From Candidatus Poriferisodalis sp. (GTDB lineage: Bacteria; Actinomycetota; Acidimicrobiia; Acidimicrobiales; Poriferisodalaceae), in contig NZ_OZ242344.1 in NCBI RefSeq assembly GCF_965208485.1, positions 648,067 through 712,066 on the forward strand: 64,000 bases of DNA, given 5' to 3'. Position 1 is the stretch's first letter. Each line of letters starts with the position of its first letter. The notes beneath the pieces are model-generated. The model was not told the DNA's origin. It made no database searches and saw nothing but the letters and a program-made list of their open reading frames with translations. The translations under genes were made by a program, and so were the position numbers. This document shows, piece by piece, positions 1-64,000 of the stretch.

Positions 1-661
1 GACGCTCGCCGGTCCACTGCAGGTCGGTGTAACACTCGTCCTCGAAGATCGGCACCCCGAACCGGTGGGCGATTGCCAGGATCTGCCGCCGGCGCTCGAC
101 GGGCATGACCGAACCGGTGGGGTTCTGCACGGTCGGGATGGTGTAGACGAACCGCGGCGGCGTGCCGGCTGCAGCCAGCTCGTCGAGCAGCGATTCGAGG
201 CGCTCGGGGATGATCCCGTCGTCGTCGAGCTCGGCTCCGACGCAGCTCGCGCCGCGGCGCTTCACCTTCGAGATCATCCCCCCGTATGTCGCCTCTTCGG
301 CAACCACGACGTCGCCTGGACGCAGGAACGCTGCATTGACCAGGTCGAGGGCCTGCAGTGAGCCGGACACCACCAGCACCTGATCGGGATCGGTGGTCAT
401 GTGGGCGTTCGCAGCGAGCGATTCGGCGACGAAGCTCCGCAATCCCTCGAACCCTTGCGGGTTGCCGCCGAGGTTGTAGGTGGCCAGGTTCGATCCGTGC
501 TTGGCCAGCACCGCCATAGCGGCTTCGGTCAGTCCGCCGACCGGCACACTGGGCGAATCGTTGTTGCCGCCCACGAAGCTGTACTTCGGGATCGGTGACC
601 ACACACCCGCGGGTGCGGGCAGCCCCTCGGCCATCTTGGGGGCCATGTCGAACGCCGGCAT
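1..661 (-). CDS. PLP-dependent aminotransferase (class I/II), N-terminal part; C-terminus runs off the window
   Basis: Hand translation of the minus strand from ATG at 661: MPAFDMAPKMAEG...RFVYTIPTVQNPTGSVMPVERRRQILAIAHRFGVPIFEDECY, a typical aminotransferase I/II block. Absent from the ORF track because the ORF is open at the window edge. Confidence 0.8.
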   Translation of the reverse strand, partial: MPAFDMAPKMAEGLPAPAGVWSPIPKYSFVGGNNDSPSVPVGGLTEAAMAVLAKHGSNLATYNLGGNPQGFEGLRSFVAESLAANAHMTTDPDQVLVVSGSLQALDLVNAAFLRPGDVVVAEEATYGGMISKVKRRGASCVGAELDDDGIIPERLESLLDELAAAGTPPRFVYTIPTVQNPTGSVMPVERRRQILAIAHRFGVPIFEDECYTDLQWTGER

Positions 662-666
662 GGGTC

Positions 667-1092
667 TCAAGCGTCCGAGACCACGATCCGCTGCTCGAAC
701 AGCCAGCCGCCATCGGCCCTGCGGACGATGTCGTCGTAGTGGCCGACCAGCAGGATCCGTCCGCCGTCAGCCAGGGGCTTCACCATCTGCAGGTGACTGA
801 GCACGGTGGCCCGTTCGTTGTCGCCCTTCACCGGATCGACGACGACGTTGGTCACCCAGTGCTGTGCGGAAACGAACTCGGCGTACTGCTCCTCGGTGGC
901 AGAGGCGGCGGCGAACGCACACAGCTCGTCGCGGCCGGTGAAGGTGCCGACGATCCCGATGAACCGCCCATCCAGCGTGAAGGTGTTGGCGTAGCCGTCG
1001 GCGTCGCCGGTGTCGATCGCCTTGTTGCAGCGAGAGATCAGATCCCTGATCTCCACCCGGTCATCGTTCGTCACGGTCACGGCATTCCCCAA
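667..1092 (-). CDS. SnoaL-like / NTF2-fold protein
   Basis: 141-aa ORF. Pattern IRDLISRCNKAIDTGDADGYANTFTLDG...GGWLFEQRIV is typical of SnoaL_4/NTF2-like proteins. Lies 5 bp from the aminotransferase start. Confidence 0.65.
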   Translation of the reverse strand: MGNAVTVTNDDRVEIRDLISRCNKAIDTGDADGYANTFTLDGRFIGIVGTFTGRDELCAFAAASATEEQYAEFVSAQHWVTNVVVDPVKGDNERATVLSHLQMVKPLADGGRILLVGHYDDIVRRADGGWLFEQRIVVSDA

Positions 1093-1258
1093 GGTTCACG
1101 CTGTATTTCGATGTGAACCTACTTCGGCGTCGAACAGCCGGCAGCGGAGCTCAGTGTCATTAGCTATGCCTACCAACTGGTAGCAGGCATCGTCATCACC
1201 TGGCATTCACCCTTCTGGATATCTTCGAACGCGGTTGCATATACTTCTGTCGGTGCGC

Positions 1259-2590
1259 ATGGTCCGGGCATTTCGGTCACAGCGACGCAGGCGAGGTACG
1301 GCTCCCGCTGAGTCGGACGCACGGCTCGGCAACAGCCATGATCGCCACTGGCCCGGGGCTCGATCCATTGTCCTCGACAACGTCACGCACTCCTACGGAC
1401 CCCTGCAAGCCGTTCAGACATCTGCCGACGTCGACGCCCCGGCCGGGCCAGCGGCGAGCGAGTACTCGGTGCGCGAACTGTCGCTGCGGGTCGAGCCCGG
1501 CGAGTCAGTTGCCCTGCTCGGCCCGAGCGGGTGCGGCAAGACAACGCTGCTTCGCCTGATTGCGGGGCTGGAACGCCCCCTCGCAGGCACTATTCAGCTC
1601 GGCGACCGGTTCGTGGCAGGCCCGCCAGGCCGCGGTGGCACTTGGGTGGCGCCGGAGTCGCGCCGGGTGGGGATGGTGTTCCAGGACTGGGCACTCTTCG
1701 GGCACCTCACCGTTGGCCGCAACGTCGGCTATGGGCTCGAACGCGCCAAGCGAACACCCCGCCGTATCGGCGAAGCACTTGATCTCGTGGGCTTGGCCGG
1801 GTTCGAGGACCGCCTGCCGTCGACCCTGTCAGGAGGGCAGCAGCAGCGAGTGGCCCTGGCTCGGGCATTGGCCCCGCACCCAGGGGTGTTGCTGCTCGAC
1901 GAACCGTTCTCAAATCTCGACGCCTCATTGCGGGAAGAGGTCCGCAGCGAGGTCCGGCGATTGCTGATCGAGCTGGGCATCACGGCAGTGTTCGTCACCC
2001 ACGACCAAGACGAGGCCTTCGTGGTGGGCGACAGAGTCGGCGTGCTGCGCGACGGCCGCCTCATGCAAGTCGACACGCCTGACGAGATGTATCGCCAGCC
2101 GGTTGACCCGTTCGTAGCCGACTTCGTGGGCACCGCATCGTGGCTCCGCTGCGAGGCCGCCGGCGGCGTCGCGCACACAGCGCTCGGCCGCCTCCCCGTG
2201 GGCGGCACGGCATCAAACAGTGACAACGGTGCGTGGGAAGCAACTGCCCCGTCCGGCATCGTGGATGTGATGCTCCGCCCCGAGCAGCTTCGGCTGGGTG
2301 CGGGAACCGGCGCAGAGGTCGAGCTGGTGGAGTTCTACGGCCACGACTCGATGGTGGTGGCAAACCTTGACGGCACGCGACTGCGCGTGCGCTGCGGTCC
2401 CGATCCCGCCGTACGCCGCGGCGACCCGGTCGCCGTCGAGTTCATCGGCACCGAAGTCATGGCATTCGAATCAGCCGGTCGATCTGCCCACAGCGTCTAC
2501 ACCGAGACCCTGGAACGGGCAGAAATGCGCTCGCCCAGAGCCAGCGAAGGGTCGGCGACACCTGCCGAGCTGGAGCTGTTCGCTGACTGA
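1259..2590 (+). CDS. ABC transporter ATP-binding protein (PotA/FbpC-like, with C-terminal TOBE-like domain)
   Basis: Walker A GPSGCGKTT, signature LSGGQQQRVALARAL, Walker B LLLDEPFSNLD, H-loop VTHDQ. Start taken as the in-frame ATG at 1259; the track start at 1235 is TTG. No permease gene is adjacent. Confidence 0.85.
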   Translation: MVRAFRSQRRRRGTAPAESDARLGNSHDRHWPGARSIVLDNVTHSYGPLQAVQTSADVDAPAGPAASEYSVRELSLRVEPGESVALLGPSGCGKTTLLRLIAGLERPLAGTIQLGDRFVAGPPGRGGTWVAPESRRVGMVFQDWALFGHLTVGRNVGYGLERAKRTPRRIGEALDLVGLAGFEDRLPSTLSGGQQQRVALARALAPHPGVLLLDEPFSNLDASLREEVRSEVRRLLIELGITAVFVTHDQDEAFVVGDRVGVLRDGRLMQVDTPDEMYRQPVDPFVADFVGTASWLRCEAAGGVAHTALGRLPVGGTASNSDNGAWEATAPSGIVDVMLRPEQLRLGAGTGAEVELVEFYGHDSMVVANLDGTRLRVRCGPDPAVRRGDPVAVEFIGTEVMAFESAGRSAHSVYTETLERAEMRSPRASEGSATPAELELFAD

Positions 2591-2635
2591 TCGCTACGCT
2601 CTCGGGCGCGCAGGGCAATAGGCGAATGAACCGAG

Positions 2636-3595
2636 TCAGGCCGCTTGGACCCGCAGGGGCGCGATGACCTGTTCGGCGAACCGGTGGGCCGGCTCGGCGC
2701 TGTCGGGGTTGCCGAAGTCCAGCACGAAGTGGCGGATGCCCACTTCGGCCAGCGAGGCCAGGAACTCGACGTACTCCGCTGATTCGCTGTCGGTCGTCGG
2801 CAGCGCCCGCTCGACGGTGGTCGACATCTCGACGTGTGCGGGGTCACGGCCCAGCCGGTCGAGCTCGTCCGCCACGATGCCGCACTTGCGCTTCAGCGAT
2901 TCGAGATCGCGCCGCCACGGCGTGTTCCAGATGTCGGCATGACGGGCAGCGACCTTCAGGCCGATCTGCTCGCCTGAGGCCCCGATGCAGATGGGCGGAG
3001 GCACCTCGGGCAGGGGCGGCGCTGCTGCGCCCTCGATGCGGAAGTGCTCGCCCTCGAAGCTGGGGTCGTCCTGCGTCCACATCAGGCGGCAGATCGTGAC
3101 CACCTCTTCGAGTTGGGCGAATCGCACCTTGGGCGGCGGGAACTCGTAGCCGTATGCCTCGTATTCGTCGCCCCGCCAACCGGCCCCGATGCCGAGGATG
3201 AACCGGTTGCCCGACAGGTACTGCAGCGTGGCCGCCATCTTCGCGGTGAGTGCCGGCGGCCGGTAGCCGTGTCCGAGCACGTGGTGGCACAGCTGCACGC
3301 CGGGCAGGCGGGCCGCGCACCAGGTGATGGCGGTCCAGGCTTCGAGGAACGGATCTGTCTTGGCGTCGAACCCGTAGAAGTGATCGGCGATCCACAGTGA
3401 GTCGAAGTGCCCGATCACCTCGGGCAGCAGCCATTCCACCTGGTCGGCCACGATCGGGCGGTGGTCGCTCCATCGGTTGCCGATGCACGGCGACAGCCAC
3501 CCGAACCTGAGCGCGTTCTCAGTAGAGATCGCGTGGGCAGAAGAGCCTTCTCGTTGTGGCACCGATTGTCTCCCGCTCTTGTTCGCTCCGCTCAC
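2636..3595 (-). CDS. LLM-class (luciferase-like) flavin/F420-dependent oxidoreductase
   Basis: 319-aa ORF with SLWIADHF...LGIGAGW...EYEAYGY, typical of the LLM family. Confidence 0.8.
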   Translation of the reverse strand: MSGANKSGRQSVPQREGSSAHAISTENALRFGWLSPCIGNRWSDHRPIVADQVEWLLPEVIGHFDSLWIADHFYGFDAKTDPFLEAWTAITWCAARLPGVQLCHHVLGHGYRPPALTAKMAATLQYLSGNRFILGIGAGWRGDEYEAYGYEFPPPKVRFAQLEEVVTICRLMWTQDDPSFEGEHFRIEGAAAPPLPEVPPPICIGASGEQIGLKVAARHADIWNTPWRRDLESLKRKCGIVADELDRLGRDPAHVEMSTTVERALPTTDSESAEYVEFLASLAEVGIRHFVLDFGNPDSAEPAHRFAEQVIAPLRVQAA

Positions 3596-3652
3596 GGGCC
3601 GCTCGGGCCACGGCTGCGCCTACCGGCTCAGCCTCTGAGTCACGGCGTCACG

Positions 3653-4762
3653 CTAATCGGGCGCGTGCCGGGCGCTCAGGGACGTGCGGCGTTCAGGAGC
3701 GCACGGCGTGCTTGTTGGGTCGCCGGGCAGCTCTTCGAGCACCGGCTGGGCCAGCTCCACGAACGTGCACGCCAGCCTGCGGGTCTCGCGGGGATCGATG
3801 AGGTCGACGACGTCGCCATGCATGGCTGCCTTGAACGGCGAGCACAGGCGCAGCAGCCGCTCCTCGATCATCTCTCGGTGCGCTTCGGGATCGGGCGCTG
3901 CGTCGATTTCGCGCCGGTACGCCGCGGCCACCCCGCCCTCGATGGGAATGCCGCCCCACTCCCCCGCGGGCCAGCCGAACCGCAGGTTGAGATTGTGCGG
4001 CAGGCCGATGCTTTTGGGTGCGTCGGCCGCTACGCCGTAGGACTTGCGCACGTTGAACTCCACCTTCGGAACGCTGGCCTCGGCCGATGCGATCAGCGCT
4101 CGCACGCCGCGGCGCATGGTGGCCTTGCGCCCGGCGGCTGAGCCCAGCATGAACCCGGGCATGTCCAGGAAGATCGCCATGGGCAGGTTGAACGCATCAC
4201 ACAGGTCGACGAAGTGGGTGTACTTGTCGGCGCCGTCGCCGTCCATGGCGCCCGCCAGCCGCATCGGGTCGCTGCCGACCACGCCCACGCTGTAGCCGTC
4301 GAGCCGGGCGAAACCGGTGATGATCGCCCCGGCGTAGTGCTGGCGCATCTCGAAGAACTCTCCGTTGTCGACGACGTGGCGGATGAGCGCCCGTGCGTCG
4401 TAGCCGGCTCGCCGGTTCGTGGGAATGATGTTGAGCAGCTCATCGGGACGCCGGTCGAGCGGGTCGCCGGTGTCGACCCGGGGTGCCACCTGCGCCGTGG
4501 TGTTGGGCAGGTACGAGATGATGTTGCCATCGTCGTCGTATTCCGGACCGCCCATGAGACCGCCCATCTTGACGAACGAGCCAGGATCGGCCATCTTGGC
4601 GATGCGCTCGCGCACCGTGTAGCGCCCGCCCTGGTGCTGGCGGTCGATGCGCTCGGGCCCGCCCATCTCGGCGGCCAGCTCCTTGAGATACGCGATCTCT
4701 GCGACCGCGTTCTCCCAGGACATTCCCGGCTTCCACGTCTCCCGATCCGGGTCAACAGGCAT
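3653..4762 (-). CDS. Acyl-CoA carboxylase carboxyltransferase-domain protein, unusually short (369 aa)
   Basis: The N-terminal block RYTVRERIAKMADPGSF leads directly into C-subdomain blocks: GYDARALIRHVVDNGEFFE, ITGFARLDGYSVGVVGSDP, KYTHFVDLCDAFNLPMAIFLDMPGF, VRKSYGVA. Confidence 0.75.
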   Translation of the reverse strand: MPVDPDRETWKPGMSWENAVAEIAYLKELAAEMGGPERIDRQHQGGRYTVRERIAKMADPGSFVKMGGLMGGPEYDDDGNIISYLPNTTAQVAPRVDTGDPLDRRPDELLNIIPTNRRAGYDARALIRHVVDNGEFFEMRQHYAGAIITGFARLDGYSVGVVGSDPMRLAGAMDGDGADKYTHFVDLCDAFNLPMAIFLDMPGFMLGSAAGRKATMRRGVRALIASAEASVPKVEFNVRKSYGVAADAPKSIGLPHNLNLRFGWPAGEWGGIPIEGGVAAAYRREIDAAPDPEAHREMIEERLLRLCSPFKAAMHGDVVDLIDPRETRRLACTFVELAQPVLEELPGDPTSTPCAPERRTSLSARHAPD

Positions 4763-4885
4763 CCGTTCGCTCCGATCACACCGCTAGGAGACTGCTGAGC
4801 AATTGCCGAAATCGCCGATTCACGGACACAAAGCCGCAGGTCAGAGCGTTGCAGACTTGCCCGGATCCGAATAAATCAGCAGTCT

Positions 4886-4994
4886 CCTAGGAGGCTGGTC
4901 GGAAAAGGGGATCTTGCCGACACAGCAAGTCCCTGACCTGCGGGTTTGCATCTGACAAACGCCGAAATAGCGGCTTTCCGACCAGCCTCCTAGG
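4886..4994. repeat. Structured ~109-nt repeat, copy 1: perfect 20-bp inverted arms around a conserved core
   Basis: Arm cctaggaggctggtcggaaa (4886-4905) is the exact reverse complement of 4975-4994. The core ccctgacctgcgggtttgca (4931-4950) is identical to 45011-45030. Confidence 0.6.
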
Positions 4995-5117
4995 GCTGTG
5001 CACGCGGCTGCGGCAACCGCAGTGCGTGCGCTATCAGGTGCCCCTACGAATGTATGAGGCACCGACTGCCCATGCGTCGGGATCAATCGTGTACCAGCCA
5101 GCCGGTACAGCCTGCCG

Positions 5118-5846
5118 TCACATCGGAAGGGTGCCCTCGGCCGACCGCAACGCCCTCTTTCGCTCGGCAACATCGGGGAGGATCGCCTCGACGAGTGCCC
5201 AGAACGCCGGTCCATGGTTGCGTTCGGTGAGGTGCGCCAGCTCGTGGACCACTACGTAGTCCAACAGTCGTGGGGCAAGCATCACGAGCCGCCAGTTGAA
5301 CCTGAGCCGGCCATCCGCAGCGCAGCTCCCCCATCGCTTGCGCTGGTCCCCGATGTGGATCTCCGGCATGCAGTCACGTCCGAGATCGGGCCACCAGCGG
5401 TCGACGCTCGTCGTGACATGCTCGCAGGCACGCAGCCAGTACCACTCGGCGAGCGCACTGCGAGCCCGCCCGGCGGCATTCGCTTCATCGGTTTCCAGGG
5501 GAAGGAACACCTGCAGTTCCCAGGGCCGAAAGCGAACGTCGACCTCGGCGAGGCACCCGTTGTTGACGACCACGTTCACTTGCCGGCCGAGATAGGGAAC
5601 CGAGCTCGGAATCTCACACGGCGCCGGTGATGCGCGCGGTGCCGCAGTGTGCGCGAGTATCCAATGCGCCTTGTTGCGGACGAAGGCCGCCACCTCCTCA
5701 GAAGGCGTGATTGCAGGCACCGCGACGCGGACGCCGCTGGGTCCAGCAGAGATCTCCATCGTCTTGTGCCGCCGCGTGCTGCGCTTGATCTCGTAGTCGA
5801 TCACGGCATCGCCGAATCGAATCCAGTCATGTTCGGTGAATTCCAT
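5118..5846 (-). CDS. YgjP/DUF45-type (M48/WLM-like) metal-dependent hydrolase
   Basis: KRWGSCAADGRLRFNWRLVMLAPRLLDYVVVHELAHLTERNHGPAFW carries the HExxH motif and the typical DUF45 context. Start set at MEFTEHDW (5846); the ORF is open up to 5900. Confidence 0.8.
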   Translation of the reverse strand: MEFTEHDWIRFGDAVIDYEIKRSTRRHKTMEISAGPSGVRVAVPAITPSEEVAAFVRNKAHWILAHTAAPRASPAPCEIPSSVPYLGRQVNVVVNNGCLAEVDVRFRPWELQVFLPLETDEANAAGRARSALAEWYWLRACEHVTTSVDRWWPDLGRDCMPEIHIGDQRKRWGSCAADGRLRFNWRLVMLAPRLLDYVVVHELAHLTERNHGPAFWALVEAILPDVAERKRALRSAEGTLPM

Positions 5847-5969
5847 CCCACGATCCTGACCGCTGGGTGTCACATCACCCGGTTCATTTCCCGATGGCAC
5901 TACCGCCCGCAGCAGCAGGCCGATGAGCCGATGGCTGTGTGGGCGTATTCGTGATGCTCCTATGGTTCG

Positions 5970-6960
5970 TCAAGCGGCGGTTTGTTGGTTGTTGAGCCGG
6001 TTGCGGTAGGCGTTGATGAGGTGGTGGTGGGGTGCGTGTCCGCGTTCGATGGCGCTGATGGTGGCTGGTCAGGTGTTGAGCTGGGCGGCGGCGGTGGCGA
6101 GGCTGTGTCCGGTGGTGTGTCGTTGGGCTCGGAGGTCCTCGGTGTTGGGGGCGGGTTGGGGTTTGGTGAGCAGGTTGAAGACTTCGCGGGCGATGTAGCG
6201 CTTGAGGCAGCGGATGGTCTCGCGGCGGGTCTTGCCGTGTGCTTGGCGGCGGGCGGCGTATGCGCGGGTGCGTTCGCGGGTGGCGAGGCGGACCATGGCG
6301 ATGCGCCACAGGGCGTGGTTGGCTTGGCGGTCCCCGCCTTGGTTGAGGCGGTGCCGTGCTGTCTTGCCTGATGAGGCTTCGACGGGGCTGGCGCCGCATA
6401 GCGCCGCGAAGGAGGCTTCGCTGCGGAGACGGTCGGGGTTGTCGCCGGCTGCGATGAGCAGGATCGACGCGACGTCGGGTCCGATGCCCTTGGCGGCTCG
6501 CAGCTGGGGGGCCGCGGCGGCGGTGAGCTTGTCGAGGTGTTCTCGCATCTCGGCGAGATCGCCGTCGAGGGCCTGGTGCTGACGGGCCAGGGCGCGCAAT
6601 GCCAGCTTGGCGGCCTGGGCGGGATCGGCCGTGTCGCCGGGCCGGAACCGGGCGCAGCGCGCTACCCGCTGGGTTGTGGTGAGCGGCTCGAGCTCGCAGC
6701 GCAGCGGATCAGCAGCAGTCACGATGAGGTCCCGGATCTGGTTCGAGACCCGGGTGAGATGAGCACGCGTCGAACGCGACGCGACCCGGATCTGGCGGAT
6801 CGACTCCACGATCCCGTCGCCGCCCTTGGGCGCAGCCACTGCCTCGGGGCCCAAAGCGGCCCGAGCACCAGACCGACAGATCACGATCAAGGCACAACGG
6901 CCCGTCACACCCCGAGTCAGACCCAAGCCCGAACTGCCGACCCAAATGGACCCTTCGATG
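5970..6960 (-). pseudogene. IS110-family transposase remnant
   Basis: C-terminal IS110 blocks are present: GIGPDVASILLIAAGDNPDRLRSEASFAALCGASPVEASSGKTARHRLNQGGDRQANHALW. The N-terminal DEDD region is missing or deleted. An in-frame TGA at 6069-6071 is followed by 32 more in-frame codons (PATISAIERGHAPHHHLINAYRNRL) that look like the normal C-terminus. Confidence 0.75.
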
Positions 6961-6986
6961 TCACACCCCCCATCTAGGTTGAACGC

Positions 6987-8505
6987 ATGTTCTCACACGT
7001 GCAGCAGGCGCTCGATTGCCTCACCGCAGCGCTCGACGGCGTTGAAGCGGCACCGACCGGCGAGCTTCGCCGCACGCTTGGGCTGGCGAAGTCGCTGCGC
7101 TCACGTGTCGAGCTGCTCGAGACCAGGGCTGCTTCGGCCGTCGCACGGCGGGAGTGCCACGGCGACGGCGGCGCAGGGTTGCTGAATCAGGTCGGCGGGC
7201 GGTCTCGCGCCGATGCTGCCCGCAACGCGCGCACCGAGGCCGAGCTGGCTGAGCTGCCGGTGGCCCGTTCAGGCCTCGCTGAAGGAGAGATCAGCTTCGC
7301 GAACGCCGCCAAGCTCGCTCAGACGGTGCGCAAGACCAGCCCCGACGCCGTGCAGGCAGATGCCGATCTTGTGCAGATGGCCAAGACACTCCCCCCAGAC
7401 GAGTTCGCCCAGGCCGCGCAGCGCTGGGCCATCCAGCACCAAAGCGCCGAGGATCTCGCCGCGCAGCACCGCCGCAACCGGCGCAATCGCCACCTGCGGT
7501 TCTGGAACGGCGAAGACGGCTCAGTGCAGATGCGCGGTTCGTTCGATGCCGAGATGGGCGCCCGCATCCAGGAGCGCCTTCGCCGTCAGGCTGAATTGCT
7601 TCGCCAAGCAGACCGCCGCCGCCAGACCCACTCGCAGCCCCCGGGGACAAGCCTGTGACGGTGGCGACAGCGACGCTGGCTCCGTGCCTGAAGCGGCCGT
7701 GCGCACCCGCGACCAGCGCATGGCCGACGCCCTCGACACACTCCTCGTCACCAGCGCTGAGTCAGATGGCGATGCCGAGCCTGCATCACGAGCCAGGTCG
7801 ATTCCTCCGGCTAGCACCAAACCAGCAGAGATCATCGTGCGATCCGACTTTGCCGCATTCGTCGGCACGCCCGTCGGCATCGCCGAGATCTGCGGTGTCG
7901 GCCCGATCCCGCCCAGCACCTTGGGGCGGCTGGCCTGCAACTCCGATGTCTCGGTCGAGATCTTCGGCGACAACCTCACACCGCTCTATGAAACTGTCGC
8001 CAGCCGAGCACCCACCGCAGCACAACGTCGCGCGCTGATCGCCCGCGACGGGGCGTGCATCGGCTGCGGTGAACCGCCGGGCGAATGCGAAGCCCACCAC
8101 ATCGTCCCCTGCCAACGCGGCGGCAAGACCCGCCTCGACAACCTCGTGCTGGTGTGCTGGCACTGCCACGACCTCATCCACGACCACAACTGGCAAGTGA
8201 CCATCCGAGACGGCCGCTGCCGGCTGGCACCCCCCGACCCAGCCAAACCCGCCGAACCGGCCCCCCAACGCAAACCCAACCGCCGAGCACCCCAGCCCGC
8301 GGCCGAACACGGTGCGCCGCAACTCACAGCCAAACGCGGCTCGCCGCAATCCAAAGCCGAGCGCCCTTCAGCGCAACCCAATGCCGAACACCGTTCGACA
8401 CAGCCCGCGGCCAAGCGCAGTTCACCGAAGCAGGCACCGACCACAACGAGACCTCCGCCACCCACAGCCGGCGTCACACCGCTATGGGACGACCCCGCAT
8501 CCTGA
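6987..8505 (+). pseudogene. DUF222 / HNH endonuclease (13E12-repeat-type), frameshifted
   Basis: The DUF222-like N-terminus lies in the frame of ORF 6987-7658. The HNH part (CIGCGEPPGECEAHHIVPCQRGGKTRLDNLVLVCWHCHDLIH) lies in the frame of ORF 7213-8505. The frame must switch near 7600-7700. Confidence 0.75.
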
Positions 8506-8672
8506 ATGCGCCCGATGAATGCGCGTCTTCGCCGCGTTGTCGGCTGTAGCACCGGCGAGGAGCACAACCCCCACCACAACGGATCCGATCCGACGACTCG
8601 GACCGGCCGGCCAGTCGGCGGCGGTCATCCTGAGCGGAGCAACGCGCGCTTCAACAGACCCGACCCGACGAC

Positions 8673-8704
8673 TGAATGGTCTGTCAAATGAATGGTCTGT
8701 CAAA
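8673..8704. repeat. Perfect tandem duplication of a 16-mer (tgaatggtctgtcaaa x2)
   Basis: Read directly: 8673-8688 is identical to 8689-8704. Lower-GC intergenic DNA downstream of the HNH pseudogene. Confidence 0.8.
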
Positions 8705-8827
8705 CCGAGGCGCGGAGCGAAGCCACGATGATGCCTGTGAGCGTGACCATGGTGCCCAAGAGCCGCGTGAGCTGATGCTTGGATTCCCAGCGGACGGCTC
8801 CGTGAGGTCGACGATCTCGGTGACCGC

Positions 8828-9313
8828 CTACTCCTCCGGACCGTCTTCGGGACCGATGTGCTCAAGGAAGCACTCGGCCCTGGCAGTCGATGAGATGGGG
8901 CCCGAGTTGCCGACACCGACCGTGGCGTAGCCGACCACGACGTCGCCTGCGCGGAGCTGAACTGGCTCGATCGCATTCCGGCGCGACCAGAACAGGTCGC
9001 CGTCTTCATCGGGGCCTTCGACGGGCAGCACCGCAACGTAGGTGCAGTCGGGTGCCGAGAACTCGTGCCATTGCCACCATCCCGCCAGAATCCCGTCGCC
9101 CACCACACACGACACCGCGGGATGTGGCTGGTCATAATCGGTTTGCCAATCCAGGAGATCCGCCGGTTCCGGCCCCGCATGCGCCCTGCAGCCGGGTTCC
9201 GCATCGACGTGGTGGCCGGCGTCGGTGGCACACGACCCGATGACCGCCATCGCCACAACGGCACCAATCGCTGCGAGCAACAGGCGTCGGACCGGCACCA
9301 GTTCACCAGCCAT
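8828..9313 (-). CDS. Hypothetical lipoprotein
   Basis: 161-aa ORF with a signal-like N-terminus and a lipobox-like AVIGSC. No recognisable family. Overlapped by a longer Arg-rich ORF that I treat as spurious. Confidence 0.45.
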   Translation of the reverse strand: MAGELVPVRRLLLAAIGAVVAMAVIGSCATDAGHHVDAEPGCRAHAGPEPADLLDWQTDYDQPHPAVSCVVGDGILAGWWQWHEFSAPDCTYVAVLPVEGPDEDGDLFWSRRNAIEPVQLRAGDVVVGYATVGVGNSGPISSTARAECFLEHIGPEDGPEE

Positions 9314-9420
9314 CGACGAGACCCTAACTGCGGGCTGCAGACGCGCATCGGCGTTCGCAGTAGGTTTCGGCGGCGAGGCGCATGACTTCGCAGCGCCGCT
9401 GAGCCTGACAGGGGATCACG

Positions 9421-10521
9421 ATGGAATTGGGACTGTTCACCATGCCGAGCCACCCGCCCGAGCGCGACCTGCGCGAAGGCTGGGAGTGGGACCTGCAGGT
9501 CATCGAATGGGCTGATGAGTACGGATTCGCCGAGGCGTGGATCGGTGAGCACCATGCCGCTAAGTGGGAGCCTCATCCTGCGCCTGACCTGCTGACGCTG
9601 GAGGCGCTGCGGCGCACGGAGAACATCCGCATCGGCCCCGGCGGTTTCCTGATGCCTTACTACCATCCTGCTGAGCTGGCCAACCGCATCTCGCTTCTGG
9701 ACCACATCTCAGAGGGCCGGCTGAACTTCGGGGTTGCTGCCAGCGGTCTGCCCAGCGACTGGGAGATGTTCGGCGTGGACGGCATGGCCGGCGAGAACCG
9801 AGAGATGACCCAGGAGTCGGTCGAGTTCATCCTGAACCTCTGGACCCAAGAGCCCGGCTGGACCCACGAGGGCAAGCACTGGAAGGGCTCGGTGCCCCAC
9901 GGCATGCCCGATCTGGACCTCGTGCAGCATCTCAAGCCGTTGCAGCAGCCGCACCCGCCGATTGCCGTGGCCGGGCTGAACTCGCCGTCCCCGACGCTGG
10001 AGATGGCGGGCGAGAAGGGCTGGATCCCGCTCAGCCTGAACCTCAACCCGCAATATGTGAGCGGACACTGGGATTCCTACGAAGCCGGCGCACGGCGCGC
10101 CGGGCGGGAGATCAGCCGCAGCGACTGGCGCATGGTGCGCGAAGTCTTCGTGGCGCCCACCGACGAGGAGGCTTGGGAGCACTCCTACGGCGGGATGATG
10201 GGCCGGATGATGACCGAGTACTTCATTCCGCTGCTCGGCGCGTTCGATTTCCACCAGTTCCTCATCGACGAGCGCAACCCGCCCGCCGACGGCGTAGTCA
10301 CCGTCGACTACTGCGCCCGCAACAACTGGCTCGTGGGCTCACCCGAGACCGTGGCAGCGTCAATCGAGAAGATCCACGCGGATGTCGGCGGCTTCGGTCA
10401 CCTGCTGCTGTTCTGCTTCGACTACTCCGAGACGCCCGAAAGCGCCGAATCATGGCGACGCTCGATGGAGCTGCTCGCCCACGACGTCATGCCGCGCGTG
10501 GCGCACCTCACCGGGGACTGA
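9421..10521 (+). CDS. LLM-class flavin-dependent oxidoreductase/monooxygenase
   Basis: 366-aa ORF: MELGLFTMPSHPP...AWIGEHH...RLNFGVAASG... Confidence 0.85.
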   Translation: MELGLFTMPSHPPERDLREGWEWDLQVIEWADEYGFAEAWIGEHHAAKWEPHPAPDLLTLEALRRTENIRIGPGGFLMPYYHPAELANRISLLDHISEGRLNFGVAASGLPSDWEMFGVDGMAGENREMTQESVEFILNLWTQEPGWTHEGKHWKGSVPHGMPDLDLVQHLKPLQQPHPPIAVAGLNSPSPTLEMAGEKGWIPLSLNLNPQYVSGHWDSYEAGARRAGREISRSDWRMVREVFVAPTDEEAWEHSYGGMMGRMMTEYFIPLLGAFDFHQFLIDERNPPADGVVTVDYCARNNWLVGSPETVAASIEKIHADVGGFGHLLLFCFDYSETPESAESWRRSMELLAHDVMPRVAHLTGD

Positions 10522-10591
10522 ACCCGCGCGAACCCTGAGTCCAGCCTCGGCCCGCCGAGTCCGGCGACTGGGGCGAATACAGTTGCGCGCC

Positions 10592-11791
10592 ATGGTGTCG
10601 GCACCGCGAGCAGCAACCTCACCGGCACTTCGGACCGTGCGAGCTCAGGCCGAAGTGCTGGTCGAACTCGCCCGACACCGCATCTCCCAGTACTCCGGTA
10701 TCGGCGCGCGACGCGCAGCGCGACGGCCGCCGATCTGGCCTCCGGCCCCCGAACTTCCCAAGGGCGACCCCCGTCTCGGACTGCGGGACCGCTGGTACCT
10801 GCTGGGCGTGGCCGACCTCGTGGGCGCCCAGCCAGTGCCCACACGCCTCCTCGGCGAGGACTTGGTGGCGTGGCGCGATGGCGACGGCGCAGTGCGATTG
10901 ATGGCAGATCTGTGTCCGCACCGGGGCGCAAGGCTGTCAGTCGGCGATGTCGTGGGCGGACAGTTGCAGTGCGCGTACCACCACTGGCGATTCGACGGCG
11001 AGGGCCAGTGCACATCGGTGCCGTCCCAAGGCGGCGCCTGCTCGCTGGCCGAGCGCACCCGCATCAGCGTGAGCTATCCCGTCAGCGAGCAAGCCGGCTA
11101 TCTCTGGGCGTGGATCGGCGAGAGCCTGCCTGAGCCGCTCAAGCTTCCGGCTGAGTTCACTGGCGAGCAGTACTCGACCTTCCCCGAGACCGTGGAATGG
11201 GGCGCCAACTGGATGCTCGGGCTGGAAAACCTCGTGGACCTGATGCATGCGCCGTTTCTGCACGCGCGCTCGATCACGCTGAACGAGGGCGTCACGCACG
11301 ACCGGGTCGTCGTCGACGATCACGACGACGGGTTCGAGGTACGCCGCCGCGACCAAGCCGGCACCAACTTCGACTGGATCGACGTCCACACCGGGGCGCT
11401 GAGCTACGTGCGTTTGGACATCCCGCTGCCGCCCAGTGCCGGGCCGGGTCCGCCGCTGCGGATCCTGGGATTCCTGACACCGCGTGACAATGCCGCCACG
11501 CTGGTGCACTTCCCCCGTTTCCGTGCGGTGTCCGGCCGCGAGCGCCGAATCTGGCGGACGCTCTACCGGCTGCGCCTGCGCGGCACGCACCTGCACGTCC
11601 TGAATCAAGACAAGGAGATGCTCGAAGGCCTGCGCACCGTCGAGGAAGCCCGCCGCGACGAGCATCTGGCGCAGGCCGATCGCCCTGTGGTGCACTTGCG
11701 TCGCGCGCTCGAAGGCGACTTCGAGGCGCAGCGGCAGCGTTTCGGACTGGCAGCCCAGCCCGAGCCGGTGCAGCTGCTCGCCGCTGACTGA
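10592..11791 (+). CDS. Rieske [2Fe-2S] aromatic-ring-hydroxylating oxygenase (alpha-subunit/KshA-like)
   Basis: Rieske motif CPHRGARLSVGD...CAYHHWRFDGEGQC. Start uncertain: in-frame ATG at 10592 or GTG at 10655. The track extension back to 10382 overlaps the previous gene and is rejected. Confidence 0.85.
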   Translation: MVSAPRAATSPALRTVRAQAEVLVELARHRISQYSGIGARRAARRPPIWPPAPELPKGDPRLGLRDRWYLLGVADLVGAQPVPTRLLGEDLVAWRDGDGAVRLMADLCPHRGARLSVGDVVGGQLQCAYHHWRFDGEGQCTSVPSQGGACSLAERTRISVSYPVSEQAGYLWAWIGESLPEPLKLPAEFTGEQYSTFPETVEWGANWMLGLENLVDLMHAPFLHARSITLNEGVTHDRVVVDDHDDGFEVRRRDQAGTNFDWIDVHTGALSYVRLDIPLPPSAGPGPPLRILGFLTPRDNAATLVHFPRFRAVSGRERRIWRTLYRLRLRGTHLHVLNQDKEMLEGLRTVEEARRDEHLAQADRPVVHLRRALEGDFEAQRQRFGLAAQPEPVQLLAAD

Positions 11792-11871
11792 TTGCCCTGC
11801 GACCCGTCGAACAGCCCAACCGCCGCTCCGCCTCTTCACTCTCCGCCGTACTCGACCACAGGACGACACCG

Positions 11872-12405
11872 ATGAGCCAGACCGCCGCCCCATCCGAGAC
11901 ACCCAGCGCAGCACCAGCAGCCGACCTCGAGGAACGCATCGACTCGATGTGCGCCACAGCAGACAGCCGGCGTGAGGATTGGGACACGCTGGCGTTCCAG
12001 ACCAAGGCCGGTCCGCAGTATCGCCGCGCCCAGATCCGCTACATCGGCTCGGGCGGCACCGGCAATCACGAGGGTGACGAGCGGGCGCTGGCCGCCGAGC
12101 ACTTCACGTTCTCGAACATGCTGCTGCCGCCCGGTGCCGAGGGCCCCGAGCACACCCACCACGACGTCGAGGAGGCGTTCTTCGTGCTCGAGGGCGAACT
12201 CGAGGTCACCATCCACGACGGCGACGAAGCGGCCAGCCGGCTGCTCGGCTACCGCGACCTCATCAAGGTGCCCGCCGGCACCGCCCGCTCGATCCGAAAT
12301 GTCGGCGACACTGACGCCCTGTTCGTGGTGATGCTGGGCGCATCGAAGCCCCAGCTCCCCACCTATCCCCCACACTCCCCCATGGCGAGGATCACGCGGG
12401 ACTGA
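11872..12405 (+). CDS. Cupin-domain protein
   Basis: PGAEGPEHTHHDVEEAFFVLEGELEV...KVPAGTARSIRNVGD matches the two cupin motifs. Confidence 0.75.
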   Translation: MSQTAAPSETPSAAPAADLEERIDSMCATADSRREDWDTLAFQTKAGPQYRRAQIRYIGSGGTGNHEGDERALAAEHFTFSNMLLPPGAEGPEHTHHDVEEAFFVLEGELEVTIHDGDEAASRLLGYRDLIKVPAGTARSIRNVGDTDALFVVMLGASKPQLPTYPPHSPMARITRD

Positions 12406-12444
12406 GCCGGCCGCACGACCGGCCCGAAGTCAAACGGCACAGAC

Positions 12445-13194
12445 ATGAGCCTGCACGATCGCCGCGTCGTGGTCACCGGCGCCGGGCGCGGGCTCGGAGA
12501 GGCCATGGCGCATGCGATCGCCGCGGGCGGGGGCCACGTCGTGATCGCCGAGCTCCGGCCCGAGCGGGCCGATCGCGTCGTCAATGAGATTCGTGCGGCA
12601 GGCGGTTCGGCGGAGTCGCACACGGTCGACGTGAGCGACCACGCCTCGGTGAACGAGTTCGCCGATCGTCTCGACGGCGGCGGACCCATCTGGGGTCTCG
12701 TCAACAACGCCGGCCTCGCCGACGCCGTGGGCGGCAAGGCGTTCTGGGAGATCACGCCCGACGAGTGGGACCGCGTCCAGGCCACCAACGCCCGCGGTCC
12801 GTGGCTGGTGAGCCGGGAGCTCGTCGCGCAAATGATGGCCGTCGGCGAAGGCCGGATCGTCAATATCGCCTCGGATGCGGCGCTGTATGGCTCCCCCCGG
12901 CTCGCTCACTACATCGCCTCGAAGGGTGCATTGATTGCCCTGACCCGGGCGATGGCGCGCGAACTGGGTGATCACGGCATCACCGTCAACGCAGTGGCGC
13001 CCGGGCTCACCGAGGGACCCTCTGCGGAACAGATCCCTTCGGAGCGCCATGAGCTCTATGCCGCCAATCGGGCCATCAGCCGACCGCAGCAGCCAGCCGA
13101 CATCACGGGTGCCGTCACGTTCCTGCTGTCGGACGAGGCTGGCTACATCACCGGGCAGACCATCGTGGTGGACGGCGGCTTCGTGATGCCATGA
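12445..13194 (+). CDS. SDR-family oxidoreductase
   Basis: TGAGRGLG glycine motif, NNAG, and YxxxK (YIASKGAL). Confidence 0.9.
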   Translation: MSLHDRRVVVTGAGRGLGEAMAHAIAAGGGHVVIAELRPERADRVVNEIRAAGGSAESHTVDVSDHASVNEFADRLDGGGPIWGLVNNAGLADAVGGKAFWEITPDEWDRVQATNARGPWLVSRELVAQMMAVGEGRIVNIASDAALYGSPRLAHYIASKGALIALTRAMARELGDHGITVNAVAPGLTEGPSAEQIPSERHELYAANRAISRPQQPADITGAVTFLLSDEAGYITGQTIVVDGGFVMP

Positions 13195-13246
13195 CGGTTC
13201 TGAAATGACGACCTTGCCATGACCGTGCTGCCATGATCGGGCTGCC

Positions 13247-15034
13247 ATGACGGCGAACGGCCCTTCCAGTCAGGGCCGAAACGGCGGCGACCTGCTGGTG
13301 GAGGTGCTGTCGGACTTGGGGACAGACGCTGCCTTCGGCGTCGTCAGCGTTCACAATCTGCCGCTGGTCGATGCCCTCGCGCACCGGCTGCGCTGGGTGC
13401 CGACCCGCAGCGAGGCCGCGGCGGTCAACGCCGCCGACGGCTATGCGCGGGTTCGCCGCACCCCCGGCTGTGCAGTGACCTCCACAGGCACTGGCGCCGC
13501 CAACGCGGCCGGCGCGCTGGTGGAAGCTCTGACCGCCGGTTCGCCGGTGCTGCATGTGACCAGCCAGATCCCCAGCGAGTACCTCGGCAAGGGTCGGGGA
13601 GTCATCCACGAAACCCGCGACCAGCTTGCGCTGCTCACCTCGTGTTCGGTCTGGGCAACAACAGTGGGTGCTGACCCGGCCGCCGATTTTGCCGATGCCA
13701 AGTGGCGTCTTGGCCAGCACCCGCGCGGCCCGGTCAGCCTCGAATGGCCCATCGACCTGCAGTACCAAGAGCCGGCCCCGTTCGCGTCCGGCGATGGCGG
13801 CGCTGCGCCACGCGCCACTGGTTCACTCAGAGTGGACGAACCCAAGGTCACAGCGCCTGAGCCGGCTGCCGCCGGCAGCTTGGGTGACACCGCCGATGGT
13901 GTGCCCGAACCCGACGATGACGTATTGGACCGGGCTGCCATGCTCATCGCATCTGCGCAGCGGCCGCTGGTGTGGGCAGGCGGCGGGGCCGTCGGCGCTG
14001 GCAGGCAGATCGATGATCTCTTGCGCTCAACGGGTGCGGGCATGTTCACCTCCAACGCCGGGCGTGGCGTAGTGCCTGAATCCGACGACCGGGTCATCGG
14101 CAACTTCGCCGCTTCGCCTGCCGGCGCCGAGCTGCTGTCGCAGGCCGATCTGCTGATTTCGATCGGCACGCACTTCCGATCCAACGAGACCCACAGCTAC
14201 CGGCTGGCGATGCCGCAAAGACACATCCAGATCGACGTGGACCCGGCAGCCATCGGCCGGGTCTATCCGGCCGAGATCGGGATCGTGGGCGATGCCGCGG
14301 CCGTCTTGGACGCCCTGGTCGATCAGCTCAGCGGAAGAGACGGCGAACGACACCGCACGCGACACGGAGACAGTGCATCAGGCGGCGATCCCGATTGGAG
14401 CGAAGCCGTCGCCGCTGCACGCGAGCAATGTCGTGCTCAGTCGCGCCGCGACATCGGTCCTTATGCGTCCATCTGCGACATCATGGCGAACGTGCTCGGT
14501 CCACATGCGCCCCGTGTGCGCGACATCACCATTCCGAACAGCTCTTGGGGTAACCGGCTGCTGCCTGTGACGGACCCGACCACCAACGTTGTCCCCCGAG
14601 GCGGCGGCATCGGACAGGCTGTCGGCATGGCAATTGGGGCTGCCGTGGCCAGACCGGTCGAGCCCACGATGGTGATGGTCGGCGACGGCGGCATCGCTCC
14701 CCAGCTCGGCGAACTGGCCACGCTGGCACAGGAAGAGCTGCCGGTCACACTGGTTGTCTTCGACGACGGCGGCTACGGGGTGCTTCGCAACACGCAGGAT
14801 CGCCATGTGGGCCGCCGCTCAGGTGTCAACCTGTACACGCCGGACTTCGCTGCGACGGCGGCGGCGTTCGACATCGGCTACCGCGATGTGTCGACAACTG
14901 ACGAATTCGCCGCAGCGTTCGAGGCTGCGACGGCCAGCGGGAACCCACAGATGATCCGGGTGGACTGCGACAAACTCGGCCCCATGCCGGTGCCGTTCAT
15001 CCCGCCCGTCGAAGTGCCCCAGGCGGACCGATGA
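13247..15034 (+). CDS. Thiamine-diphosphate-dependent enzyme (acetolactate-synthase-like fold)
   Basis: 595 aa. N-terminal PYR domain (GVVSVHNLPLVDAL...SEAAAVNAADGYAR) and C-terminal ThDP motif GDGG...(LVVFDDGGYG). Confidence 0.85.
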   Translation: MTANGPSSQGRNGGDLLVEVLSDLGTDAAFGVVSVHNLPLVDALAHRLRWVPTRSEAAAVNAADGYARVRRTPGCAVTSTGTGAANAAGALVEALTAGSPVLHVTSQIPSEYLGKGRGVIHETRDQLALLTSCSVWATTVGADPAADFADAKWRLGQHPRGPVSLEWPIDLQYQEPAPFASGDGGAAPRATGSLRVDEPKVTAPEPAAAGSLGDTADGVPEPDDDVLDRAAMLIASAQRPLVWAGGGAVGAGRQIDDLLRSTGAGMFTSNAGRGVVPESDDRVIGNFAASPAGAELLSQADLLISIGTHFRSNETHSYRLAMPQRHIQIDVDPAAIGRVYPAEIGIVGDAAAVLDALVDQLSGRDGERHRTRHGDSASGGDPDWSEAVAAAREQCRAQSRRDIGPYASICDIMANVLGPHAPRVRDITIPNSSWGNRLLPVTDPTTNVVPRGGGIGQAVGMAIGAAVARPVEPTMVMVGDGGIAPQLGELATLAQEELPVTLVVFDDGGYGVLRNTQDRHVGRRSGVNLYTPDFAATAAAFDIGYRDVSTTDEFAAAFEAATASGNPQMIRVDCDKLGPMPVPFIPPVEVPQADR

Positions 15035-15131
15035 CGACTCCCCCAGCCAGCTCCCACGTCCAGCCGACCGCGAGGCGCCCGAACCGCACGCCCACGGCAC
15101 CGCGGACGGCCTCAGCTTCGAGACCGCTGCG

Positions 15132-16652
15132 ATGAGCGCTGGGCCAGAACCCGCACCGGCTCGACTGGCGAGCGGGCTGATTTCGCGCAGCCACCTCGGC
15201 ATCGAGCCGTTCGAGATGCGCCGGCCGGACTCGCTGGCAGATGCCGCCGCCGCGGTTGCGGACGGCTCGTGGGCGCACGCCGGCGGTATCGACGTCGCCC
15301 AGCGCCTGCGGGCCGGGCAAGCCGCCGACGAACTCGTGCCGCTGTGCCGCCCACCGACATCCGCCGGGACCGGGCTTGAGATGCTGGGAGAGATCTCGCT
15401 CGGCGACGGGTGCTTGTTCATCGGCGCAGCCGTCACCCATGCCCGCATCGAGTCGGACCCGCTGGTGCAGGCGCATCGACCCGACGTGGCAGCCACGTGG
15501 CGGACGATCGGCAACGTCAGGATCCGAGCTGCCGGCACGCTCGGCGGCAACCTGGCGGCGTTCCATCCCGGCTACGACGCCGCACCGATCCTGGCGGCTG
15601 CCGAGGCGACAGTCGTCGTCGCCGAACCCGACGGCACGCTGGATCGCTGCAGCGTTGCCGACCTGCCGCAGCACCGGCTGATCGTCGGCTGCGAGGTGCC
15701 GCTGTCGGGACAGGTCGTCTTTGACCGTTCGCTGAAGCCCGTCGTCTCGGTGGCCGTCGGGGATCAGGCTGTCGCCATCGGCTGCGCCTACGCGTACACC
15801 GTGGTGATTCCGCACGGCGCTACCAGGACTGAAGACGTCGCCGCCGCGCTCGCCGCGCTGGCCGACCCTATCAACGACGCATTCGCCACTGCGGCTTACC
15901 GGCGCCGGATGATCGGCGTGCTCGTGGATCGGTGCCTGCGAGCACACGCTGAGCCACCTGTGCTTGCACGAGATGACCGCATGGGCGTGCCTGCGACCCG
16001 GCCTGCGTCGACGCAAGAAGTCGCGCCGCCAGACGCCCGCTCACTGGAGGCAGCACCGCCCGCACGCTCGCAAGACGTCCAGTCGCCGGATGACGTCTCG
16101 CGAGACGGCGCCGGAAGCACGACCCATGTCGAGATGCACCTGAACGGCGAGCCATTTGCCGTCGCGGCGCCGCCCTCGGAGATGCTGGTGGACACCATCC
16201 GCACTCGGGCCGGACTCGACGGCACCCGTGTTGGCTGTGACCAAGCCGTCTGCGGCACCTGCACGGTGCTGGTCGACGACATGCCGGCCGCATCGTGCTC
16301 CACATTCACTTGGCAAGCCGACGACACCGAGGTGCTCACGATCGAATCCGCCAGCGACCCCGACAGCGCCAACGCGCGGGGCGACGTGGCATCGATCCTG
16401 CCCGCGGTGCAGGGCGCCTTCGCCAAGAGCAGCGCATTCCAGTGCGGCTACTGCACACCCGGGCTGATCTTGGTGGCCGCTGCCCTGCTCGCCCGTCATC
16501 GCGATCCCGACCGGGCCACCATCTGCGATTGGCTGGACTCGAACGTCTGCCGCTGCACCGGCTACCTGATGGTGATCGAAGCGGTCGAGGCCGCCGCGGC
16601 GGCACTGGCAGGGCACGCTTCTGCGGACAGCTCCTCAGGAAGCGCGGCATGA
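15132..16652 (+). CDS. Molybdenum-hydroxylase accessory subunit: FAD-binding (CoxM-like) fused to [2Fe-2S] (CoxS-like)
   Basis: N-terminal FAD-binding-5-like region (AGGIDVAQRLRAG...AGTLGGNL). C-terminal part has GCDQAVCGTCTVLVD and FQCGYCTPGLI...CRCTGY. Confidence 0.85.
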   Translation: MSAGPEPAPARLASGLISRSHLGIEPFEMRRPDSLADAAAAVADGSWAHAGGIDVAQRLRAGQAADELVPLCRPPTSAGTGLEMLGEISLGDGCLFIGAAVTHARIESDPLVQAHRPDVAATWRTIGNVRIRAAGTLGGNLAAFHPGYDAAPILAAAEATVVVAEPDGTLDRCSVADLPQHRLIVGCEVPLSGQVVFDRSLKPVVSVAVGDQAVAIGCAYAYTVVIPHGATRTEDVAAALAALADPINDAFATAAYRRRMIGVLVDRCLRAHAEPPVLARDDRMGVPATRPASTQEVAPPDARSLEAAPPARSQDVQSPDDVSRDGAGSTTHVEMHLNGEPFAVAAPPSEMLVDTIRTRAGLDGTRVGCDQAVCGTCTVLVDDMPAASCSTFTWQADDTEVLTIESASDPDSANARGDVASILPAVQGAFAKSSAFQCGYCTPGLILVAAALLARHRDPDRATICDWLDSNVCRCTGYLMVIEAVEAAAAALAGHASADSSSGSAA

Positions 16653-19039
16653 CCCGCTCTGATGCTGCCCTGAAGGTCTCCGGTACAGCGCCCTATGCGG
16701 TCGATGTCTCGCTCGGCGGGATGCTGCACGCCAAGGTGCTGCACTCGCCGCATGCCCATGCACTGGTCACGAGGATCGACACCACCGACGCAGAAGCAGC
16801 CCCCGGCGTGCGAGCCGTGCTCACCCGTCGCGACCTGCTGGACGCAGATGCGTGCGAGCGCTGGGCCAGCCAGGACACCCGCTTGCACATGCCCCAGCGG
16901 CCCCTGGTGGCCTCGCACAGCTACGGCTACTTCATCAAGGATCAGCCGATTTTGGCCCTGGACCGGGTGCGCTGCATCGGCGATCCGGTGGCGGCCATCG
17001 CGGCTGTCACCGAGCTGGATGCGGCCCGGGCGCTGTCGCTGGTGAAAGTCGACTACGAGCAGCTGCCCGCCGTGACCGACTTCGACGAAGCATTGGCCCC
17101 CGGCGCACCCGAGCTCTTCGGTGACGCACCGCTCGCCATGACGCCGAAGTACGGCCAGGGCGCGAGCGGCGGCGCCCGGCCGCGGCCGAACGTCTGCTAC
17201 CGCTTCGGCTACGAGACCGGCGACCCTGCCGAGTTCGACCGCTGCGATCACGTCTTCACCGATGTGTTCAATTTCGACGGCCGCCAGCAGCACCTGCACT
17301 TGGAGCCGTTCGTGGCGGTAGCCCGCTGGACCAGCGCTCCATGGTCGGGTGGCGCAGCACCGCAGCACCTCGACAGCAGCGGCCGGCTGGAGCTCTGGTC
17401 GAGCTGCCAAAACCCGTTCCCCGTGCGCAAGGAGATGGCCCGCCTGCTGGGCATCGGCGAGCAGCGGGTGCGCATGCACGTCGGCTACCTCGGCGGCGGC
17501 TTCGGCGCCAAGAACGGCTGCAAGACCGAGCCCATAGCCGCGCTGCTGGCGCTGAAGGCCGGGGCACCGGTGCGTTACTGCCTCACCATGGATGAGGGCT
17601 TCTGGACGATGCGTCAGCACAACGCCCGGCTCACGCTGCGCACCGGCGTCATGGCCGACGGCACGCTCGTGGCCCGCGACGCTGAAGTGCTGCTCGACGG
17701 GGGCGCCTACGCGGACGCCAGCCCGCTCGTGGCGGAGAAGGCCGGCTACCGGGTGGCAGGCCCGTACCGCTGGCGGCACATCCGGTCGGTCACCGACGCC
17801 GTGCTCACCAACACCACGCCGGCCGGTCCGTTCCGGGGCTTCGGCGGCACGCAGGCCAACTTCGCGTGCGAGAGCCAGATCGACATGATCGCTGACCGGC
17901 TCGGCCTCGACCCCGTCGAGCTGCGGCGCCGCAACCTGATCGGGCTGGGCGAGCCCTACGTGCCGGGCGAGTCGGCCATGGACTCGGACCTGGTCGAGGG
18001 TCTGGACCTGGTGGCCGACCGCATCGGCATGAACGAACAGCGCCCACCGGGGAGGGGGCGTGGCGTGGCAGTGGGATTCAAGGACTCCGGAGGCGTGAAC
18101 AAGCCTGCGCAGGCCCGCGTGAAGGTGGCCACCTCGGGCGATGCCTGGGTGCAGTGCGGCACTGTCGAGATGGGCCAGGGCGCCCAGACCGCCCTGCGAG
18201 AGGTTGCAGCGCGGGTGCTCGGCGTGAGCCGCGAGCGAGTCCACTGGTCTGACATCGACACCGACCACACGCCCTTCGACCAGGGCACGAACGCATCGTC
18301 AGCCATTTCGGTCATGGGCCAGGCAGTGCAGAAGGCCGCCGAAGCGGCCCGGCTGCGCGTCCTGCTGTTCGCCGCAACGGCACTGGGCATTCCGCTCGAG
18401 CGCGTCGAGTTCCAGGACGGACTCGTCATCGCGGCTTCCCCGGACGGCTCGGGCGAGCCCGAACGCGTCCCGCTGGCACCGCTGGTGATGGGCTTCTACG
18501 GCGGCACCGGCTACGAGTTCACCGGCGAGGGGTTCTTCAAGGCACCCGGCGAGAGCCGTGCGCCGCTGGAATCCCCGTGTGTGTCATGGGAGTACGGCTG
18601 GGGAGCTGCGGAGGTGTCGGTGGACGCCGAGACCGGCGTGGTGACCGTTCACCGGTTGGTGGTGTCGGGCGATGCGGGCACGGTGCTGCACCCCGGTGCC
18701 TGCCGTGGCCAGGACGAGGGTGCCGCGATCATGGGCCTCGGCGGCGCGCTGTTCGAGACCATGCGCTTCGACGGCGCTGTGCTCGCCAATGGCAGCCTGG
18801 TGGACTACCGGGTGCCGCGGGCCAGCGACCTGCCGGCAGAGTTCGTGTCGATCACCCAACAGCAGGGGCACGGACCGGGTCCGTTCGGCTCCAAGGGCCT
18901 CGGCGAGGGGGCGATGCTGCCCGTCGCTTCGGCCATTGCGAACGCCATCGCCGATGCCACCGGGGTGAGGGTTACCTCGATGCCGTTGACCGGCGAGACC
19001 GTGCTGACTGCGCTCGACGCTGCCCGGGAGCAAGCATGA
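16649..19039 (+). CDS. Xanthine-dehydrogenase-family molybdopterin-binding large subunit (CoxL-like)
   Basis: MTRSDAALKVSGTAPYAVDVSLGGMLHAKVLHSPHAHA..., with GGGFG and later Mo-cofactor blocks. The ATG at 16649 overlaps the upstream stop (ATGA). The track extension to 16295 is rejected. Confidence 0.9.
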   Translation: MTRSDAALKVSGTAPYAVDVSLGGMLHAKVLHSPHAHALVTRIDTTDAEAAPGVRAVLTRRDLLDADACERWASQDTRLHMPQRPLVASHSYGYFIKDQPILALDRVRCIGDPVAAIAAVTELDAARALSLVKVDYEQLPAVTDFDEALAPGAPELFGDAPLAMTPKYGQGASGGARPRPNVCYRFGYETGDPAEFDRCDHVFTDVFNFDGRQQHLHLEPFVAVARWTSAPWSGGAAPQHLDSSGRLELWSSCQNPFPVRKEMARLLGIGEQRVRMHVGYLGGGFGAKNGCKTEPIAALLALKAGAPVRYCLTMDEGFWTMRQHNARLTLRTGVMADGTLVARDAEVLLDGGAYADASPLVAEKAGYRVAGPYRWRHIRSVTDAVLTNTTPAGPFRGFGGTQANFACESQIDMIADRLGLDPVELRRRNLIGLGEPYVPGESAMDSDLVEGLDLVADRIGMNEQRPPGRGRGVAVGFKDSGGVNKPAQARVKVATSGDAWVQCGTVEMGQGAQTALREVAARVLGVSRERVHWSDIDTDHTPFDQGTNASSAISVMGQAVQKAAEAARLRVLLFAATALGIPLERVEFQDGLVIAASPDGSGEPERVPLAPLVMGFYGGTGYEFTGEGFFKAPGESRAPLESPCVSWEYGWGAAEVSVDAETGVVTVHRLVVSGDAGTVLHPGACRGQDEGAAIMGLGGALFETMRFDGAVLANGSLVDYRVPRASDLPAEFVSITQQQGHGPGPFGSKGLGEGAMLPVASAIANAIADATGVRVTSMPLTGETVLTALDAAREQA

Positions 19040-19938
19040 GTGCGGCCTCCGGCGATCGTTGGACCATCACCCATGTGCGCCATCTCGCGCTCAGCTGCAG
19101 CGCATTCGATGAGTGCCTCGACTACTACGCCGGGCCGTGGGGGCTGGAGCGGCTCGGCGACTCGGATGAACAACAGGCGGTGTTGCGAGCCACCGGTCCG
19201 GAACACCATGTGCTGGAGCTGCATCGTTCGGATCGCAACAGCATCGACCACCTGAGCCTCGGACTCGCCGATGACCGAGCCGTCGACGCTGCCGCTGCCG
19301 AACTCGGAAGCGCCGGTGTCACGCTGCTGAGCGAGCCGGCCGAGGTGGACAGGCCCGGCAGCGGCTACGGCTTCCGCATTGCCGACCCAGAGGGGCGCAT
19401 CGTGGAGCTGTCGGCGTGCACCGAAGCCGTGCCAGCGGGCCCCGCCGAGCTCACGCCCGTCAAGATCGCCCATGTGGTACTGAACACTGCCGACATCGAG
19501 TCGCTGTGTGCGTGGTGGTGCAACGTGCTGGGCTTCCGGGTGAGCGACTGGAGCGAACGGCAGATGGTGTTCCTGCGCTGCAACAGCGATCACCATTCGA
19601 TTGCGTTCAACCGGGCTGAGTGGGCATCGCTGAACCATGTCGCCTACGAGGTTCCCTCGCTGGATGCGTTCATGTCGTCGATCGGCCGCCTGAAGCGTGC
19701 GGGTCACGATGTCGGCTGGGGCCCCGGCCGGCACGGGCCGGGCAACAACGCGTTCGGCTACTTCATGGACCCCGCAGGCACCGTGCCCGAGGTCACCGCC
19801 GAGGTGCAACAGATCGACGAGGCCACCTGGGTGCCGCGCACCTGGCCGCGTACGCCCGAGCTGTCAGACCGCTGGGGCACCGCCGGACCCCCGTCCGCAG
19901 AGATGCGGCAGTTCATGGCGGGGACCCCTGACGCCTGA
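19036..19938 (+). CDS. Extradiol ring-cleavage dioxygenase (two-domain VOC / catechol 2,3-dioxygenase-like)
   Basis: Two glyoxalase-fold halves: HVRHLAL... and IAHVVLNT...HHSIAF...LNHVAYEV. The ATG at 19036 overlaps the CoxL stop (ATGA). Confidence 0.85.
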   Translation: MSAASGDRWTITHVRHLALSCSAFDECLDYYAGPWGLERLGDSDEQQAVLRATGPEHHVLELHRSDRNSIDHLSLGLADDRAVDAAAAELGSAGVTLLSEPAEVDRPGSGYGFRIADPEGRIVELSACTEAVPAGPAELTPVKIAHVVLNTADIESLCAWWCNVLGFRVSDWSERQMVFLRCNSDHHSIAFNRAEWASLNHVAYEVPSLDAFMSSIGRLKRAGHDVGWGPGRHGPGNNAFGYFMDPAGTVPEVTAEVQQIDEATWVPRTWPRTPELSDRWGTAGPPSAEMRQFMAGTPDA

Positions 19939-19998
19939 CTGTCTCAGCGTGAATGCAGCGCCGGCTCACGTTCGACTCGCTGGTGAGACGCGCCCGGG

Positions 19999-21075
19999 TC
20001 AGTCGAGCTCGCGGAGCGAGGCCGCTGCCCGATCCACGGCCGACTGATCGCGGCCGATCAGCACCACAGCGGCCTGAACGCTGGCGTCATCGGGCGGACT
20101 CACCGGTTCGATGCTCCAGCGCCGGCCGACGACCTGCAGCTCGTGCCAGCAGCCGTCGGGACTGGCGAACCAGCCCTTGGCCCTCAGCAAGGGCTCGGGC
20201 TGATGTTCGAACCGACGTCCGACCGCGGCGGGTTCCCATGGCCCGACTCCCCGCACCGTGGCCGTCGCTGTCTCGATCGGGTGGCCGGGGGAAGCGGGGT
20301 CGAATGCCGCACCCCGGATCGCTGCGCTCACCAGCACTCTCGGATCGATGCGCCCATGAACCGACGGCACGACCATGCGGCCGGGCGCGATCTCGCCGAT
20401 CCGAGCCGTCAGCGCTTCCGTATGGGTGTCAGCGACGAGGTCGACCTTCGACAGCAGCACCAGGTGCGCCACGTCGATCTGGCGACGCACCGCGACCCCA
20501 ATCTGGGCATCTTCGAGCTGGGCGGCCAGCAGCTGCGCATCCGCCACGGCAACCACGCCGTCGAGCCGGCAACCAGATGCAGCCTCGACGGCCGCCGCCA
20601 TCGTTGCCGGATCGGACACGCCGCTGGCCTCGACCACGATCGCGTCGAAGACGCCCGTGGAGGCAAGGGCTTCGAGCGATTCGGCCAGATCGTCCACCAG
20701 TGCGCAGCAGGCACAGCCGTTGGTGAGCTCGATCCGCTCGCCGGACCTCGATGCCAGTGCCGGCGCTGCCGCACCCTGATCATCCACTGCGTCGGCCTTC
20801 AGCGAGACGGCGTCGATGTTGATCGCACCGATGTCGTTCACCACGGCAGCTATGCGCAGACCGGCAGGATCGGACAGCAACCGTCGCAGCACCGTCGTCT
20901 TGCCGCTGCCCAGGAAGCCAGTGAGCACCGTGACCCCAACGCCCCCCGCTTGGGGCTCTCCTGCGTCGCGCCGGGCAGCTGCGATCGAGCCCAACACGGC
21001 CTGCCATTCGGCGTCGATCTGTTCTGGATGAGTCTGCGACACTGGTCCCGATCCAGGTGCGCCCGGGGTGTCCAT
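19999..21075 (-). CDS. COG0523 / CobW-family G3E GTPase (metallochaperone)
   Basis: GFLGSGKTT P-loop, NGCACC (CxCC) motif, and a CobW C-terminal-like tail. Start set at the ATG at 21075 to avoid overlapping the upstream gene. Confidence 0.85.
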   Translation of the reverse strand: MDTPGAPGSGPVSQTHPEQIDAEWQAVLGSIAAARRDAGEPQAGGVGVTVLTGFLGSGKTTVLRRLLSDPAGLRIAAVVNDIGAINIDAVSLKADAVDDQGAAAPALASRSGERIELTNGCACCALVDDLAESLEALASTGVFDAIVVEASGVSDPATMAAAVEAASGCRLDGVVAVADAQLLAAQLEDAQIGVAVRRQIDVAHLVLLSKVDLVADTHTEALTARIGEIAPGRMVVPSVHGRIDPRVLVSAAIRGAAFDPASPGHPIETATATVRGVGPWEPAAVGRRFEHQPEPLLRAKGWFASPDGCWHELQVVGRRWSIEPVSPPDDASVQAAVVLIGRDQSAVDRAAASLRELD

Positions 21076-21095
21076 GGAGGTTCCTGTAGCCCCGC

Positions 21096-22178
21096 TCAGT
21101 AGATGCGCGGCACGATCCGCCAGCGCACTTCGGCCCGGTACTGGTCCCACAGCGGGCCGTACTTGGCGGCACAGCGGCGGTCGTCGGCGCGTTCACGCGG
21201 CACCAGCAGCGCCACGTAGTACAGCGGATACAGCCACGGGGCCAGCATGGACGGCCGGCCCAGCGCGAGGGCCAAGCCCACGCCCATGGCGATCTCGCCC
21301 AGGTAGTTGACGTGGCGTGACACGCCCCAGAAGCCGCTGACCAGCATGTGGCGCTCGCCGTCGGACAGCGCTTTGGGGGCGATGCCCAAGAACGCCCGAT
21401 CGGGCTCGCGCTTGAAGCGGTGTTTCTGCAGGTTCGCACCCCGCGCCAGCACCCAGCCCCCGAGGAACACCGCCGCCGCAATGACCAGCAGCCACGCCGG
21501 CGCATCGGGATTGGCGAGATCGGCGACGGCCCACAGGCCGACCGCGTAGAAGTACGGGTACCAGAACAGGCACCCCCAGATGAGCTTGAACCCCACCCGC
21601 TCGGCGAACAGGTCGTAGGTGTAGAGGTGGACTCGCTCGAAGACGAGATAGTCGACGACGAACCAGCTCATCAGCACGACATACAGGGCGACGCCAGGAG
21701 AGGCATCGCCGCCGAAGACGTCCCAGTGGTGCGCTGCGAATGAGAGCACGTTCAGCTCGAGCAGCACGGCGCCAGCCAGGTAGAGGTACATCTTGGCGTC
21801 GGCCCGGCCGCCGAACGGCTGCGGGTTTTCGCGACGCCCCAGGTACAGCTCGGCGAGCAAGCCCCGCCCGCTCGTCGGCGCGCCCAGCACCGTGGCGGCA
21901 CTCGCCCCGAGGCCCAGCACCAGCGCGCCGAGCGCGCTCGGCCAGCGCTGCTGCCACAGCCAGTCCCAGGGCATCAGGCCCGTCATGCACAGCGCGCACC
22001 ACACCGCCAGCGTGATCACGAACACCAGCAGCCCGTTGACCCGGTACTGGAGCACCTCGCCGGTGCGCTCGTGGCGCGCATAGCCCGCCATGCGCCGCGC
22101 CGGCAGCACCAGGTGCAGCACGCCGACCGCGGCGAACACCGCCCAGGGTGCGAAGAACCCGGCCACCGCGTCGCTCAT
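21096..22178 (-). CDS. ERG4/ERG24-family sterol-reductase homolog (polytopic membrane protein)
   Basis: LVSGFWGVSRHVNYLGE matches the sterol-reductase signature. C-terminus DDRRCAAKYGPLWDQYRAEVRWRIVPRIY. Multiple hydrophobic helices. Its ATG overlaps the upstream SDR stop (ATGA). Confidence 0.75.
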   Translation of the reverse strand: MSDAVAGFFAPWAVFAAVGVLHLVLPARRMAGYARHERTGEVLQYRVNGLLVFVITLAVWCALCMTGLMPWDWLWQQRWPSALGALVLGLGASAATVLGAPTSGRGLLAELYLGRRENPQPFGGRADAKMYLYLAGAVLLELNVLSFAAHHWDVFGGDASPGVALYVVLMSWFVVDYLVFERVHLYTYDLFAERVGFKLIWGCLFWYPYFYAVGLWAVADLANPDAPAWLLVIAAAVFLGGWVLARGANLQKHRFKREPDRAFLGIAPKALSDGERHMLVSGFWGVSRHVNYLGEIAMGVGLALALGRPSMLAPWLYPLYYVALLVPRERADDRRCAAKYGPLWDQYRAEVRWRIVPRIY

Positions 22179-22969
22179 GTCAGGTGCTTCGTATCGCGGG
22201 CGATGAAGCGGATGGCCGCCTTGCGCGGCACCGCCCGTCCCATGAGCTGGGCAGCCAAGCGGTTCACCCGTCCGGGCACCACCCGCGGGCCGCGGTCCAA
22301 GCGGTCCAGCGTCTGGCGTGCCGCTTCTTCGGGGGCCAGCATGCCGGGCACGTCACGGCCGAACGTCCTGGCATACCCCGGCGTGGGCATGGCCCCGGCA
22401 CAGCACGCCACCACGTCGATGCCGAACGGCCGGAGCTCGTACCAGAGGCTCTCGGCGAGATGGGTGTTGAACGCCTTGGTTGCTGCGTACACGGCGACGT
22501 GCGGGGTTCCCTGCAAGCCGGAAAGCGACGACACCAGCACCACGGCGCCGCGGCCCCGTTCGCACATGGCCGGCGCCAGCGTCTGCACGGCGCGCAGCGG
22601 GCCGCGCACGTTCACGTCCACCGCATGCTGGACTGCCTCGTCGGTGTTGCTGAGAAACGGGCCGATCGGCACAGATGCGGCGTTGTACACCACGATGCCG
22701 ATGTCCAGGCCGGCAGCCGCATCGGCGAGAGCGGTCGCGATCGCGTCGTCGGCCAGGTCCAGCTCGACGCAGCGCACCTCGACCGGGTGTGTGCTCTGCA
22801 GCCGGGCGCGTACTTCGGCCAGCACGTCCCCCCGGCGGGCCAGCAGCACCGAGTTCATGCCGCGAGCCGCGAGTTCGGCGGCGAACGCAGCACCGAACCC
22901 CTCTGAGGCGCCGGCCACGACGGCCCACTCCCCGTAGCTGTCGGGGAACGAGCGGCGCCGGCGTCTCAC
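22175..22969 (-). CDS. SDR-family oxidoreductase
   Basis: WAVVAGASEGFG glycine motif and YAATKAF (YxxxK). The GTG at 22969 overlaps the amidohydrolase stop (GTGA). The longer track ORF up to 23227 is rejected. Confidence 0.85.
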   Translation of the reverse strand: MRRRRRSFPDSYGEWAVVAGASEGFGAAFAAELAARGMNSVLLARRGDVLAEVRARLQSTHPVEVRCVELDLADDAIATALADAAAGLDIGIVVYNAASVPIGPFLSNTDEAVQHAVDVNVRGPLRAVQTLAPAMCERGRGAVVLVSSLSGLQGTPHVAVYAATKAFNTHLAESLWYELRPFGIDVVACCAGAMPTPGYARTFGRDVPGMLAPEEAARQTLDRLDRGPRVVPGRVNRLAAQLMGRAVPRKAAIRFIARDTKHLT

Positions 22970-24627
22970 GAGGTGGGTTCGCCGCCCAGCACCGTGCCGG
23001 CGATGCCGATATCGCGCAACGCCATCGGATCGACCTCGTAGGGGTCGTCGTCCAGCACGGTGAAGTCGGCCAGCTTGCCGGCCTCGATCGAGCCCAGCCG
23101 GTCGTCGCGGGCCAGCACGTGCGCTGCGTCGATGGTGATAGCACGCAGTGCCCGGTCCACCGAGATGCGCTCCCCCGGCGCCATCACCGTCTCGCCGTCG
23201 GCACCCACCCGGTTGACGGCACACCACACCGCCAGCAGCGGCTGCAGCGGCGTGACCACCAGGTTGAAATCGCTGTGCAGGGCGAACGTGACCCCAGCCC
23301 GCTCCAGCGAGCCCAGACGGGCGGTGGCCTCGCTGCGGTCGGGCCCGAAGCCGTGATCGGCATGCAGCTGCGCCCGGAAGTGCACGAAGTAGCAGTTGAC
23401 GCTGGCCAGCCCGCCCAGCGCGGCGAGGCGCTTGGCCTGAGCGGGCGTCGAGATGCAGTAGTGCTCGATGGTGAAGCGGTGGTCGAAGCGCGGGTGCTCA
23501 GCCTGCAGGGCGGCCAGCGTGTCCAGCGTCATGTCCACCGTGCGGTCGCCGTTCGCGTGGGAGTGGATCTGCACACCCGACTGCCAGAAGGGCCGCATCC
23601 GCTCCACCATGTCGTCCCAGGGCACCTCGCCGGTGTGGGCAGTGTCCTCGTCGAGATAGCCGGGCGAGTTCATCACCAGCGTCATTGACGGGTACGAGCC
23701 GTCGTTCACGTACTTCACGCCGTGGGTGTTGAGCCGGTCGTCGCCCTCGGCCCGTTTCGACGCCAGGAAGTCGAGCATGTCGTCGCCGTAGCTGCGGCGC
23801 AGCTTCGGCTCGAAGGGGATCATGAAGATGCGCAGCGGGAAGGTGCCCTCGGCGATCGCGGCCGCGTGGTCGGTCCATTCGGGCTCGAAGCCGTCGGCCA
23901 TGCCCCATACCAAGTCGGCGGTGGTGGTCACGCCGGCGGCGCGGGCGACCGCTCCCATGCGGTCAATAGCGGCCCGGCCGGTGCCCGGCCCGAAGATCGA
24001 GGCCGCGACGGGCCGGTTGGCCCGCGCCGTCGCCTCGGTCTCCACGAACCAGCCGTTCAGCCGACCGTCGGGGTAGCGGCCCAAGCCGTGCCCGACCGAG
24101 TCGTTGTCGACGCCGATCAGGCCGAGCATCGGCGTGTTGGCGTACACGATGTGCGGTGCGTAGGCGCACACCCACAGCGGCACGGTGTCGCTGATGGCGT
24201 CGAGCATGTCCCGGTCGAGGTGCCCGGCTTGGCTGGCCGGGTCGTAGCCCCACGCTGTCAGCGGCTCGCGCGGGTCGCCGTGCTCGGCAACCAGGGCGCG
24301 CAACTGGTGCACCACGGCGTCACGGCTGGGCAGGCCCTTGCGCAGCCCGGTAGGCGACGCCGAGTCGATCGGGCCGACGTAGTGCAGCCCCATGTAGGTG
24401 CCGCTGAGCCGCAGGTGGGTATGCGGGTCGATGAACCCGGGCATGATCACCTTGGCGGCGTAGCGGTCGTCGATCTCGTAGGGGTTGCGTCGCAGCCATG
24501 GCTGCATCGACTGGATTGATCCCACCGACACGATGCGGCCGTCGGCCACCGCCACGGCCTCGGCGTGCGGCCTGCCTGGGTCCATGGTGTGGATCCGGGC
24601 CACCGGGTACACCGTGATCTGTTCCAT
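22966..24627 (-). CDS. Amidohydrolase-3 (YtcJ-like) metal-dependent hydrolase
   Basis: 553 aa. VIMPGFIDPHTHL HxH motif and typical length for the family. Confidence 0.85.
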   Translation of the reverse strand: MEQITVYPVARIHTMDPGRPHAEAVAVADGRIVSVGSIQSMQPWLRRNPYEIDDRYAAKVIMPGFIDPHTHLRLSGTYMGLHYVGPIDSASPTGLRKGLPSRDAVVHQLRALVAEHGDPREPLTAWGYDPASQAGHLDRDMLDAISDTVPLWVCAYAPHIVYANTPMLGLIGVDNDSVGHGLGRYPDGRLNGWFVETEATARANRPVAASIFGPGTGRAAIDRMGAVARAAGVTTTADLVWGMADGFEPEWTDHAAAIAEGTFPLRIFMIPFEPKLRRSYGDDMLDFLASKRAEGDDRLNTHGVKYVNDGSYPSMTLVMNSPGYLDEDTAHTGEVPWDDMVERMRPFWQSGVQIHSHANGDRTVDMTLDTLAALQAEHPRFDHRFTIEHYCISTPAQAKRLAALGGLASVNCYFVHFRAQLHADHGFGPDRSEATARLGSLERAGVTFALHSDFNLVVTPLQPLLAVWCAVNRVGADGETVMAPGERISVDRALRAITIDAAHVLARDDRLGSIEAGKLADFTVLDDDPYEVDPMALRDIGIAGTVLGGEPTS

Positions 24628-24671
24628 GCGCCACCCCCGCTGGTGCCGTGGGCTTCCCGCACGGTTCTAGC

Positions 24672-24938
24672 TCAGCGCACCGAGGTGATGAAGCTCTCCA
24701 GCGCGGCGATGTGCTCGGCGGTGTTGCCCAGGTTGGCAGCGGGGTTGCCGCCCCACTCGCAGGTCGTGCTCTGGCAGTTGATCGAGAAATGGCTGAAGCC
24801 CGCGTCCCGGGCGCCGAGGACATGGTCGTACGTGACGATGTGGGCATAACCGAGCGACTCAGCCGCTTGGGCCCAATCGCGCAGCGCGATCGGGTCGGTG
24901 CCGGTCTCGCACGTCGGCAGGACCGCGCCGAACTTCAT
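24672..24938 (-). pseudogene. LLM-class oxidoreductase remnant (88 aa)
   Basis: MKFGAVLPT...DPIALRDWAQAAESLGYAHIVTYDHVLGA is an LLM N-terminus. The central barrel is absent, which suggests an internal deletion. Confidence 0.5.
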
Positions 24939-24956
24939 GAGCCCGTCGCCGCCGGC

Positions 24957-26177
24957 TCAGCTCAGGATGCGCAGCGGCACGCTGCGCGGTCCCCGGATCG
25001 GGCCCACCGACCACTGGACCTCGGAGGGGTCTACGGCCAGCTCGAAACGCGGGTAGCGCTCCAGCCAGGCGGTCAGGCCTACCCGCAGCTCCATGCGCGC
25101 CAAGTTCGAGCCCAAGCAGCGATGCACGCCCACCCCGAATGCCATGTGGCGGTTGTTCTCGCGATCCAAGATCAGCTCGTCGGGGTTCTCGAAGTAGTCG
25201 GGGTCGCGATTCGCCGACGGGTACGCCAGCAGCACCCGCTCGCCCTTCGAGACGGGGCAGCCGGCGATCTCGGCATCGTCGGTGATGTAGCGGGCGATGG
25301 TGACCGGGCTGTAGTAGCGCAGGAACTCCTCGATGGCGGTGGGCATCAGCTCGGGCTCGGCGACCAGTCGCTTGAGGTCGTCAGGGTGCGAGCCGAGGTG
25401 GAACAGCATCGAGCCCAGCGTCGACCAGGTCGTGTCGATGCCGCCCAGCATCAGCACGAACAACGCACCGATGCGTTCCTTGCGGGTGAACGGCCGTGTG
25501 CCGCCGTCGGGCAACTCGGCCTCGGCCCGCAGCACCGTGCTCACCAGATCGTCGGGTGCGTCGTCACCCAGATCCTCGCGCTCGTCGAGTTGGTTGGCGA
25601 AGAACTCTTGGACCTCGCGGGCTGCCCGCCGTGCGATGGCCAGGTCAATCTGCCCTTCCTTGAGCATCCCGTCCACCCAGCGCCGGAATGTCGGGCCCAT
25701 CCCGGCAGAGACGCCGAACAGATGACCCATGACCTCCACCGGCAACAGCTGCGCGTAGTCGAGGGCGCCGTCGGCGAGCTCGGCGTCGCCGATGTCGTCG
25801 AGCAGCCGTTCGGCCATGGCGACGACGGCCGGCTCCAGCTCATCGGTGGCCTTCGGGCTGAACGACGGCAGCAACGGTCGGCGGACCGGGCCGTGCTCGG
25901 GAGGATCGAGCGTGATCGGCGACAGGTCGAGCTTGATCTTGTCGGGATGGTTCGTGTTGACCGCAGTGACGCGATTCGAGAAGGTCTCGGTGTTCCGGGC
26001 GGTGGTGACGATGTCGTCGTGCCGGGTGACCAAGTACGCGCCGTAGAACCGCTCGGTGGAGGCGACCGGGCAGCGCTCGCGCAGGTCGGCCATGATCTCG
26101 GGCCCGTCGGCGGCCCACTCCTCGCTGAGATGGTCGAAGTCGGTTGCCCAGTCGGTGACCGGCGGTCGTTCTGGCAT
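24957..26177 (-). CDS. Cytochrome P450
   Basis: Heme loop FGVGVHRCLGSNLARMEL, I-helix GGIDTT, and an ExxR region. Start set at the ATG at 26177 (MPERPP); the longer track ORF is rejected. Confidence 0.9.
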   Translation of the reverse strand: MPERPPVTDWATDFDHLSEEWAADGPEIMADLRERCPVASTERFYGAYLVTRHDDIVTTARNTETFSNRVTAVNTNHPDKIKLDLSPITLDPPEHGPVRRPLLPSFSPKATDELEPAVVAMAERLLDDIGDAELADGALDYAQLLPVEVMGHLFGVSAGMGPTFRRWVDGMLKEGQIDLAIARRAAREVQEFFANQLDEREDLGDDAPDDLVSTVLRAEAELPDGGTRPFTRKERIGALFVLMLGGIDTTWSTLGSMLFHLGSHPDDLKRLVAEPELMPTAIEEFLRYYSPVTIARYITDDAEIAGCPVSKGERVLLAYPSANRDPDYFENPDELILDRENNRHMAFGVGVHRCLGSNLARMELRVGLTAWLERYPRFELAVDPSEVQWSVGPIRGPRSVPLRILS

Positions 26178-26442
26178 GTCGGTAAACGCTCCACTCTTGG
26201 CAATCGCCGCGGCATCGTGGCGGCAGGCACAGACGCTGCCAGCGATCCGCACGGACACCGATGGTATTGCGCCGGTGGTTTGCTCCGCCGGAGTTCCTGG
26301 GCGACCGGCCCGGCGGGCAGTGCCGGCGTGCGTTCGGCGCGTCGCACAGCCACTGCGTCGGTACGGCACCGCGCGACCGCGGCGCCGGTCGCCAGGATGC
26401 GCGGCCGCTGCGTCGGCCCGGCACTGCGCGTACCGTGGTGGC

Positions 26443-27615
26443 GTGCCGCTCGACGTCATCGGGATGATCGGCGTGTCGCCGCCCAAGGACGACTCGACCG
26501 TGCACGTCATCGAGGGCGGGCTGTCCCGCCAGTTCCTCGAGGACTTCAGCCGTGCTCACGACGAGGCCGGCTTCGACCTGGTGCTGGTGGGCTACACGTC
26601 GACCTCGGCCGACGGCTGGGCGGTGGCGACCCACGCCGCTTCGGTCACCAAGCGGCTCGGCTACCTCGTCGCGCACCGGCCCGGCTTCGTGGCGCCCACG
26701 CTGGCCGCCCGCAAGGCAGCCACCTTCGATCAGCTCAGCGGCGGCCGCTTCGCGCTGCACATCATCGCCGGGGCCAGCGACAAGGACAATCAGCGCGACG
26801 GCGACTACCTGCCGAAGGTCGACCGCTATGCCCGTGCGGGCGAGTACATCGACGTGATGCGCCGGACGTGGACGTCACCGGAGCCGTTCGACCACGAAGG
26901 GCCGTACTACCGATTCAGCAACGTACGCGCCGACGTGCAACCGCTTCAACAGCCGTCGCCCCCGATCTTCTTCGGAGGCTCCAGCGAAGAGGCATTGGAG
27001 ATGGGCGCTCAACGGTGCGACGTGTATGCCATTTACGCAGAGCCCCGGGCGGCCGTTGCCGAGCGCTTCGCTGACTTCCGCCACCGGGCCGCCGCATACG
27101 GACGCACGCCTCGGTTCTCGATCAGCGTGCGCCCGATCCTGGGCGACACCGAGGGCGAGGCGTGGGATCGAGCTGAACGCATTCTGGGCGGCATCGAGGC
27201 TGCGGGAACCGACAAGCTGACGGTGGCGGGCAGTCACCGGGGCAAGCCGTACGACCATGGCGGCGACCGGATGCTGTCCTATGCCGCCGCGAGCGATGTC
27301 CACGATGAGCGGCTGTGGCTCAAGATCGCCGAGGCCACCGGTGCTCCCGGCAATACGTCTTGTTTGGTGGGCACCGCCGAGCAGGTGGCCGACTCCATCC
27401 TGCGCTATTACGAACTGGGCCTGCCCCCCGGCGGTGGCCCTTCCGACATCGGCTACGTGCTGATCCGGGGATTCGACCCGTTCAACGACGCCGTGGACTT
27501 CGGCCGCGAGCTGATCCCCCGCATCAAGGCAGGCGCTGCCGAGCTCGATGCGCACAATGCTCCGACCAACTCCGACTCGGCAATGGCCAGCAAAGTTACC
27601 GCTGCCGCCGACTGA
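26443..27615 (+). CDS. LLM-class flavin-dependent monooxygenase (SsuD-like)
   Basis: GFDLVLVGYTS...RFALHIIAG...YARAGEYIDVMRRTW...PPIFFGGSS. Start is GTG at 26443 or ATG at 26464. Confidence 0.85.
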   Translation: MPLDVIGMIGVSPPKDDSTVHVIEGGLSRQFLEDFSRAHDEAGFDLVLVGYTSTSADGWAVATHAASVTKRLGYLVAHRPGFVAPTLAARKAATFDQLSGGRFALHIIAGASDKDNQRDGDYLPKVDRYARAGEYIDVMRRTWTSPEPFDHEGPYYRFSNVRADVQPLQQPSPPIFFGGSSEEALEMGAQRCDVYAIYAEPRAAVAERFADFRHRAAAYGRTPRFSISVRPILGDTEGEAWDRAERILGGIEAAGTDKLTVAGSHRGKPYDHGGDRMLSYAAASDVHDERLWLKIAEATGAPGNTSCLVGTAEQVADSILRYYELGLPPGGGPSDIGYVLIRGFDPFNDAVDFGRELIPRIKAGAAELDAHNAPTNSDSAMASKVTAAAD

Positions 27616-27686
27616 GCCTCCGCAGAGCCACGGCTAGCCTCCCGTGACATGAGTCGAGTAGCTCGCTCGAGTCGCGGAGCAGCCCA

Positions 27687-29156
27687 GTGAACTCCCAGGC
27701 TGCGGTAACCCCAGAGTTCCGTTTCCGTAATCTCGGGCCGATTGCCGAAGGCACCATTCAGTTGCGCCCGCTGACGATCCTGATCGGCAAGAACAACACC
27801 GGCAAGACGTACACGGCTCAGGCGATCTACGCCGCTCACAAGGCGCTCGAACGCGCGAACGGACCTGCAACGCCACCGCTCACACGCGACGAGTCGTTCG
27901 ACGTCATCAGCCTGATCAACCACGCGGCTACGGCTGGCGCCGAGCCGGCATCGTCGTTTGTCGGCAAGTTCCAAACATGGATCAGCTCAAGGCTCGAACG
28001 TGCGGGCCACAACCTCGCAGACCGCCTCGCCGTCTATTTCGACGTCGAGAAACTCAGCGAACTGAAGCGGTGGAGGACTGGCGGCGAACTTGATATCGCC
28101 GTGCATCGTCGACGCACCGAGACTGACTCGACCGTTCTCTTCTCGCTCTCCGGCGAACACGAAGGTTCTCCGCTGGACTCCATCGACCTCAGCGGCCTGC
28201 GCGAGACGCCTGTCGTAGAACTGCTTGACGACTTCCTCGCCGGTTCATCGGGCGCAGGGGCTGCGTCTCGCAGCGAGCTGCTACAGCGCAGGACGGCGTC
28301 AATGCTCGCCGACTACCTGTGGTACCGCCACCTTGTCCCCACATCCGGCCTCGGAGGCCAGGCGCACTATCTGCCCGCAGGACGATCGGGTTTGCTGGAG
28401 GCCTGGACCGATGTCGTGCGGATTCGGTTGGAACAGGACCGCGAGGGTCTTGCGCTCACGGGTCGGGAACCCGCCGCTCTTGGGGGCATCGCGCTCGATT
28501 TCCTCATCGAGCTCCAGCAGTTGACGAGTCCTCGCCCTCAGCGACGGGCGTGGCAGAAGCCTTTGAGACGCTCAGTACGAGTCGCTCCTGATATCCCCAC
28601 GGCAGCGTCGCATCTTGAGCGCCTCATCGGTGGGAGCGTCGTGGTTGCCAGAGGCCGCGAGCAGGTGCCGTCGTTGAGCTATCAGCATGGCAAAGAGGTC
28701 ATTCCGGTTCAGCGTGCCTCCTCCATGGTCGCCGAGCTCGCGCCGCTCATCAGATGGATCAGCGACGTGCTCGGCCCCAGAGACCTCTTGCTGATCGACG
28801 AGCCGGAAGCACACATGCATCCCGAGGCGGTGCTCGCAGTCGCGCAGACACTCGTGGCGCTCTCGCAAGCGGGTGTACGAGTGCTGTGCACAACCCACAG
28901 CACCGATTTCCTCCACCAAGTCTCGAACTGCATGCTTCGGGCGGCTCAGACACCGTCGCCGGATTCCGCGGACGCTCCATCGATCAGCGTCGACGACCTT
29001 GCTGTCTACCGATTCGAGCGCGGAGACCCCGAGCAAGGTTCGACTGTTACACCTGTCGAGGTCGATCCGGCCTGGGGCATTCCCGAAGACGAGTACGTAG
29101 CCGTGGCAGAACGCTTGGCCGACGAGACCGCACGGCTTCTCGGCGAAGCGCGGTGA
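27687..29156 (+). CDS. ABC/SMC-type AAA ATPase (AAA_21-like, defence-associated architecture)
   Basis: Walker A LIGKNNTGKTY. Near the C-terminus, LLLIDEPEAHMHPEAVL (Walker B/D-loop) and CTTHSTDFL (H-loop). A long insert lies between the two halves of the ATPase domain. Confidence 0.8.
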   Translation: MNSQAAVTPEFRFRNLGPIAEGTIQLRPLTILIGKNNTGKTYTAQAIYAAHKALERANGPATPPLTRDESFDVISLINHAATAGAEPASSFVGKFQTWISSRLERAGHNLADRLAVYFDVEKLSELKRWRTGGELDIAVHRRRTETDSTVLFSLSGEHEGSPLDSIDLSGLRETPVVELLDDFLAGSSGAGAASRSELLQRRTASMLADYLWYRHLVPTSGLGGQAHYLPAGRSGLLEAWTDVVRIRLEQDREGLALTGREPAALGGIALDFLIELQQLTSPRPQRRAWQKPLRRSVRVAPDIPTAASHLERLIGGSVVVARGREQVPSLSYQHGKEVIPVQRASSMVAELAPLIRWISDVLGPRDLLLIDEPEAHMHPEAVLAVAQTLVALSQAGVRVLCTTHSTDFLHQVSNCMLRAAQTPSPDSADAPSISVDDLAVYRFERGDPEQGSTVTPVEVDPAWGIPEDEYVAVAERLADETARLLGEAR

Positions 29157-29680
29157 GCTTCGACGCCGACCAACTGCTTTCTCAACACTCGGCCTGCGAG
29201 TGCAGGCTGGACCGATCGCCGCATTCGAATCGCATTGGTCCAGAGGAAACCAGCCCTGACGAGGCAATCCCGAACCACATCAGTAAGGACAACTGCACCC
29301 TCACGATCGAGGGGTTGATTGCTGCGTTTGATTGCGACGAGTGCGCCGCATTCGAGCCCGACGAACTCCGCCCTGACGCGATCGCACTTCGGGAATGCGA
29401 CGGCAGCAATCAGTGGATCGTCTCCGAAATGAAGCTCACAATGCGCGAACGTGCCGGTCGGCAAGCCGCCGCAGGCTTGGCCAAACTCGGCAACCATCCG
29501 CTCTATGCCGCCCAACTTGACTCAGCCGAGGTCGTCTTCGTAGTCAAGAGACGCCGCAAGAGTGACCGCACCATCATGCGGGCCATCGGGACCATCCGTG
29601 AAGGCCATTGGGTCGTCAATCCACTGCTGCTCGATTCTGGCAGTACTCATACCTGTCCAACGGCCGGATTGTTGGAGTAA
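29153..29680 (+). CDS. Small partner protein with a PD-(D/E)xK-like motif
   Basis: The GTG at 29153 overlaps the ATPase stop (GTGA). LRPDAIALRECDGSNQWIVSEMK gives PD...(17 aa)...ExK spacing. CxC and CxxC cysteine pairs lie upstream. No family recognised. Confidence 0.5.
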   Translation: MSFDADQLLSQHSACECRLDRSPHSNRIGPEETSPDEAIPNHISKDNCTLTIEGLIAAFDCDECAAFEPDELRPDAIALRECDGSNQWIVSEMKLTMRERAGRQAAAGLAKLGNHPLYAAQLDSAEVVFVVKRRRKSDRTIMRAIGTIREGHWVVNPLLLDSGSTHTCPTAGLLE

Positions 29681-29862
29681 GTCTTCGCCCCGGGGTCGGC
29701 GGCATTGGGTTGGGCCAATACGCGAGCGGCCGCCTCGTCGGCAAGACTGGATGAGGCAGCTGTGTACAGCGCGGCCGGGTTCCCGCCTCGCAGATGCGAT
29801 GGACACCGGATCGGTCACGTCGGCGCAGCAATTCCGAACGTTGACTGCAGAAGGCAAGGACC

Positions 29863-30654
29863 ATGCTCGATTTGGACCTGACCGGACGGACGGCGCTGGT
29901 GACCGGCGCTTCCAAGGGCATCGGCGAGGCCTCGGTGCGGCTGTTCGCTGATCATGGTGCCGCCGTGGCGTTCTGCGCCCGCGGCGCCGAAGCGGTGAAC
30001 GCGCTGGCTGCGTACGTGCCGCCGTCGGGATCGGGCTCGGTCCGCGGCTACACGGCGGACATGTCCGATGCCGACGCCACACAGGCATTCCTCGAGACAG
30101 CCACGGCCGATGTCGGGCCCGCCGACATCTTGGTCAACAACGTGGGCGCCTCCCCGTCGCGGAACTTCCTGTACATGTCCGACGACGACTGGACCGATCT
30201 GCACCAGCTCAACTTGATGTCGGCGGTGCGCTGCACCCGGTTCTGCCTGCCGCACATGCGCAAGCAGAAGTGGGGCCGGGTGATCATGATCGCCACCGGC
30301 GCTGCCTTCTCCCCTAACGCCGCGCTCATCGACTACGCCGCGACCAAGGCGGCCATGGTGGCCACCGCCAAGGCGCTGGCGGGCAAGTACGGCGCCGACA
30401 ACGTGCTCACCAACACCGTCATCCCCGGGCTCATCCGCACCGACATGTGGGAACGAGCGGCAGCCGAGATCGCTGAGGCCAACAACACCGACGCCGAGGC
30501 GATCTTCGCCCGCAATTCCACCGGAGTCCCCCAGGGCCGTTATGGCACTGCCGACGAGGTCGCCTCCGGCGTGGTTTTCCTGGCAAGCAACGCAGCGAAC
30601 TACGTCAACGGCACCTGCCTCACCATCGACGGCGGCGTCGGCACCCACGTCTGA
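29863..30654 (+). CDS. SDR-family oxidoreductase
   Basis: TGASKGIG, NNVG, YAATKAA. Confidence 0.9.
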   Translation: MLDLDLTGRTALVTGASKGIGEASVRLFADHGAAVAFCARGAEAVNALAAYVPPSGSGSVRGYTADMSDADATQAFLETATADVGPADILVNNVGASPSRNFLYMSDDDWTDLHQLNLMSAVRCTRFCLPHMRKQKWGRVIMIATGAAFSPNAALIDYAATKAAMVATAKALAGKYGADNVLTNTVIPGLIRTDMWERAAAEIAEANNTDAEAIFARNSTGVPQGRYGTADEVASGVVFLASNAANYVNGTCLTIDGGVGTHV

Positions 30655-30778
30655 CCTGAACACCTGTCTGCGTTGCTCTGAAACTGATCTGAGCCGCGGG
30701 CTAGCTTTCGGGGCGCACAGGCGCTGTACGGATCGGCGCCGACCTTGCCTACCTCACAGACCAAACAGGAGCACCGAC

Positions 30779-32017
30779 ATGGCGCACGCATACACCGACA
30801 AGGGCCTCGAGATGCAGGAGGCCGTGAAGTCGTTCATGGACGACCACATCTACCCCAACGAGGAGGAGTACAACGAGCAGTACGAAGAGCTCGTAGCCGC
30901 CGGGCAAGTGCACGCCACCCCGACAATCATGGAGAAGCTCAAGGCGGCGGCGCGCGAACGCGGCTTGTGGAACCTGTTCATCCCCCACCTCGACCCGCAG
31001 GCGCCGGGCACGAAGCTGTCCAACCTGGACTACTCGCCGATCTCCGAAGAGCTCGGCAAGGTGTCGTTCAGCTCCGAGGCGCTGAACTGCGCGGCGCCTG
31101 ACACCGGCAACATGGAGATTCTGAACCTGTACGGCTCCGAGCGGGTCAAGCAGCAGTACCTGGCACCGCTGCTGGAGGGGGAGTTCCGCTCGACCTTCTC
31201 GATGACCGAGCCTGAGGTGGCCAGCTCTGATGCCTCCAACATCCGCCTGCGGATCGACAAGGACGGCGATGAGTACGTGCTGAACGGTCGCAAGTGGTTC
31301 TCCTCGAACGCGCTGCGGCCCGAGTGCAAGGTGCTCATTGTGATGGGCAAGAACGACCCGGACGGGCCGCGCCATCGCCAGCAGTCGATGATCGTGGTGC
31401 CTCGCGACGCCGAGGGCATCACGGTGGAACGCGACCCGCTGGTGTTCGGCTACCACCACCGGGGCGGTCACCCCGAGTTGGTGTACGAGAACGTGAGGGT
31501 GCCCGAGGACCACATCCTGGGAGGCGAGGGCGAGGGCTTCGCCATCAGCCAGGCCCGGCTGGGCCCCGGACGCATCCACCACTGCATGCGTTCGATCGGC
31601 GTGGCCGAACGGGCGCTGGAGTACATGTGCAAGCGGGCGCTCGAACGCCACACCTTCGGCAAGTCGGTTGCCCAGCAAGGCCTCATCCAGGACTGGATCG
31701 CCGAAGCACGTATCGAGATCGACCAGGCCCGTGAGTACGTGCTGCATGTCGCACATCTGATGGACACCATCGGCAACAAGGCCGCCGCGCAGGAGATCTC
31801 CGGCATCAAGGTGGTGGTGCCCAACATGGCGCTGAAGATCATCGATCGGGCCATCCAGGTGCACGGCGCCAGCGGTGTCACCCAGTTCTTCCCGCTGGCC
31901 GAGATGTACGCCCAGATGCGGACGCTGCGGATCGCTGACGGCCCCGACGAGGTTCACAAGATGACCATCGCCCGCCGCGAGCTCCGCCGCCACGACCCCG
32001 ACTTCCGTATGGGCTAG
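30779..32017 (+). CDS. Acyl-CoA dehydrogenase
   Basis: 412 aa from the ATG at 30779. TEPEVASSDA, middle-domain and C-terminal blocks, ending ...[29 protein letters not shown]. Confidence 0.9.
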   Translation: MAHAYTDKGLEMQEAVKSFMDDHIYPNEEEYNEQYEELVAAGQVHATPTIMEKLKAAARERGLWNLFIPHLDPQAPGTKLSNLDYSPISEELGKVSFSSEALNCAAPDTGNMEILNLYGSERVKQQYLAPLLEGEFRSTFSMTEPEVASSDASNIRLRIDKDGDEYVLNGRKWFSSNALRPECKVLIVMGKNDPDGPRHRQQSMIVVPRDAEGITVERDPLVFGYHHRGGHPELVYENVRVPEDHILGGEGEGFAISQARLGPGRIHHCMRSIGVAERALEYMCKRALERHTFGKSVAQQGLIQDWIAEARIEIDQAREYVLHVAHLMDTIGNKAAAQEISGIKVVVPNMALKIIDRAIQVHGASGVTQFFPLAEMYAQMRTLRIADGPDEVHKMTIARRELRRHDPDFRMG

Positions 32018-32063
32018 GTACTGCCGCGGCGACAACTGACGATCGCCGGGCACACGGCGATCA

Positions 32064-33635
32064 TCACTCGGCTGGCGTTTCGCAGTACGGCAATCCGTAG
32101 CGGGTCAGCCACAGTTGCTCAAGATCTGCTCTGACCATCTCGCCGCCTGCCCACCCGTCAGGGGCCTCCTCGGTGAGTGCTGCGATGAGTCGGCAGCGGA
32201 CATCGTTCGCGCCCCGACCGTCCGCTGGCAGCACGGCGCTCGCGGCGACCATGCTCGTCAGTGCGTCGGCGTCGTTGCGGCGCCGAATCTCGGCTTGCTG
32301 CCAGTTCGCAAGCAGCGTCGCTGCCATCGCGAGTGCGAGTGCGATAGCGACTGTGCTCCTCAGCACGCGTTGGGCCGTCCAATTGAATGCGGCCCTGTGC
32401 AGCACGACCAAGCACGACGCGGCCACGAACGACCACCCGACCTGCGTGAGCAGCGTCTCGCGCCAAGAGACACCGATGGCGGGCTGGCGATTCTGCGTCC
32501 ATTCCGAGAGACCGGCGACAAGCGCCGAACCCACCGCTGTCGAGGTGCCGAGCAGCACCAGCGCCGCTGCGAGCCTGCCCTGTCTCTGATTCGCCCGCCG
32601 TGCATCAAACGGCGCTTTCGCAGTTCGCGCGAGAGCAGCAGTCACGAGGGCGACCGCGAATACGACGATCACGATGTATGAGTTGTCGCACAGATCGACG
32701 AATCCGAGATCGACACCAGCACGCTGCGAACGCTCCGACGCCTCTGCCCAGCCAAATAGGGGGAACCCGCTCCACAACCGTCCCAGCGTCGCGCCTGCCG
32801 CGGTGGACGACAGGCTGAGTGCCGAGCCGTCATAGCAGCCGCCGGAAGCACAGATGACGGCGATCACCGCTCGCGTTGGTACGAACACGACAGCGAACGC
32901 CACGGTGTGAATAAGCCATCGACGGGCTGCTGCGGTCCCCAGCAGGGCGCGAAACGGCATGGCCGCGGCAACAGCTCGACTCACTACGAACACCGCGGCG
33001 AGCACCGGGGTGAGATACATCAGGTCATAGAACGCCGCCGCTACTACGCCGCCTAGAGCCATCAAGAAGCGCTCGTGACCCCGTAGCGCCCGTCGTTCAA
33101 GGTCGCGGTCGCGGCAGATCATCAGCGCTATGACAAGCATGAGCGCTACCGAGCCTGCGAACATATGCGGGAACGCCCCCAAGGCGCCACCGCCACGGTT
33201 CGTGATCAGGACCGCAGCCAGGGCCAGCGGGTACAACGACACAAGCGACCCTGCCTGCACGTCAGCGGATCGCATCAATGCCCTGACGATCGCAGCAGCC
33301 GATAGCGCCACACACGCAGCCATGAGCAGCCGGATCCCGCCCAAGACCACGTGTGGAGGCAACGCAGTCGCTTCGCTCGCGTCATAGGCGAATGCGATGA
33401 CCAGCCACTCCCACAAGCGTCCGATCGGGCGGAAATTGCCGTGGTCGAAGAGATACGGCTCGATTCCTCGGATGACCTGACGCGCTGCTGCCACCGGGTT
33501 CGCCCCGCCGTGCAGCGGACGCGTGAACACCATGCGCCGTTCATCCCAATACAGGGCGAGCCCCGCCAACGGCAGCACCACCAGCACGCTCGGCAGGCAC
33601 GAAAGGACCGCGGAGTCGGGTCGCAGACGGAATCG
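32064..33635 (-). CDS. Polytopic membrane protein (>=10 predicted TM helices), 5' end probably cut by the IS1380 insertion
   Basis: A long run of hydrophobic segments. The upstream part of the 730-aa track ORF runs antisense through the IS1380 transposase and is not credible. Function unknown; glycosyltransferase-C-like topology is only a guess. Confidence 0.5.
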   Translation of the reverse strand, partial: RFRLRPDSAVLSCLPSVLVVLPLAGLALYWDERRMVFTRPLHGGANPVAAARQVIRGIEPYLFDHGNFRPIGRLWEWLVIAFAYDASEATALPPHVVLGGIRLLMAACVALSAAAIVRALMRSADVQAGSLVSLYPLALAAVLITNRGGGALGAFPHMFAGSVALMLVIALMICRDRDLERRALRGHERFLMALGGVVAAAFYDLMYLTPVLAAVFVVSRAVAAAMPFRALLGTAAARRWLIHTVAFAVVFVPTRAVIAVICASGGCYDGSALSLSSTAAGATLGRLWSGFPLFGWAEASERSQRAGVDLGFVDLCDNSYIVIVVFAVALVTAALARTAKAPFDARRANQRQGRLAAALVLLGTSTAVGSALVAGLSEWTQNRQPAIGVSWRETLLTQVGWSFVAASCLVVLHRAAFNWTAQRVLRSTVAIALALAMAATLLANWQQAEIRRRNDADALTSMVAASAVLPADGRGANDVRCRLIAALTEEAPDGWAGGEMVRADLEQLWLTRYGLPYCETPAE

Positions 33636-35275
33636 CTTAGCCCAGATCCATCGGTTTGGTTGGGCTGGTGGGGTTTGCGTCCACCAGAAAGGCCTGCTGG
33701 GGTGGCATTTTGCCGGTTGTGAGATCGCGGCGTGATGCCATGACGGGAGGCGCTTTCTGTGAGCGATGATACGCGGTTGTTGGACCGGGTCGTGGCAGTG
33801 TTCGACGTGGGCTCTTTGGTGGGGGACGCGGGTCTGCTGGCGGTGGGCACGCTGGCGGGCCGGTTGGGCTTGGAGGGCTTGATCGACGAGACTGTGCGCC
33901 CGCCTGCGGCGGGCCGCGGGTCGGGAGCGAAGGTGCTCACGGCGGTGTGCTCGATGCTGGTGGGGGGCTCTTTCTTTTCGGACGCGGACAGGCTGCGGGC
34001 CGGCTCGGCGGGGTCGGTGGTTGGGTTCGCGCCGGTGGCGCCGTCCACGTTGGGGACGTTCTTGCGGTCCTTCACGTGGGGTCATGTGCGTCAGCTGGAC
34101 CGCGTCCAGGAGCTGGCTTTGGGCCGCGCGTGGGACGCAGGCGCCGCCCCGGCGGCGGAACGGGTCACGGTCGATGTCGATTCCACGGTCGCGGTGGTGC
34201 ACAGCGACGCGAAGGGCGGCGCTGCATACGGGCACGGTGGGCGGCTGGGATATCACCCGCTGGTGGCTTCACGCGACGACACCGGCGAGATCGTGCACTC
34301 CCGGATGCGCAAGGGCTCCTCCCAGCGGGGCCATGTCCGCTTCTTCGCCGAGACCGTCAACCGGGTGCGCCGTCTCGCCCCGGACGCGGAGCTGACGGTG
34401 CGCGCGGACGCGGGGTTCTTGTCGTGGGGCCTGGTCGACAAGCTCGACGCGCTCGACGCCAGGTTCGTGATCGCTGTCGCCTCGAACCCCGCCGTCGGCA
34501 GGGCCGTCGCGGCCGTCGACGATGCGGACTGGACCCCGATCGGCTACACCGACGACGGCGAGGCCCAAGTCGCCGAAACGACGCTCACCAGCGCACGGCG
34601 GCCCAACCGCAAGCCCGAGCGCACGGTGCGGCTGGTGGTGCGCCGCACCCGCCTGGTCGGCGACCAGGCCGACCTGTTCCCCAACTGGCGCCACCACACA
34701 TTCGTCACCGACATCAGCGAAGCCGAACTCGACACCAAAGCAGCCGACGCCGCCTGCCGATCCCACGCACGCGTCGAGCTCGCCACCGCCGACCTCAAAG
34801 CCGGCGGCCTCGCCCACAGCCCCTCAGCCAGCTTCACCGCCAACGCCGCCTGGCTCGCCTGCGCCGCCTTGGCCCACAACATCGCACGCTGGACAGCACG
34901 CATCGGCCAAGTCCACGACCCCCGAAAGCTCACCGTTGGGGCCACCATCGCACGCCGCTTGCTCACCATGCCCGGCCGGCTCGTCAACCGCAGCGGCCGA
35001 CCCACCCTGCGGCTCCCGGCCCGACGGCCCTGGGCCGACACGTTCACCACAGCACTGCGACACATCCGCAACCTGCCCCAGCGCTGCTGAACAAACCCCA
35101 GCGCCACGCCACGCCGCGCAGCACACCCCCCGGGCGCAGCACACAAACCACCCCCCAAGCCGCCGCCGACCACCCACGCGTCCGCCCAGCCCTCACCCCG
35201 CCCCGACCCCAAACCGCACCACCGACATCCCACCCAACCCCACACCGCACACCCCACCGGTGGATCCGGGCTTAG
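33636..35275 (+). mobile_element. IS1380-family insertion sequence (~1.64 kb)
   Basis: Imperfect terminal inverted repeats: cttagcccagatccatcgg (33636-33654) versus the reverse complement of caccggtggatccgggcttag (35255-35275). They enclose the transposase gene. Confidence 0.7.
33759..35090 (+). CDS. IS1380-family transposase
   Basis: 443 aa. GDAGLLAVGTLAGRLGL..., GYHPLVASRDDTGEIVHSRMRKGSS, FTANAAWLACAALAHNIARW: blocks I recall from IS1380 transposases. Confidence 0.85.
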   Translation: MSDDTRLLDRVVAVFDVGSLVGDAGLLAVGTLAGRLGLEGLIDETVRPPAAGRGSGAKVLTAVCSMLVGGSFFSDADRLRAGSAGSVVGFAPVAPSTLGTFLRSFTWGHVRQLDRVQELALGRAWDAGAAPAAERVTVDVDSTVAVVHSDAKGGAAYGHGGRLGYHPLVASRDDTGEIVHSRMRKGSSQRGHVRFFAETVNRVRRLAPDAELTVRADAGFLSWGLVDKLDALDARFVIAVASNPAVGRAVAAVDDADWTPIGYTDDGEAQVAETTLTSARRPNRKPERTVRLVVRRTRLVGDQADLFPNWRHHTFVTDISEAELDTKAADAACRSHARVELATADLKAGGLAHSPSASFTANAAWLACAALAHNIARWTARIGQVHDPRKLTVGATIARRLLTMPGRLVNRSGRPTLRLPARRPWADTFTTALRHIRNLPQRC

Positions 35276-35433
35276 GGGTGCTCGCCTGGGTCCCGCCCAC
35301 CAGCGGCCGCCTTTCGGCGCAAGGCGTGCCGCCCATAGGTGGGTCCCTCCGGTAGTGGGTCGATGTCTGTCACCAACGCCGACACAGCCGATCCGAAGGG
35401 ACCTCTGAGGGACCCACTGCTTCTCGGCTATGC

Positions 35434-35960
35434 CATTCCCGGTTTGGGAGACGGCGTTGGTGACAGGCTGAATGGTAGCCACCGACTGTCTCGATTTGGC
35501 TTGCATTCGGAAGAAACGATGGAGTTGACGAAACCTGCACAATTTCCTGCGGCAGACGGAGGGTCCGCTGTAGGCATGCGCCGGGGTCGGTTTCTTGGCC
35601 GATGGCCGGATTGAACTGCGGTTACCCCAAGCGGGGTTAAAGCTCCGCGTGCGTCAGGCGCGCTCCGTCAAGCCTTCTCCGAACTCGATTCGGACAACGG
35701 ACACGCCTGCTACCGATTCGACATCTCGCAAGGCTGAGCACAGCGCTTGATCCCGTGACACTGCCGACCGTGTGAACTCCAGCGTGTCGTGCCCGATGGT
35801 CGCGTCGCCGCAACCAGCCTCGTACAGGGCGTCAAGCGTGGACCAGTTGAGGAGGTCGGCACCGGCAGTCACCAGCACGAAGCGGAACGTCTCGCCCGGC
35901 TCGTCCATCTGAACGTCGCTCGCGCTCATGTCACCCCCGATCCGTTTGCGGTGCGCTGAT
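35434..35960. repeat. ~0.52-kb direct repeat, copy A (carries a 91-aa gene)
   Basis: Starts cattcccggtttgggagacggcg... and is colinear with 37825-38345. High similarity by eye, including the encoded protein. Confidence 0.75.
35654..35929 (-). CDS. Small hypothetical protein (possible antitoxin partner of the upstream HicA-like ORF)
   Basis: MSASDVQMDEPGETFRFVLVTAGADLL... Its ATG at 35929 overlaps the upstream ORF stop (ATGA). A paralog lies at 38021-38302. Confidence 0.5.
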   Translation of the reverse strand: MSASDVQMDEPGETFRFVLVTAGADLLNWSTLDALYEAGCGDATIGHDTLEFTRSAVSRDQALCSALRDVESVAGVSVVRIEFGEGLTERA

Positions 35961-36189
35961 TGCACTTGACGACCCTGGCCGCGAGGGTAGCCGCATGGTT
36001 TGCGGGGACAGCCGGCGTGCCCCAGATAGAAACCGAACACTCCCGGTGACCGAACGGACAGTGCGCCCGACCCCATGCGTGGCTGCTGCGCCCTCTCGAC
36101 AGCACCACGGTCCATCCGGCCGCCTCGAGCAGCTTGATCGCTTGACGAATCTCCTTCTTGGGATGAACGCCTGATGCCACCCGAGGCAC
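35926..36189 (-). CDS. HicA-like small protein (tentative)
   Basis: 87 aa. KKEIRQAIKLLEAAGWTVVLSRGRSSHAWGR resembles the HicA/YcfA pattern (xxLexxGWxxxxxxGSHxxx). Weak. Confidence 0.4.
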   Translation of the reverse strand: MPRVASGVHPKKEIRQAIKLLEAAGWTVVLSRGRSSHAWGRAHCPFGHRECSVSIWGTPAVPANHAATLAARVVKCNQRTANGSGVT

Positions 36190-36214
36190 CTTATCTGTGC
36201 CCCGTAATTATTTT

Positions 36215-37141
36215 TCAGTATTTTTCATTGAGTTTGACAGCAACGGCGTCGAGCGTTCGTCGCACTTCGGCCAGCACCTTCGATGGGTCGCTGTCAATAT
36301 CAACCGGGGCGTGAAGACGCAGTCGGCTTCCCCCGGGTACCTGCTCGAGGTCGAAGCGCCAGGTGTCCGCAGGCATGTCGAGCGATTCGATGGCGGCCCG
36401 AACCGCATCGGGCTTGGCCTTGAGATCGATCTCGTCGACGACACCCGGCCCGTTCTGCGTCTTGGTGCGACCGTAGCGATCGAAGTAGGCGATGTCGGGA
36501 GCCGCGTAGCGCCGTGACGTCGGCGTGAAGTCGGTGCCGATCGTGTAGGCCACCGGGAAGAGGCAGATCTGGGTCACGTGATCCGGCAGCTCCAGCAGCT
36601 CGGCGACCGCCGGTGCCTCGTTGAGGTACATCGTGGTCCACACCGTTCCCAGGCCTCGACTCCGCAGGGCGACCATGAAGCTCCAAGCCGACTGGATCAC
36701 CGAATCGAACAGTCCCGGCCGGCCGCTGCCGTCGTGGCGTCCGAGAATCGTGGGGATGACGAGCGCCGGCGTCCTGGCGATGTTCTCGCCCAGATGGCGG
36801 GCGCCAGCCATCAGCCGTTCGTTCTGGTGGCCGCTGCCTTCCAGCCGTTTGGCCGTCTCGATCACCCAATCGACTCCCGCCGACAGGTAGAGCTCGGCCA
36901 TCCGGTCCTTGGTCTGCTGATCCCTGATGATCATCCACCGGCGGCTGCCGTTGTTGCCTCCGGTGGGTGCCTGCTCGGCCACCTCGATGCAGTCGAGGAT
37001 GATCCGGTCATCGACCTCCCGATCGAAGTCGAGGCGTTGGCGTACGCCCCGAGTCGAACGCCACAATTCGAGCACTCGCCGTGGCGGTCCCTTGCCAATG
37101 GCTGCCGATATGAGCACGTTCGCATCAACCACCGCCCTCAT
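36215..37141 (-). CDS. Chimeric ORF: PIN-domain N-terminal ~30 aa fused in frame to a nitroreductase-family protein lacking its own N-terminus
   Basis: MRAVVDANVLISAAIGKGPPRRVLELW (PIN start) is followed by TRGVRQRLDFDREVDD...APTGGNNGSRRWMIIRD. The latter is colinear with the paralog at 43946-44848, at roughly 88-90% nt identity by eye. Confidence 0.7.
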   Translation of the reverse strand: MRAVVDANVLISAAIGKGPPRRVLELWRSTRGVRQRLDFDREVDDRIILDCIEVAEQAPTGGNNGSRRWMIIRDQQTKDRMAELYLSAGVDWVIETAKRLEGSGHQNERLMAGARHLGENIARTPALVIPTILGRHDGSGRPGLFDSVIQSAWSFMVALRSRGLGTVWTTMYLNEAPAVAELLELPDHVTQICLFPVAYTIGTDFTPTSRRYAAPDIAYFDRYGRTKTQNGPGVVDEIDLKAKPDAVRAAIESLDMPADTWRFDLEQVPGGSRLRLHAPVDIDSDPSKVLAEVRRTLDAVAVKLNEKY

Positions 37142-37156
37142 GTCGAAGGGGTCGGC

Positions 37157-37636
37157 TCAGCGTGCTGAGTGCAGGCGCCGAACGGCTTTGGCCTCGGCGA
37201 CTGCGAGGTCCATCAGATCGTCGCCTTCGGGCTCAGCTGACGACCGGGGCGACGAATCTGGGAGCGAGGGAACGGACTGCACGAAGAGGCTACGAGCCTG
37301 TGTGGCCGGGACGTCAAGAGCGGCGCCAATCTGATCCCAGGACGCGCCTGCCATGCGAGCGGATCGAATCAGTTCCCGGCACGAAGCCGGCAGAGTTGCG
37401 TCGCACGGTCCGACGTCTCCGAGCGCGTCAAGCGCAGCCTGGGGCACTCGAGCCTCAGCAATCTCGCTCACACCATCCAGCGTAGGAGCGATTGCCGTTG
37501 AGAGTCCACCGGTTTTCTCCCGAACACTGTTGGTCCCTTCCGACTCTCGCGAGGTCGCAGGCTGCAGATGCAGCCGCACAGCATCAGTGTGGACGACACG
37601 CCGCGTCGAGCGCGCCTTTGAGGCAGCCGACAACAC
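37157..37636 (-). CDS. Possible antitoxin/HTH protein upstream of the PIN fragment (start uncertain)
   Basis: Stop lies 15 bp from the PIN start. HTH-like SWDQIGAALDVPATQARSLF. Only the C-terminal ~65 aa (from M at 37354) may be real. Confidence 0.3.
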   Translation of the reverse strand: MLSAASKARSTRRVVHTDAVRLHLQPATSRESEGTNSVREKTGGLSTAIAPTLDGVSEIAEARVPQAALDALGDVGPCDATLPASCRELIRSARMAGASWDQIGAALDVPATQARSLFVQSVPSLPDSSPRSSAEPEGDDLMDLAVAEAKAVRRLHSAR

Positions 37637-37669
37637 CGGACGTTCTACCGGATGATTGGTTCCAAGGGG

Positions 37670-37815
37670 TTAGTGGTCGTGGGCGATGAGTGAGCGTGCG
37701 GGGCCGGGTCGGTGGGTGGTCTGGTTGTGCCAGATGGCGGTGGTGAAGGCGAGGATTCTGGACAGCATGCGTGCGGCGACGCCGGGTTGGGTTCGGCCGC
37801 GGTGGTGTTCAAGGC
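37670..37815 (-). pseudogene. IS982-family transposase C-terminal fragment
   Basis: ...HHRGRTQPGVAARMLSRILAFTTAIWHNQTTHRPGPARSLIAHDH* matches the characteristic IS982 C-terminus (...AIWHN...RSLxAYDH). The upstream part is replaced by repeat copy B. Confidence 0.6.
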
Positions 37816-37824
37816 TGAGGTGAT

Positions 37825-38345
37825 TCATTCCCGGTTTGGGAGACGGCGTGGGTGACGGGCTGAATGGCAGCCACCGGCGGTCTCGATTTGGGTTTGCATT
37901 TGGAAGAAACGATGGATTCGGTGAAACGCGCAGTGTTCCCTGCCGCACATGCCAGAACCGACATCGCGAGTCACTGGAGGCAGTATCTGGGCCGATGAGC
38001 CGGAATGGCCTCCGGCCACCTCAGGCGGGATTGGAACTGTGCGCGCGCCAGGCTCGCTCTGCCCAGCCTTCGCCCAACTCGATTCGCACTACGGGCACGC
38101 CTGCCACCGATTCGACGTCTCGCAGGGCTGAGCACAGGGCTTGGTCTCGTGAAGCCGCCGACCGCGTGAACTCCAGCGTGTCGTGCCCGATGGTCGCGTC
38201 GCCGCGACCGGCCTCGGAGAGGGCGTCAAGGATGGACCAGTCAAGGAGATCGGCCCCCGCAGTCACCAGCACGAAACAGAATGTCTCGCCTGCCCCGTCC
38301 AACTGAACGTCGCTTGCGCTCAGGTCACCCCGATCCGTCTGTGGT
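37825..38345. repeat. ~0.52-kb direct repeat, copy B
   Basis: Colinear with 35434-35960. Homology decays near 38345, just before the AT-rich palindrome. Confidence 0.75.
38021..38302 (-). CDS. Paralog of the 91-aa protein at 35654-35929 (orphan copy; may be decaying)
   Basis: MDGAGETFCFVLVTAGADLLDWSILDAL... The ATG position of copy A reads CTG here. It has a different C-terminal extension and no HicA-like ORF upstream. Confidence 0.35.
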   Translation of the reverse strand: MDGAGETFCFVLVTAGADLLDWSILDALSEAGRGDATIGHDTLEFTRSAASRDQALCSALRDVESVAGVPVVRIELGEGWAERAWRAHSSNPA

Positions 38346-38353
38346 TGTTGGCG

Positions 38354-38377
38354 TTTGATAATAATAGTATTATCAAA
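38354..38377. promoter_or_regulatory. Perfect AT-rich palindrome (TTTGATAATA-atag-TATTATCAAA) abutting the toxin start codon; candidate operator and -10 element
   Basis: 10-bp arms are exact reverse complements. TATTAT lies 5 nt before the GTG at 38379, leaving no room for an RBS. This suggests a leaderless mRNA. Confidence 0.5.
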
Positions 38378-38378
38378 C

Positions 38379-38798
38379 GTGTCACAGTGGTCGGTCGAGT
38401 TTCATCCTGCCTGCCGGCAGTGGGCGGAGGGACTCGAACAGGCCGACGCTGAGGCCTTGCTCGCTGCCATCCGCGTGCTGCGAGACCAGGGACCGACGCT
38501 GGGCCGTCCGCTGGTCGACACGCTCAAGAGCAGCCGACACAACAACATGAAGGAACTCCGCCCAGGCTCAACCGGACGAACTGAAATCCGAGTCTTGTTC
38601 GCCTTCGACCTCGAACGCAGGGCCATCCTGCTGGTCGGCGGCGACAAGGGCGACGATTGGGACCGTTGGTATGAATCGAACATCCCGATCGCCGATGATC
38701 GATTCGACGAACATCAAGCCAAGCTCGCCGAGAGGCGGCAGACGACACCACGCAGGACGGCACCGAGAAAGCAGACCGGCAGGAGGAAGCGACGATGA
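38379..38798 (+). CDS. Type II toxin, HigB/RelE-superfamily (Gp49-like)
   Basis: VSQWSVEFHPACRQWAEGL...LKSSRHNNMKELRPGSTGRTEIRVLFAFDLERRAILLVGGDKGDDW, the typical Gp49/HigB-like pattern. Confidence 0.75.
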   Translation: MSQWSVEFHPACRQWAEGLEQADAEALLAAIRVLRDQGPTLGRPLVDTLKSSRHNNMKELRPGSTGRTEIRVLFAFDLERRAILLVGGDKGDDWDRWYESNIPIADDRFDEHQAKLAERRQTTPRRTAPRKQTGRRKRR

Positions 38799-39088
38799 GT
38801 CTTGAACAATGGGAGCAGAAGGTCCTTCAAGCGCCAGGCGCCGACCAGCGCGTCAGCGAGATCGAGGACGAACTGCGATTGGCTGCTGGGTTGACCGCTC
38901 TGCGTGAGAGCGCCGGCTTGTCCCAGCGCGACCTCGCTGAGCGGATCGGCGTATCGCAACCCCGCATCGCCGCCATCGAGTGCTCGGACAACGTCACGAT
39001 CAGCGTCCTCCAGCGCTACGCCCGCGGAGTAGATGGCCGCCTCGAAGTGTCCGTAGTGCAAGATCAACGACGGACTCCTCTGCTCTGA
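38795..39088 (+). CDS. XRE-family HTH antitoxin (HigA-like)
   Basis: LRESAGLSQRDLAERIGVSQPRIAAIE. Its ATG overlaps the toxin stop (ATGA). Confidence 0.8.
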   Translation: MSLEQWEQKVLQAPGADQRVSEIEDELRLAAGLTALRESAGLSQRDLAERIGVSQPRIAAIECSDNVTISVLQRYARGVDGRLEVSVVQDQRRTPLL

Positions 39089-39274
39089 CACCTATAGGCC
39101 ACGCGGATTGGTCGCTGCGGGAACTAAGCCAGATCAACATCGGCACCTCACGTAGCCGGGCGAACTCCGACCCCGGGATGAGACCGCATCGGATACGCGT
39201 CCCCAATACGATCTGGCGAAGAGGGCTCGACCCGGTGGCCCGGGTCAAGCCACTTCTTGCCGTCCAAGGCCATC

Positions 39275-39682
39275 ATGAGCGACAGAGTTGCCCACCTACA
39301 GATCATCCAGGGCGTCATCAATCGTCTGAGCCAGAACTCATTCCTGCTCAAAGGCTGGGCCGTCGTCTTGGTGTCAGGTCTGTTCGCCTTGGCGGCGGGC
39401 AATTCCGAGATCCTGTTCGTCTATCTGGCCTACCTTCCTGCGATCGCCTTCTGGTGTCTCGATGCCTACTTCCTCCGGCAAGAACGTCTGTATCGCGCGC
39501 TGTACGACGAGATGCGCGAAGTCGATGAAGCCGACGTTGATTTCTCGATGGACACGCGATCCGTTGCAGACAAGGTTGCGCCCTGGTACAGGGTTGCAGT
39601 CTCACCGACGATCATCGCCTTTCACCTGACGCTGATAGGCGCTGTCGCTCTGGTCATGGCGATTATTCTCGGCCGGCAGTGA
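39275..39682 (+). CDS. Small membrane protein (3 predicted TM segments)
   Basis: MSDRVAHLQIIQGVINRLSQNSFLLKGWAVVLVSGLFALAAG...ILFVYLAYLPAIAFWCLDAYF...IIAFHLTLIGAVALVMAIIL. Its stop overlaps the next gene's GTG start (GTGA). Confidence 0.6.
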   Translation: MSDRVAHLQIIQGVINRLSQNSFLLKGWAVVLVSGLFALAAGNSEILFVYLAYLPAIAFWCLDAYFLRQERLYRALYDEMREVDEADVDFSMDTRSVADKVAPWYRVAVSPTIIAFHLTLIGAVALVMAIILGRQ

Positions 39683-40782
39683 GCAGACCGTTGCGGGCCG
39701 CGATGAAGCCGCCCGCGCCGACGGTCGTCTTCGACAGCTATTGGACGTTCGCGACGCGCAGACAGGAGATCTTCCACCAGAGAGTGGAGGGTGCTCCGCC
39801 TCCGTGGACAGACGACCCTGTTCTGTCGGAGTTTCGGTTCACCAATGCGTACCGTGCAGCCGACCGGGTGAGCCAGTACCTGATCCGACACGTGGCGTAC
39901 CAAGGAGATCAATCGGCCGAGGAGGTCGTGTTCCGGGTGCTGCTGTTCAAGCTGTTCAACCGAATCTCGACCTGGGAACTTCTCGAGTCCGAGATCGGGG
40001 AGATCACCGCTGCCGAGTTCGACGTCGAACGATACGACTCGGTCATGACGAGAGCCATCGGGACAGGACAGCGCCTCTACTCCGCGGCGTACATCATGCC
40101 GCCCGCCTCCCGAGGTGGCGGCCGGAAACACTCGAGCCACCTACAGCTGATCAAGGGCATGCTTGACGCCAAGCTGCCCGATCAACTCGTCGGTTCCGGC
40201 TCGATGGCCGAGGCCTTCGGGCTGCTCCGCGGGCTTCGGGGGGTTGGCACATTCCTGGCGTACCAGCTCGTCACCGACCTCAACTACACCTCTGCGCTGG
40301 ACTACTCAGAGATGGAGTTCGTGATGGCAGGCCCAGGGGCGCGGAGCGGGATCGAGAAATGCTTCTCGGACCTCGGTGACTATTCCGTCGAGGACGTCAT
40401 TCGTTGGACGGCCGACCGCCAGCTAGACGAGATGCGAGAGCGCGAGTTGGATTTCATAGACCTCTGGGGTCGGCCGCTCCAACTCATCGACTGTCAGAAC
40501 CTGTTCTGCGAGGTGGACAAGTACGCAAGGGTCATGCACCCCGAGGTTGCGAGCCGGGCCGGTCGCACAAGAATCAAACAGCGGTTTCAGGCCGACCCTT
40601 CGCCTCTCGAGGTGTGGTTCCCGCCGAAGTGGGGGCTCAATGAGCATCTACCGGACGCGCCCTGCAGCCCCGCGACGGCAGCGTCAGGCCGATCCGATCA
40701 TGACGGCCCCAGCATTGCCCACGCATCATGCGGGCAAGCGGAGCTGTTCTGCTCCGAGCCCGACGTCTCAGCACTTTCCTAA
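39679..40782 (+). CDS. Homolog of the 'nucleotide kinase domain / putative DNA base hypermodification' family (helical domain linked to phage 5-hmdU hypermodification enzymes)
   Basis: SYWTFATRRQEIFHQR...PWTDDPVLSEFRFTNAYRAADRVSQYLI..., FLAYQLVTDLNY, LIDCQNLFCEVDKYARV, GRTRIKQRF. These are blocks I recall from that family; not verified by search. Confidence 0.6.
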   Translation: MSRPLRAAMKPPAPTVVFDSYWTFATRRQEIFHQRVEGAPPPWTDDPVLSEFRFTNAYRAADRVSQYLIRHVAYQGDQSAEEVVFRVLLFKLFNRISTWELLESEIGEITAAEFDVERYDSVMTRAIGTGQRLYSAAYIMPPASRGGGRKHSSHLQLIKGMLDAKLPDQLVGSGSMAEAFGLLRGLRGVGTFLAYQLVTDLNYTSALDYSEMEFVMAGPGARSGIEKCFSDLGDYSVEDVIRWTADRQLDEMRERELDFIDLWGRPLQLIDCQNLFCEVDKYARVMHPEVASRAGRTRIKQRFQADPSPLEVWFPPKWGLNEHLPDAPCSPATAASGRSDHDGPSIAHASCGQAELFCSEPDVSALS

Positions 40783-40922
40783 CTCGACTCGGATCGACGG
40801 CCCAGTGGCGGCCCTAGCCGCAACGCACCCCGTCGGACCATACCGAACGACCAGCGAACACAGACCTGTCACACCCCCTCGCTAGCGTCGGAACCATCCG
40901 ATCTAGCTCCAGGAGGCGGGCC

Positions 40923-41393
40923 GTGTCTGACGAACGCCATATCTTCATCAGCCACATCCACGAAGACGACGAGCACGTCCAAAAGCTCAAAAACCTGCTC
41001 GCCACGAAGGGCATGGACGTCAAGAACGGATCCATCACGGAGGACAAATTCAACGACGCTCAGAACGAGCAGTACATCAAGAACGAGATCCTCAAGCCCC
41101 GCATCGACTGGGCGAGTTGTCTGGTGGTCCTTGTCTCAGAAGACACCAAGGACAGCGACTGGGTCAACTGGGAGATCGAGTACGCCCAAGAAACAGACAC
41201 ACGGATCGTCGCTGTCTACGAACACAGTGAGGCCGGAGCCGAACTGCCCGAGGCAGCAAAGGACTACGCCGACGCAGTGGTCGGGTGGACAGGAGACCGG
41301 ATCGTCGATGCGATCAACGGCGAGGACTGCTGGCAGGAGCCCGGTGGCCAGCCAAGGCCCCAGCAGCCTCTCAAGCGAATCCCGAAGTGCTGA
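40923..41393 (+). CDS. TIR-like domain protein (DUF1863/ThsB-like)
   Basis: HIFISHIHEDDEHVQKLKNLL...CLVVLVSEDTKDSDWVNWEIEYA...RIVAVY. AGGAGG RBS at 40911-40916, 6 nt before the GTG. Confidence 0.75.
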   Translation: MSDERHIFISHIHEDDEHVQKLKNLLATKGMDVKNGSITEDKFNDAQNEQYIKNEILKPRIDWASCLVVLVSEDTKDSDWVNWEIEYAQETDTRIVAVYEHSEAGAELPEAAKDYADAVVGWTGDRIVDAINGEDCWQEPGGQPRPQQPLKRIPKC

Positions 41394-41396
41394 TTC

Positions 41397-41984
41397 TTGA
41401 CTCGGCTGTTCTCGTACGTCGTCACTAGGGACTACGGCTTTGCGCCGAACCCCTTCGGTGGTTTCTGCACCGTTGCCTGCTGCAAACCAATCGTGAGAAG
41501 CGTCGCGCAGGTCGGCGACTACATCGTCGGCACGGCAACAACCGCCAAGTTCCCACCTGGCCAGGTCGTCTATGTGATGAGGGTCAGCGAGGTACTCAGC
41601 TTCGACCAGTTCTGGAACGATCCTCGCTTCGAGCCGAAGCGCCCGATCCTGAACGCAACAAGGAAGCGCCAGTACGGCGACAACATCTACTGCACCAACT
41701 CGCAAGGGGAGTTTGTCCAGATGGACTCTCACCACAGCCTTGCCGGTGGTGCAACCAACACCTTCAATCTCAACAAAGACACCGGCGTCGACCGAGTGCT
41801 CGTCTCTGACCGCTATACGTACTGGGGTGGCTCAGGACCCGACTTGCCCGCAGAACTCCACTACACCCTCGCCAGACGCGGACACCGCTCAAAGTTCACG
41901 GACGACCAAGTCGCGGCGTTCGTCAGCTGGGCGGAGCCGCTCCTCGGACAAGGCTTCTGCGGGCGGCCATTCAGCTGGGCCTAG
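41397..41984 (+). CDS. Nmad2-like (nucleotide-modification-associated domain 2) protein
   Basis: MTRLFSYVVTRDYGFAPNPFGGFCTVACCKPIVRSVAQVGDYIVGT matches my recollection of the Nmad2 N-terminal signature. Starts 3 nt after the TIR stop. Confidence 0.6.
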   Translation: MTRLFSYVVTRDYGFAPNPFGGFCTVACCKPIVRSVAQVGDYIVGTATTAKFPPGQVVYVMRVSEVLSFDQFWNDPRFEPKRPILNATRKRQYGDNIYCTNSQGEFVQMDSHHSLAGGATNTFNLNKDTGVDRVLVSDRYTYWGGSGPDLPAELHYTLARRGHRSKFTDDQVAAFVSWAEPLLGQGFCGRPFSWA

Positions 41985-42015
41985 CTCGGCCGCGTCAACA
42001 AACCCCTAGGCCGAC

Positions 42016-42768
42016 CTAATCCGTCGGAGCTGCGAGTTCCTGCGCGACCGGCGTCACCGAGTCTGGCGCTATCGAACCCGACTGCTCGGTGGGAGCCGGC
42101 ACATCGCCATCGCTGTCACCACCATTCGAAAGGGCGGAGTTCACAGCGAAACCAATCAGAGCTGCGATGACGGCGGCCGCGATCGTGCCTACGACCCAAG
42201 CCGAGGTTCGAGCAATGCGTTCGAGGCTCTCGACCCGGGTTGCCAGCGCTTGCGGCGACGCAACATCGCCCTGAAGATTCTCGACGTCCGCGCTCGTGAT
42301 CGAGGTTCGGCCCGGCTTGTCGTAGACGTCCCCAGTCGCGGCGTCCAAGGAGCTCAGCCAAAGCAGGAACAAGCGATCGCCCCGTGCCACGACCACTGGC
42401 GTCGGCCCCGCATTGAAGACGGAGAACAGAATCCGGCCGTGGTACCCCGGGTCCACATGGAAGCCCGAGACGTTCACCAGCCCTCGCTGCTTCCACTTGA
42501 ACCTGGCCGAGATGAGACCAAGCGCATCGGCCGGGATCCGTACCGTTTCCTCGGTCAGCAGGTTCGCGAAATGGCCCGGCGGGATCCGCACCTGTTCGCC
42601 TTCAGCCAGCGTCCGTTTCGTCTTCGACTCGCTGTCGGTCACGTACACCTCGTGACCCAAGCGGAGTTCGTATGCACAGTTGACGACTAGCTCTGGCTTA
42701 TAGGGCTCGACGATCTGCTCGTCAGGGAGCCGGGCGCGCAGCGTTTCGGTCCTCCAGAAGCCGCTCAA
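42016..42768 (-). CDS. dCTP-deaminase/dUTPase-superfamily protein with a C-terminal TM anchor
   Basis: SGFWRTETL...NCAYELRLGHEVYV...GLVNVSGFHVDPGYHGRILFSVFNAG...RLFLLW, then a coiled segment and the TM helix WVVGTIAAAVIAALIGFAV. The TTG start at 42768 overlaps the upstream stop (TTGA). Start is uncertain. Confidence 0.7.
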   Translation of the reverse strand: MSGFWRTETLRARLPDEQIVEPYKPELVVNCAYELRLGHEVYVTDSESKTKRTLAEGEQVRIPPGHFANLLTEETVRIPADALGLISARFKWKQRGLVNVSGFHVDPGYHGRILFSVFNAGPTPVVVARGDRLFLLWLSSLDAATGDVYDKPGRTSITSADVENLQGDVASPQALATRVESLERIARTSAWVVGTIAAAVIAALIGFAVNSALSNGGDSDGDVPAPTEQSGSIAPDSVTPVAQELAAPTD

Positions 42769-43406
42769 GCTCTTGCCTCGGGGCTCCCCGAGGCACTCGC
42801 GCCCTCCGATTGGGCACTGGCCTCGAGTGCGGTCGGCGGGAGCCTCTCGTTGCAGACCGTCGCGAGCTTCACGCCGAACACCGCAACGTCCGCCAATCGC
42901 TCGGGACAGAAGTCTTCCCACGTACCCGCATCGATCGCATCGACTAGCAGGCCCGCCAACTTCGTGACATGGAAGGTGTAGTGGCGCAGTTGCTCAACTT
43001 TGGGGAGCCCGAAGACGTCTGGATGAAACTGTCGGTCATGTGCGAGCTGCCCGACTTGGAAATCGGCCCAAGTGCACGCGGCATCGAGGGCGTCTGCCCC
43101 CGCAAGCTCGGAAGTGCCGGACGCCGAGCCGTGCTGAAGCAGGCTGGCCGACTCCACGTCTCGAATCCGTGTTGCATATGCATCGCTGAGCGAGACGCCT
43201 GCGGCGGCAGCGAGCTGCGCCGCCGTTTCTCGGAGCTGCTCCGCGGCATGGACAACCTGCTGAGTTGTCGCCGGCTCGTTGTGCTCAACGTGCTCGCAAT
43301 ATGAGGCGCACGCGGCCGCTGATCGAACGACCGCACGGACAGCGCGCTCAAGCACATCGGGTGTGAGCCCTTCCCGGGCGCTCGTCTCCGTGCCGTCCAT
43401 CGTCAT
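42765..43406 (-). CDS. Hypothetical all-helical protein, weakly MazG-like (NTP pyrophosphohydrolase fold?)
   Basis: 213 aa. Segments ...GVSLSDAYATRIRDVE... and ...ERLADVAVFGVKLATVCNERL recall MazG helices. No clear EExxE motif seen. Confidence 0.45.
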   Translation of the reverse strand: MTMDGTETSAREGLTPDVLERAVRAVVRSAAACASYCEHVEHNEPATTQQVVHAAEQLRETAAQLAAAAGVSLSDAYATRIRDVESASLLQHGSASGTSELAGADALDAACTWADFQVGQLAHDRQFHPDVFGLPKVEQLRHYTFHVTKLAGLLVDAIDAGTWEDFCPERLADVAVFGVKLATVCNERLPPTALEASAQSEGASASGSPEARA

Positions 43407-43763
43407 CTCCGTGCATTCAAACTACAGGCTTGTGACCCGTGAGCCAAGGGGCCGCCGACAGGCCAACACCGTCGACTGGCACCTCGCCCATACTGACGCT
43501 CGAGTGAGCTGAGCATCACGCTGCACCGCTCGCTTCAAGGAGTCCACTCGGGCATCGGTGCCCGCCGTACCAGCCGGTTCCCGCGTCCACTCGTGCCAGC
43601 AGCAGCACGAGCCAGCAAAGCCCAAGTGGCGCACGCCGCGCCGTCCCCACAACCGCAGGCCACTCGGCGATTCTCCACGGGTTGTGTTCGCCGTTCCGCT
43701 GTGACAGACGCCCCAGCAATTGACCTCGACGACGGCTGAGCCTGCGCATAGACCAAAGCGAAT

Positions 43764-43878
43764 GATCTACGCCCACATGCGGACGCTGCGCATCGCGGAC
43801 GGCCCCGACGAGGTCCACAAGATGACCATCGCCCGCCGCGAACTCCGCCGCCACGACCCCGACTTTCGGATGAGCTAG
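43764..43878 (+). pseudogene. Displaced 3' fragment (last ~37 codons) of an acyl-CoA dehydrogenase gene
   Basis: Hand alignment to 31903-32017 gives 9 mismatches in 115 nt, and both end at TAG. The fragment encodes [37 protein letters not shown]. Confidence 0.8.
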
Positions 43879-43901
43879 CTCATCCGAAACATCAGACACT
43901 G

Positions 43902-43921
43902 CGGATGGCGTAAGCCATCCG
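43902..43921. terminator. Hairpin between the convergent ACAD fragment and the nitroreductase gene (cggatggc-gtaa-gccatccg)
   Basis: Perfect 8-bp stem with a 4-nt loop. Flanked by an imperfect 18-bp direct repeat (catccgaaacatcagacac / catccggaacatcagacac). No U-tract. Confidence 0.4.
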
Positions 43922-43945
43922 GAACATCAGACACAGCCGTATGGG

Positions 43946-44848
43946 CTAGCTCTTGAGCCGCCGTGCCAGCGTGTCCAGCGTGCGCCGCACTTCGGCTAGC
44001 GCCGTCGATGGATCGTCGCCGGGATCGACCGGGGCGTGGAGACGCAGCCGGCTGCCCCCGGGGACCTGCTCGAGGTCGAATCGCCAGCGGTCGGAGGGCA
44101 CGTCGAGCGATTCGATGACGGGCCCGACCGCGTCGGGCCTGGCCTTCAGATCGATCTCATCGACGACGCCCGGCCCGCCGCGCGTCTTGGTGCGGCCGTA
44201 GCGATCGAAGTAGGCGATATCGGCGGCCGGGTAGCGCCGTGACGTCGGCGTGAAGTCGGTGCCGATCGTGTAGGCCACCGGGAAGAGGCAGACCTGGGTC
44301 ACATGGCCCGGCAGTTCCAGCAGTTCGGCGACGGCCGGCGCCTCGTTCAGAAACATCGTGGTCCAGACGGTTCCCAGGCCTCGGCTTCGGAGCGCGACCA
44401 TGAAGCTCCACGCCGATTGGATCACCGAATCGAACAGACCCGGCCGTCCGCTGCCGTCGTGGCGCCCGAGAATCGTGGGAATAACCAGCGCCGGAGTCCT
44501 CGCGATGTTCTCGCCGAGATGGCGGGCGCCTGCCATCAACCGTTCGTTCTGGTGGCCGCTGCCCTCCAGCCGCTTCGCCGTCTCGATGACCCAGTCGACT
44601 CCGGCCGACAGGTACAGCTCGGCCATCCGGTCCTTGGTCTGCTGATCCCTGATGATCATCCAGCGACGGCTGCCGTTGTTGCCTCCGGTGGGCGCCTGCT
44701 CGGCCACATCGATGCAGTCGAGAATGATTTGGTCATCGACCTCCCGGTCGAAGTCGAGGCGCTGGCGCACGCCGCGGGTCGTCATCAGCGCGTGATCGAC
44801 GACCGCCTGATAGTCGGGCGTGCCCGGTGCGAACGCCGACTCAGCCAT
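43946..44848 (-). CDS. Nitroreductase-family protein with a ~90-aa C-terminal extension
   Basis: MAESAFAPG...TRGVRQRLDFDREVDDQIILDCIDVAEQAPTGGNNGSRRWMIIRD... Full-length paralog of 36215-37141. Start set at the ATG at 44848. Confidence 0.8.
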   Translation of the reverse strand: MAESAFAPGTPDYQAVVDHALMTTRGVRQRLDFDREVDDQIILDCIDVAEQAPTGGNNGSRRWMIIRDQQTKDRMAELYLSAGVDWVIETAKRLEGSGHQNERLMAGARHLGENIARTPALVIPTILGRHDGSGRPGLFDSVIQSAWSFMVALRSRGLGTVWTTMFLNEAPAVAELLELPGHVTQVCLFPVAYTIGTDFTPTSRRYPAADIAYFDRYGRTKTRGGPGVVDEIDLKARPDAVGPVIESLDVPSDRWRFDLEQVPGGSRLRLHAPVDPGDDPSTALAEVRRTLDTLARRLKS

Positions 44849-44887
44849 CAGCAGCGAGGGTAACCGCGCGGCTCTCTGGCCCTGAAG

Positions 44888-44965
44888 GCGATGTCGCAGT
44901 TCTCGTTGCAAACCGACATTGCGAAGTGTTGTCAATCGACATCGCAACATGTTGCAAACCGACAT
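44888..44965. promoter_or_regulatory. Operator-like repeat cluster upstream of the nitroreductase gene
   Basis: The 15-mer gttgcaaaccgacat occurs at 44905-44919 and 44951-44965. Inverted pair gcgatgtcg (44888-44896) / cgacatcgc (44937-44945). Confidence 0.45.
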
Positions 44966-45073
44966 CTAGCAGGCTGCTTGAAATATGCAGGTCTGGCTGG
45001 AAGCGCAAGCCCCTGACCTGCGGGTTTGCAACTGGACACCGCCTGAGAATCGATTTTTTCAGCATCCTGCTAG
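44966..45073. repeat. Structured ~108-nt repeat, copy 2
   Basis: Arms ctagcaggctgcttgaaa (44966-44983) and ttttcagcatcctgctag (45056-45073) pair at 16 of 18 positions. The core at 45011-45030 is identical to 4931-4950. Confidence 0.6.
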
Positions 45074-45076
45074 ACC

Positions 45077-46370
45077 TTGGCAACTACGCTTGAAAATGGG
45101 GACGGCTACTTGGAACGCCTCGCTGACCCGCTGATAGCGGAACTGCTCGCTGCGTTGCCGGCGGTCTCGCTGGTCGGCCCGCGAGCAGCCGGCAAGACAA
45201 CCACCGCCGCCCGGCACGCCAGCAGCATCATTCACTTGGACCGTCCCGCCGAGGCTGACGTGGTTGCTGCCGATCCCGATGCATCGCTCGACGGGCTCGC
45301 AGAGCCGATCCTGCTGGACGAATGGCAGAAGGTGCCCGAGGGCTCGGCGCCGTAAAGCGCGCATGCGACCGTGATCGCCGGCCGGGACGCTTCATCCTGA
45401 CCGGATCGGTGCGAGCTGAGACCGAGCACCGGACATGGCCGGGCACCGGCAGAGTCACCCGCGTGGAGATGTTCCCCTTGACCGTCGGCGAACTGTCGGG
45501 TTCGACAGCCCCGACGCTGGTGGACCGCATCGCCGAGGGCGATCCCGCCCTGACAGGGGGGACCCGCTGGGCTGGCGACGATGCCAGCGGCCCCGCGGGT
45601 GCGGGCGCCGCCGAGAATCTCCGGGACTATGTGCGACTGGCTCTGCAGGGAGGGTTCCCGCAAGCGGCGCTCGGCATGCCCAAGCGCGCTCGGCGACGGT
45701 GGCTCGACACCTACGCCGCGGAAGTCGTCGGCCGCGACGCAGTTCTCGCGGGCAACGCTGTCGACCGGAGCCGGCTGAGGCGCTACTTCGCTGCCTACGC
45801 CCATCAGTGCGCTCGAATCACCGATGACACCCTTCTCTACACCGCTGCGGGCGTCGACCGCCGCAGCGCACATGCATATCTGGATCTGCTCAAACGCATC
45901 TACGTGGTCAGCGAACTGCCCGCGTGGTCGTCGAACCGCACGAAGCGGCTCGTCAAGCGACCGAAGCGATTCCTCGTGGATTCCTCGCTGTTTGCCACGG
46001 CTACCGGTATCACCGAAGCGGAGGTGATGCGCGATGCCGACCTGTTGGGCCGTCTCGTCGAGACGCTCGTCGTGGCGCAGCTTTGAGCACAGGCCACCGT
46101 CAGCGAGCGCCGCTACGCGCTGCATCACTTGCGTCAGCACAACGGTCGGCACGAAGTCGATGTCGTCATCGAACTCGACTCCGGGCACATCATCGGCATC
46201 GAAGTCAAGGCTGCGGCGGCGGTTTCCCGCGATGACGCCCGGCACCTCGCGTGGCTGCGAGACGAGGAAGGCGATCGGTTCCTCGCAGGCGTCGTGCTGC
46301 ACTCCGGCACGGGCATCGTGTCGCTCGCGGACCGCCTGTGGGCGGCGCTCATCGGCAGCCTGTGGCCTAG
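45077..46370 (+). pseudogene. AAA+ ATPase (AAA_14/DUF4143 family), disrupted
   Basis: Walker A GPRAAGKTT lies in one frame (45077-45355). The rest lies in another frame (45322-46086). An in-frame TGA at 46084-46086 is followed by a colinear continuation (HLRQHNGRHEVDVVIELD...). An intact paralog lies at 61282-62454. The 3' limit is approximate. Confidence 0.75.
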
Positions 46371-46588
46371 ATGCTCGCCGCTCGTTATCCCAACCCCGCA
46401 GCGGATTGGAGTTGGGCCGGGAAGCAGCGTTGACGAGCAGCAGGGAGTGTTGTCACCGGTCATTGCGTGGAGTTGCCTCGCAGGCTCCCCGACATGGCCA
46501 CTGGGGGGCTGCCGAACGACGGCTACCGCACACCCGGCATCTAGCAGCCACCCGAGGCCGGCACCCATTTCCTGCTCAGCGATGCGTC

Positions 46589-48199
46589 TCAGCCAAGCGC
46601 TGGTGCGGGGCTCTCCTCGCGGACACCGGTCATCAACAAGCCGACGCGGTCCGTGGTGGCCTCAGATCGGGGCAGATTGCACATGGCACGCCCTTCGAAC
46701 AGCACCACGACCCGATCCGACATCTGCAGTGCTTCGTCGAGATCCTCGGTGATGAGCAGGATTGCCGCTCCCGCTGCACGCTTGGAAAGCAGCCGCTCAT
46801 GCACATACTCGGCCGCCCCGATGTCGATGCCGCGCGTGGGCTGTGCCACGATCAGCACCTCGGCAGCGGCCGAGAATTCCCGCGCGATCACCACCTTCTG
46901 GATGTTGCCGCCCGAGAGGTGCGAAGTCTGCGTGGTGATCGAGGGCGTCTTCACGGTGAAGCGCCGTACGAGCTCCTGGCAGCGCTCGGCGATGACACCG
47001 AATTGCAGGAGTCCCGCCCGCACATAGGGACGGTGCTCGTACTCGACGAGCATGAGGTTTTCTGAGACATTCAGCTCGCCCACCGCGCCGTGGCGCATGC
47101 GCTCTTCGGGCACGAAGGCCACGCCGCGCCGACGCACCGACTTTGGCGTCGGCGTCGCGATGGGCTGACCGGCGACCTCCACCCTGCCGGCTTCTATGGG
47201 CCGCAGTCCAAAGATCGCCTCGGCCAATTCCCGCTGCCCGTTGCCCGACACGCCGGCGATGCCGACGATCTCGCCGCCGGTGACCCGCACCGAGAAGTCG
47301 TCGAGGGCGATGTTGCCCCGATCGCCGCGCACGCTCAGCCCGTCGACGACCAAGCGATCCTCGCCGGTGTCCTGGTCGGGCACGTCACGCACCAGTCGCA
47401 CCTCGCGTCCCACCATCATCGACGCCAAGCCTTCCCGTGAGGTCTCTGCCGGCGTTGTTCGACCGACGACTCGACCGTCGCGCAGCACCGTGATCTGGTC
47501 CGAGATGTCCATGACCTCGGCCAGCTTGTGCGAGATGAAGATGAGTCCGCGTCCCTCGTCGGTCAACGAGCGCAGGGTCGCGAACAGATCCTCGACCTCG
47601 GGCGGCGTGAGCACCGCGGTCGGCTCGTCCAGCACCAGCAGCAGTGCCTCTCGGTAGAGCGCCTTGAGGATCTCCGCCCGTTGACGCTCCCCCACAGCCA
47701 GCTGCCAGATATAGGCGTCGGGATCGATGACGAGGCCATGGCGCTCGGAGACCTCCATGAGCCGTTCGCGTACCGGTGCCATGTCGGCCAGCCCACGCCT
47801 GCCGTGCAGGCCCAACGCGACGTTCTCGGCCACGGTCAGCGTCGGGACCAGCATGAAATGCTGGTGGATCATGCCGATCCCATGGCTGATCGCCTCGGCC
47901 GGCGAGCCGATCTCCACCTGGGAGCCGTTGATCTTGACCTCGCCCTCGTCCGGCCGGTAGAGGCCGTAGAGGATCTTCACCAGCGTGCTCTTGCCGGCGC
48001 CGTTCTCGCCCAGCAGCGTATGGACCTGTCCCCCCAGCACGGTGAGGTCGACGTCCTCATTGGCGATCACACCGGGGAAGCGCTTGGTGATGCCGGTCAT
48101 CTCCAGCATCGGCGACGCCGGGGCGCGGCCCTGCAGCGCATCCGCAGATGCACCCAGCGCCGCGGCTCCGGCTGCCGTGATGTCTGTTGGTTCGGCCAT
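46589..48199 (-). CDS. ABC transporter ATP-binding protein, duplicated ATPase (CUT2/BMP-type importer)
   Basis: Two nucleotide-binding domains: GENGAGKST..., LVLDEPT..., then GVSGNGQREL... Start set at the ATG at 48199 (MAEPTD). Confidence 0.9.
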   Translation of the reverse strand: MAEPTDITAAGAAALGASADALQGRAPASPMLEMTGITKRFPGVIANEDVDLTVLGGQVHTLLGENGAGKSTLVKILYGLYRPDEGEVKINGSQVEIGSPAEAISHGIGMIHQHFMLVPTLTVAENVALGLHGRRGLADMAPVRERLMEVSERHGLVIDPDAYIWQLAVGERQRAEILKALYREALLLVLDEPTAVLTPPEVEDLFATLRSLTDEGRGLIFISHKLAEVMDISDQITVLRDGRVVGRTTPAETSREGLASMMVGREVRLVRDVPDQDTGEDRLVVDGLSVRGDRGNIALDDFSVRVTGGEIVGIAGVSGNGQRELAEAIFGLRPIEAGRVEVAGQPIATPTPKSVRRRGVAFVPEERMRHGAVGELNVSENLMLVEYEHRPYVRAGLLQFGVIAERCQELVRRFTVKTPSITTQTSHLSGGNIQKVVIAREFSAAAEVLIVAQPTRGIDIGAAEYVHERLLSKRAAGAAILLITEDLDEALQMSDRVVVLFEGRAMCNLPRSEATTDRVGLLMTGVREESPAPALG

Positions 48200-48281
48200 A
48201 CGCGGAGTGCAGCCGATCAGGCCGGCGGGGTCCGCTCGGCTGGTGCGGCTTGTCCGTGCTGGCCGTTCAACGTGATCTTGC

Positions 48282-49280
48282 CTACTGGCCGGTCGAGATC
48301 GAGCCGTCCGCGATGCCCGCGATGGTTGCCTCCGCAGCCTCTTGGATCGCTGGATCAAGGCCGTAGCCGTCGTTGAACTCGATCACGATGCCGCCATTGG
48401 CAAGTGTGGCAGTCATCACCTCGCCGCCGAGCGTGCCTGCTTCGATCTTGTCGATCATCTCGTTGAGCAGCACTTCCCAGTGGTACACCTGCGAAGCCAC
48501 CACGATGCTCTCGCCGAGGGCGGTCTGATTGGCCTGGGTGCCGAACCACGCCACGCCGTGCTCGTTGGCGACTCCGGTGGCACCGACGACCATCTGCGCC
48601 GAGCCGGTCAGCACGTCGGCGTCGTTGGAAATGTGAGCCTCAGCAGCTTCAGCCGCCAGCGCCACGTCGCTGAACGAATCCGTGTACACGATGTTGGTCG
48701 TTACCGAGGAATCAGTCGCCGCCACCCCGGCTGCGAATCCGTCGACGTAGAGCTTCGCGTCGCCGACCTCGACCGGGCCGATAACGCCGACCACACCGGT
48801 CTGGCTGATCTGCGCTGCCACGGTGCCTGACACGTACCCGCCCTCGTCGGAGCGCACCGTGTAGGCGAACACGTTGTCCAAGCCCTTGTAGTCCGCAGCG
48901 GTGCCCCAGGCGAATGACGTGTCCGGGAAGTCCGGTGCGATCTCCTCGAGCGGGCCGCCGTACTGGCTGCCGTGGGCGATGACCAAGTCGAAGCCGTCCT
49001 CTGCATATCCGCGGATCGCGGCAGCGGCTTCCTCGACGATGAACGTGCCGTCGGTCACCGCGACTTCGATCTCGCGCGTCGCGCCGACCACATTCACCGC
49101 GTCGTCCATGCTCTGCGTGAAGGCCAAGTCGTTGCTGGCACTCGGCGCGACGATGGCGATCCTGAGCGGACCTGCCTCTTCCTCATCGTCACCGGTGCAG
49201 CCAGCGGCGAGCAGTAGTACAACTGCCGCCACTGCTACGAATCTCGTCGCAAGCGATCTCCGTGTGCTGTCTCTGAACAT
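48282..49280 (-). CDS. BMP-family (basic membrane lipoprotein) ABC substrate-binding lipoprotein
   Basis: Signal peptide plus lipobox LLAAGC, then typical BMP/PnrA-like blocks (IAIVAPSASNDLAFTQS..., VGVIGPVEVGDAKLY). Confidence 0.85.
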   Translation of the reverse strand: MFRDSTRRSLATRFVAVAAVVLLLAAGCTGDDEEEAGPLRIAIVAPSASNDLAFTQSMDDAVNVVGATREIEVAVTDGTFIVEEAAAAIRGYAEDGFDLVIAHGSQYGGPLEEIAPDFPDTSFAWGTAADYKGLDNVFAYTVRSDEGGYVSGTVAAQISQTGVVGVIGPVEVGDAKLYVDGFAAGVAATDSSVTTNIVYTDSFSDVALAAEAAEAHISNDADVLTGSAQMVVGATGVANEHGVAWFGTQANQTALGESIVVASQVYHWEVLLNEMIDKIEAGTLGGEVMTATLANGGIVIEFNDGYGLDPAIQEAAEATIAGIADGSISTGQ

Positions 49281-49411
49281 GTGACCCTCCCGGATCGGCC
49301 CAGCCATGGGTTCTCGCTGCAGGTGCGCACTGAGAAGCGGCGCGGCAGATCGGAGCCACGGGCCTGCAGGCGATGCTAGGTCACGCCCACGGCTCGGTGT
49401 GCCCTGCTGCG

Positions 49412-50344
49412 TCAGTTGTCCCGGTCGAAGGGCACCGTCAGCGCAGACGGAGCCCCGATACGGCGGCTGACGAGCACGAGCACCACGATGGTCAGGATCG
49501 CCGGCGCCATTGCAGCAATGGTCGAGTTGGCGCCGACGATGATGCCGAGGGTCTTGAGCTGCAGCACGGTGGATGACACGACGCCGAACAGCAACGCGCC
49601 CGCCATTACCCCGCTCGAGCGCCACGCGCCGAAGTACACGAGCGCAACGGCGATGAAGCCTTGCCCTGAGGTGAGGTTCTGCTGGAAGATGCCGACATCG
49701 AGGGCCAGCGTGCCGCCCGCAAGGCCAGCCATCATGTTGCCGATGATGATCGCCTGCGTCCGCACCACGTTGACTCTCACACCGAGTGTGTCAGCTGCTT
49801 CGGGCGTCTCGCCCACGGCTCGCACGTTGAGACCGAAGGTGGTGCGGTTCATGGCGAACCACACCACCGGCACCAATGCGAATGCGACGTAGGTGAGCAC
49901 GCTGTGCTGGAAGAACAGTTCTCCCACCACGGGCAGATCCGAGAGGCCGCCCAGGTCGAGACCGCGAAGGCCGTCGATCGGCACCGGCGTGCCGACCTGG
50001 TGACGGAAAAGCAGGTCGGTGAAGCCCAGGCCGAACAGGAAGATCCCGATGCCGCTGATGCCTTGGGTGGCATGCATCACGACGGTGATGAAGGCGTACA
50101 CGACGCCCATGAGCGCACCTGCGCCGATGGCTGCCAACACACCGGCGAAGACGCTGCCCGTCCGCAGTGCCGTGATGTACGCCGCGTACGCACCGATCAG
50201 CATGACGCCCTCGACGCCTAGGTTCAGCACGCCGGCTCGCTGACCGATCGTCTCGCCCAAGGCAGACAGCAGGAACGGTGTGGCCAGCCGGATGCCGGAC
50301 GCCAGTGTGGCAACCAGCACGCTCACGGTGAAGAAATCGCTCAC
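49412..50344 (-). CDS. ABC transporter permease
   Basis: Polytopic, with LSALGETIGQRAGVLNLGVEGVMLIGAY. The GTG at 50344 overlaps the upstream permease stop (GTGA). Confidence 0.85.
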   Translation of the reverse strand: MSDFFTVSVLVATLASGIRLATPFLLSALGETIGQRAGVLNLGVEGVMLIGAYAAYITALRTGSVFAGVLAAIGAGALMGVVYAFITVVMHATQGISGIGIFLFGLGFTDLLFRHQVGTPVPIDGLRGLDLGGLSDLPVVGELFFQHSVLTYVAFALVPVVWFAMNRTTFGLNVRAVGETPEAADTLGVRVNVVRTQAIIIGNMMAGLAGGTLALDVGIFQQNLTSGQGFIAVALVYFGAWRSSGVMAGALLFGVVSSTVLQLKTLGIIVGANSTIAAMAPAILTIVVLVLVSRRIGAPSALTVPFDRDN

Positions 50345-51489
50345 GCCCGGCCCCCGTAGCTCGAGATGCCGCCTGCCCAGGTTCTGAGCCGGTCTCGCAA
50401 GCGCAGGCTCCCAACCACGAACACCACGACGACGCCGTTCAGCGCCACCACCAGTGCCGCAGGCACCTGTGTAGCTCGCTGCATGTCGCTGCCGCCGGTG
50501 AGCATGCCGCCGAACAGGAACGACGCCGGCACCGTGAAGATCGGGTGCAGTGCGCCGAACAGCGCTGCCACGATGCCGTTGAAGCCGGCGTTCTGGGTGA
50601 ACGCCGCGGCACCGCCCTCGCCGATGAGACGGTGCGACTCGCTGCCGAACACCAGGACCGCCCCGGCGATGCCGCAACAGGCGCCGCTGAATGCGAGTGC
50701 CTGGGTGATGCTCTTGCGCACGGCCATGCCGGCGTACTGGGACGCGTCAGGGTTGTGCCCCACCGATCGCAGCCGCATGCCGAGTGCGCTGCGGAACAGC
50801 AGCAGGTAGCCCAGCACCGCCACCAGAATTGCGATGAGCACGCCGATGTGCAGCCGGGTCCCGCCAGGCAGCAGCGGCAAGTCGGCGTTCTCGCTGAGGC
50901 GACGTGTCTGCTGGATCTTGATGTCGCCCGGCTCGATCAGCAGATCCTGCAGCAGGAAGCTGAGAAAGTGAAACGCAACGAGGTTCATCATGATGGTGGA
51001 CAGGATCTCGTTGACGCCCGCGTAGGCCTTGAGCGCTCCGGGAATCGCACCCCAGAAGCCGCCGCCGATCGCCCCTGCGATGACGACCATGGGCACCAGC
51101 AGGACCCGGGGCATGTCGTCGAATGCCATCGAGGTGACCGTCGCCGCGATGGCGCCCAGAATGATCTGACCCTCACCGCCGATGTTGATCACGTCAGTGC
51201 GGAAGGCGATGCAGATGCCCACACCGACGAGGGCGAGCGGCATGGCCCGCACAGCGGTGTCAGCGAGATTGTCCGCACTGCCGAAGGCACCGGTAAGGAG
51301 CTCCCGGTACGCCACGAGCGGGTTGGCACCGAAGGCGAGAAGCATGGCCGCGCCGACGAGGAGCGCCGCAAGGGCGGCCGTCGCCGGCACGGCAATGCCG
51401 ACGAACGGGCGCAGCAGCCGCGCGAGCCTGCTGGCCGTCAGATCCGGCGCGGCATCGTCGGGGTCCGCCGACAGCTGTCCGAGTGCCAT
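50341..51489 (-). CDS. ABC transporter permease
   Basis: 382 aa, polytopic, with NIGGEGQIILGAIAA. Confidence 0.85.
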   Translation of the reverse strand: MALGQLSADPDDAAPDLTASRLARLLRPFVGIAVPATAALAALLVGAAMLLAFGANPLVAYRELLTGAFGSADNLADTAVRAMPLALVGVGICIAFRTDVINIGGEGQIILGAIAATVTSMAFDDMPRVLLVPMVVIAGAIGGGFWGAIPGALKAYAGVNEILSTIMMNLVAFHFLSFLLQDLLIEPGDIKIQQTRRLSENADLPLLPGGTRLHIGVLIAILVAVLGYLLLFRSALGMRLRSVGHNPDASQYAGMAVRKSITQALAFSGACCGIAGAVLVFGSESHRLIGEGGAAAFTQNAGFNGIVAALFGALHPIFTVPASFLFGGMLTGGSDMQRATQVPAALVVALNGVVVVFVVGSLRLRDRLRTWAGGISSYGGRA

Positions 51490-51580
51490 GCCCCCTCCCC
51501 CGTGTCCGACTGCACGTGAGCGTTCAAAATACTGCGGTCAGGCTGTGCCCGATGGTCCTCGCTGAGCCTTGCAGGCCTCA

Positions 51581-52744
51581 TCAGGCAGCGGTGAGGACTC
51601 GGCCCACTTCGGTATGGGGCCGGCCGACGATGCGCTCGTAGTTGGGCGGGTCGGTCGCTCCCTCGGTGACCATGATGAGCACGGTCGCGCTCGCGGGGTC
51701 CGCCAGCGCTCCGCGGCCGTGCTCATCGGCGAGCAGCGCTCGCACCCCGGCCAGCGAAGCGCTGCCGGTCTCGCCCGCGACAACCTGAGCATCGGCCAGG
51801 TCGGCCATCGCCCGGCCTGCCGCGTCGCTGTCCACCGACACGCACCACTCCACGCCGCTGGCCATCATCGGCCACGCCAGCGGCGAGGGCACGCCGCAGT
51901 TGAGCCCCACCATGATCGAGCGATGCGGTCCCGGCGTCTCGGTGATCTCCCCGTTCAGGGTGGAGAGCTGCACGCAGTTGGCGTCGTCGGGCTCTACCGA
52001 TACCAGCACCGGGCGGTGATTGCCGCTGCGGAAATGTGTGACCGCCGCGGCCATGAACGCCCCGACGCCGACGGGCGCCGCCACGAGATCGGGCGGGGCG
52101 ATGCCGTTGGCCGCCAGCGCATCGTCAACCTCGGCGAAGATGGTCGTGTAGCCCTCGGCGACATTGGCGGGGATGGTCTCGTAACCGGGCCACGAGGTGT
52201 CCGACACCACCAGGCAACGATCGCTTGCCATCTCGGCGCTCTGTTCGATCGCATCGTCATAGGTGCCGTCCACCACCGTCACCGTTGCACTCTCGCCTTC
52301 GATGGCTGAGATACGGGACTCCGACGTGCCGTCGGGCACGAGGATGTGCGCGTCGAATCCCAGCAGGCGTGCCATGAAGGCAACAGCCCGGCCGTGATTG
52401 CCGTCGGTAGCGGCGGCCAAGGTCATGGGCCGCAGACGGGCCAGGCTGGCAGCCAACTCGTTGATGTTCGCCCACGGTGCCGGCTCACCGCCGATGTGCT
52501 CGCAGACTGCCCGGTAGGACGCCCAGGAGGCGCCGAGGATCTTGAACGACGGCAGCCCCATGCGCTGGGTCTCGGCCTTCACCAGCACTCGACCCACGCC
52601 CAGACTGTCTGCCAATTGCGGCGCGTCGATGACCAGGGTCGGCGCATACGCCGGCAGACGCCGGTGAAATGCGAGCACCTCGGGCGGTGCAGCAGGCCAG
52701 TCACGCCCGTCGAACAGCGGATTGCGAGTCACCAGTGCCGTCAT
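51581..52744 (-). CDS. dpaL: Diaminopropionate ammonia-lyase (PLP-dependent, YgeX-type)
   Basis: PSFKILGA (PLP lysine), ATDGNHGRAVAFMA, DTSWPGYETIPANVAEGYTTIF: colinear with E. coli YgeX blocks as I recall them. Start set at the ATG at 52744. Confidence 0.8.
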   Translation of the reverse strand: MTALVTRNPLFDGRDWPAAPPEVLAFHRRLPAYAPTLVIDAPQLADSLGVGRVLVKAETQRMGLPSFKILGASWASYRAVCEHIGGEPAPWANINELAASLARLRPMTLAAATDGNHGRAVAFMARLLGFDAHILVPDGTSESRISAIEGESATVTVVDGTYDDAIEQSAEMASDRCLVVSDTSWPGYETIPANVAEGYTTIFAEVDDALAANGIAPPDLVAAPVGVGAFMAAAVTHFRSGNHRPVLVSVEPDDANCVQLSTLNGEITETPGPHRSIMVGLNCGVPSPLAWPMMASGVEWCVSVDSDAAGRAMADLADAQVVAGETGSASLAGVRALLADEHGRGALADPASATVLIMVTEGATDPPNYERIVGRPHTEVGRVLTAA

Positions 52745-52835
52745 GACCGCCTGCTCCTCTCGCGTTCTCGGCGGGGATCGCTGTGGCAGCCCCGCCATCC
52801 CGGCTCCTGCGTCGACGCCGTCACGTTCGAACGGC

Positions 52836-53951
52836 TCAATCGAGCGTCTCCAAGGCTGCGAAGAGCCGCTGGGCCTGTTCGGCCGCCTTGGCACGCACTT
52901 CGTCGGGGTCGACGCGGGTGGCGATGCCGTTCGACAGCACCACCTCACCGTCGATCGTGATGTCGAGCGGGTGCACGCCGGGCGTGTAGGCGAGATGCCA
53001 CGGGTCGGCGCGGGGATACGACCAGCGCACCGCGTCGTCGCGGGCTTCGGGCATCAGCTCCAACCCGGTCGCGAGCCATGCCCACGGCCCCTCAGGCGTG
53101 GCAGTCACGTCGTGCTCGCGCAGCCGGGCATAGGCCACCCGGAACTCGTCGAGCATGTCGGCGCCGATGCCGTCGGTGCCGAGCGCGATCGGATTCGCGC
53201 CGGCCAAGCGGTTCGGGTCGGCATAGCCGACCGCGTTGTTCATGTTGGACCGCGGGTTGTGCACGATCGTGCCTTCGAGCCCGTGGTCGTCCTGCAAGTG
53301 CACGGCGTGGATGAGCAGCCAACGCTCGTCGGTCAGGCCGGCCAGCCGATCGGCGGCGCCGGCGTCAGGCGGGCCTTCGGCCACGTGAATGTGTACGCCC
53401 ACGTCGTGGCGGCAGGCGAGATCGGCGGCCTCAGCCAACGTGTCGTCAGAGCAGGTGAAGGCCGCATGAACCCCGATGTACCCGCGGCCGCCCGCAGCGA
53501 GATAGCGGTCGTTCTCCGCCAGTCCCCGCCTGGCCCCATCGGCGCCGTGACGGTCGGTGACGCCGTAACAGCAGCTGATCCGCACGCCGACCTCGGCGCA
53601 GGCCCCGGCGATCACATCCAGCGAGCCCTCGATGGCGTTCGGCGACTCGTGATGATCCACAATGGCAGTGCAGCCCGCCTCCAGCGCTTCGAGTGCACCC
53701 AGCTTCGCCGACCACTCCAGCATCTCGAGGTCAAGCGCCCGGTCGAGCCGCCACCACACCAACTCGAGAATCTCAGCGAAGCCGCCAGGCGTGCGCGGCG
53801 GGGCCGGCATGCCCCTCGCCAGCGCCGAATAGAGGTGGTGATGCGAGCACACCAGTCCCGGCGTCACCGCACCCCCCTCGCTCACGGCTGCGAGCGTAAC
53901 CCTCGTACTGCAACCTGCTGAGCCGCGCTCGTCGGCAGCGCCGACCGGCAC
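52836..53951 (-). CDS. ssnA: SsnA-type aminohydrolase (chlorohydrolase/deaminase superfamily), N-terminus apparently shortened
   Basis: TPGLVCSHHHLYSALARG...LVWWRLDRALD...AIVDHHESPNAIEGSL...HNPRSNMNNAVGY...LGTDGIGADM, colinear with E. coli SsnA as recalled. Only ~30 aa precede the HxH motif. Confidence 0.8.
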   Translation of the reverse strand: MPVGAADERGSAGCSTRVTLAAVSEGGAVTPGLVCSHHHLYSALARGMPAPPRTPGGFAEILELVWWRLDRALDLEMLEWSAKLGALEALEAGCTAIVDHHESPNAIEGSLDVIAGACAEVGVRISCCYGVTDRHGADGARRGLAENDRYLAAGGRGYIGVHAAFTCSDDTLAEAADLACRHDVGVHIHVAEGPPDAGAADRLAGLTDERWLLIHAVHLQDDHGLEGTIVHNPRSNMNNAVGYADPNRLAGANPIALGTDGIGADMLDEFRVAYARLREHDVTATPEGPWAWLATGLELMPEARDDAVRWSYPRADPWHLAYTPGVHPLDITIDGEVVLSNGIATRVDPDEVRAKAAEQAQRLFAALETLD

Positions 53952-54176
53952 GGGGTCTGTCGAAATTCCTGAATATCCGGCGGCACGAAGGAATCCACCT
54001 CGAGGTAGCAGCCGTCCGCTAGCTCTGACAGCGTGCAGCGCGGGCCCGATTCAGGGACGCCCACGGTCGGAAGTTCAGTGCAGACCGAGCAGAACCAAAC
54101 TACGACCCGGCAGCCCTGCCGGAACTGCGCGCCGAGGCTCGGAGCACGCGTTCCCATCAGCGTTCGCGATCCGCTG

Positions 54177-55550
54177 CTACGGCGCGCCATTCCGATCCGA
54201 CGTCTCGATCTCCTCGAACGGGACCCATGCGGAGAACTTGAGCAAGCGCGGTGGAGAACCTGCATCGCCATTCTCCACGCACACAGGACCCGTTGTGTTC
54301 CAGCAGACGACAAGGCTGTCAATGGGAACCAACGTATAGGCCGCATGTGCTGGCGAAGGCAGCACGAGCGTCAGTGCGGCGATAGACGCGGCGAAGATCC
54401 CCGCGGCCGTTCGCACGACCCGTCGAGTGCATCGTTGCAGCGACTCATGCGCCCACAGAATGGGCAACGCCGACAGCACCATGATGTTGACGTGCCATCG
54501 GCGTACCGTCGGCACGGCCGTCGAGCCGCTGGGAGCGGCAATGTACGGCTGGGTGATGCCGTGGGATAGAGCCAAGTCCCAGAACAGCAGTGCGAAGATG
54601 ACCATGAACGTGATGCGCGCCGGGCGCTGGTACTCGCCGACGACCTCAAGAAATCGGGTAGCTGAACGTTTCGGCTCGTCGGCATCTTCCTTGGGCAGGT
54701 CGCGAAAGACGGCCGTTTCGTCGAAGCCGATCATCGGGCGCTGCCGGCGCAAACGCCACAGCCTCAGTACCACCAGCACCGCGACGAGAGCCGACATTGC
54801 CCACATCACTGCTTCCCACAGGAAGAACATGGCTTTGGACTCCGCAAGCAGCGCTCCCGCCGCGAGCGGAAATGCCGCCGCGCCCGCCAGCAGCAATGCC
54901 CCCAAGTGCTGGGAGAGCCGCCGCATCTTGACGACACAGTGCCGCCGGGCCATCCATGCCAGCAGCACCATCGGGACAAACAATCCCAGGCTCACCACGA
55001 GCGACGCTGATGCGATCAACGTGCCCCCCGTGGTCATTCCCGTATGCACATACCCCTCGCAACCCCATCCGGACATACCGCACGGGCCGTACCCGGGCTG
55101 TATCAGCGCAGCTTCCTCACGGCTCAATTCATGCTTGTCAAGCCAGCGGCGGAACTGGGGGTCCATCGGGGAAGGCAACTCCTCGATCCGCGCAAACCGG
55201 TCATGGCGGTCGAACTCGCTTGCCAAGTGTCCTGCACCGGTGCGCGACATCAGGTGCCCGACAGCGCAATGAACACCCGAATCGTCAATGAACACCGGAC
55301 GCCGGCCGCGAGTCGCGCAGTTTCGCGGGAACTCCCCAGCCTGCCAGTACTCGTGCAGATGGTCGAGCAATGCCAAGCGGGCCGACTGGTCCGGCCGCGT
55401 CGCGAGCCTCAGGCGGAACTCGTAATGGGCCAAGTGGGCCTGAATGCTGACACGCTCCCGGAGCAGTCCTACGGCACCGGACACTGGGCGAGCAGTATCA
55501 CTGCACTTTCTGCGAATCCAGCTCATTGCGCCAGTCGCTCCAGACTTCAC
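54177..55550 (-). CDS. Hypothetical membrane protein (soluble N-terminal domain plus several TM helices)
   Basis: 457-aa ORF in visibly lower-GC DNA. TM-like runs LIASASLVVSLGLFVPMVLLAW, LLLAGAAAFPLAAGALL, WAMSALVAVLVVL, ITFMVIFALLFW. No family recognised. Confidence 0.5.
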   Translation of the reverse strand: MKSGATGAMSWIRRKCSDTARPVSGAVGLLRERVSIQAHLAHYEFRLRLATRPDQSARLALLDHLHEYWQAGEFPRNCATRGRRPVFIDDSGVHCAVGHLMSRTGAGHLASEFDRHDRFARIEELPSPMDPQFRRWLDKHELSREEAALIQPGYGPCGMSGWGCEGYVHTGMTTGGTLIASASLVVSLGLFVPMVLLAWMARRHCVVKMRRLSQHLGALLLAGAAAFPLAAGALLAESKAMFFLWEAVMWAMSALVAVLVVLRLWRLRRQRPMIGFDETAVFRDLPKEDADEPKRSATRFLEVVGEYQRPARITFMVIFALLFWDLALSHGITQPYIAAPSGSTAVPTVRRWHVNIMVLSALPILWAHESLQRCTRRVVRTAAGIFAASIAALTLVLPSPAHAAYTLVPIDSLVVCWNTTGPVCVENGDAGSPPRLLKFSAWVPFEEIETSDRNGAP

Positions 55551-55776
55551 GGGCCTGCGGGGACCCCGATGGCAGACCCCGAGTGTCCGCGCACCTGCGA
55601 ATCCACATTGCCACAGGTACGTCTCGTGGCGTTCCGTCGTGCGTCGGCTGCGCTGCCGGCATCCACTTCGTGGCCCGCATCAGATGGTTGTGTCGACTTC
55701 GGCCCCAGCCTCAGGCGGCACCGTCGGTACCGATACAGCGTCCGTTCCAGTTGCTGGCGGATGACGTGACGGCATG

Positions 55777-56733
55777 TCAATCCGGGGTCGTCTGGGCGCT
55801 GGGTCGCAGGTCAGCCAGCAGTTCGGTGACGCGGTCGAGCTGGGCGTCGACGTCCGGGGATGCGAGCCGGATGCAGATGTGCTCGCAGCCTGCGTCGATG
55901 TAGCTCTGCAGCCAGGCCGCGATGTCGTCGGCTGTGCCGGACTTGGTTCCCATGATGCGGCGCAGCACTTCGATCTCGACGCCGTAGTACAGCATGGCGT
56001 GCTCGGCCACTTCGGCTGCCGCGGTCTCGGGTTCGTCGATGTTGACGGTCAGGTAGGCCGCAGCCGTGATTGACGCCGGATCGCGGCCTGCCTCGGTCGC
56101 ATGGCTGCGCACGGTCGCAAGCTGGTCGGCGAACGCGTCCACTGCCGGGGCGGTGGGGAACCAGCCGTCGAAGTGCTGACCGGCACGTTCGAGCCCGCGT
56201 GGCCCCGAGCCGCCCAGCCACAGGCGCGGCCCGCCCTCGCTGACGCACACCGGCTGCAGCCGCTGCTGGGCAAGTGTGCCTTCGGCTCGCCAGAGCTCGC
56301 GGGCTCGGTGGACGATCTCCATCATCCGGGCACCCCGACGGCCGTAATCGGCCCCGACAAGATCGAAGTCGGCGTTGACCTCTGCTCCGGGCGGTCCTGC
56401 CCCCACGCCCAGGATGAGACGGCCGCCGGACAGCGCGTCCACCGTGGCGGCCTGCTGCGCAAGCTGCTCGGCACTGCGCATCGAGGCCAGCAGCACCGCC
56501 GTGCCGAGATCGATGCGTTCGGTGGCAGCCGCAATGGCCGCCAGAACCGACAGCGGCTCGGCCCTCGGCTTGGCCAGCAGCGAGTCGCCGATCCACGCGG
56601 CGTCGAAGCCGAGGTCTTCGGCTCGCACCGCCCAGGCGACAAGCCGCCGGGGGTCGCCGTCATGGGGCGGGTACATCGCCATCTCACGCGAGGGCAGCAG
56701 CAGGCCGAAGGTGACGGTTCCGGGTGAGGTCAT
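55777..56733 (-). CDS. LLM-class F420-dependent oxidoreductase
   Basis: FGLLLPS...AWIGDSLLAKPR...LSGGRLILGVGAG... Start set at the ATG at 56733. Confidence 0.85.
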   Translation of the reverse strand: MTSPGTVTFGLLLPSREMAMYPPHDGDPRRLVAWAVRAEDLGFDAAWIGDSLLAKPRAEPLSVLAAIAAATERIDLGTAVLLASMRSAEQLAQQAATVDALSGGRLILGVGAGPPGAEVNADFDLVGADYGRRGARMMEIVHRARELWRAEGTLAQQRLQPVCVSEGGPRLWLGGSGPRGLERAGQHFDGWFPTAPAVDAFADQLATVRSHATEAGRDPASITAAAYLTVNIDEPETAAAEVAEHAMLYYGVEIEVLRRIMGTKSGTADDIAAWLQSYIDAGCEHICIRLASPDVDAQLDRVTELLADLRPSAQTTPD

Positions 56734-56923
56734 AGCGTGAACTGTGCCAGTTTGCGACCCGGCGCCGCGGATCCTTTGGGGCTGATGTTGCCGACAGGCC
56801 GGCAGTAACATCGACGCACAGGCGGGAACTGCCAGATTGCAGTGGGCTGAGCGAAGGACTGGTCGCGTGCTGGAACGACGACGGGAGGATCTCTGGCGCC
56901 AACTGCAGGGCAAGAAGCGCCAG

Positions 56924-58417
56924 ATGCCGAACTTCCTGACGGCCATCGAACTCGACGGACTGCGGGGGCTTGACGACCTGCGAGTAACGTTCGACTACCC
57001 AGTCAGCGTCGTCGCCGGCGGCAATGCAACCGGCAAGACCACCGTCTTGTTTGCTGCGGCGTGCGCATATGACGTTCCTGGCGCGCCGAGCCGGTACTTC
57101 GTGCCGTCGGCGCTGTTTCCCAGCTACAGCCCTCAGGTCGGCGACAGATCGGACGACCTCGGCAACATCTCTCTCGCATTCAGTTACGTCACGTCTGACG
57201 GCGACTACCGGATGCAGTGGCGAAAGCTCAAGAGCTGGAGCCGCAGCTACTTCGGCAGAAAGGCAGCGTCGCAGCCGAGCAGGCGTGTCTATCTGCGAAC
57301 GCTGAGCAACCTGAGCAACCCATCAGAGGTGCGCGGCGTGCTGAGCATGTCGCGTGCCGCGTCCGTACCCGAGGAGGCCCCGCTCACGGCCTCAGCGATA
57401 CGTTTTTCCCATCAGGTTCTGCCATTCAGGTACGACGAGGTCGTCGACTTGTCGAGCGGCAAGAAGCACCTGCTGTTCGCATCACAACGAGGCGGACCGA
57501 GCTATTCCGAGCTGCAGATGGCCTCAGGAGAGCGCGCCGTCGTACGGCTGGCCCAGCAGATAGCGACGCTCGACGATGCCTTGGTGCTGATCGACGAAGT
57601 GGAGGCTGGCATGCACCCTTGGGTGCAGCAAGTGTTGATGCTGGAGCTGCAGCAGCTCGCGCTACGCAACAACCTTCAGGTCATCGTGACGTCGCACAGC
57701 CCCGTGGTGCTGGAATCGGTCCCCGACAACGGCAGGATCTTCTTGCAGCGGCGTGACGACGGTCGCGTCGAGGTACTGCCCGCGTACCGGGACATCATCC
57801 AGGACTCGCTCTACGGGAGATCGCAGGACTCGCTCAATGTGCTCTGCGAGGACGATGTGGCCGAAGGAATCCTGCTCGGTGTCATCGACTACCTCGTCCC
57901 GGAGCTTGGGCTGAGCCATCAGGCGATTCGCATCGGACGCGACACCGGCGCATCCCAGTTTCCCGAACACGCACGAGCCCTCCGGAAGTTCGGCCAGTTG
58001 GCAAATCTGATGTTTGTTCTCGACGGGGACGTGCGAGACACTGACGAAGAACGCAAGCTCCGCGATGCGGCAGTCGGGGCTGCGGGCATCTGCTTTCTGC
58101 CAAGCGACGGCGCCCCCGAAGCGTGGATCTGGCAGCAGCTTCGGCACGGACCACTCGACGAGGGTGAACTCGGCATCAGCATGGACAGCTTGCAGGCACT
58201 GATGGCGCAGTTCGACTCGCTGTACGACAACGCCTCCGACAGCGAGTCCAACATCGCGAAGTCAAAACTGAGCGGCCTCGCAGAGTCGCTGCAACGCAGT
58301 GCAGCGGAGGTTGGCAGGATCATTGCCCGCCAGCAGGCACCGGAGCCGTCCTCGCCGATTCGACCGCTCGTCGAAGAACTCACCGACGTGATCACCCGCT
58401 GGAGAGGTGCGCAGTAA
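56924..58417 (+). CDS. OLD/PARIS-like ABC ATPase fused to a Toprim-like C-terminal domain
   Basis: Walker A GGNATGKTT, signature-like SGERAV, Walker B LVLIDEVEAGMHP, TSHSP. C-terminal part has VLCEDDVAEG (Toprim Glu) and FVLDGDVRD (DxD). Start set at the ATG at 56924 (MPNFLTAIEL). Confidence 0.7.
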   Translation: MPNFLTAIELDGLRGLDDLRVTFDYPVSVVAGGNATGKTTVLFAAACAYDVPGAPSRYFVPSALFPSYSPQVGDRSDDLGNISLAFSYVTSDGDYRMQWRKLKSWSRSYFGRKAASQPSRRVYLRTLSNLSNPSEVRGVLSMSRAASVPEEAPLTASAIRFSHQVLPFRYDEVVDLSSGKKHLLFASQRGGPSYSELQMASGERAVVRLAQQIATLDDALVLIDEVEAGMHPWVQQVLMLELQQLALRNNLQVIVTSHSPVVLESVPDNGRIFLQRRDDGRVEVLPAYRDIIQDSLYGRSQDSLNVLCEDDVAEGILLGVIDYLVPELGLSHQAIRIGRDTGASQFPEHARALRKFGQLANLMFVLDGDVRDTDEERKLRDAAVGAAGICFLPSDGAPEAWIWQQLRHGPLDEGELGISMDSLQALMAQFDSLYDNASDSESNIAKSKLSGLAESLQRSAAEVGRIIARQQAPEPSSPIRPLVEELTDVITRWRGAQ

Positions 58418-58434
58418 CCCGAGCGAGACTGTGC

Positions 58435-61086
58435 CTAGACCCAGGCGTCGGCTCGCTCGCGGTTGGAGGGATTGCGCATCGGCAGCTCGTTGTGCCAGAC
58501 GCCCTCGTGCTCGCGCAGCGCAGCCGCCACCGCACCGGCGGTGGGCACCAGCCCGATCTCGCCGACGCCCTTGATGCCGTAAGGGGCGCCCGGCTGCGGC
58601 GACTCCACCAGGATCACGTCGACGTCGGGCATGTCCTTGGGCCGGATGATTGCGAGGCTGCGCAGCGTGGAGTTGAGCGGGCGCCCGTCGGCGTCGGCGG
58701 GGAAGCCCTCGCTGAGCGCGTAGCCCAGACCCATGTGCACGCTGCCCTCGATCTGGCCTTCACACAAGATCGGATTCACGGCCCGGCCCACATCGTGAGC
58801 GGCGATGACCCGCTCCACATCGCCAGTGTCGGAGTCGAGGATCACCACTTGGGCGGCGTAGCCGAACGTGGAGTGGATGACCGGGTGCTCGAGGCCTTCT
58901 GAGAGCGAGTTCGTCCAGTCCACCCGGTACTCGCCCTCGTAGTCCACCTCCGGCTGGCAGCCGTCGGCGAGCGCGGCGCGGCAGGCGTCTGCCACCGCGC
59001 CTGCGCCCATGAGCGTGCCCCGGCTGCCGGTGGTCTGGCCGGCACCGAGTTCGCGGGTGGAGTCCACGACCACCCGCACGGCCTCGGGATCCACGCCCAG
59101 TTCCTCCACGGCCACTTGCAGCGCCACCGTGTGCACCCCCTGGCCCATCTCGGTCCAGCAGTGGCGGACCTCCACCGTGCCGTCAGAGCAGAAGCGCACG
59201 ATCGCCTTGGCGATCTCCTTGAAGCCGTTGCCGAGGCCCGAGTTCTTCAGCCCGAGCCCGATGCCGACGGGCTTGCCGGCAGCGCGGGCAGCCTCGTAGG
59301 GCTCGCGCACAGCATCGAGGCAGGCCTGGGCGCCGAGGCAGCCGTCATCCATGATCTGGCCCGGTCCCCACACTCCCCCGGGCACCACCACGTTGCGCCG
59401 GCGCATCTCGAAGCCGCTGATGCCCACCGCTTCGGCCAGCCGGTCCATCACGCCTTCCATGGCGAACTGGGCCTGATTGGCGCCGAAGCCTCGGAATGCG
59501 CCGCAGACCGGGTTGTTGGTGCGCACCGCCACCGACTCGACATCTACCGCCGGCACCAAGTACGGGCCGGTGGCGTGACCTGCGGACCGTTCCAGCACTT
59601 TCATGCCCACCGAGGCGTACGGACCCGAGTCGCCGAACATGCTCGCCCGCACGGCGGTGAGCTTGCCGTCGGCGTCACAGCCGACCTCGTAGGTCATGCG
59701 GATCGGGTGCCGCTTCGGGTGCATGAGCAGCGATTCCTCACGCGACAGCGTGATCCGCACCGGGCGACCGGTCAGCCATGCCGCAAGCGCCGCGTGGGCC
59801 TGGTTGGACATGTCCTCCTTGCCGCCGAATGCACCGCCGTTGGACACCAGCTCGGTGGTGATCACCGACGGGTCCAGTGCCAGCACCGCTGCAATGTCGT
59901 TGCGGTCGTCCCAGATGCCCTGCCCGCCGGTGTAGACGTGCAGCCCGGCCGGAAGCCCGTTGGCAGCCAATTCTCCGGCAATACGGGGCACGGCCAGGGT
60001 CGACTCGGGTTCGAGGTAGGCGTGCTCGATGCGCTGCGTCTGGAAGGTCTCGGTGACCACATGTGCAGAGCCGGCCAGCGCAGCGTCCACATCGCCGCGG
60101 GAGTAAGTGGAGCGGGACAGGATGTTGCCGTCGAGCTCCCACACAGCGTCGATGTCGCTGTCCTTCACCCGCACCGGGTCGGTCATGGGCGCAAGGACGT
60201 CGTAGGACACCTCGATCAGCTCGGCGGCCCGCCTCGCAGCGGGCCGGTTGTCGGCCACGACGATCGCCAGCACGTCGCCGAGGTACGACGTGCGCCCGCC
60301 GACCGGGATCATGACCGGCCAATCCTTGTGAATGAGCCCCACTCGCAGGACGCCGGGGATGTCGGCGGCAGTGAACACCGCCTGCACGCCGGGCACTGCC
60401 TCGGCTGCGCTCACTTCGATTGCCAGCACGTCGGCACGGGCGTGATCGGCGAAGCGCAGGGCGCCGTGCAGCATGCCGTACGGGGCTGTCACACCGCTGA
60501 TCGACGAGTCGATCACGATGTCGTCGATGTAAGGGCGGCTGCCCAGCGTGAGCTCGCGGGCCTCGTAGCGCACACCCGAACTGCCCACGCCCTTCGGGGG
60601 GAGCGCCACGGGCACCTCGCCCGCCGCCAGCGATTCGACCGCATCGAGGATCTTGGTGTAGCCGGTGCAGCGACACAGGTGACCGCCCAGATGCCGGCTG
60701 GCTTCCTCCCGGGTGAGCGCCGAACCCTTGCGGTCAAGCAGTGCTTTCAGGCGTACCACGATGCCCGGAGTGCAGAACCCGCACTGCAAGGCGCCGAACG
60801 CCGCGAACGTGTTCGCCATGGCGTCGACCTCGGCCTCGTCGAAGCCCTCGACGGTGGTGATCTCGGTACCCGCCGAGCGCTCCAGGCTGGTCTGGCAGGC
60901 CACCCGGGCCTTGCCGTCTACGAGCACCGTGCAGCAGCCGCATTGGCCCGACGGGGCGCACCCGTCCTTGGGCGAGATGATCCCCAGCTCGTCTCGCAGC
61001 GCCGCCAGCAGGTGCTCGTGGTCGCTGGCGACGGTGACCGGCGAGCCGTTCAGCACGAACTCGGTCACCGAATTCGAAGCAGTCAT
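58435..61086 (-). CDS. Xanthine-dehydrogenase-family enzyme with fused [2Fe-2S] and molybdopterin-binding domains (XdhD-like)
   Basis: N-terminus GCAPSGQCGCCTVLVD...CGFCTPGIV...CRCTGY, then ~720 aa of aldehyde-oxidase/XDH Mo-binding blocks. Start set at the ATG at 61086. Confidence 0.9.
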   Translation of the reverse strand: MTASNSVTEFVLNGSPVTVASDHEHLLAALRDELGIISPKDGCAPSGQCGCCTVLVDGKARVACQTSLERSAGTEITTVEGFDEAEVDAMANTFAAFGALQCGFCTPGIVVRLKALLDRKGSALTREEASRHLGGHLCRCTGYTKILDAVESLAAGEVPVALPPKGVGSSGVRYEARELTLGSRPYIDDIVIDSSISGVTAPYGMLHGALRFADHARADVLAIEVSAAEAVPGVQAVFTAADIPGVLRVGLIHKDWPVMIPVGGRTSYLGDVLAIVVADNRPAARRAAELIEVSYDVLAPMTDPVRVKDSDIDAVWELDGNILSRSTYSRGDVDAALAGSAHVVTETFQTQRIEHAYLEPESTLAVPRIAGELAANGLPAGLHVYTGGQGIWDDRNDIAAVLALDPSVITTELVSNGGAFGGKEDMSNQAHAALAAWLTGRPVRITLSREESLLMHPKRHPIRMTYEVGCDADGKLTAVRASMFGDSGPYASVGMKVLERSAGHATGPYLVPAVDVESVAVRTNNPVCGAFRGFGANQAQFAMEGVMDRLAEAVGISGFEMRRRNVVVPGGVWGPGQIMDDGCLGAQACLDAVREPYEAARAAGKPVGIGLGLKNSGLGNGFKEIAKAIVRFCSDGTVEVRHCWTEMGQGVHTVALQVAVEELGVDPEAVRVVVDSTRELGAGQTTGSRGTLMGAGAVADACRAALADGCQPEVDYEGEYRVDWTNSLSEGLEHPVIHSTFGYAAQVVILDSDTGDVERVIAAHDVGRAVNPILCEGQIEGSVHMGLGYALSEGFPADADGRPLNSTLRSLAIIRPKDMPDVDVILVESPQPGAPYGIKGVGEIGLVPTAGAVAAALREHEGVWHNELPMRNPSNRERADAWV

Positions 61087-61281
61087 TGGATACCTCGTCT
61101 CCGGGACCCGAGCATTCTCGTGGTCCCCTCCCCGCAGGCCATTGTCGCACCACCGCGAGGCCATTCACACCACTGCGAGTTGTCGACGCCACTGAGATGC
61201 GGCTGGCTCGAGCTGAACGTCATCTAGCCTGTATTTTGAAAATAGTACTTTGAGATAACGGGGCAACGCTACGCTGAGGCC

Positions 61282-62454
61282 GTGATCGAGCGTGAGGTAA
61301 CGCCACTCCTGCTGCGACTGTTCAAGCAGTATCCGGTTGTCACCGTCACCGGCCCACGCCAATCCGGCAAGACGACGCTGTGCCGCGGCGTCTTCGCAGA
61401 CTTGGCCTACGCGAATCTTGAGGACCCCGATGCCCGTGAGTTCGCCGAGACCGACCCACGGCGATTCTTGGCACAGTTCCCCAACGGCGCTGTGCTCGAT
61501 GAGATTCAGCGCGTGCCGAAGCTGCTGTCCTATCTCCAAGTCATCGTCGACGACGACCGCCGCAACGGGTTGTTCGTGCTCACCGGCAGCGAGCAGTTCG
61601 GCCTGACATCGACGATCAGCCAATCACTGGCCGGACGCACGGCGCTGCTGCGTCTGCTGCCGTTCACGCTCGCCGAGCGCCGTCTCGCCGGGGCCTCTGG
61701 GTCAGTCGACGACATCTTGTACTCGGGGGGCTATCCCCGGATTCATGACCAAGGACTCGACCCCACTCAAGCGCTTGCCGACTATCTGGTGACCTATGTC
61801 GAACGCGACGCTCAGCGGATCGGCGGGATTCGCGACCTCGCCGCCTTTCGCCGGTTCGTGCGGTTGTGCGCGGGCCGTGTCGGCCAGCAGCTGAACTTGT
61901 CCAACCTCGGTGCCGATGCCGGAGTGTCGCAGCCCACAGCACGCCAGTGGCTAGGGGTTCTCGAGGCGAGCGACATCGTGTTCCGCCTGCCGCCGTACCA
62001 CGCCAACATTCGCAAACGGCTGGTGAAGGCGCCGAAGCTCTACTTCGTGGACGTCGGCCTGGCCAGCTACCTGGTCGGCATCCGCGACAGCGAGCAGCTT
62101 GCTGCCCATCCGCTGCGCGGCCCGCTGTTCGAGAACGCCGCGATTGCCGAGGCGCTCAAGCACTCGCACAACCACACCCGCTACGCCGAGCTGTCGTTCT
62201 TCCGCACCGCTGACGGTCTCGAGTGCGACCTGCTCTATCCGACGCCCGCTGGTCTCGTCGCTGTCGAAGTCAAGTCGGGCGCCACGCTCGCGGGGGCTTG
62301 GTTCGCGGGACTGCGCCGCATCCAGCGCAGCATCCCCGGCGTCTCCTCGGCAGCCATCGTCTACGGCGGCGACCAGTCCCAAGAGCGCAGCGACGCCACG
62401 GCAACACCCCTCGCCGAGTTCGCCTCGCTCCTCCGCGATCTCGATGTCATGTAG
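61282..62454 (+). CDS. AAA+ ATPase (AAA_14 / DUF4143 family)
   Basis: GPRQSGKTT, FVLTGSEQF, YVERD, KLYFVDVGL, ECDLL...AVEVKSG. Confidence 0.85.
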   Translation: MIEREVTPLLLRLFKQYPVVTVTGPRQSGKTTLCRGVFADLAYANLEDPDAREFAETDPRRFLAQFPNGAVLDEIQRVPKLLSYLQVIVDDDRRNGLFVLTGSEQFGLTSTISQSLAGRTALLRLLPFTLAERRLAGASGSVDDILYSGGYPRIHDQGLDPTQALADYLVTYVERDAQRIGGIRDLAAFRRFVRLCAGRVGQQLNLSNLGADAGVSQPTARQWLGVLEASDIVFRLPPYHANIRKRLVKAPKLYFVDVGLASYLVGIRDSEQLAAHPLRGPLFENAAIAEALKHSHNHTRYAELSFFRTADGLECDLLYPTPAGLVAVEVKSGATLAGAWFAGLRRIQRSIPGVSSAAIVYGGDQSQERSDATATPLAEFASLLRDLDVM

Positions 62455-63665
62455 AGCGACGGGACCGCGCAGACGGCTGACGCGCGCTGCGGCCCGGAGC
62501 GGCAGGCCGGCGCATCTGGGATCGAGCGCCAGAATTCGGAGGGTCGCTCTGGCCGAAGCGGTTCCACCCCCAGCACTCCACTTCACCGTCATCGCACAGA
62601 GCGCAGGTGTGGAACAGCCCCACTGAGACCTCGGCAAACTTGCCGGAAGGGACATTCGCAGCCGCTGGATCCCGCGCGTCTCCCCTACAACGAATCTCCC
62701 CCGTTGCCAGGACGCCACAGGCGTAGTTCCCACTCAACGAAACCTGATTGAACCGCTCTGCCGGCGGTGTCGGAACCTGCTCGCCCACGCACAGCAAGGT
62801 GCTGTCTTCGGTGAATGCGCACGCGTTGGCCGTGGAACTGACCATAACGCCGAGATAGCGGCCGTCGGGAAACTCCACAGAAGACGATGCTGTGTTTCGG
62901 CACGCAATCGACTGGTCGGGGTTGAGGCCGCACAGAGTGGCGCCGGCCATCGAGAAGCTCTGCGCGGTGCCGAAGTCGCGCATCGTCGGCCATTCCCAGC
63001 AACGGACCGAGTGGTCGGCCTCCAATCCGCAGATCTGGTGGCTCTTTGCCGCGATGGCGGCCAACTTGATGTCTTCAGGCCCGACCCCAGCTTCGTAACC
63101 AGGGCCCCCAGCACTCGGCGATTCCGTCGAGCCTGATCCCGCACACGTACGGCAAGTCCGCCCGGCACCGGCTGTCGTTCACCCGTGCAACGTCTATCTG
63201 GACGAACTCAGCATCCTCCCTGTTCAGCACGGCAGCTCCGTTGGTGCCCCATCCCGGCATTGCTTCGCGGCGCAGCTCGAGCCCCCACCTCGTCGTGCCG
63301 CTGGAAGTCTGAACGAAATCGCCCTGCTGGGACCACTCGTCATCTGCATCCCAGCATTCGGCGTCTCCCTCGCTGTTGATCCAGCACCCGCCCTCGCGGC
63401 CCAAGGACACCCTTTCGGGCCCGAGCTCGACTGTCGTCTGGACGACTGGCGTGCTGTTCTCGTCCCTCTCTTCGCCGGCGCCGCTGTCGGTACCTGCGAC
63501 GTGATCATCGTTCGAGTCAGGCGCAGAACCATCACGCAACTGTTCGTCACCGGCGGGACTGCATGCGCCCAGCAGTGCGCAGCCCATCAGCACGGCGATG
63601 AATGCGTTCTTCTTCGGTCCCGACCGCCTGAACCGCACGCCGCGCCGATTGCGATCATCTGGCAA
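62447..63665 (-). pseudogene. RCC1-repeat-like secreted lipoprotein, split by an apparent frameshift
   Basis: ORF 63075-63665 has the lipobox LLGAC and ECWD/ECWG repeats. ORF 62447-63064 has HTCALCDDGEVECWGWNRFGQ. Removing one base in the tgggggccc run near 63095-63105 joins them as ...ECWGPGYEAGVGPEDIKLAAIAAKSHQICGL... Confidence 0.55.
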
Positions 63666-63687
63666 GTGTCGTATATGCCGACCGGGG

Positions 63688-64000
63688 CTACAGCGGTGGG
63701 ATGACGCCCTTCTGCTGGCCGATCAACTGGTAGGTCTCAGGCCGGCGATAGCGGTCGAAGTTGAACAGGGTGTTCTTGTAGTGCGAGCACCAGTCGAGGT
63801 CGCATTGGGCCGTGATGAGCTCGTCTCCGTCGGTGACTGCTTGGGCCACAATTTGGCCGGACGGGGCTATCACCGCCGAGTGAGCGAGCGACTCCACGCC
63901 CTCTTCGGTGCCGCCCTTCGCGACACCGACCACCCAGGTGCCGTTCTGGTAGGCACCTGCCTGCATCACGAGGTGATTGTGAAACGCCTGCAGCGGATCC
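63688..64000 (-). CDS. Carbon-nitrogen hydrolase (N-carbamoyl-amino-acid hydrolase-like), C-terminal part; N-terminus is off the window
   Basis: ...AYQNGTWVVGVAKGGTEEGVESLAHSAVIAPSGQIVA...FDRYRRPETYQLI, typical of the nitrilase superfamily (D-carbamoylase-like). Confidence 0.7.
   Translation of the reverse strand, partial: DPLQAFHNHLVMQAGAYQNGTWVVGVAKGGTEEGVESLAHSAVIAPSGQIVAQAVTDGDELITAQCDLDWCSHYKNTLFNFDRYRRPETYQLIGQQKGVIPPL

Follow-up and report, generated by a model that had tools for sequence, protein, structure and literature searches.

An OLD-like ABC ATPase and a small predicted PD-(D/E)xK nuclease in Candidatus Poriferisodalis: a probable distant relative of PD-T4-4, PDC-M47 and WonAB

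What is a pair of adjacent genes, encoding an ABC-type ATPase and a small protein of no recognised family, doing between two metabolic genes of a Candidatus Poriferisodalis genome? The pair lies in a 64,000-nucleotide stretch of contig NZ_OZ242344.1 (positions 648,067 to 712,066; the window), where a luciferase-like monooxygenase (Bac_luciferase, 1e-61) lies on one side of it and an SDR (adh_short, 9e-48) on the other. A first-pass annotation of the window proposed a two-gene module of ATPase and small nuclease with the logic of a defence system, and it proposed that the nuclease half sets the module apart from every known pair. The two proposals fare differently: the first is supported by the analysis given here, and the second is not. 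Three points have to be settled, namely whether the small gene is real and travels with the ATPase gene, what each product is likely to be, and where the pair belongs among known systems. The features discussed are collected in Table 1.

Table 1. Positions within the window of the two genes and of the sequence elements discussed in the text
Feature	Position	Strand	Basis
Gene A, 489-aa ABC-type (AAA_15/AAA_21, OLD-like) ATPase	27687..29156	+	ORF, Pfam, PADLOC
Walker A (P-loop) GKNNTGKT, residues 34-41, K40	27786..27809	+	sequence
Walker B LLLIDEPE, residues 367-374, D371 and E372	28785..28808	+	sequence
H-loop TTHS, residues 402-405, H404	28890..28901	+	sequence
GTGA start/stop overlap of genes A and B	29153..29156	+	sequence
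Gene B, 175-aa predicted PD-(D/E)xK (restriction-endonuclease-fold) nuclease, N-terminal His/Cys knuckle	29153..29680	+	translation, homologues, alignment, AF2, Foldseek, dN/dS
H12-x2-C15-x-C17, first half of His/Cys cluster, putative metal site	29186..29203	+	alignment
C61-D62-x-C64, second half of Cys cluster	29333..29344	+	alignment
R73-P74-D75, 'PD' element of nuclease motif, start of predicted strand (76-82)	29369..29377	+	alignment, AF2
E92-M93-K94, '(D/E)xK' element, end of predicted strand 85-94	29426..29434	+	alignment, AF2

The small gene and its bond to the ATPase gene

The frame of gene B opens, as had been annotated, with a GTG lying within the TGA stop of gene A. Its homologues are 145–178 aa long, the 14 close ones 172–178 aa, and 57 cluster representatives are found in a library of 1.8 billion proteins. 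Against orthologues, dN/dS is 0.18–0.29. The overlap recurs as NTGA (GTGA, ATGA or TTGA) in 14 other loci of the clade, and both the overlap and the place of gene B behind ATPase homologues are kept in other phyla. Chance alone, in a GC-rich genome, does not account for the open frame of gene B: this conservation, the dN/dS values and the conserved overlap speak against it. Conservation and coding potential in homologous loci, on which the first-pass annotation had made its reading of the small ORF depend, are both present. Gene A, for its part, has at least 256 homologues and a dN/dS of 0.10–0.15. Genes A and B are real genes under purifying selection, and the GTGA overlap suggests that their translation is coupled.

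The survey of co-occurrence that the first-pass annotation called for covered 80 loci with an ATPase homologue. An ORF starts beside the ATPase stop in 75 of them, co-oriented and in the A-then-B order of the window; most of these ORFs are 140–200 aa long, and small gaps or overlaps separate most of them from the ATPase gene. The partner HMM matches 31 of the 75 adjacent ORFs directly and 66 after two iterations. The closest homologue loci (L001–L004) are orthologous, with the same flanking genes, and are not counted as independent evidence of co-occurrence. Divergence of the ATPase and divergence of the partner are correlated (r = 0.76; 0 of 2000 permutations). Thus, the A–B pair is inherited together across phyla. 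Gene callers missed the small partner in two of the four loci examined.

The ATPase and the predicted nuclease

The motifs that led to the annotation of gene A as a split ABC ATPase are in place: between GKNNTGKT and TTHS stands LLLIDEPEAHMHP, read from the sequence at residues 367–379. The order is Walker A, a long insert, Walker B with the catalytic Glu, and the H-loop His. In an alignment of 24 ATPase sequences, the invariant residues include G34, N36, N37, G39, K40 and T41 of Walker A; L367, D371, E372, P373 and E374 of Walker B; and T403, H404 and S405 of the H-loop. A C-terminal WGIPEDE block is likewise invariant among the 24 homologues. Upstream of Walker B, a conserved RASSM block (residues 343–347) could be the equivalent of the signature motif. 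Two Pfam models pass their cut-offs, AAA_15 (1.3e-15; 58.4 bits, cut-off 32.1) and AAA_21 (5.1e-15; 56.8 bits, cut-off 27).

PADLOC returns 115 matches to gene A, the top one being PD-T4-4_A (5.3e-32, 109.6 bits). The match is confined to two partial stretches, the better of which places residues 305–417 on profile positions 268–378 of 460. A second PD-T4-4_A match (1.4e-22) and a partial match to PDC-M47A (8.7e-21) follow, and the scores for NsnB, Old (2e-19), AriA (7e-18) and GajA (1e-12) lie below those for PD-T4-4_A and PDC-M47A. The nearest solved PDB chains are OLD (6p74) and PtuA. Judged by these profile scores, gene A is distantly related to PD-T4-4_A and PDC-M47A.

Gene B is harder to place. 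It gives no direct family match at E ≤ 1 in Pfam, PADLOC, NCBIfam or PHROGs, and its sequence matches in the PDB are to unrelated proteins (E 0.48–0.59). The first-pass annotation had guessed a restriction-endonuclease fold, pointing to D75 and to E92-x-K94, and had noted two cysteine pairs. The sequence does contain C15-E-C17, C61-D-E-C64, R73-P-D75 and E92-M-K94, and a spacer of 16 residues separates D75 from E92. In a 42-sequence alignment of the family, no variation is seen at D62, P74, D75 or E92, and H12, C17, K94 and Q104 are each shared by 90% or more of the members.

Structure prediction agrees with the guess. With the 42-sequence alignment, AF2 gives a restriction-endonuclease-like fold with a pLDDT of 89.9 and a pTM of 0.86. 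This alignment is required, a model built with only 15 close homologues (pLDDT 42) having been discarded. The predicted elements are strands 76–82 and 85–94, a helix from 100 to 114 that carries Q104, and a strand from 124 to 131. D75 opens one predicted strand, the ExK closes the next, and the helix follows; on an alpha/beta core, this is the layout of a PD-(D/E)xK enzyme. The best Foldseek matches to this model are weak (E 0.008–0.1, TM about 0.3) and almost all of the restriction-endonuclease fold. The leading named ones are R.BspD6I, EcoO109I, the FokI cleavage domain (prob 0.95), Card1, EndoMS and BamHI; a phage 'restriction endonuclease' is matched with prob 0.97.

Profile searches with the 42 family members give weak matches to PDC-M47B, PD-T4-4_B, SduA, REase_II, VRR_NUC, UL24, Hjc and HSDR_N. 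PDC-M47B is the model matched most often, though weakly, by 8 of the 42 members with a best value of 1.3e-3; another model reaches 2.7e-4. The sub-threshold matches that recur, in 2 to 8 of the 42 members, are to PD-(D/E)xK models only (PDC-M47B, SduA, VRR_NUC and HSDR_N_2), and several unrelated families are each matched, also below threshold, by a single member. Since the residues D75, E92, K94 and Q104 are fixed or nearly fixed in the family and the AF2 model retrieves almost nothing but restriction-endonuclease folds, gene B is best read as a predicted PD-(D/E)xK enzyme.

The His/Cys cluster (H12, C15, C17, C61 and C64) is found only in some 24 members of the 'RPD' clade, and it may be a structural metal site, for Zn or possibly Fe-S. 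D62 is retained also in many relatives that lack the cysteines, and it may be an extra acidic residue of the active site.

Probable kinship with PD-T4-4, PDC-M47 and WonAB

Novelty had been claimed for the pair on the ground that known ATPase–nuclease pairs use an HNH, Toprim or helicase partner. That ground is out of date, as PD-T4-4, PDC-M47 and WonAB share the present design.

PD-T4-4 was described from E. coli ECOR58 (Vassallo et al. 2022) and consists of an ATPase and a PD-(D/E)xK protein, which PADLOC and DefenseFinder list as PD-T4-4_A and PD-T4-4_B. It is an anti-phage system, forms higher-order complexes, and has its original setting in enterobacterial mobile elements, in E. coli an ICE-like element; in the present analysis, a member was also found on a Vibrio P2-like phage. 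The likeness to the Poriferisodalis pair is one of layout and of active site: two co-oriented genes encode an ABC/AAA_15-AAA_21 ATPase and then a small (~160–210 aa) PD-(D/E)xK protein, and gene B shares the D...ExK...Q columns with PD-T4-4_B-like proteins. The differences are also plain. Gene B has RPD where its relatives have (R/K)CD, and it carries the His/Cys cluster, which PD-T4-4_B-like proteins lack. In gene A, the match to PD-T4-4_A is limited to the Walker A region and the C-terminal part and scores 110 bits, whereas true PD-T4-4_A proteins match their best model over the full length, at 332 bits for one on a Bernardetia plasmid and 614 bits for one on a Vibrio phage; the central insert of gene A therefore differs. 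The hosts differ too, the present clade being found in Acidimicrobiia and in Chloroflexota symbionts. A tblastn search of plasmids and phages with gene A gave only distant partial matches, and these are true PD-T4-4 systems.

For gene B, the first-pass annotation had found a resemblance to no known partner, and a direct search seems to bear this out: gene B matches none of the PD-T4-4_B and PDC-M47B models of PADLOC (E > 1), and a single one of the 42 family members reaches 0.024 with PD-T4-4_B. The connection is made through intermediates. The iterated set of 66 partners includes proteins called by PADLOC as PD-T4-4_B (1e-11 to 1e-12) and as PDC-M47B (3e-56), the true PDC-M47B being the partner at locus L072 (3.3e-56). 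When the gene B family was compared by hhalign with a PD-T4-4_B-like alignment, E was 8.9e-5 with a probability of 60%; with PDC-M47B-like partners, E was 1.4e-4 over 66 columns. In both comparisons the D, the ExK and the Q are aligned, and the links between these independent alignments are modest overall, with probabilities of 52–60% over 38–66 columns. By way of the intermediates and the profile comparison, gene B is a remote homologue of PD-T4-4_B and PDC-M47B.

PDC-M47, a PADLOC 'phage defence candidate' of two components, A and B, has the same architecture, and no paper mentioning it was found in a literature search. A call of PDC-M47 takes a match to both components. Here the match of gene A is partial, all partner matches are sub-threshold, and gene B itself gives none.

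WonAB, from the WASA-1 prophage of V. cholerae (AWB73975.1 and AWB73976.1), is composed of an OLD-type ABC ATPase and a novel REase, and its authors note its resemblance to PD-T4-4. They also cite a survey of ABC ATPases in which, as quoted there, an 'OLD-ABC ATPase + novel REase' operon is described. In WonAB both genes are required, as are K34, R182, E300 and H333 of the ATPase and K71 of the nuclease. A C-terminal extension of the ATPase is the predicted docking site of the nuclease, and the system acts by abortive infection. Compared by description only, the two systems are alike in being two-gene operons of an OLD-type ABC ATPase and a small variant PD-(D/E)xK nuclease. Gene A has K40, R233, E372 and H404 as the likely counterparts of the four ATPase residues, a correspondence taken from motif order and not from alignment, and it has a conserved C-terminal extension as well. 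Reports of WonAB homologues come mainly from Gram-negative bacteria, whereas the present clade is found in Actinomycetota and Chloroflexota, and the description of WonB mentions no His/Cys cluster.

Better-known systems stand further off. Gabija, PARIS, Septu/retron PtuAB and class 1/2 OLD share with the pair the ATPase superfamily and the general plan in which an ATPase senses and a nuclease acts, but the effector of OLD, Gabija and PARIS is a Toprim domain and that of Septu an HNH domain, both different from the predicted fold of gene B, and the likeness of gene A to their ATPases is confined to the region from Walker B to the H-loop.

The reading that we think probable is that the pair is a translationally coupled operon of an OLD-like ABC ATPase and a small metal-dependent PD-(D/E)xK nuclease, whose clade is a distant sister to the anti-phage systems PD-T4-4, PDC-M47 and WonAB. 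In terms of classification, it is an unrecognised distant relative of these three and not a new kind of system.

A working scheme can be borrowed from WonAB, PD-T4-4 and other ABC-ATPase/nuclease systems. By this analogy the pair would serve in defence. The ATPase would dimerise head to tail around two ATP sites, and its conserved C-terminal extension would hold and restrain the nuclease in a complex. The nuclease would then be licensed when the ATPase senses a cue from the phage or when its ATP cycle is altered, and it would cut nucleic acid (DNA or possibly RNA) and so end the infection, a step that the infected cell would probably not survive.

Genomic setting, alternative readings and significance

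The pair had been described as wedged between unrelated metabolic genes. This holds for the window, with the qualification that the site is conserved: in all close relatives (71–94% partner identity), the pair lies between the same luciferase-like monooxygenase and SDR. In the lineage of the window, then, the pair does not sit in a variable island but has a fixed position in a metabolic gene cluster that is itself conserved. Its immediate neighbours in that lineage include no defence or mobile genes, and no tRNA marks an integration site within the window. A scan for sigma-70 promoters and intrinsic terminators around the operon gave nothing above shuffled expectation, and is uninformative at an actinobacterial-type 65% G+C.

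Repair, too, makes use of ABC/SMC-type ATPases with nuclease partners, as in Rad50–Mre11 and RecF/RecN. Together with the fixed site, the flanks free of defence genes in the window and the purifying selection on both genes, this precedent would suit a domesticated or housekeeping module of a sponge-symbiont lineage, serving genome maintenance (repair, recombination) or the control of resident mobile elements and not phage defence. Such a role is unlikely, in our estimate, as gene A scores best on models of defence systems and not on repair ATPases, and both proteins evolve faster than most neighbouring genes. Further afield, the setting of the pair changes altogether. None of the window's flanking genes accompanies it in distant loci, and distant homologues are found in defence-rich or mobile contexts: one beside a DISARM-like gene set (SNF2, DUF1156, DUF7680 and Hypoth_Ymh), one near Gabija, AAA_21-DUF3226 and an IS, and one beside the toxin-antitoxin pair HipAB and a type ISP restriction enzyme. 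Loci L009 and L039 have two systems side by side. The distribution is patchy, spanning Actinomycetota, Chloroflexota, Acidobacteriota, Proteobacteria and one archaeal contig, and it fits horizontal transfer.

The homologue beside HipAB raises the thought of an addiction module, similar to a toxin-antitoxin system, in which a nuclease toxin is checked by the ATPase and the pair is kept by post-segregational killing and not by protection of the host. AAA_21 goes in Pfam under the description 'putative AbiEii toxin, Type IV TA system'; inactivation of the WonAB ATPase leads to loss of the nuclease protein, a sign of tight coupling; and one ATPase homologue has lost its partner. We hold this reading to be quite unlikely, since the relatives studied by experiment, PD-T4-4 and WonAB, protect against phage, and stable chromosomal synteny in the lineage of the window needs no addiction function. 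Moreover, a toxin-antitoxin reading and defence by abortive infection are not mutually exclusive.

There is little chance, we believe, that gene B serves the ATPase as a metal-binding (His/Cys) adaptor or regulator instead of as a nuclease, with the D/ExK pattern a structural relic. Its structural matches are indeed weak, and it lacks a significant direct match to any nuclease family. In addition, purified EcPD-T4-4 cut 0 of 11 DNA substrates in vitro, so that even in the reference system the label 'DNA nuclease' is a putative one. Among 78 aligned partner ORFs, a few have lost the catalytic K or E (the K94 and E92 positions). Across the same set, however, D75 is kept in most members and the ExK and Q across nearly the whole superfamily, a retention which argues for catalysis, as does the fact that within the family these residues are invariant (D75, E92) or nearly so (K94, Q104). 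The leading structural matches and the leading weak HMM matches also share one fold class, PD-(D/E)xK, and in WonB the nuclease-site mutation K71A abolishes defence.

Finally, a categorically new ATPase–nuclease defence system, unrelated to any named one, is highly improbable: the silence of PADLOC, Pfam, NCBIfam and PHROGs on gene B speaks for it, but the best matches of gene A are PD-T4-4_A and PDC-M47A, gene B is tied to their partners with the same catalytic columns, and an ABC ATPase gene followed by an overlapping small gene for a restriction-endonuclease fold is a published layout (PD-T4-4, WonAB and the 'OLD-ABC ATPase + novel REase' operon).

Within the favoured reading of a sister clade, a more speculative idea concerns the members with RPD and the His/Cys knuckle. 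These could form a functionally distinct branch, in which the metal site (Zn or Fe-S) adds a regulatory input or a new substrate. In sponge symbionts akin to Ca. Poriferisodalis, fixed residence in a metabolic gene cluster could mean co-option for a role related to symbiosis or genome maintenance in place of classical phage defence. We regard this idea, too, as unlikely.

The PD-T4-4 and PDC-M47 models of PADLOC would see only gene A, and the pair would therefore be reported as neither system. The same blind spot, current PADLOC models missing the nuclease half, is why the system is unreported in the lineages named below, and the 42-sequence alignment could be used for a profile that closes this gap. 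The alignment and the model also name targets for mutagenesis: D62, D75, E92, K94, Q104 and the His/Cys cluster. The pair introduces no new principle; it is of value for annotation and, as a new natural variant, for comparison. To summarize, the class of ABC ATPase plus small REase represented by PD-T4-4, PDC-M47 and WonAB reaches well past the proteobacterial mobile elements in which it was found, and extends to Acidimicrobiia, Chloroflexota, Acidobacteriota and other, largely sponge-associated, uncultured lineages.

The gene pair and its setting

The pair consists of an ATPase gene (gene A) and a small gene immediately downstream (gene B), the product of which is called the partner here. The gene A product matches AAA_15 (1.3e-15) and AAA_21 (5.1e-15) of Pfam, each above its cut-off. 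In the alignment of ATPase homologues, the W463-G-I-P-E-D-E segment of the C-terminal extension is invariant. The GTG start of gene B overlaps the gene A TGA stop as GTGA, and the translated partner contains C15-E-C17, C61-D-E-C64, R73-P-D75, and E92-M-K94. Upstream of the pair lies a luciferase-like monooxygenase gene; downstream are an SDR gene and then an acyl-CoA dehydrogenase gene. The ORFs, motifs, overlap, and neighbours were rechecked, and the first-pass annotation had described all of them correctly.

Features of the gene pair and its downstream region (residue numbers refer to the gene A product)
Feature	Position	Strand	Remark
Gene A, ATPase	27687-29156	+	489-aa ORF
GKNNTGKT, gene A	residues 34-41	+	read from translation
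LLLIDEPEAHMHP, gene A	residues 367-379	+	read from translation
TTHS, gene A	residues 402-405	+	read from translation
Gene B, partner	29153 (start GTG)-29680	+	175-codon frame
Hydrophobic long ORF	32064-33500, extends to 34256	-	at least 478 aa
DDE transposase ORF	33759-35090	+	Pfam DDE_Tnp_1_4, 8e-36

Gene B is a real gene, as shown by homologues, selection, and the recurrence of its overlap with gene A. Fourteen close homologues (172–178 aa) are 71–94% identical to it, one of them, from an Acidimicrobiaceae MAG, annotated merely as "hypothetical protein". A profile search found 57 matches at E ≤ 1e-3 among 1.84 billion cluster representatives, most of 145–175 aa. Against two orthologous loci, dN/dS is 0.18–0.29 for gene B, compared with 0.10–0.15 for the ATPase and 0.04–0.18 for the flanking enzymes. 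Another 14 loci of the clade have the same NTGA start/stop overlap. At two homologue loci (L086:9452-9949 and L088:9482-9994), public gene calls leave the partner gene uncalled, and the family HMM matches it at 1e-41 to 1e-42, so protein databases probably under-count the family.

The G+C content of the window is ~65–70%. Over the pair and the following genes (27500-33500) it is 0.61–0.66, versus 0.68–0.73 upstream, and the pair's proteins are 71–84% identical to their orthologues, versus 83–99% for most neighbours. The transposase ORF lies ~4 kb downstream of the pair, where GC and AT skew swing strongly; it is missing from the orthologous loci (L001-L003) and is therefore a lineage-specific insertion. 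Between it and the acyl-CoA dehydrogenase gene is the hydrophobic ORF, which has no Pfam match and is not found at the same position in L001-L003.

Fold of the partner

Searches of Pfam, PADLOC, NCBIfam, and PHROGs with the window partner gave no match, and the PDB no relevant one. We describe the family from an alignment of 42 sequences, 21–86% identical to the window protein. D62, P74, D75, and E92 are invariant, and H12, C17, C61, C64, F67, W88, K94, Q104, and G108 are at least 90% conserved; the active site guessed in the first-pass annotation coincides with conserved residues. When the 42 partners were scanned singly, the matches were weak, and every family matched by at least two members was of the PD-(D/E)xK type, i.e., PDC-M47B, SduA/DUF4263, VRR_NUC (5 members), and HSDR_N_2. 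PDC-M47B was matched by 8 of the 42 (best 1.3e-3; 2.7e-4 for another PDC-M47B model). Single members matched PD-T4-4_B (0.024), REase_II, UL24, and Hjc, along with scattered unrelated families.

With 15 close sequences, AlphaFold2 gives a pLDDT of 42, and with the 42-sequence alignment a pLDDT of 89.9 and a pTM of 0.86. In the latter model, D75 is placed at the opening of strand 76–82 and E92-x-K94 at the close of strand 85–94, followed by helix 100–114, bearing Q104, and strand 124–131. The modelled order of elements is canonical for a restriction-endonuclease core. The best Foldseek matches in the PDB, although weak (E 0.017–0.2, TM ~0.3), almost all have the restriction-endonuclease fold: R.BspD6I small subunit, EcoO109I, FokI cleavage domain (probability 0.90–0.95), Card1, EndoMS, BamHI, Can2, and Cap4. 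The Foldseek viral library agrees, with a "Restriction endonuclease" match at probability 0.97. We conclude that the gene B product is, by prediction, a divergent PD-(D/E)xK nuclease. H12, C15, C17, C61, and C64 likely form a structural metal site. That the partner is non-catalytic is a rival reading.

The pair in other genomes

ATPase homologues number in the hundreds; the closest named one is that of Candidatus Poriferisodalis, which is sponge-associated and belongs to the Acidimicrobiia. The ATPase alignment was scanned against one genome per species (GTDB), and the best 80 loci, from many phyla, were surveyed. At 75 of the 80, an ORF of 82–223 aa (one outlier of 491 aa) starts at most a few bases from where the ATPase gene stops. 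The partner HMM matches 31 of these adjoining ORFs directly and 66 after two iterations, and 58 of 76 partners, including that of the window, fall into one BLAST single-linkage cluster. D...ExK...Q is preserved in nearly all of 78 aligned partner ORFs. The His/Cys cluster (the knuckle) with RPD is limited to ~24 loci, from Acidimicrobiia, Dehalococcoidia, one Thermomicrobiales MAG, and one short Thermoproteota-binned contig; the sister groups carry (R/K)CD and lack the knuckle. Divergence of the ATPase correlates with that of the partner (r = 0.76; 0/2000 permutations).

The short contig (L015, JALZGI010000152.1, 4 kb) has a complete knuckle-type pair, which could reflect cross-domain transfer or a binning error. 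The genus with the closest named ATPase homologue also has a second, paralogous pair, at L055:6001-7970 (NZ_OZ240249.1, Candidatus Poriferisodalis sp.), which is of the (M/R)CD type and lacks the knuckle. The ATPase of this pair shares 28% identity with that of the window, and its partner matched no PADLOC model. Sponge-symbiont MAG names are prominent in the 80 loci (Poriferisodalis, Poriferisocius, Spongiisociaceae, Poribacteria, Poriferihabitaceae, Porisulfidus), a pattern that may stem from the make-up of the database and from how close these genomes are to the query, rather than from biology. MAGs of Dehalococcoidia, Vicinamibacterales, Caldilineaceae, and Aldehydirespirator, of unstated source, are also common.

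Close relatives share the window's gene order, as follows: P450, monooxygenase, ATPase, partner, SDR, acyl-CoA dehydrogenase. These loci are orthologous to the window and thus were not counted as independent co-occurrence. A pair fixed in place within a metabolic cluster favours the most serious rival to a defence role, i.e., a housekeeping or domesticated module; a toxin-antitoxin-like addiction module is another. None of the window's flanking genes is present in the more distant loci, where defence or mobile genes often adjoin the pair. One such locus has Hypoth_Ymh, SNF2 helicase, DUF1156, and DUF7680 genes nearby, a set that looks DISARM-like; another has HipAB, AAA_14/DUF4143, and a type ISP restriction enzyme. 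Two complete ATPase-partner systems adjoin each other in a Spongiisociaceae MAG (L009:3426-7862, divergent) and an Alphaproteobacteria MAG (L039:3293-7943, tandem). At L087, next to Gabija, an AAA_21/DUF3226 pair, and an IS, the ATPase homologue (50% identity) has no partner ORF beside it; stops in all frames of the 367-nt gap (9416-9783) point to a decayed or solo ATPase.

Relation to PD-T4-4, PDC-M47, and WonAB

The best PADLOC matches of the window ATPase are PD-T4-4_A (5.3e-32, 1.4e-22) and PDC-M47A (8.7e-21), ahead of NsnB, Old, HEC-02A, AriA, and GajA. PD-T4-4, an E. coli defence system found by experimental selection, is described as a P-loop NTPase and a PD-(D/E)xK nuclease assembling into higher-order complexes; when purified, the complex left all tested DNA substrates uncut. 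WonAB, from the V. cholerae WASA-1 prophage, combines an OLD-type ABC ATPase with a novel REase-fold nuclease, depends on both genes, on the ATPase motifs, and on the nuclease lysine, and acts by abortive infection once phage DNA replication is underway. The WonAB study connects it with PD-T4-4 and with an operon, "OLD-ABC ATPase + novel REase", present in ~1% of genomes. The architecture, called unprecedented in the first-pass annotation, had thus already been published.

The window pair is not a plain member of these systems, because its partner misses every PADLOC model of PD-T4-4_B and PDC-M47B and its ATPase matches PD-T4-4_A only partially (110 bits). True PD-T4-4 members, by comparison, are found in a Vibrio P2-like phage (A 6e-185, B 6.5e-18) and a Bernardetia plasmid (A 1.9e-99, B 1.1e-12). 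The link to the known systems is made by profile intermediates and by comparison of independently built alignments. That is, the iterated partner profile includes proteins that PADLOC calls PD-T4-4_B (1e-11 to 1e-12) or PDC-M47B (3e-56), and hhalign relates the window partner family to known families at E 8.9e-5 and 1.4e-4 (probability 52–60%), aligning D75, ExK, and Q104 with their D, ELK, and Q. This homology speaks against a truly new system. One half of the first-pass interpretation stands, namely nuclease fold and defence logic; the novelty does not. The pair is a variant of a known system class, and its new features are an RPD partner with a knuckle and an ATPase insert that has diverged.

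The Vibrio P2-like phage with a true PD-T4-4 pair is 1.202.O (NC_048066.1), which is temperate. Its pair, a textbook example (L089:2014-5777), lies between repressor and integrase, a location of the kind reported for WonAB in its prophage, WASA-1.

By analogy with WonAB and related systems, an ATPase dimer would serve as sensor and regulator, with the nuclease probably held by the conserved C-terminal extension. A phage cue would alter the ATPase cycle, releasing or activating the nuclease, and the infection would be aborted. For this class there is no solved structure; among ATPases that have one, an OLD-family nuclease (6p74) and retron/Septu PtuA are nearest. The pair adds no new principle; it is an extra natural variant of the ATPase plus REase-fold class, for which it exposes a detection gap.

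Follow-up and report, generated by a model that had tools for sequence, protein, structure and literature searches.

A probable DS-4-family anti-phage locus with added membrane proteins in an Acidimicrobiia genome

Six intact, tightly packed open reading frames (ORFs) lie together in a 64-kb stretch of a Candidatus Poriferisodalis genome (the window, meaning the whole stretch analyzed) and raise the question of whether they form one system, and of what kind. An earlier note took them for an undescribed nucleotide-targeting combination. It is not undescribed, given that the run of HMUDK_hel, TIR and Nmad2 genes is the 3' half of DS-4 (PMC13092281) and the first gene is the PADLOC candidate PDC-M50A. 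We favor, and consider rather probable, the explanation that an Acidimicrobiia genome has acquired an intact DS-4-family anti-phage locus by horizontal transfer, with TIR signaling coupled to a three-transmembrane (3-TM) effector.

The plus strand carries four of the genes. The first, g1 (39275–39682), encodes a small membrane protein with three TM helices that belongs to the PDC-M50A family; its start is given as a TTG at 39257 by the ORF tool, and the PADLOC profile, which begins at residue 7, agrees with the ATG at 39275. Its stop codon overlaps by 4 nt (GTGA at 39679–39682) the start of g2 (39679–40782), a stand-alone HMUDK_hel gene described as a ‘putative DNA base hypermodification protein’. 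The next gene, g3 (40923–41393), encodes a ThsB-type TIR protein and starts at a GTG preceded at 6 nt by a ribosome-binding site, AGGAGG (40911–40916, plus strand); a 3-nt gap (ttc) separates the g3 stop from the TTG start of the Nmad2 gene g4 (41397–41984). On the minus strand, g6 (42765–43406), encoding an all-alpha orphan protein, is upstream of and translationally coupled to g5 (42016–42768), encoding a membrane-anchored DCD/dUTPase-fold protein, with a TTGA overlap at 42765–42768; the g5 ORF is open to 42921, and its homologues begin M-x-F-W, corresponding to the TTG at 42768. The packing, overlaps, ribosome-binding site and gap described in the earlier note can all be read directly from the sequence. 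Its claim of lower GC held in direction (block 62.2%, window 66.7%) but not as ‘mid-50s against 68–70%’, given that g3 has 58.4% and g1 57.4%.

The products of g2, g3 and g4 are homologues of DS-4C (27% identity, E 3e-34), DS-4D (32%, E 9e-30) and DS-4E (42%, E 9e-47), in the same order and on a single strand, and the DS-4 TIR bears a Cys-ended C-terminal tail, as does g3. DS-4 (working identifier NTTI) is from E. coli (GCF_003333785.1, NZ_QOYB01000018.1:32107–36002) and was validated against phage in E. coli in the DefensePredictor study, where its protective score was replicated (DeWeirdt et al., Science 2026, PMC13092281). The Table S7 row for lambda gives an approximately 8.5-fold lower EOP and smaller plaques (PMC13092281). 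On the side against the favored explanation, the lambda effect is weak in that table, and lambda DNA is unmodified. No mechanism has been published for DS-4. DS-4 opens with genes for a thymidylate-synthase-like protein and a dNMP kinase, which the window lacks; it has no M50A, DCD/dUTPase-fold membrane protein or g6. The match to DS-4 covers g2–g4 but not g1, g5 and g6; the earlier note had known of no named system with this combination.

The g2 protein matches Pfam PF18723 (HMUDK_hel) at 5e-107 over profile positions 2–280 of 281, and the Pfam search finds no kinase domain in it. Its homologues number more than 8000 and are 52–67% identical across phyla; some carry the JGI label aGPT-Pplase clade 1, and HMUDK_hel–MazG_C fusions occur in L046, L048, L075 and L083. 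The top fold matches of its AF2 model (pLDDT 79) are HhH-GPD glycosylases, which are non-significant (E 0.6 or worse). Among enzymes of phage thymidine hypermodification (5-HMUDK, aGPT-Pplase; Lee et al. 2018, PMC5889632), g2 resembles the helical DNA-recognition domain of the 5-hmdU DNA kinase, but it lacks the P-loop kinase domain, is cellular rather than phage-borne, is 52–67% conserved across bacterial phyla, and is embedded with a TIR, regulators and membrane proteins.

That likeness invites a different reading, in which the block would serve the cell's own DNA or nucleotide hypermodification, as an epigenetic system for self-marking, and the TIR-like protein would be a nucleotide N-glycosidase or deoxyribosyltransferase, not an NADase. 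Both HMUDK_hel and Nmad2, as their Pfam names suggest, were reportedly defined from base-hypermodification contexts by Iyer et al. in 2013, and ThyA-like, kinase, MazG, DCD-fold, ACP-like, PPTase and radical-SAM genes are found in related loci. However, a cellular DNA-modification pathway, which the earlier note had entertained, is unlikely because a kinase domain is missing from g2 and neither a hydroxymethylase nor a kinase gene lies in the 64-kb window. Furthermore, DS-4 confers phage protection on a naive E. coli host, Nmad2 of the g4 clade was not found in 50,697 phage genomes, the wider HMUDK_hel operon includes a CapP-like M78 gene and HTH regulators (CapH/CapP-type, stress-inducible) and sits in defense islands, and g3 falls in the ThsB signaling clade. 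We therefore consider this reading very improbable.

The g3 protein matches ThsB_TIR at 1e-25 and the PADLOC ThsB model PDLC00418 at 2e-61, M50B only at 3e-12, and retains a Glu of the catalytic type. It clusters with the type IV/VII/VIII/‘3TM’ Thoeris TIRs of Yirmiya et al., with 32% identity to a verified type VIII ThsB and 25–32% to TIRs listed with ‘3TM’ effectors. The g4 protein matches Pfam PF18753 (Nmad2) at 1e-62 and has about 1,550 clusters of homologues, every one stand-alone; residues C24, C29, H112 and H113 are invariant in Nmad2. The top fold matches of its AF2 model (pLDDT 79) are ASCH/EVE/YTH (PUA-like), weak and non-significant (E 0.07). A TIR gene lies directly upstream of Nmad2 in 74 of the 80 metagenome Nmad2 loci, and Nmad2-linked TIRs conserve W83-E84-I85-E86 in at least 91% of cases and end their tail in an invariant Cys. 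Judged by gene order, Nmad2 appears to be an obligate downstream partner of the TIR. Compared with Thoeris (types I–XI), the window likewise has a ThsB-type TIR with a catalytic-type Glu and a small multi-TM operon protein, recalling type V (3-TM DUF2270 effector) and type II, and related loci pair TIR–Nmad2 with SLOG-domain proteins. However, Nmad2 is not a known Thoeris component, and here a signal molecule and an M50A ligand pocket are hypothetical.

The neighborhood recurs elsewhere as a nucleotide-centered, defense-type system, as the earlier note had supposed it might, with its families co-occurring in distant phyla. In a census of 160 loci from many phyla, including 83 HMUDK_hel loci and 80 Nmad2 metagenome loci, HMUDK_hel recurs with the TIR–Nmad2 pair, a membrane-anchored DCD-like protein and MazG_C. 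The TIR–Nmad2 pair is found in 10 of the 83 HMUDK_hel loci, against a chance expectation, roughly estimated from family size, of about 5e-4 Nmad2 genes. Conversely, the 18 Nmad2 loci with at least 4 kb on both sides contain TIR in 18, MazG_C in 17, SLOG cluster2 in 15 and HMUDK_hel in 7 cases. Most of the 80 Nmad2 loci, as well as a Cupriavidus plasmid, show a TIR–Nmad2–MazG_C–UDG neighborhood. Burroughs et al. 2015 (NAR 43:10633) and later DefensePredictor Fig. 6F/S12 (PMC13092281) predicted such neighborhoods (with TIR/SLOG cluster2 and HMUDK_hel additions) to be defensive, and the 2015 prediction also took in the domains found in DS-4. The window shares the TIR–Nmad2 unit and the HMUDK_hel family with them, but has M50A and the g6/g5 pair instead of MazG_C, a UDG-family gene and SLOG cluster2.

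Two membrane-associated components had been claimed for the block, and both are present, the first being g1. It matches PADLOC PDC-M50A over its full length (3e-48) and phrog_19896 (4e-37), and has no Pfam family; DUF2270, SLATT and Macro profiles were unmatched. M50A comprises 4,074 representatives at 50% identity, and is rare in the loci studied here: outside the window, it is seen in 4 of 83 HMUDK_hel loci, where one of the copies is frameshifted, and in a single one of the 80 Nmad2 loci. A TIR gene directly adjoins M50A in 7 of 9 prophage contigs, and P0362 fuses SLOG cluster2 to M50A in a single protein, a pattern expected of a signal-controlled effector; g1 is the predicted membrane effector. 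The PADLOC-DB v2 candidate PDC-M50 (M50A with an M50B TIR), which probably corresponds to the putative and unverified ‘3TM’ type of Thoeris in Yirmiya et al. 2025 (bioRxiv 10.64898/2025.12.03.692087), listed there as TIR sequences, resembles the window in its full-length M50A and operon TIR. It differs in that g3 is not of the M50B subfamily, the usual M50A partner, in that HMUDK_hel lies between M50A and TIR in the window, and in that canonical M50A–TIR pairs have no Nmad2, HMUDK_hel or TIR Cys tail.

This raises the alternative that independent modules were juxtaposed in a defense island, namely a PDC-M50A gene orphaned when its TIR was lost, a fragment of the DS-4 core and a separate membrane module of g6 and the dUTPase-fold protein, each acting, or not, alone. 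M50A and its M50B-type TIR do form a free-standing two-gene unit in the same 7 of 9 prophage contigs, where HMUDK_hel and Nmad2 are absent from the surroundings, and the region is mosaic: a Gp49/HigB-like gene and an HTH gene lie at 38355–39088, and the region is flanked by a pair of nitroreductase paralogues that share 86% identity over 300 nt and lie 7,725 bp apart, in line with the mosaic context first described. However, the 4-nt g1/g2 overlap is also kept in a second Ca. Poriferisodalis copy (OZ242342, L001), and another three lineages (L032, L065 and L098) have M50A next to a TIR of the Nmad2-linked type. Single co-directional arrays also exist, M50A–TIR–Nmad2–HMUDK_hel–DCD in L065 (Dehalococcoidia) and DCD–HMUDK_hel–ThyA–TIR–Nmad2 in L061, and L032 holds kinase, HMUDK_hel, ThyA, DCD, Nmad2, TIR and M50A genes.

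The convergent pair bears on the same alternative. In the g5 protein a coiled coil is followed by a TM helix and a low-complexity tail, and all ten homologues aligned have the C-terminal TM anchor. It matches Pfam DCD at 1e-14 and TIGR02274 at 8e-18 (64.7 bits, under the cutoff of 92.8), so that with HMUDK_hel, TIR and Nmad2 the four domain calls made earlier are borne out by profiles. Depletion of dCTP by a deaminase, as once proposed, finds no support: g5 shares the trimeric dUTPase/DCD beta-barrel fold with the defensive dCTP deaminase (Tal et al. 2022) and housekeeping Dcd/Dut, but the catalytic residues of E. coli Dcd are replaced (S111 to F, R115 to Q, E138 to S) and are missing family-wide, no PADLOC dCTP-deaminase model matches, and a coiled coil and TM anchor are added. 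With the dUTPase motif-3 Asp kept and motif 5 absent, g5 bears, at the Dcd motif, a closer resemblance to a dUTPase fold that is truncated at its C terminus and carries a membrane anchor. Its partner g6 has no family in Pfam, NCBIfam or PADLOC; its approximately 108 clusters share the invariant motifs CEHxEHNE, HDxxFHPDV and RLxDxxxFGxK. The suggestion that g6 is a MazG was not confirmed (hhalign probability against MazG_C 0.3%), and the match to DCTPP1/RS21-C6 is weak (E 0.3–0.7). A g5 homologue is found in 31 of 84 HMUDK_hel loci including the window (30 of 83 without it). The gene for g6 adjoins a DCD-like gene in L001, L108, L173 and L174, and in L173 and L174 TIR–Nmad2 is absent; L001 has a remnant of the window-type g5 and a different g6–DCD pair in the opposite orientation, the pair moving as a cassette. 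Nevertheless, a DCD-like gene accompanies 7 of the 10 HMUDK_hel loci bearing the TIR–Nmad2 pair, and we consider separate modules unlikely.

The segment at 39129–42280 (3,153 bp; g1–g4 and the 3' end of g5) has 92% DNA identity to L001 by blastn, and appears to be a mobile unit. The L001 copy adjoins a phage-type integrase, with GmrSD and an MmeI-type methyltransferase also in its surroundings, and other related loci adjoin type I RM, Thoeris and a CBASS effector. Given this shared segment and the gene families that co-occur in distant phyla, the six-gene arrangement is far beyond chance.

An acquired block may also decay, and in that case the locus would be a non-functional remnant of a fuller DS-4-type system whose chemistry cannot run, given the missing thymidylate-synthase-like and kinase genes (and MazG_C/UDG). 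ThyA-like, TMPK-like, MazG_C, UDG and SLOG2 genes are absent from the whole 64-kb window, and this copy of the system may therefore be incomplete; in the closest relative, L004, M50A is frameshifted and nothing remains downstream of HMUDK_hel, and in the window a neighboring AAA_14/DUF4143 gene is pseudogenized into three ORFs. However, all six ORFs are full length against their own families with invariant residues kept, the coupling signals are undamaged, and g1–g4 are undisrupted relative to L001 with proteins 89–94% identical, which together with the DNA identity fits purifying selection. HMUDK_hel–TIR–Nmad2 without ThyA or kinase is also seen elsewhere, for example in L080 and L001. We consider decay decidedly unlikely.

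For an intact DS-4-family locus, we infer the assignment of sensor and killer roles among the components throughout. Before infection, the TIR would be restrained through its conserved Cys-ended tail and Nmad2. During infection, Nmad2 and/or HMUDK_hel may sense that a pyrimidine deoxynucleotide or the state of the DNA is abnormal, Nmad2 through a possible PUA/ASCH-like fold of the kind that reads or hydrolyzes modified bases, and HMUDK_hel as the putative DNA-base-recognition domain of phage 5-hmdU kinases. The released TIR would cleave NAD+ to yield an ADP-ribose-derived signal, or simply deplete NAD+, and the 3-TM M50A would respond by breaching the membrane, so that infection is aborted. 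At the membrane, the g6/g5 pair may add a second arm, sensor or effector, that binds or hydrolyzes nucleotides of the dUTP/dCTP type, presumably with no dCTP deamination.

The DS-4 family is a widespread bacterial anti-phage gene set. The core of the locus appears to be the conserved run of HMUDK_hel (g2), ThsB-type TIR (g3) and Nmad2 (g4), and this copy seems to swap the nucleotide-synthesis genes of DS-4 for membrane proteins, g1 upstream and the convergent g6/g5 pair, the latter apparently a recurrent accessory of the family.

The six open reading frames at 39275-43406, all intact, form a mobile member of an HMUDK_hel/TIR/Nmad2 gene neighbourhood family, and protein alignments show its core to be homologous to an experimentally protective anti-phage system of E. 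coli. Four genes lie on the plus strand, namely g1 (39275-39682), a three-TM membrane protein of the M50A family, g2 (39679-40782), an HMUDK_hel protein, g3 (40923-41393), a TIR protein, and g4 (41397-41984), an Nmad2 protein. Convergent to these on the minus strand are g6 (43406-42765), an orphan, and the gene that it precedes, g5 (42768-42016), a protein of the DCD/dUTPase fold. The tight coupling described in the earlier note can be read directly from the DNA: the g1 stop and g2 start share a GTGA, an AGGAGG ribosome-binding site lies 6 nt 5' of the GTG of g3, which itself ends 3 nt short of the TTG of g4, and the g6 stop and g5 start share a TTGA. Homologues of g5 begin with M-x-F-W, which favours its TTG start. 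The GC content is indeed lower in the block, although the drop is smaller than had been stated (62.2% against 66.7% for the window; 58.4% in g3 and 57.4% in g1). A promoter and terminator scan of 38.9-43.7 kb gave nothing exceeding shuffled expectation.

The earlier note had considered this combination undescribed; the HMUDK_hel-TIR-Nmad2 core is, however, already present in the same order in a validated system, DS-4 of E. coli (DefensePredictor, Science 2026, PMC13092281), and the locus is not a categorically new system. The consecutive, co-directional genes g2, g3 and g4 are homologous in order to DS-4C, DS-4D and DS-4E (BLASTP 3e-34, 9e-30 and 9e-47). Upstream of these, DS-4 carries a thymidylate-synthase-like gene (DS-4A) and a dNMP kinase (DS-4B), whereas the window has M50A instead. 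DS-4 is flagged as replicated, and its screen row for lambda gives a -log EOP of 0.93 with smaller plaques (PMC13092281). The DefensePredictor paper gives no mechanism for DS-4; it lists systems with aGPT-Pplase, MazG, MazG-C, dUTPase, NMAD and UDG domains as predicted to be defensive and unvalidated, crediting the earlier prediction to Burroughs et al. 2015 (PMC13092281).

Among catalogued systems, the likeness is partial. A PADLOC run on the window matched ThsB (PDLC00418) for g3 and PDC-M50A for g1; HMUDK_hel, Nmad2, MazG_C, the UDG-like protein, SLOG2, g5 and g6 are not among the models of PADLOC v2. With the PADLOC candidate PDC-M50, which pairs an M50A membrane protein with an M50B TIR, the locus shares M50A but lacks the adjacent M50B-type TIR: g3 is separated from g1 by g2 and has a Cys-ended tail, whereas canonical M50B TIRs have none. 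With Thoeris it shares a ThsB-type TIR with the catalytic glutamate. The 2025 Thoeris survey from the Sorek laboratory (Yirmiya et al. 2025, bioRxiv 10.64898/2025.12.03.692087), covers types V-XI and 29 classes of putative effector and includes an unverified one called '3TM'; Nmad2, MazG, HMUDK, UDG and kinase are not mentioned in its text or in the examined parts of its supplement.

The neighbourhood, which the earlier note had put forward as a unit, is conserved, and the same families co-occur in other genomes from many phyla. We fetched 80 genome loci with g2 homologues and clustered all their ORFs; counts are given over 83 other loci, or 84 including the window. The g2 homologues are 52-67% identical and come from Acidobacteriota, Planctomycetota, Chloroflexota, Cyanobacteria, Proteobacteria and Actinomycetota. 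A TIR-Nmad2 pair in constant order occurs in 10/83 of the other loci, M50A in 4/83 (one copy frameshifted), and a g5 homologue in 31/84 with the window counted. Single loci bring most of the families together: a co-directional M50A-TIR-Nmad2-HMUDK_hel-DCD array in Dehalococcoidia (L065), an array of overlapping genes in the order DCD-HMUDK_hel-ThyA-TIR-Nmad2 (L061), and a locus with seven of the families, M50A included (L032). The reverse census, starting from Nmad2, found 80 metagenome loci. Here the TIR gene lies directly 5' of Nmad2 in 74/80, the remaining loci being truncated contigs; MazG_C follows directly 3' in 55/80, with a UDG-superfamily gene next in 30/80, 31/80 hold SLOG cluster2 proteins that are fused to a second TIR or stand in a pair with one, and 16/80 hold HMUDK_hel. 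Where at least 4 kb was available on both sides (18 loci), TIR was present in 18, MazG_C in 17, SLOG2 in 15 and HMUDK_hel in 7. The same array stands on a RefSeq-annotated Cupriavidus plasmid within a Thoeris/CBASS island. The six genes are thus one recurrent modular neighbourhood and no chance cluster.

Most HMUDK_hel loci (~60/83, spread over many phyla) have a strongly conserved operon, with HMUDK_hel as the fifth gene after an ACP-like protein, an XRE HTH, an M78 peptidase and a 279-aa protein (for example, L015 6140-11000 and L021 8402-9241). Downstream come MazG+MazG_C or a thymidylate-synthase-like (ThyA-like) gene, and also a thymidylate-kinase-like gene, a PPTase (ACPS), a papain-like peptidase and a g5-like protein. 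The M78 peptidase matches PADLOC CapP (3e-10), and neither the ACP-like protein (98 aa) nor the 279-aa protein matches Pfam. This operon has the look of a large, separate inducible system that is so far uncharacterised.

Several partners of other members are missing here. HMM searches of the 64-kb window found no MazG_C, UDG or SLOG2 gene, and the neighbour HMMs for ThyA-like (c10) and TMPK-like (c13) proteins matched nothing at E ≤ 1e-2. The absence of thymidylate synthase, kinase, MazG_C, UDG and SLOG2 means that the locus is either a streamlined membrane-effector variant or an incomplete remnant of a fuller system. We prefer the streamlined variant.

The domain names proposed from sequence inspection hold for HMUDK_hel, the ThsB-type TIR, Nmad2 and the DCD fold of g5; g5 as a working deaminase and g6 as MazG were rejected. 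The full length of g2 matches Pfam HMUDK_hel (PF18723, 5e-107), its sole Pfam match, with no P-loop kinase domain found. A role for g2 as a 5-hmdU DNA kinase or in an aGPT-Pplase hypermodification pathway is not supported: this would call for a kinase domain fused to HMUDK_hel and a pyrimidine hydroxymethylase nearby, and g2 has no such domain and the window no ThyA-like gene. Foldseek with the AF2 model of g2 (pLDDT 79) gave only HhH-GPD glycosylases as top matches, at a non-significant E of 0.6, and this is a lead only. HMUDK_hel-MazG_C fusions occur as single ORFs of ~610-700 aa in four loci (L046, L048, L075 and L083, at about 9800-11900 in each), Rosetta-stone evidence that the two domains function together.

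The TIR protein g3 matches ThsB_TIR (1e-25) and the PADLOC ThsB model PDLC00418 (2e-61), and the M50B profile at only 3e-12. It is nearest to the ThsB proteins of the type IV/VII/VIII/'3TM' cluster; a candidate assignment as type III Thoeris ThcB4 was dismissed at E 0.035. It retains the catalytic-type Glu, and in its W-E-I-E motif E84 is kept in 98% of 55 Nmad2-linked TIRs. All Nmad2-linked TIRs (54 from the loci, g3 and DS-4D) carry a C-terminal extension of ~25 residues beyond the TIR fold, at residues ~131-156 in g3; M50B-type TIRs have no such extension. In the Nmad2-linked proteins W122, A130, G133 and G142 are invariant, as is a Cys within three residues of the C-terminus, usually the last residue. 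Such a tail suggests a link to Nmad2, which might be through a metal site, conjugation or lipidation. The neighbouring g4 matches Pfam Nmad2 (1e-62), a family in which C24, C29, H112 and H113 are invariant. Its AF2 model (pLDDT 79) gave only ASCH/EVE/YTH folds as top Foldseek matches (E 0.07, non-significant), again a lead only. Despite the name of the family and its origin in phage hypermodification studies, g4-type Nmad2 went unmatched in a tblastn search of 50,697 phage genomes (INPHARED). It is present on 17 plasmids.

The first gene, g1, matches PADLOC PDC-M50A (PDLC04686, 3e-48) over profile positions 1-131 of 134, and also phrog_19896; it has no Pfam family, and DUF2270, SLATT and Macro were unmatched at E<0.1. 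M50A is a large family (4074 representatives) whose members in prophage contigs usually adjoin their own TIR. In a metagenomic protein of 378 aa (P0362), an N-terminal SLOG cluster2 domain (1.7e-15) is joined to an entire three-TM M50A module (residues 247-376), which argues that M50A would be an effector module and not itself a sensor. Adjacency to an own TIR and this fusion are what is expected if a signal made by the TIR drives M50A as an effector module. Through the fusion, the putative M50A effector is also connected with the SLOG family seen alongside TIR-Nmad2. Searched against the PDB by sequence and by profile, g1, g2, g4 and g6 gave no significant match.

Of the convergent pair, g5 had been called dCTP-deaminase-like in the earlier note, and it does match Pfam DCD (1e-14); its TIGR02274 score (64.7 bits) is below the curated cutoff of 92.8, and the PADLOC dCTP-deaminase model was unmatched. 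Ser111, Arg115 and Glu138 (E. coli numbering), which we take to be the catalytic residues of Dcd, are replaced in g5 by F, Q and S in pairwise and multiple alignments, and the Glu138 position is Ser, Ala or Arg in 10/10 homologues displayed from a 32-sequence alignment. We therefore rejected g5 as an active dCTP deaminase. Nor does g5 have all five dUTPase motifs: its strand FSVFNAG resembles the dUTPase ISVWNRG ('SVxN' kept) and it retains the motif-3 Asp, but the motif-2 Ser shows no conservation and the C-terminal, P-loop-like motif 5 is absent, a coiled coil and TM helix standing in its place. This C-terminal coiled coil and TM helix recur in 10/10 aligned homologues from several phyla, which bears out the membrane anchor attributed to g5. 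From these features g5 is read as a putative nucleotide-binding, membrane-tethered module. Its partner g6, an orphan of all-alpha structure in whose family CEHxEHNE, HDxxFHPDV and RLxDxxxFGxK are invariant, matched no family in Pfam, NCBIfam, PADLOC or the other profile libraries searched. Its family comprises ~108 homologue clusters and adjoins a DCD-like gene in L001, L108, L173 and L174. An identity as MazG or MazG_C was rejected (Pfam unmatched; hhalign between the g6 and MazG_C families, probability 0.3%). Sub-threshold PDB profile matches to DCTPP1/RS21-C6 (E 0.3-0.7), together with the acidic motifs, make a divergent MazG-like pyrophosphatase possible.

The surroundings are mosaic, as had been noticed, with a toxin-antitoxin-type pair, duplicated segments and a broken ATPase gene around the block. 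A Gp49/HigB-like toxin (PF05973, 1e-18) and an XRE-HTH antitoxin, overlapping by 4 nt, occupy 38355-39088 directly upstream of g1; the XRE-HTH weakly matches a CapH-like regulator HMM built here (4e-8), probably through generic XRE similarity. Nitroreductase paralogues at 36248-36547 and 43973-44272, a direct duplication 86% identical and 7725 bp apart, bracket this pair and the defence block. A second direct duplication (35434-35904 and 37826-38298) is 83-91% identical at a distance of ~2.39 kb. At 45077-46752 an AAA_14/DUF4143 ATPase gene is broken into three overlapping ORFs in different frames and is probably a frameshifted pseudogene.

Close relatives show the modules moving. The source organism is an acidimicrobiian near Ca. 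Poriferisodalis (91-94% protein identity), and 39129-42280, covering g1-g4 and the 3' end of g5, shares 92% identity with a locus of a Ca. Poriferisodalis relative (L001), where the copy follows a phage-type integrase and lies between GmrSD and an MmeI-type methyltransferase gene (N6_Mtase/MmeI_Mtase). Of the window-type g5, that locus retains just a 3' remnant (10341-10601, minus strand, 83% aa identity), and in opposite orientation it carries a different g6-DCD cassette (10936-12332, plus strand, 62% and 52% identical), so the cassette was replaced. In the closest MAG relative (L004), M50A is frameshifted (616-1074) and TIR-Nmad2-g5-g6 are missing: from 2260, after HMUDK_hel, the sequence is related to the nitroreductase region of the window. 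The cassette swap and this loss indicate that modules are exchanged and lost on short time scales.

We assign the locus to the defence family with good confidence. In the mechanism that we propose tentatively, and regard as doubtful in its specifics, Nmad2 and/or HMUDK_hel would detect a cue from pyrimidine nucleotides or DNA, the TIR would turn NAD+ into a signal or deplete it, M50A would be the membrane effector, and g6/g5 would form a second, nucleotide-binding membrane arm. For defence membership and mechanism put together as one statement, we lean somewhat in favour. The six-gene observation of the earlier note is thus confirmed and its interpretation supported in part. As far as we found, the membrane-anchored dead dUTPase fold, the TIR Cys tail and both kinds of fusion were undescribed until now.

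Few validated defence systems consist of 'DNA hypermodification' domains; DS-4 is one of them, and this locus and the census offer handles on its family: the invariant unit of TIR and Nmad2 with its conserved Cys-ended tail, interchangeable partners (TS + kinase; MazG_C + UDG; SLOG2-TIR; the three-TM M50A; the membrane-anchored dead dUTPase fold with g6), the Rosetta-stone fusions HMUDK_hel-MazG_C and SLOG2-M50A, and CapH/CapP-type regulators. The membrane-effector variant suggests that the TIR output may be readable by a simple pore-like protein, which would make the signal of the system experimentally tractable. The work also corrects the attractive but wrong dCTP deaminase annotation of a widespread protein family. 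A bolder view, which we consider unlikely, is that the DS-4 family is a new class of TIR immunity with pyrimidine deoxynucleotide chemistry as trigger or weapon and no classical Thoeris sensor-effector pair, where Nmad2 would control the TIR via its Cys-ended tail, HMUDK_hel would read or alter uracil-type bases in replicating DNA, and the dead membrane-anchored dUTPase fold (g5 with g6) would be a nucleotide-pool sensor. If this were true, the variant in the window would be an example of membrane effectors (M50A, g5) taking the place of the nucleotide-synthesis arm (TS + kinase), and such an exchange would lay open how the family is built from modules.
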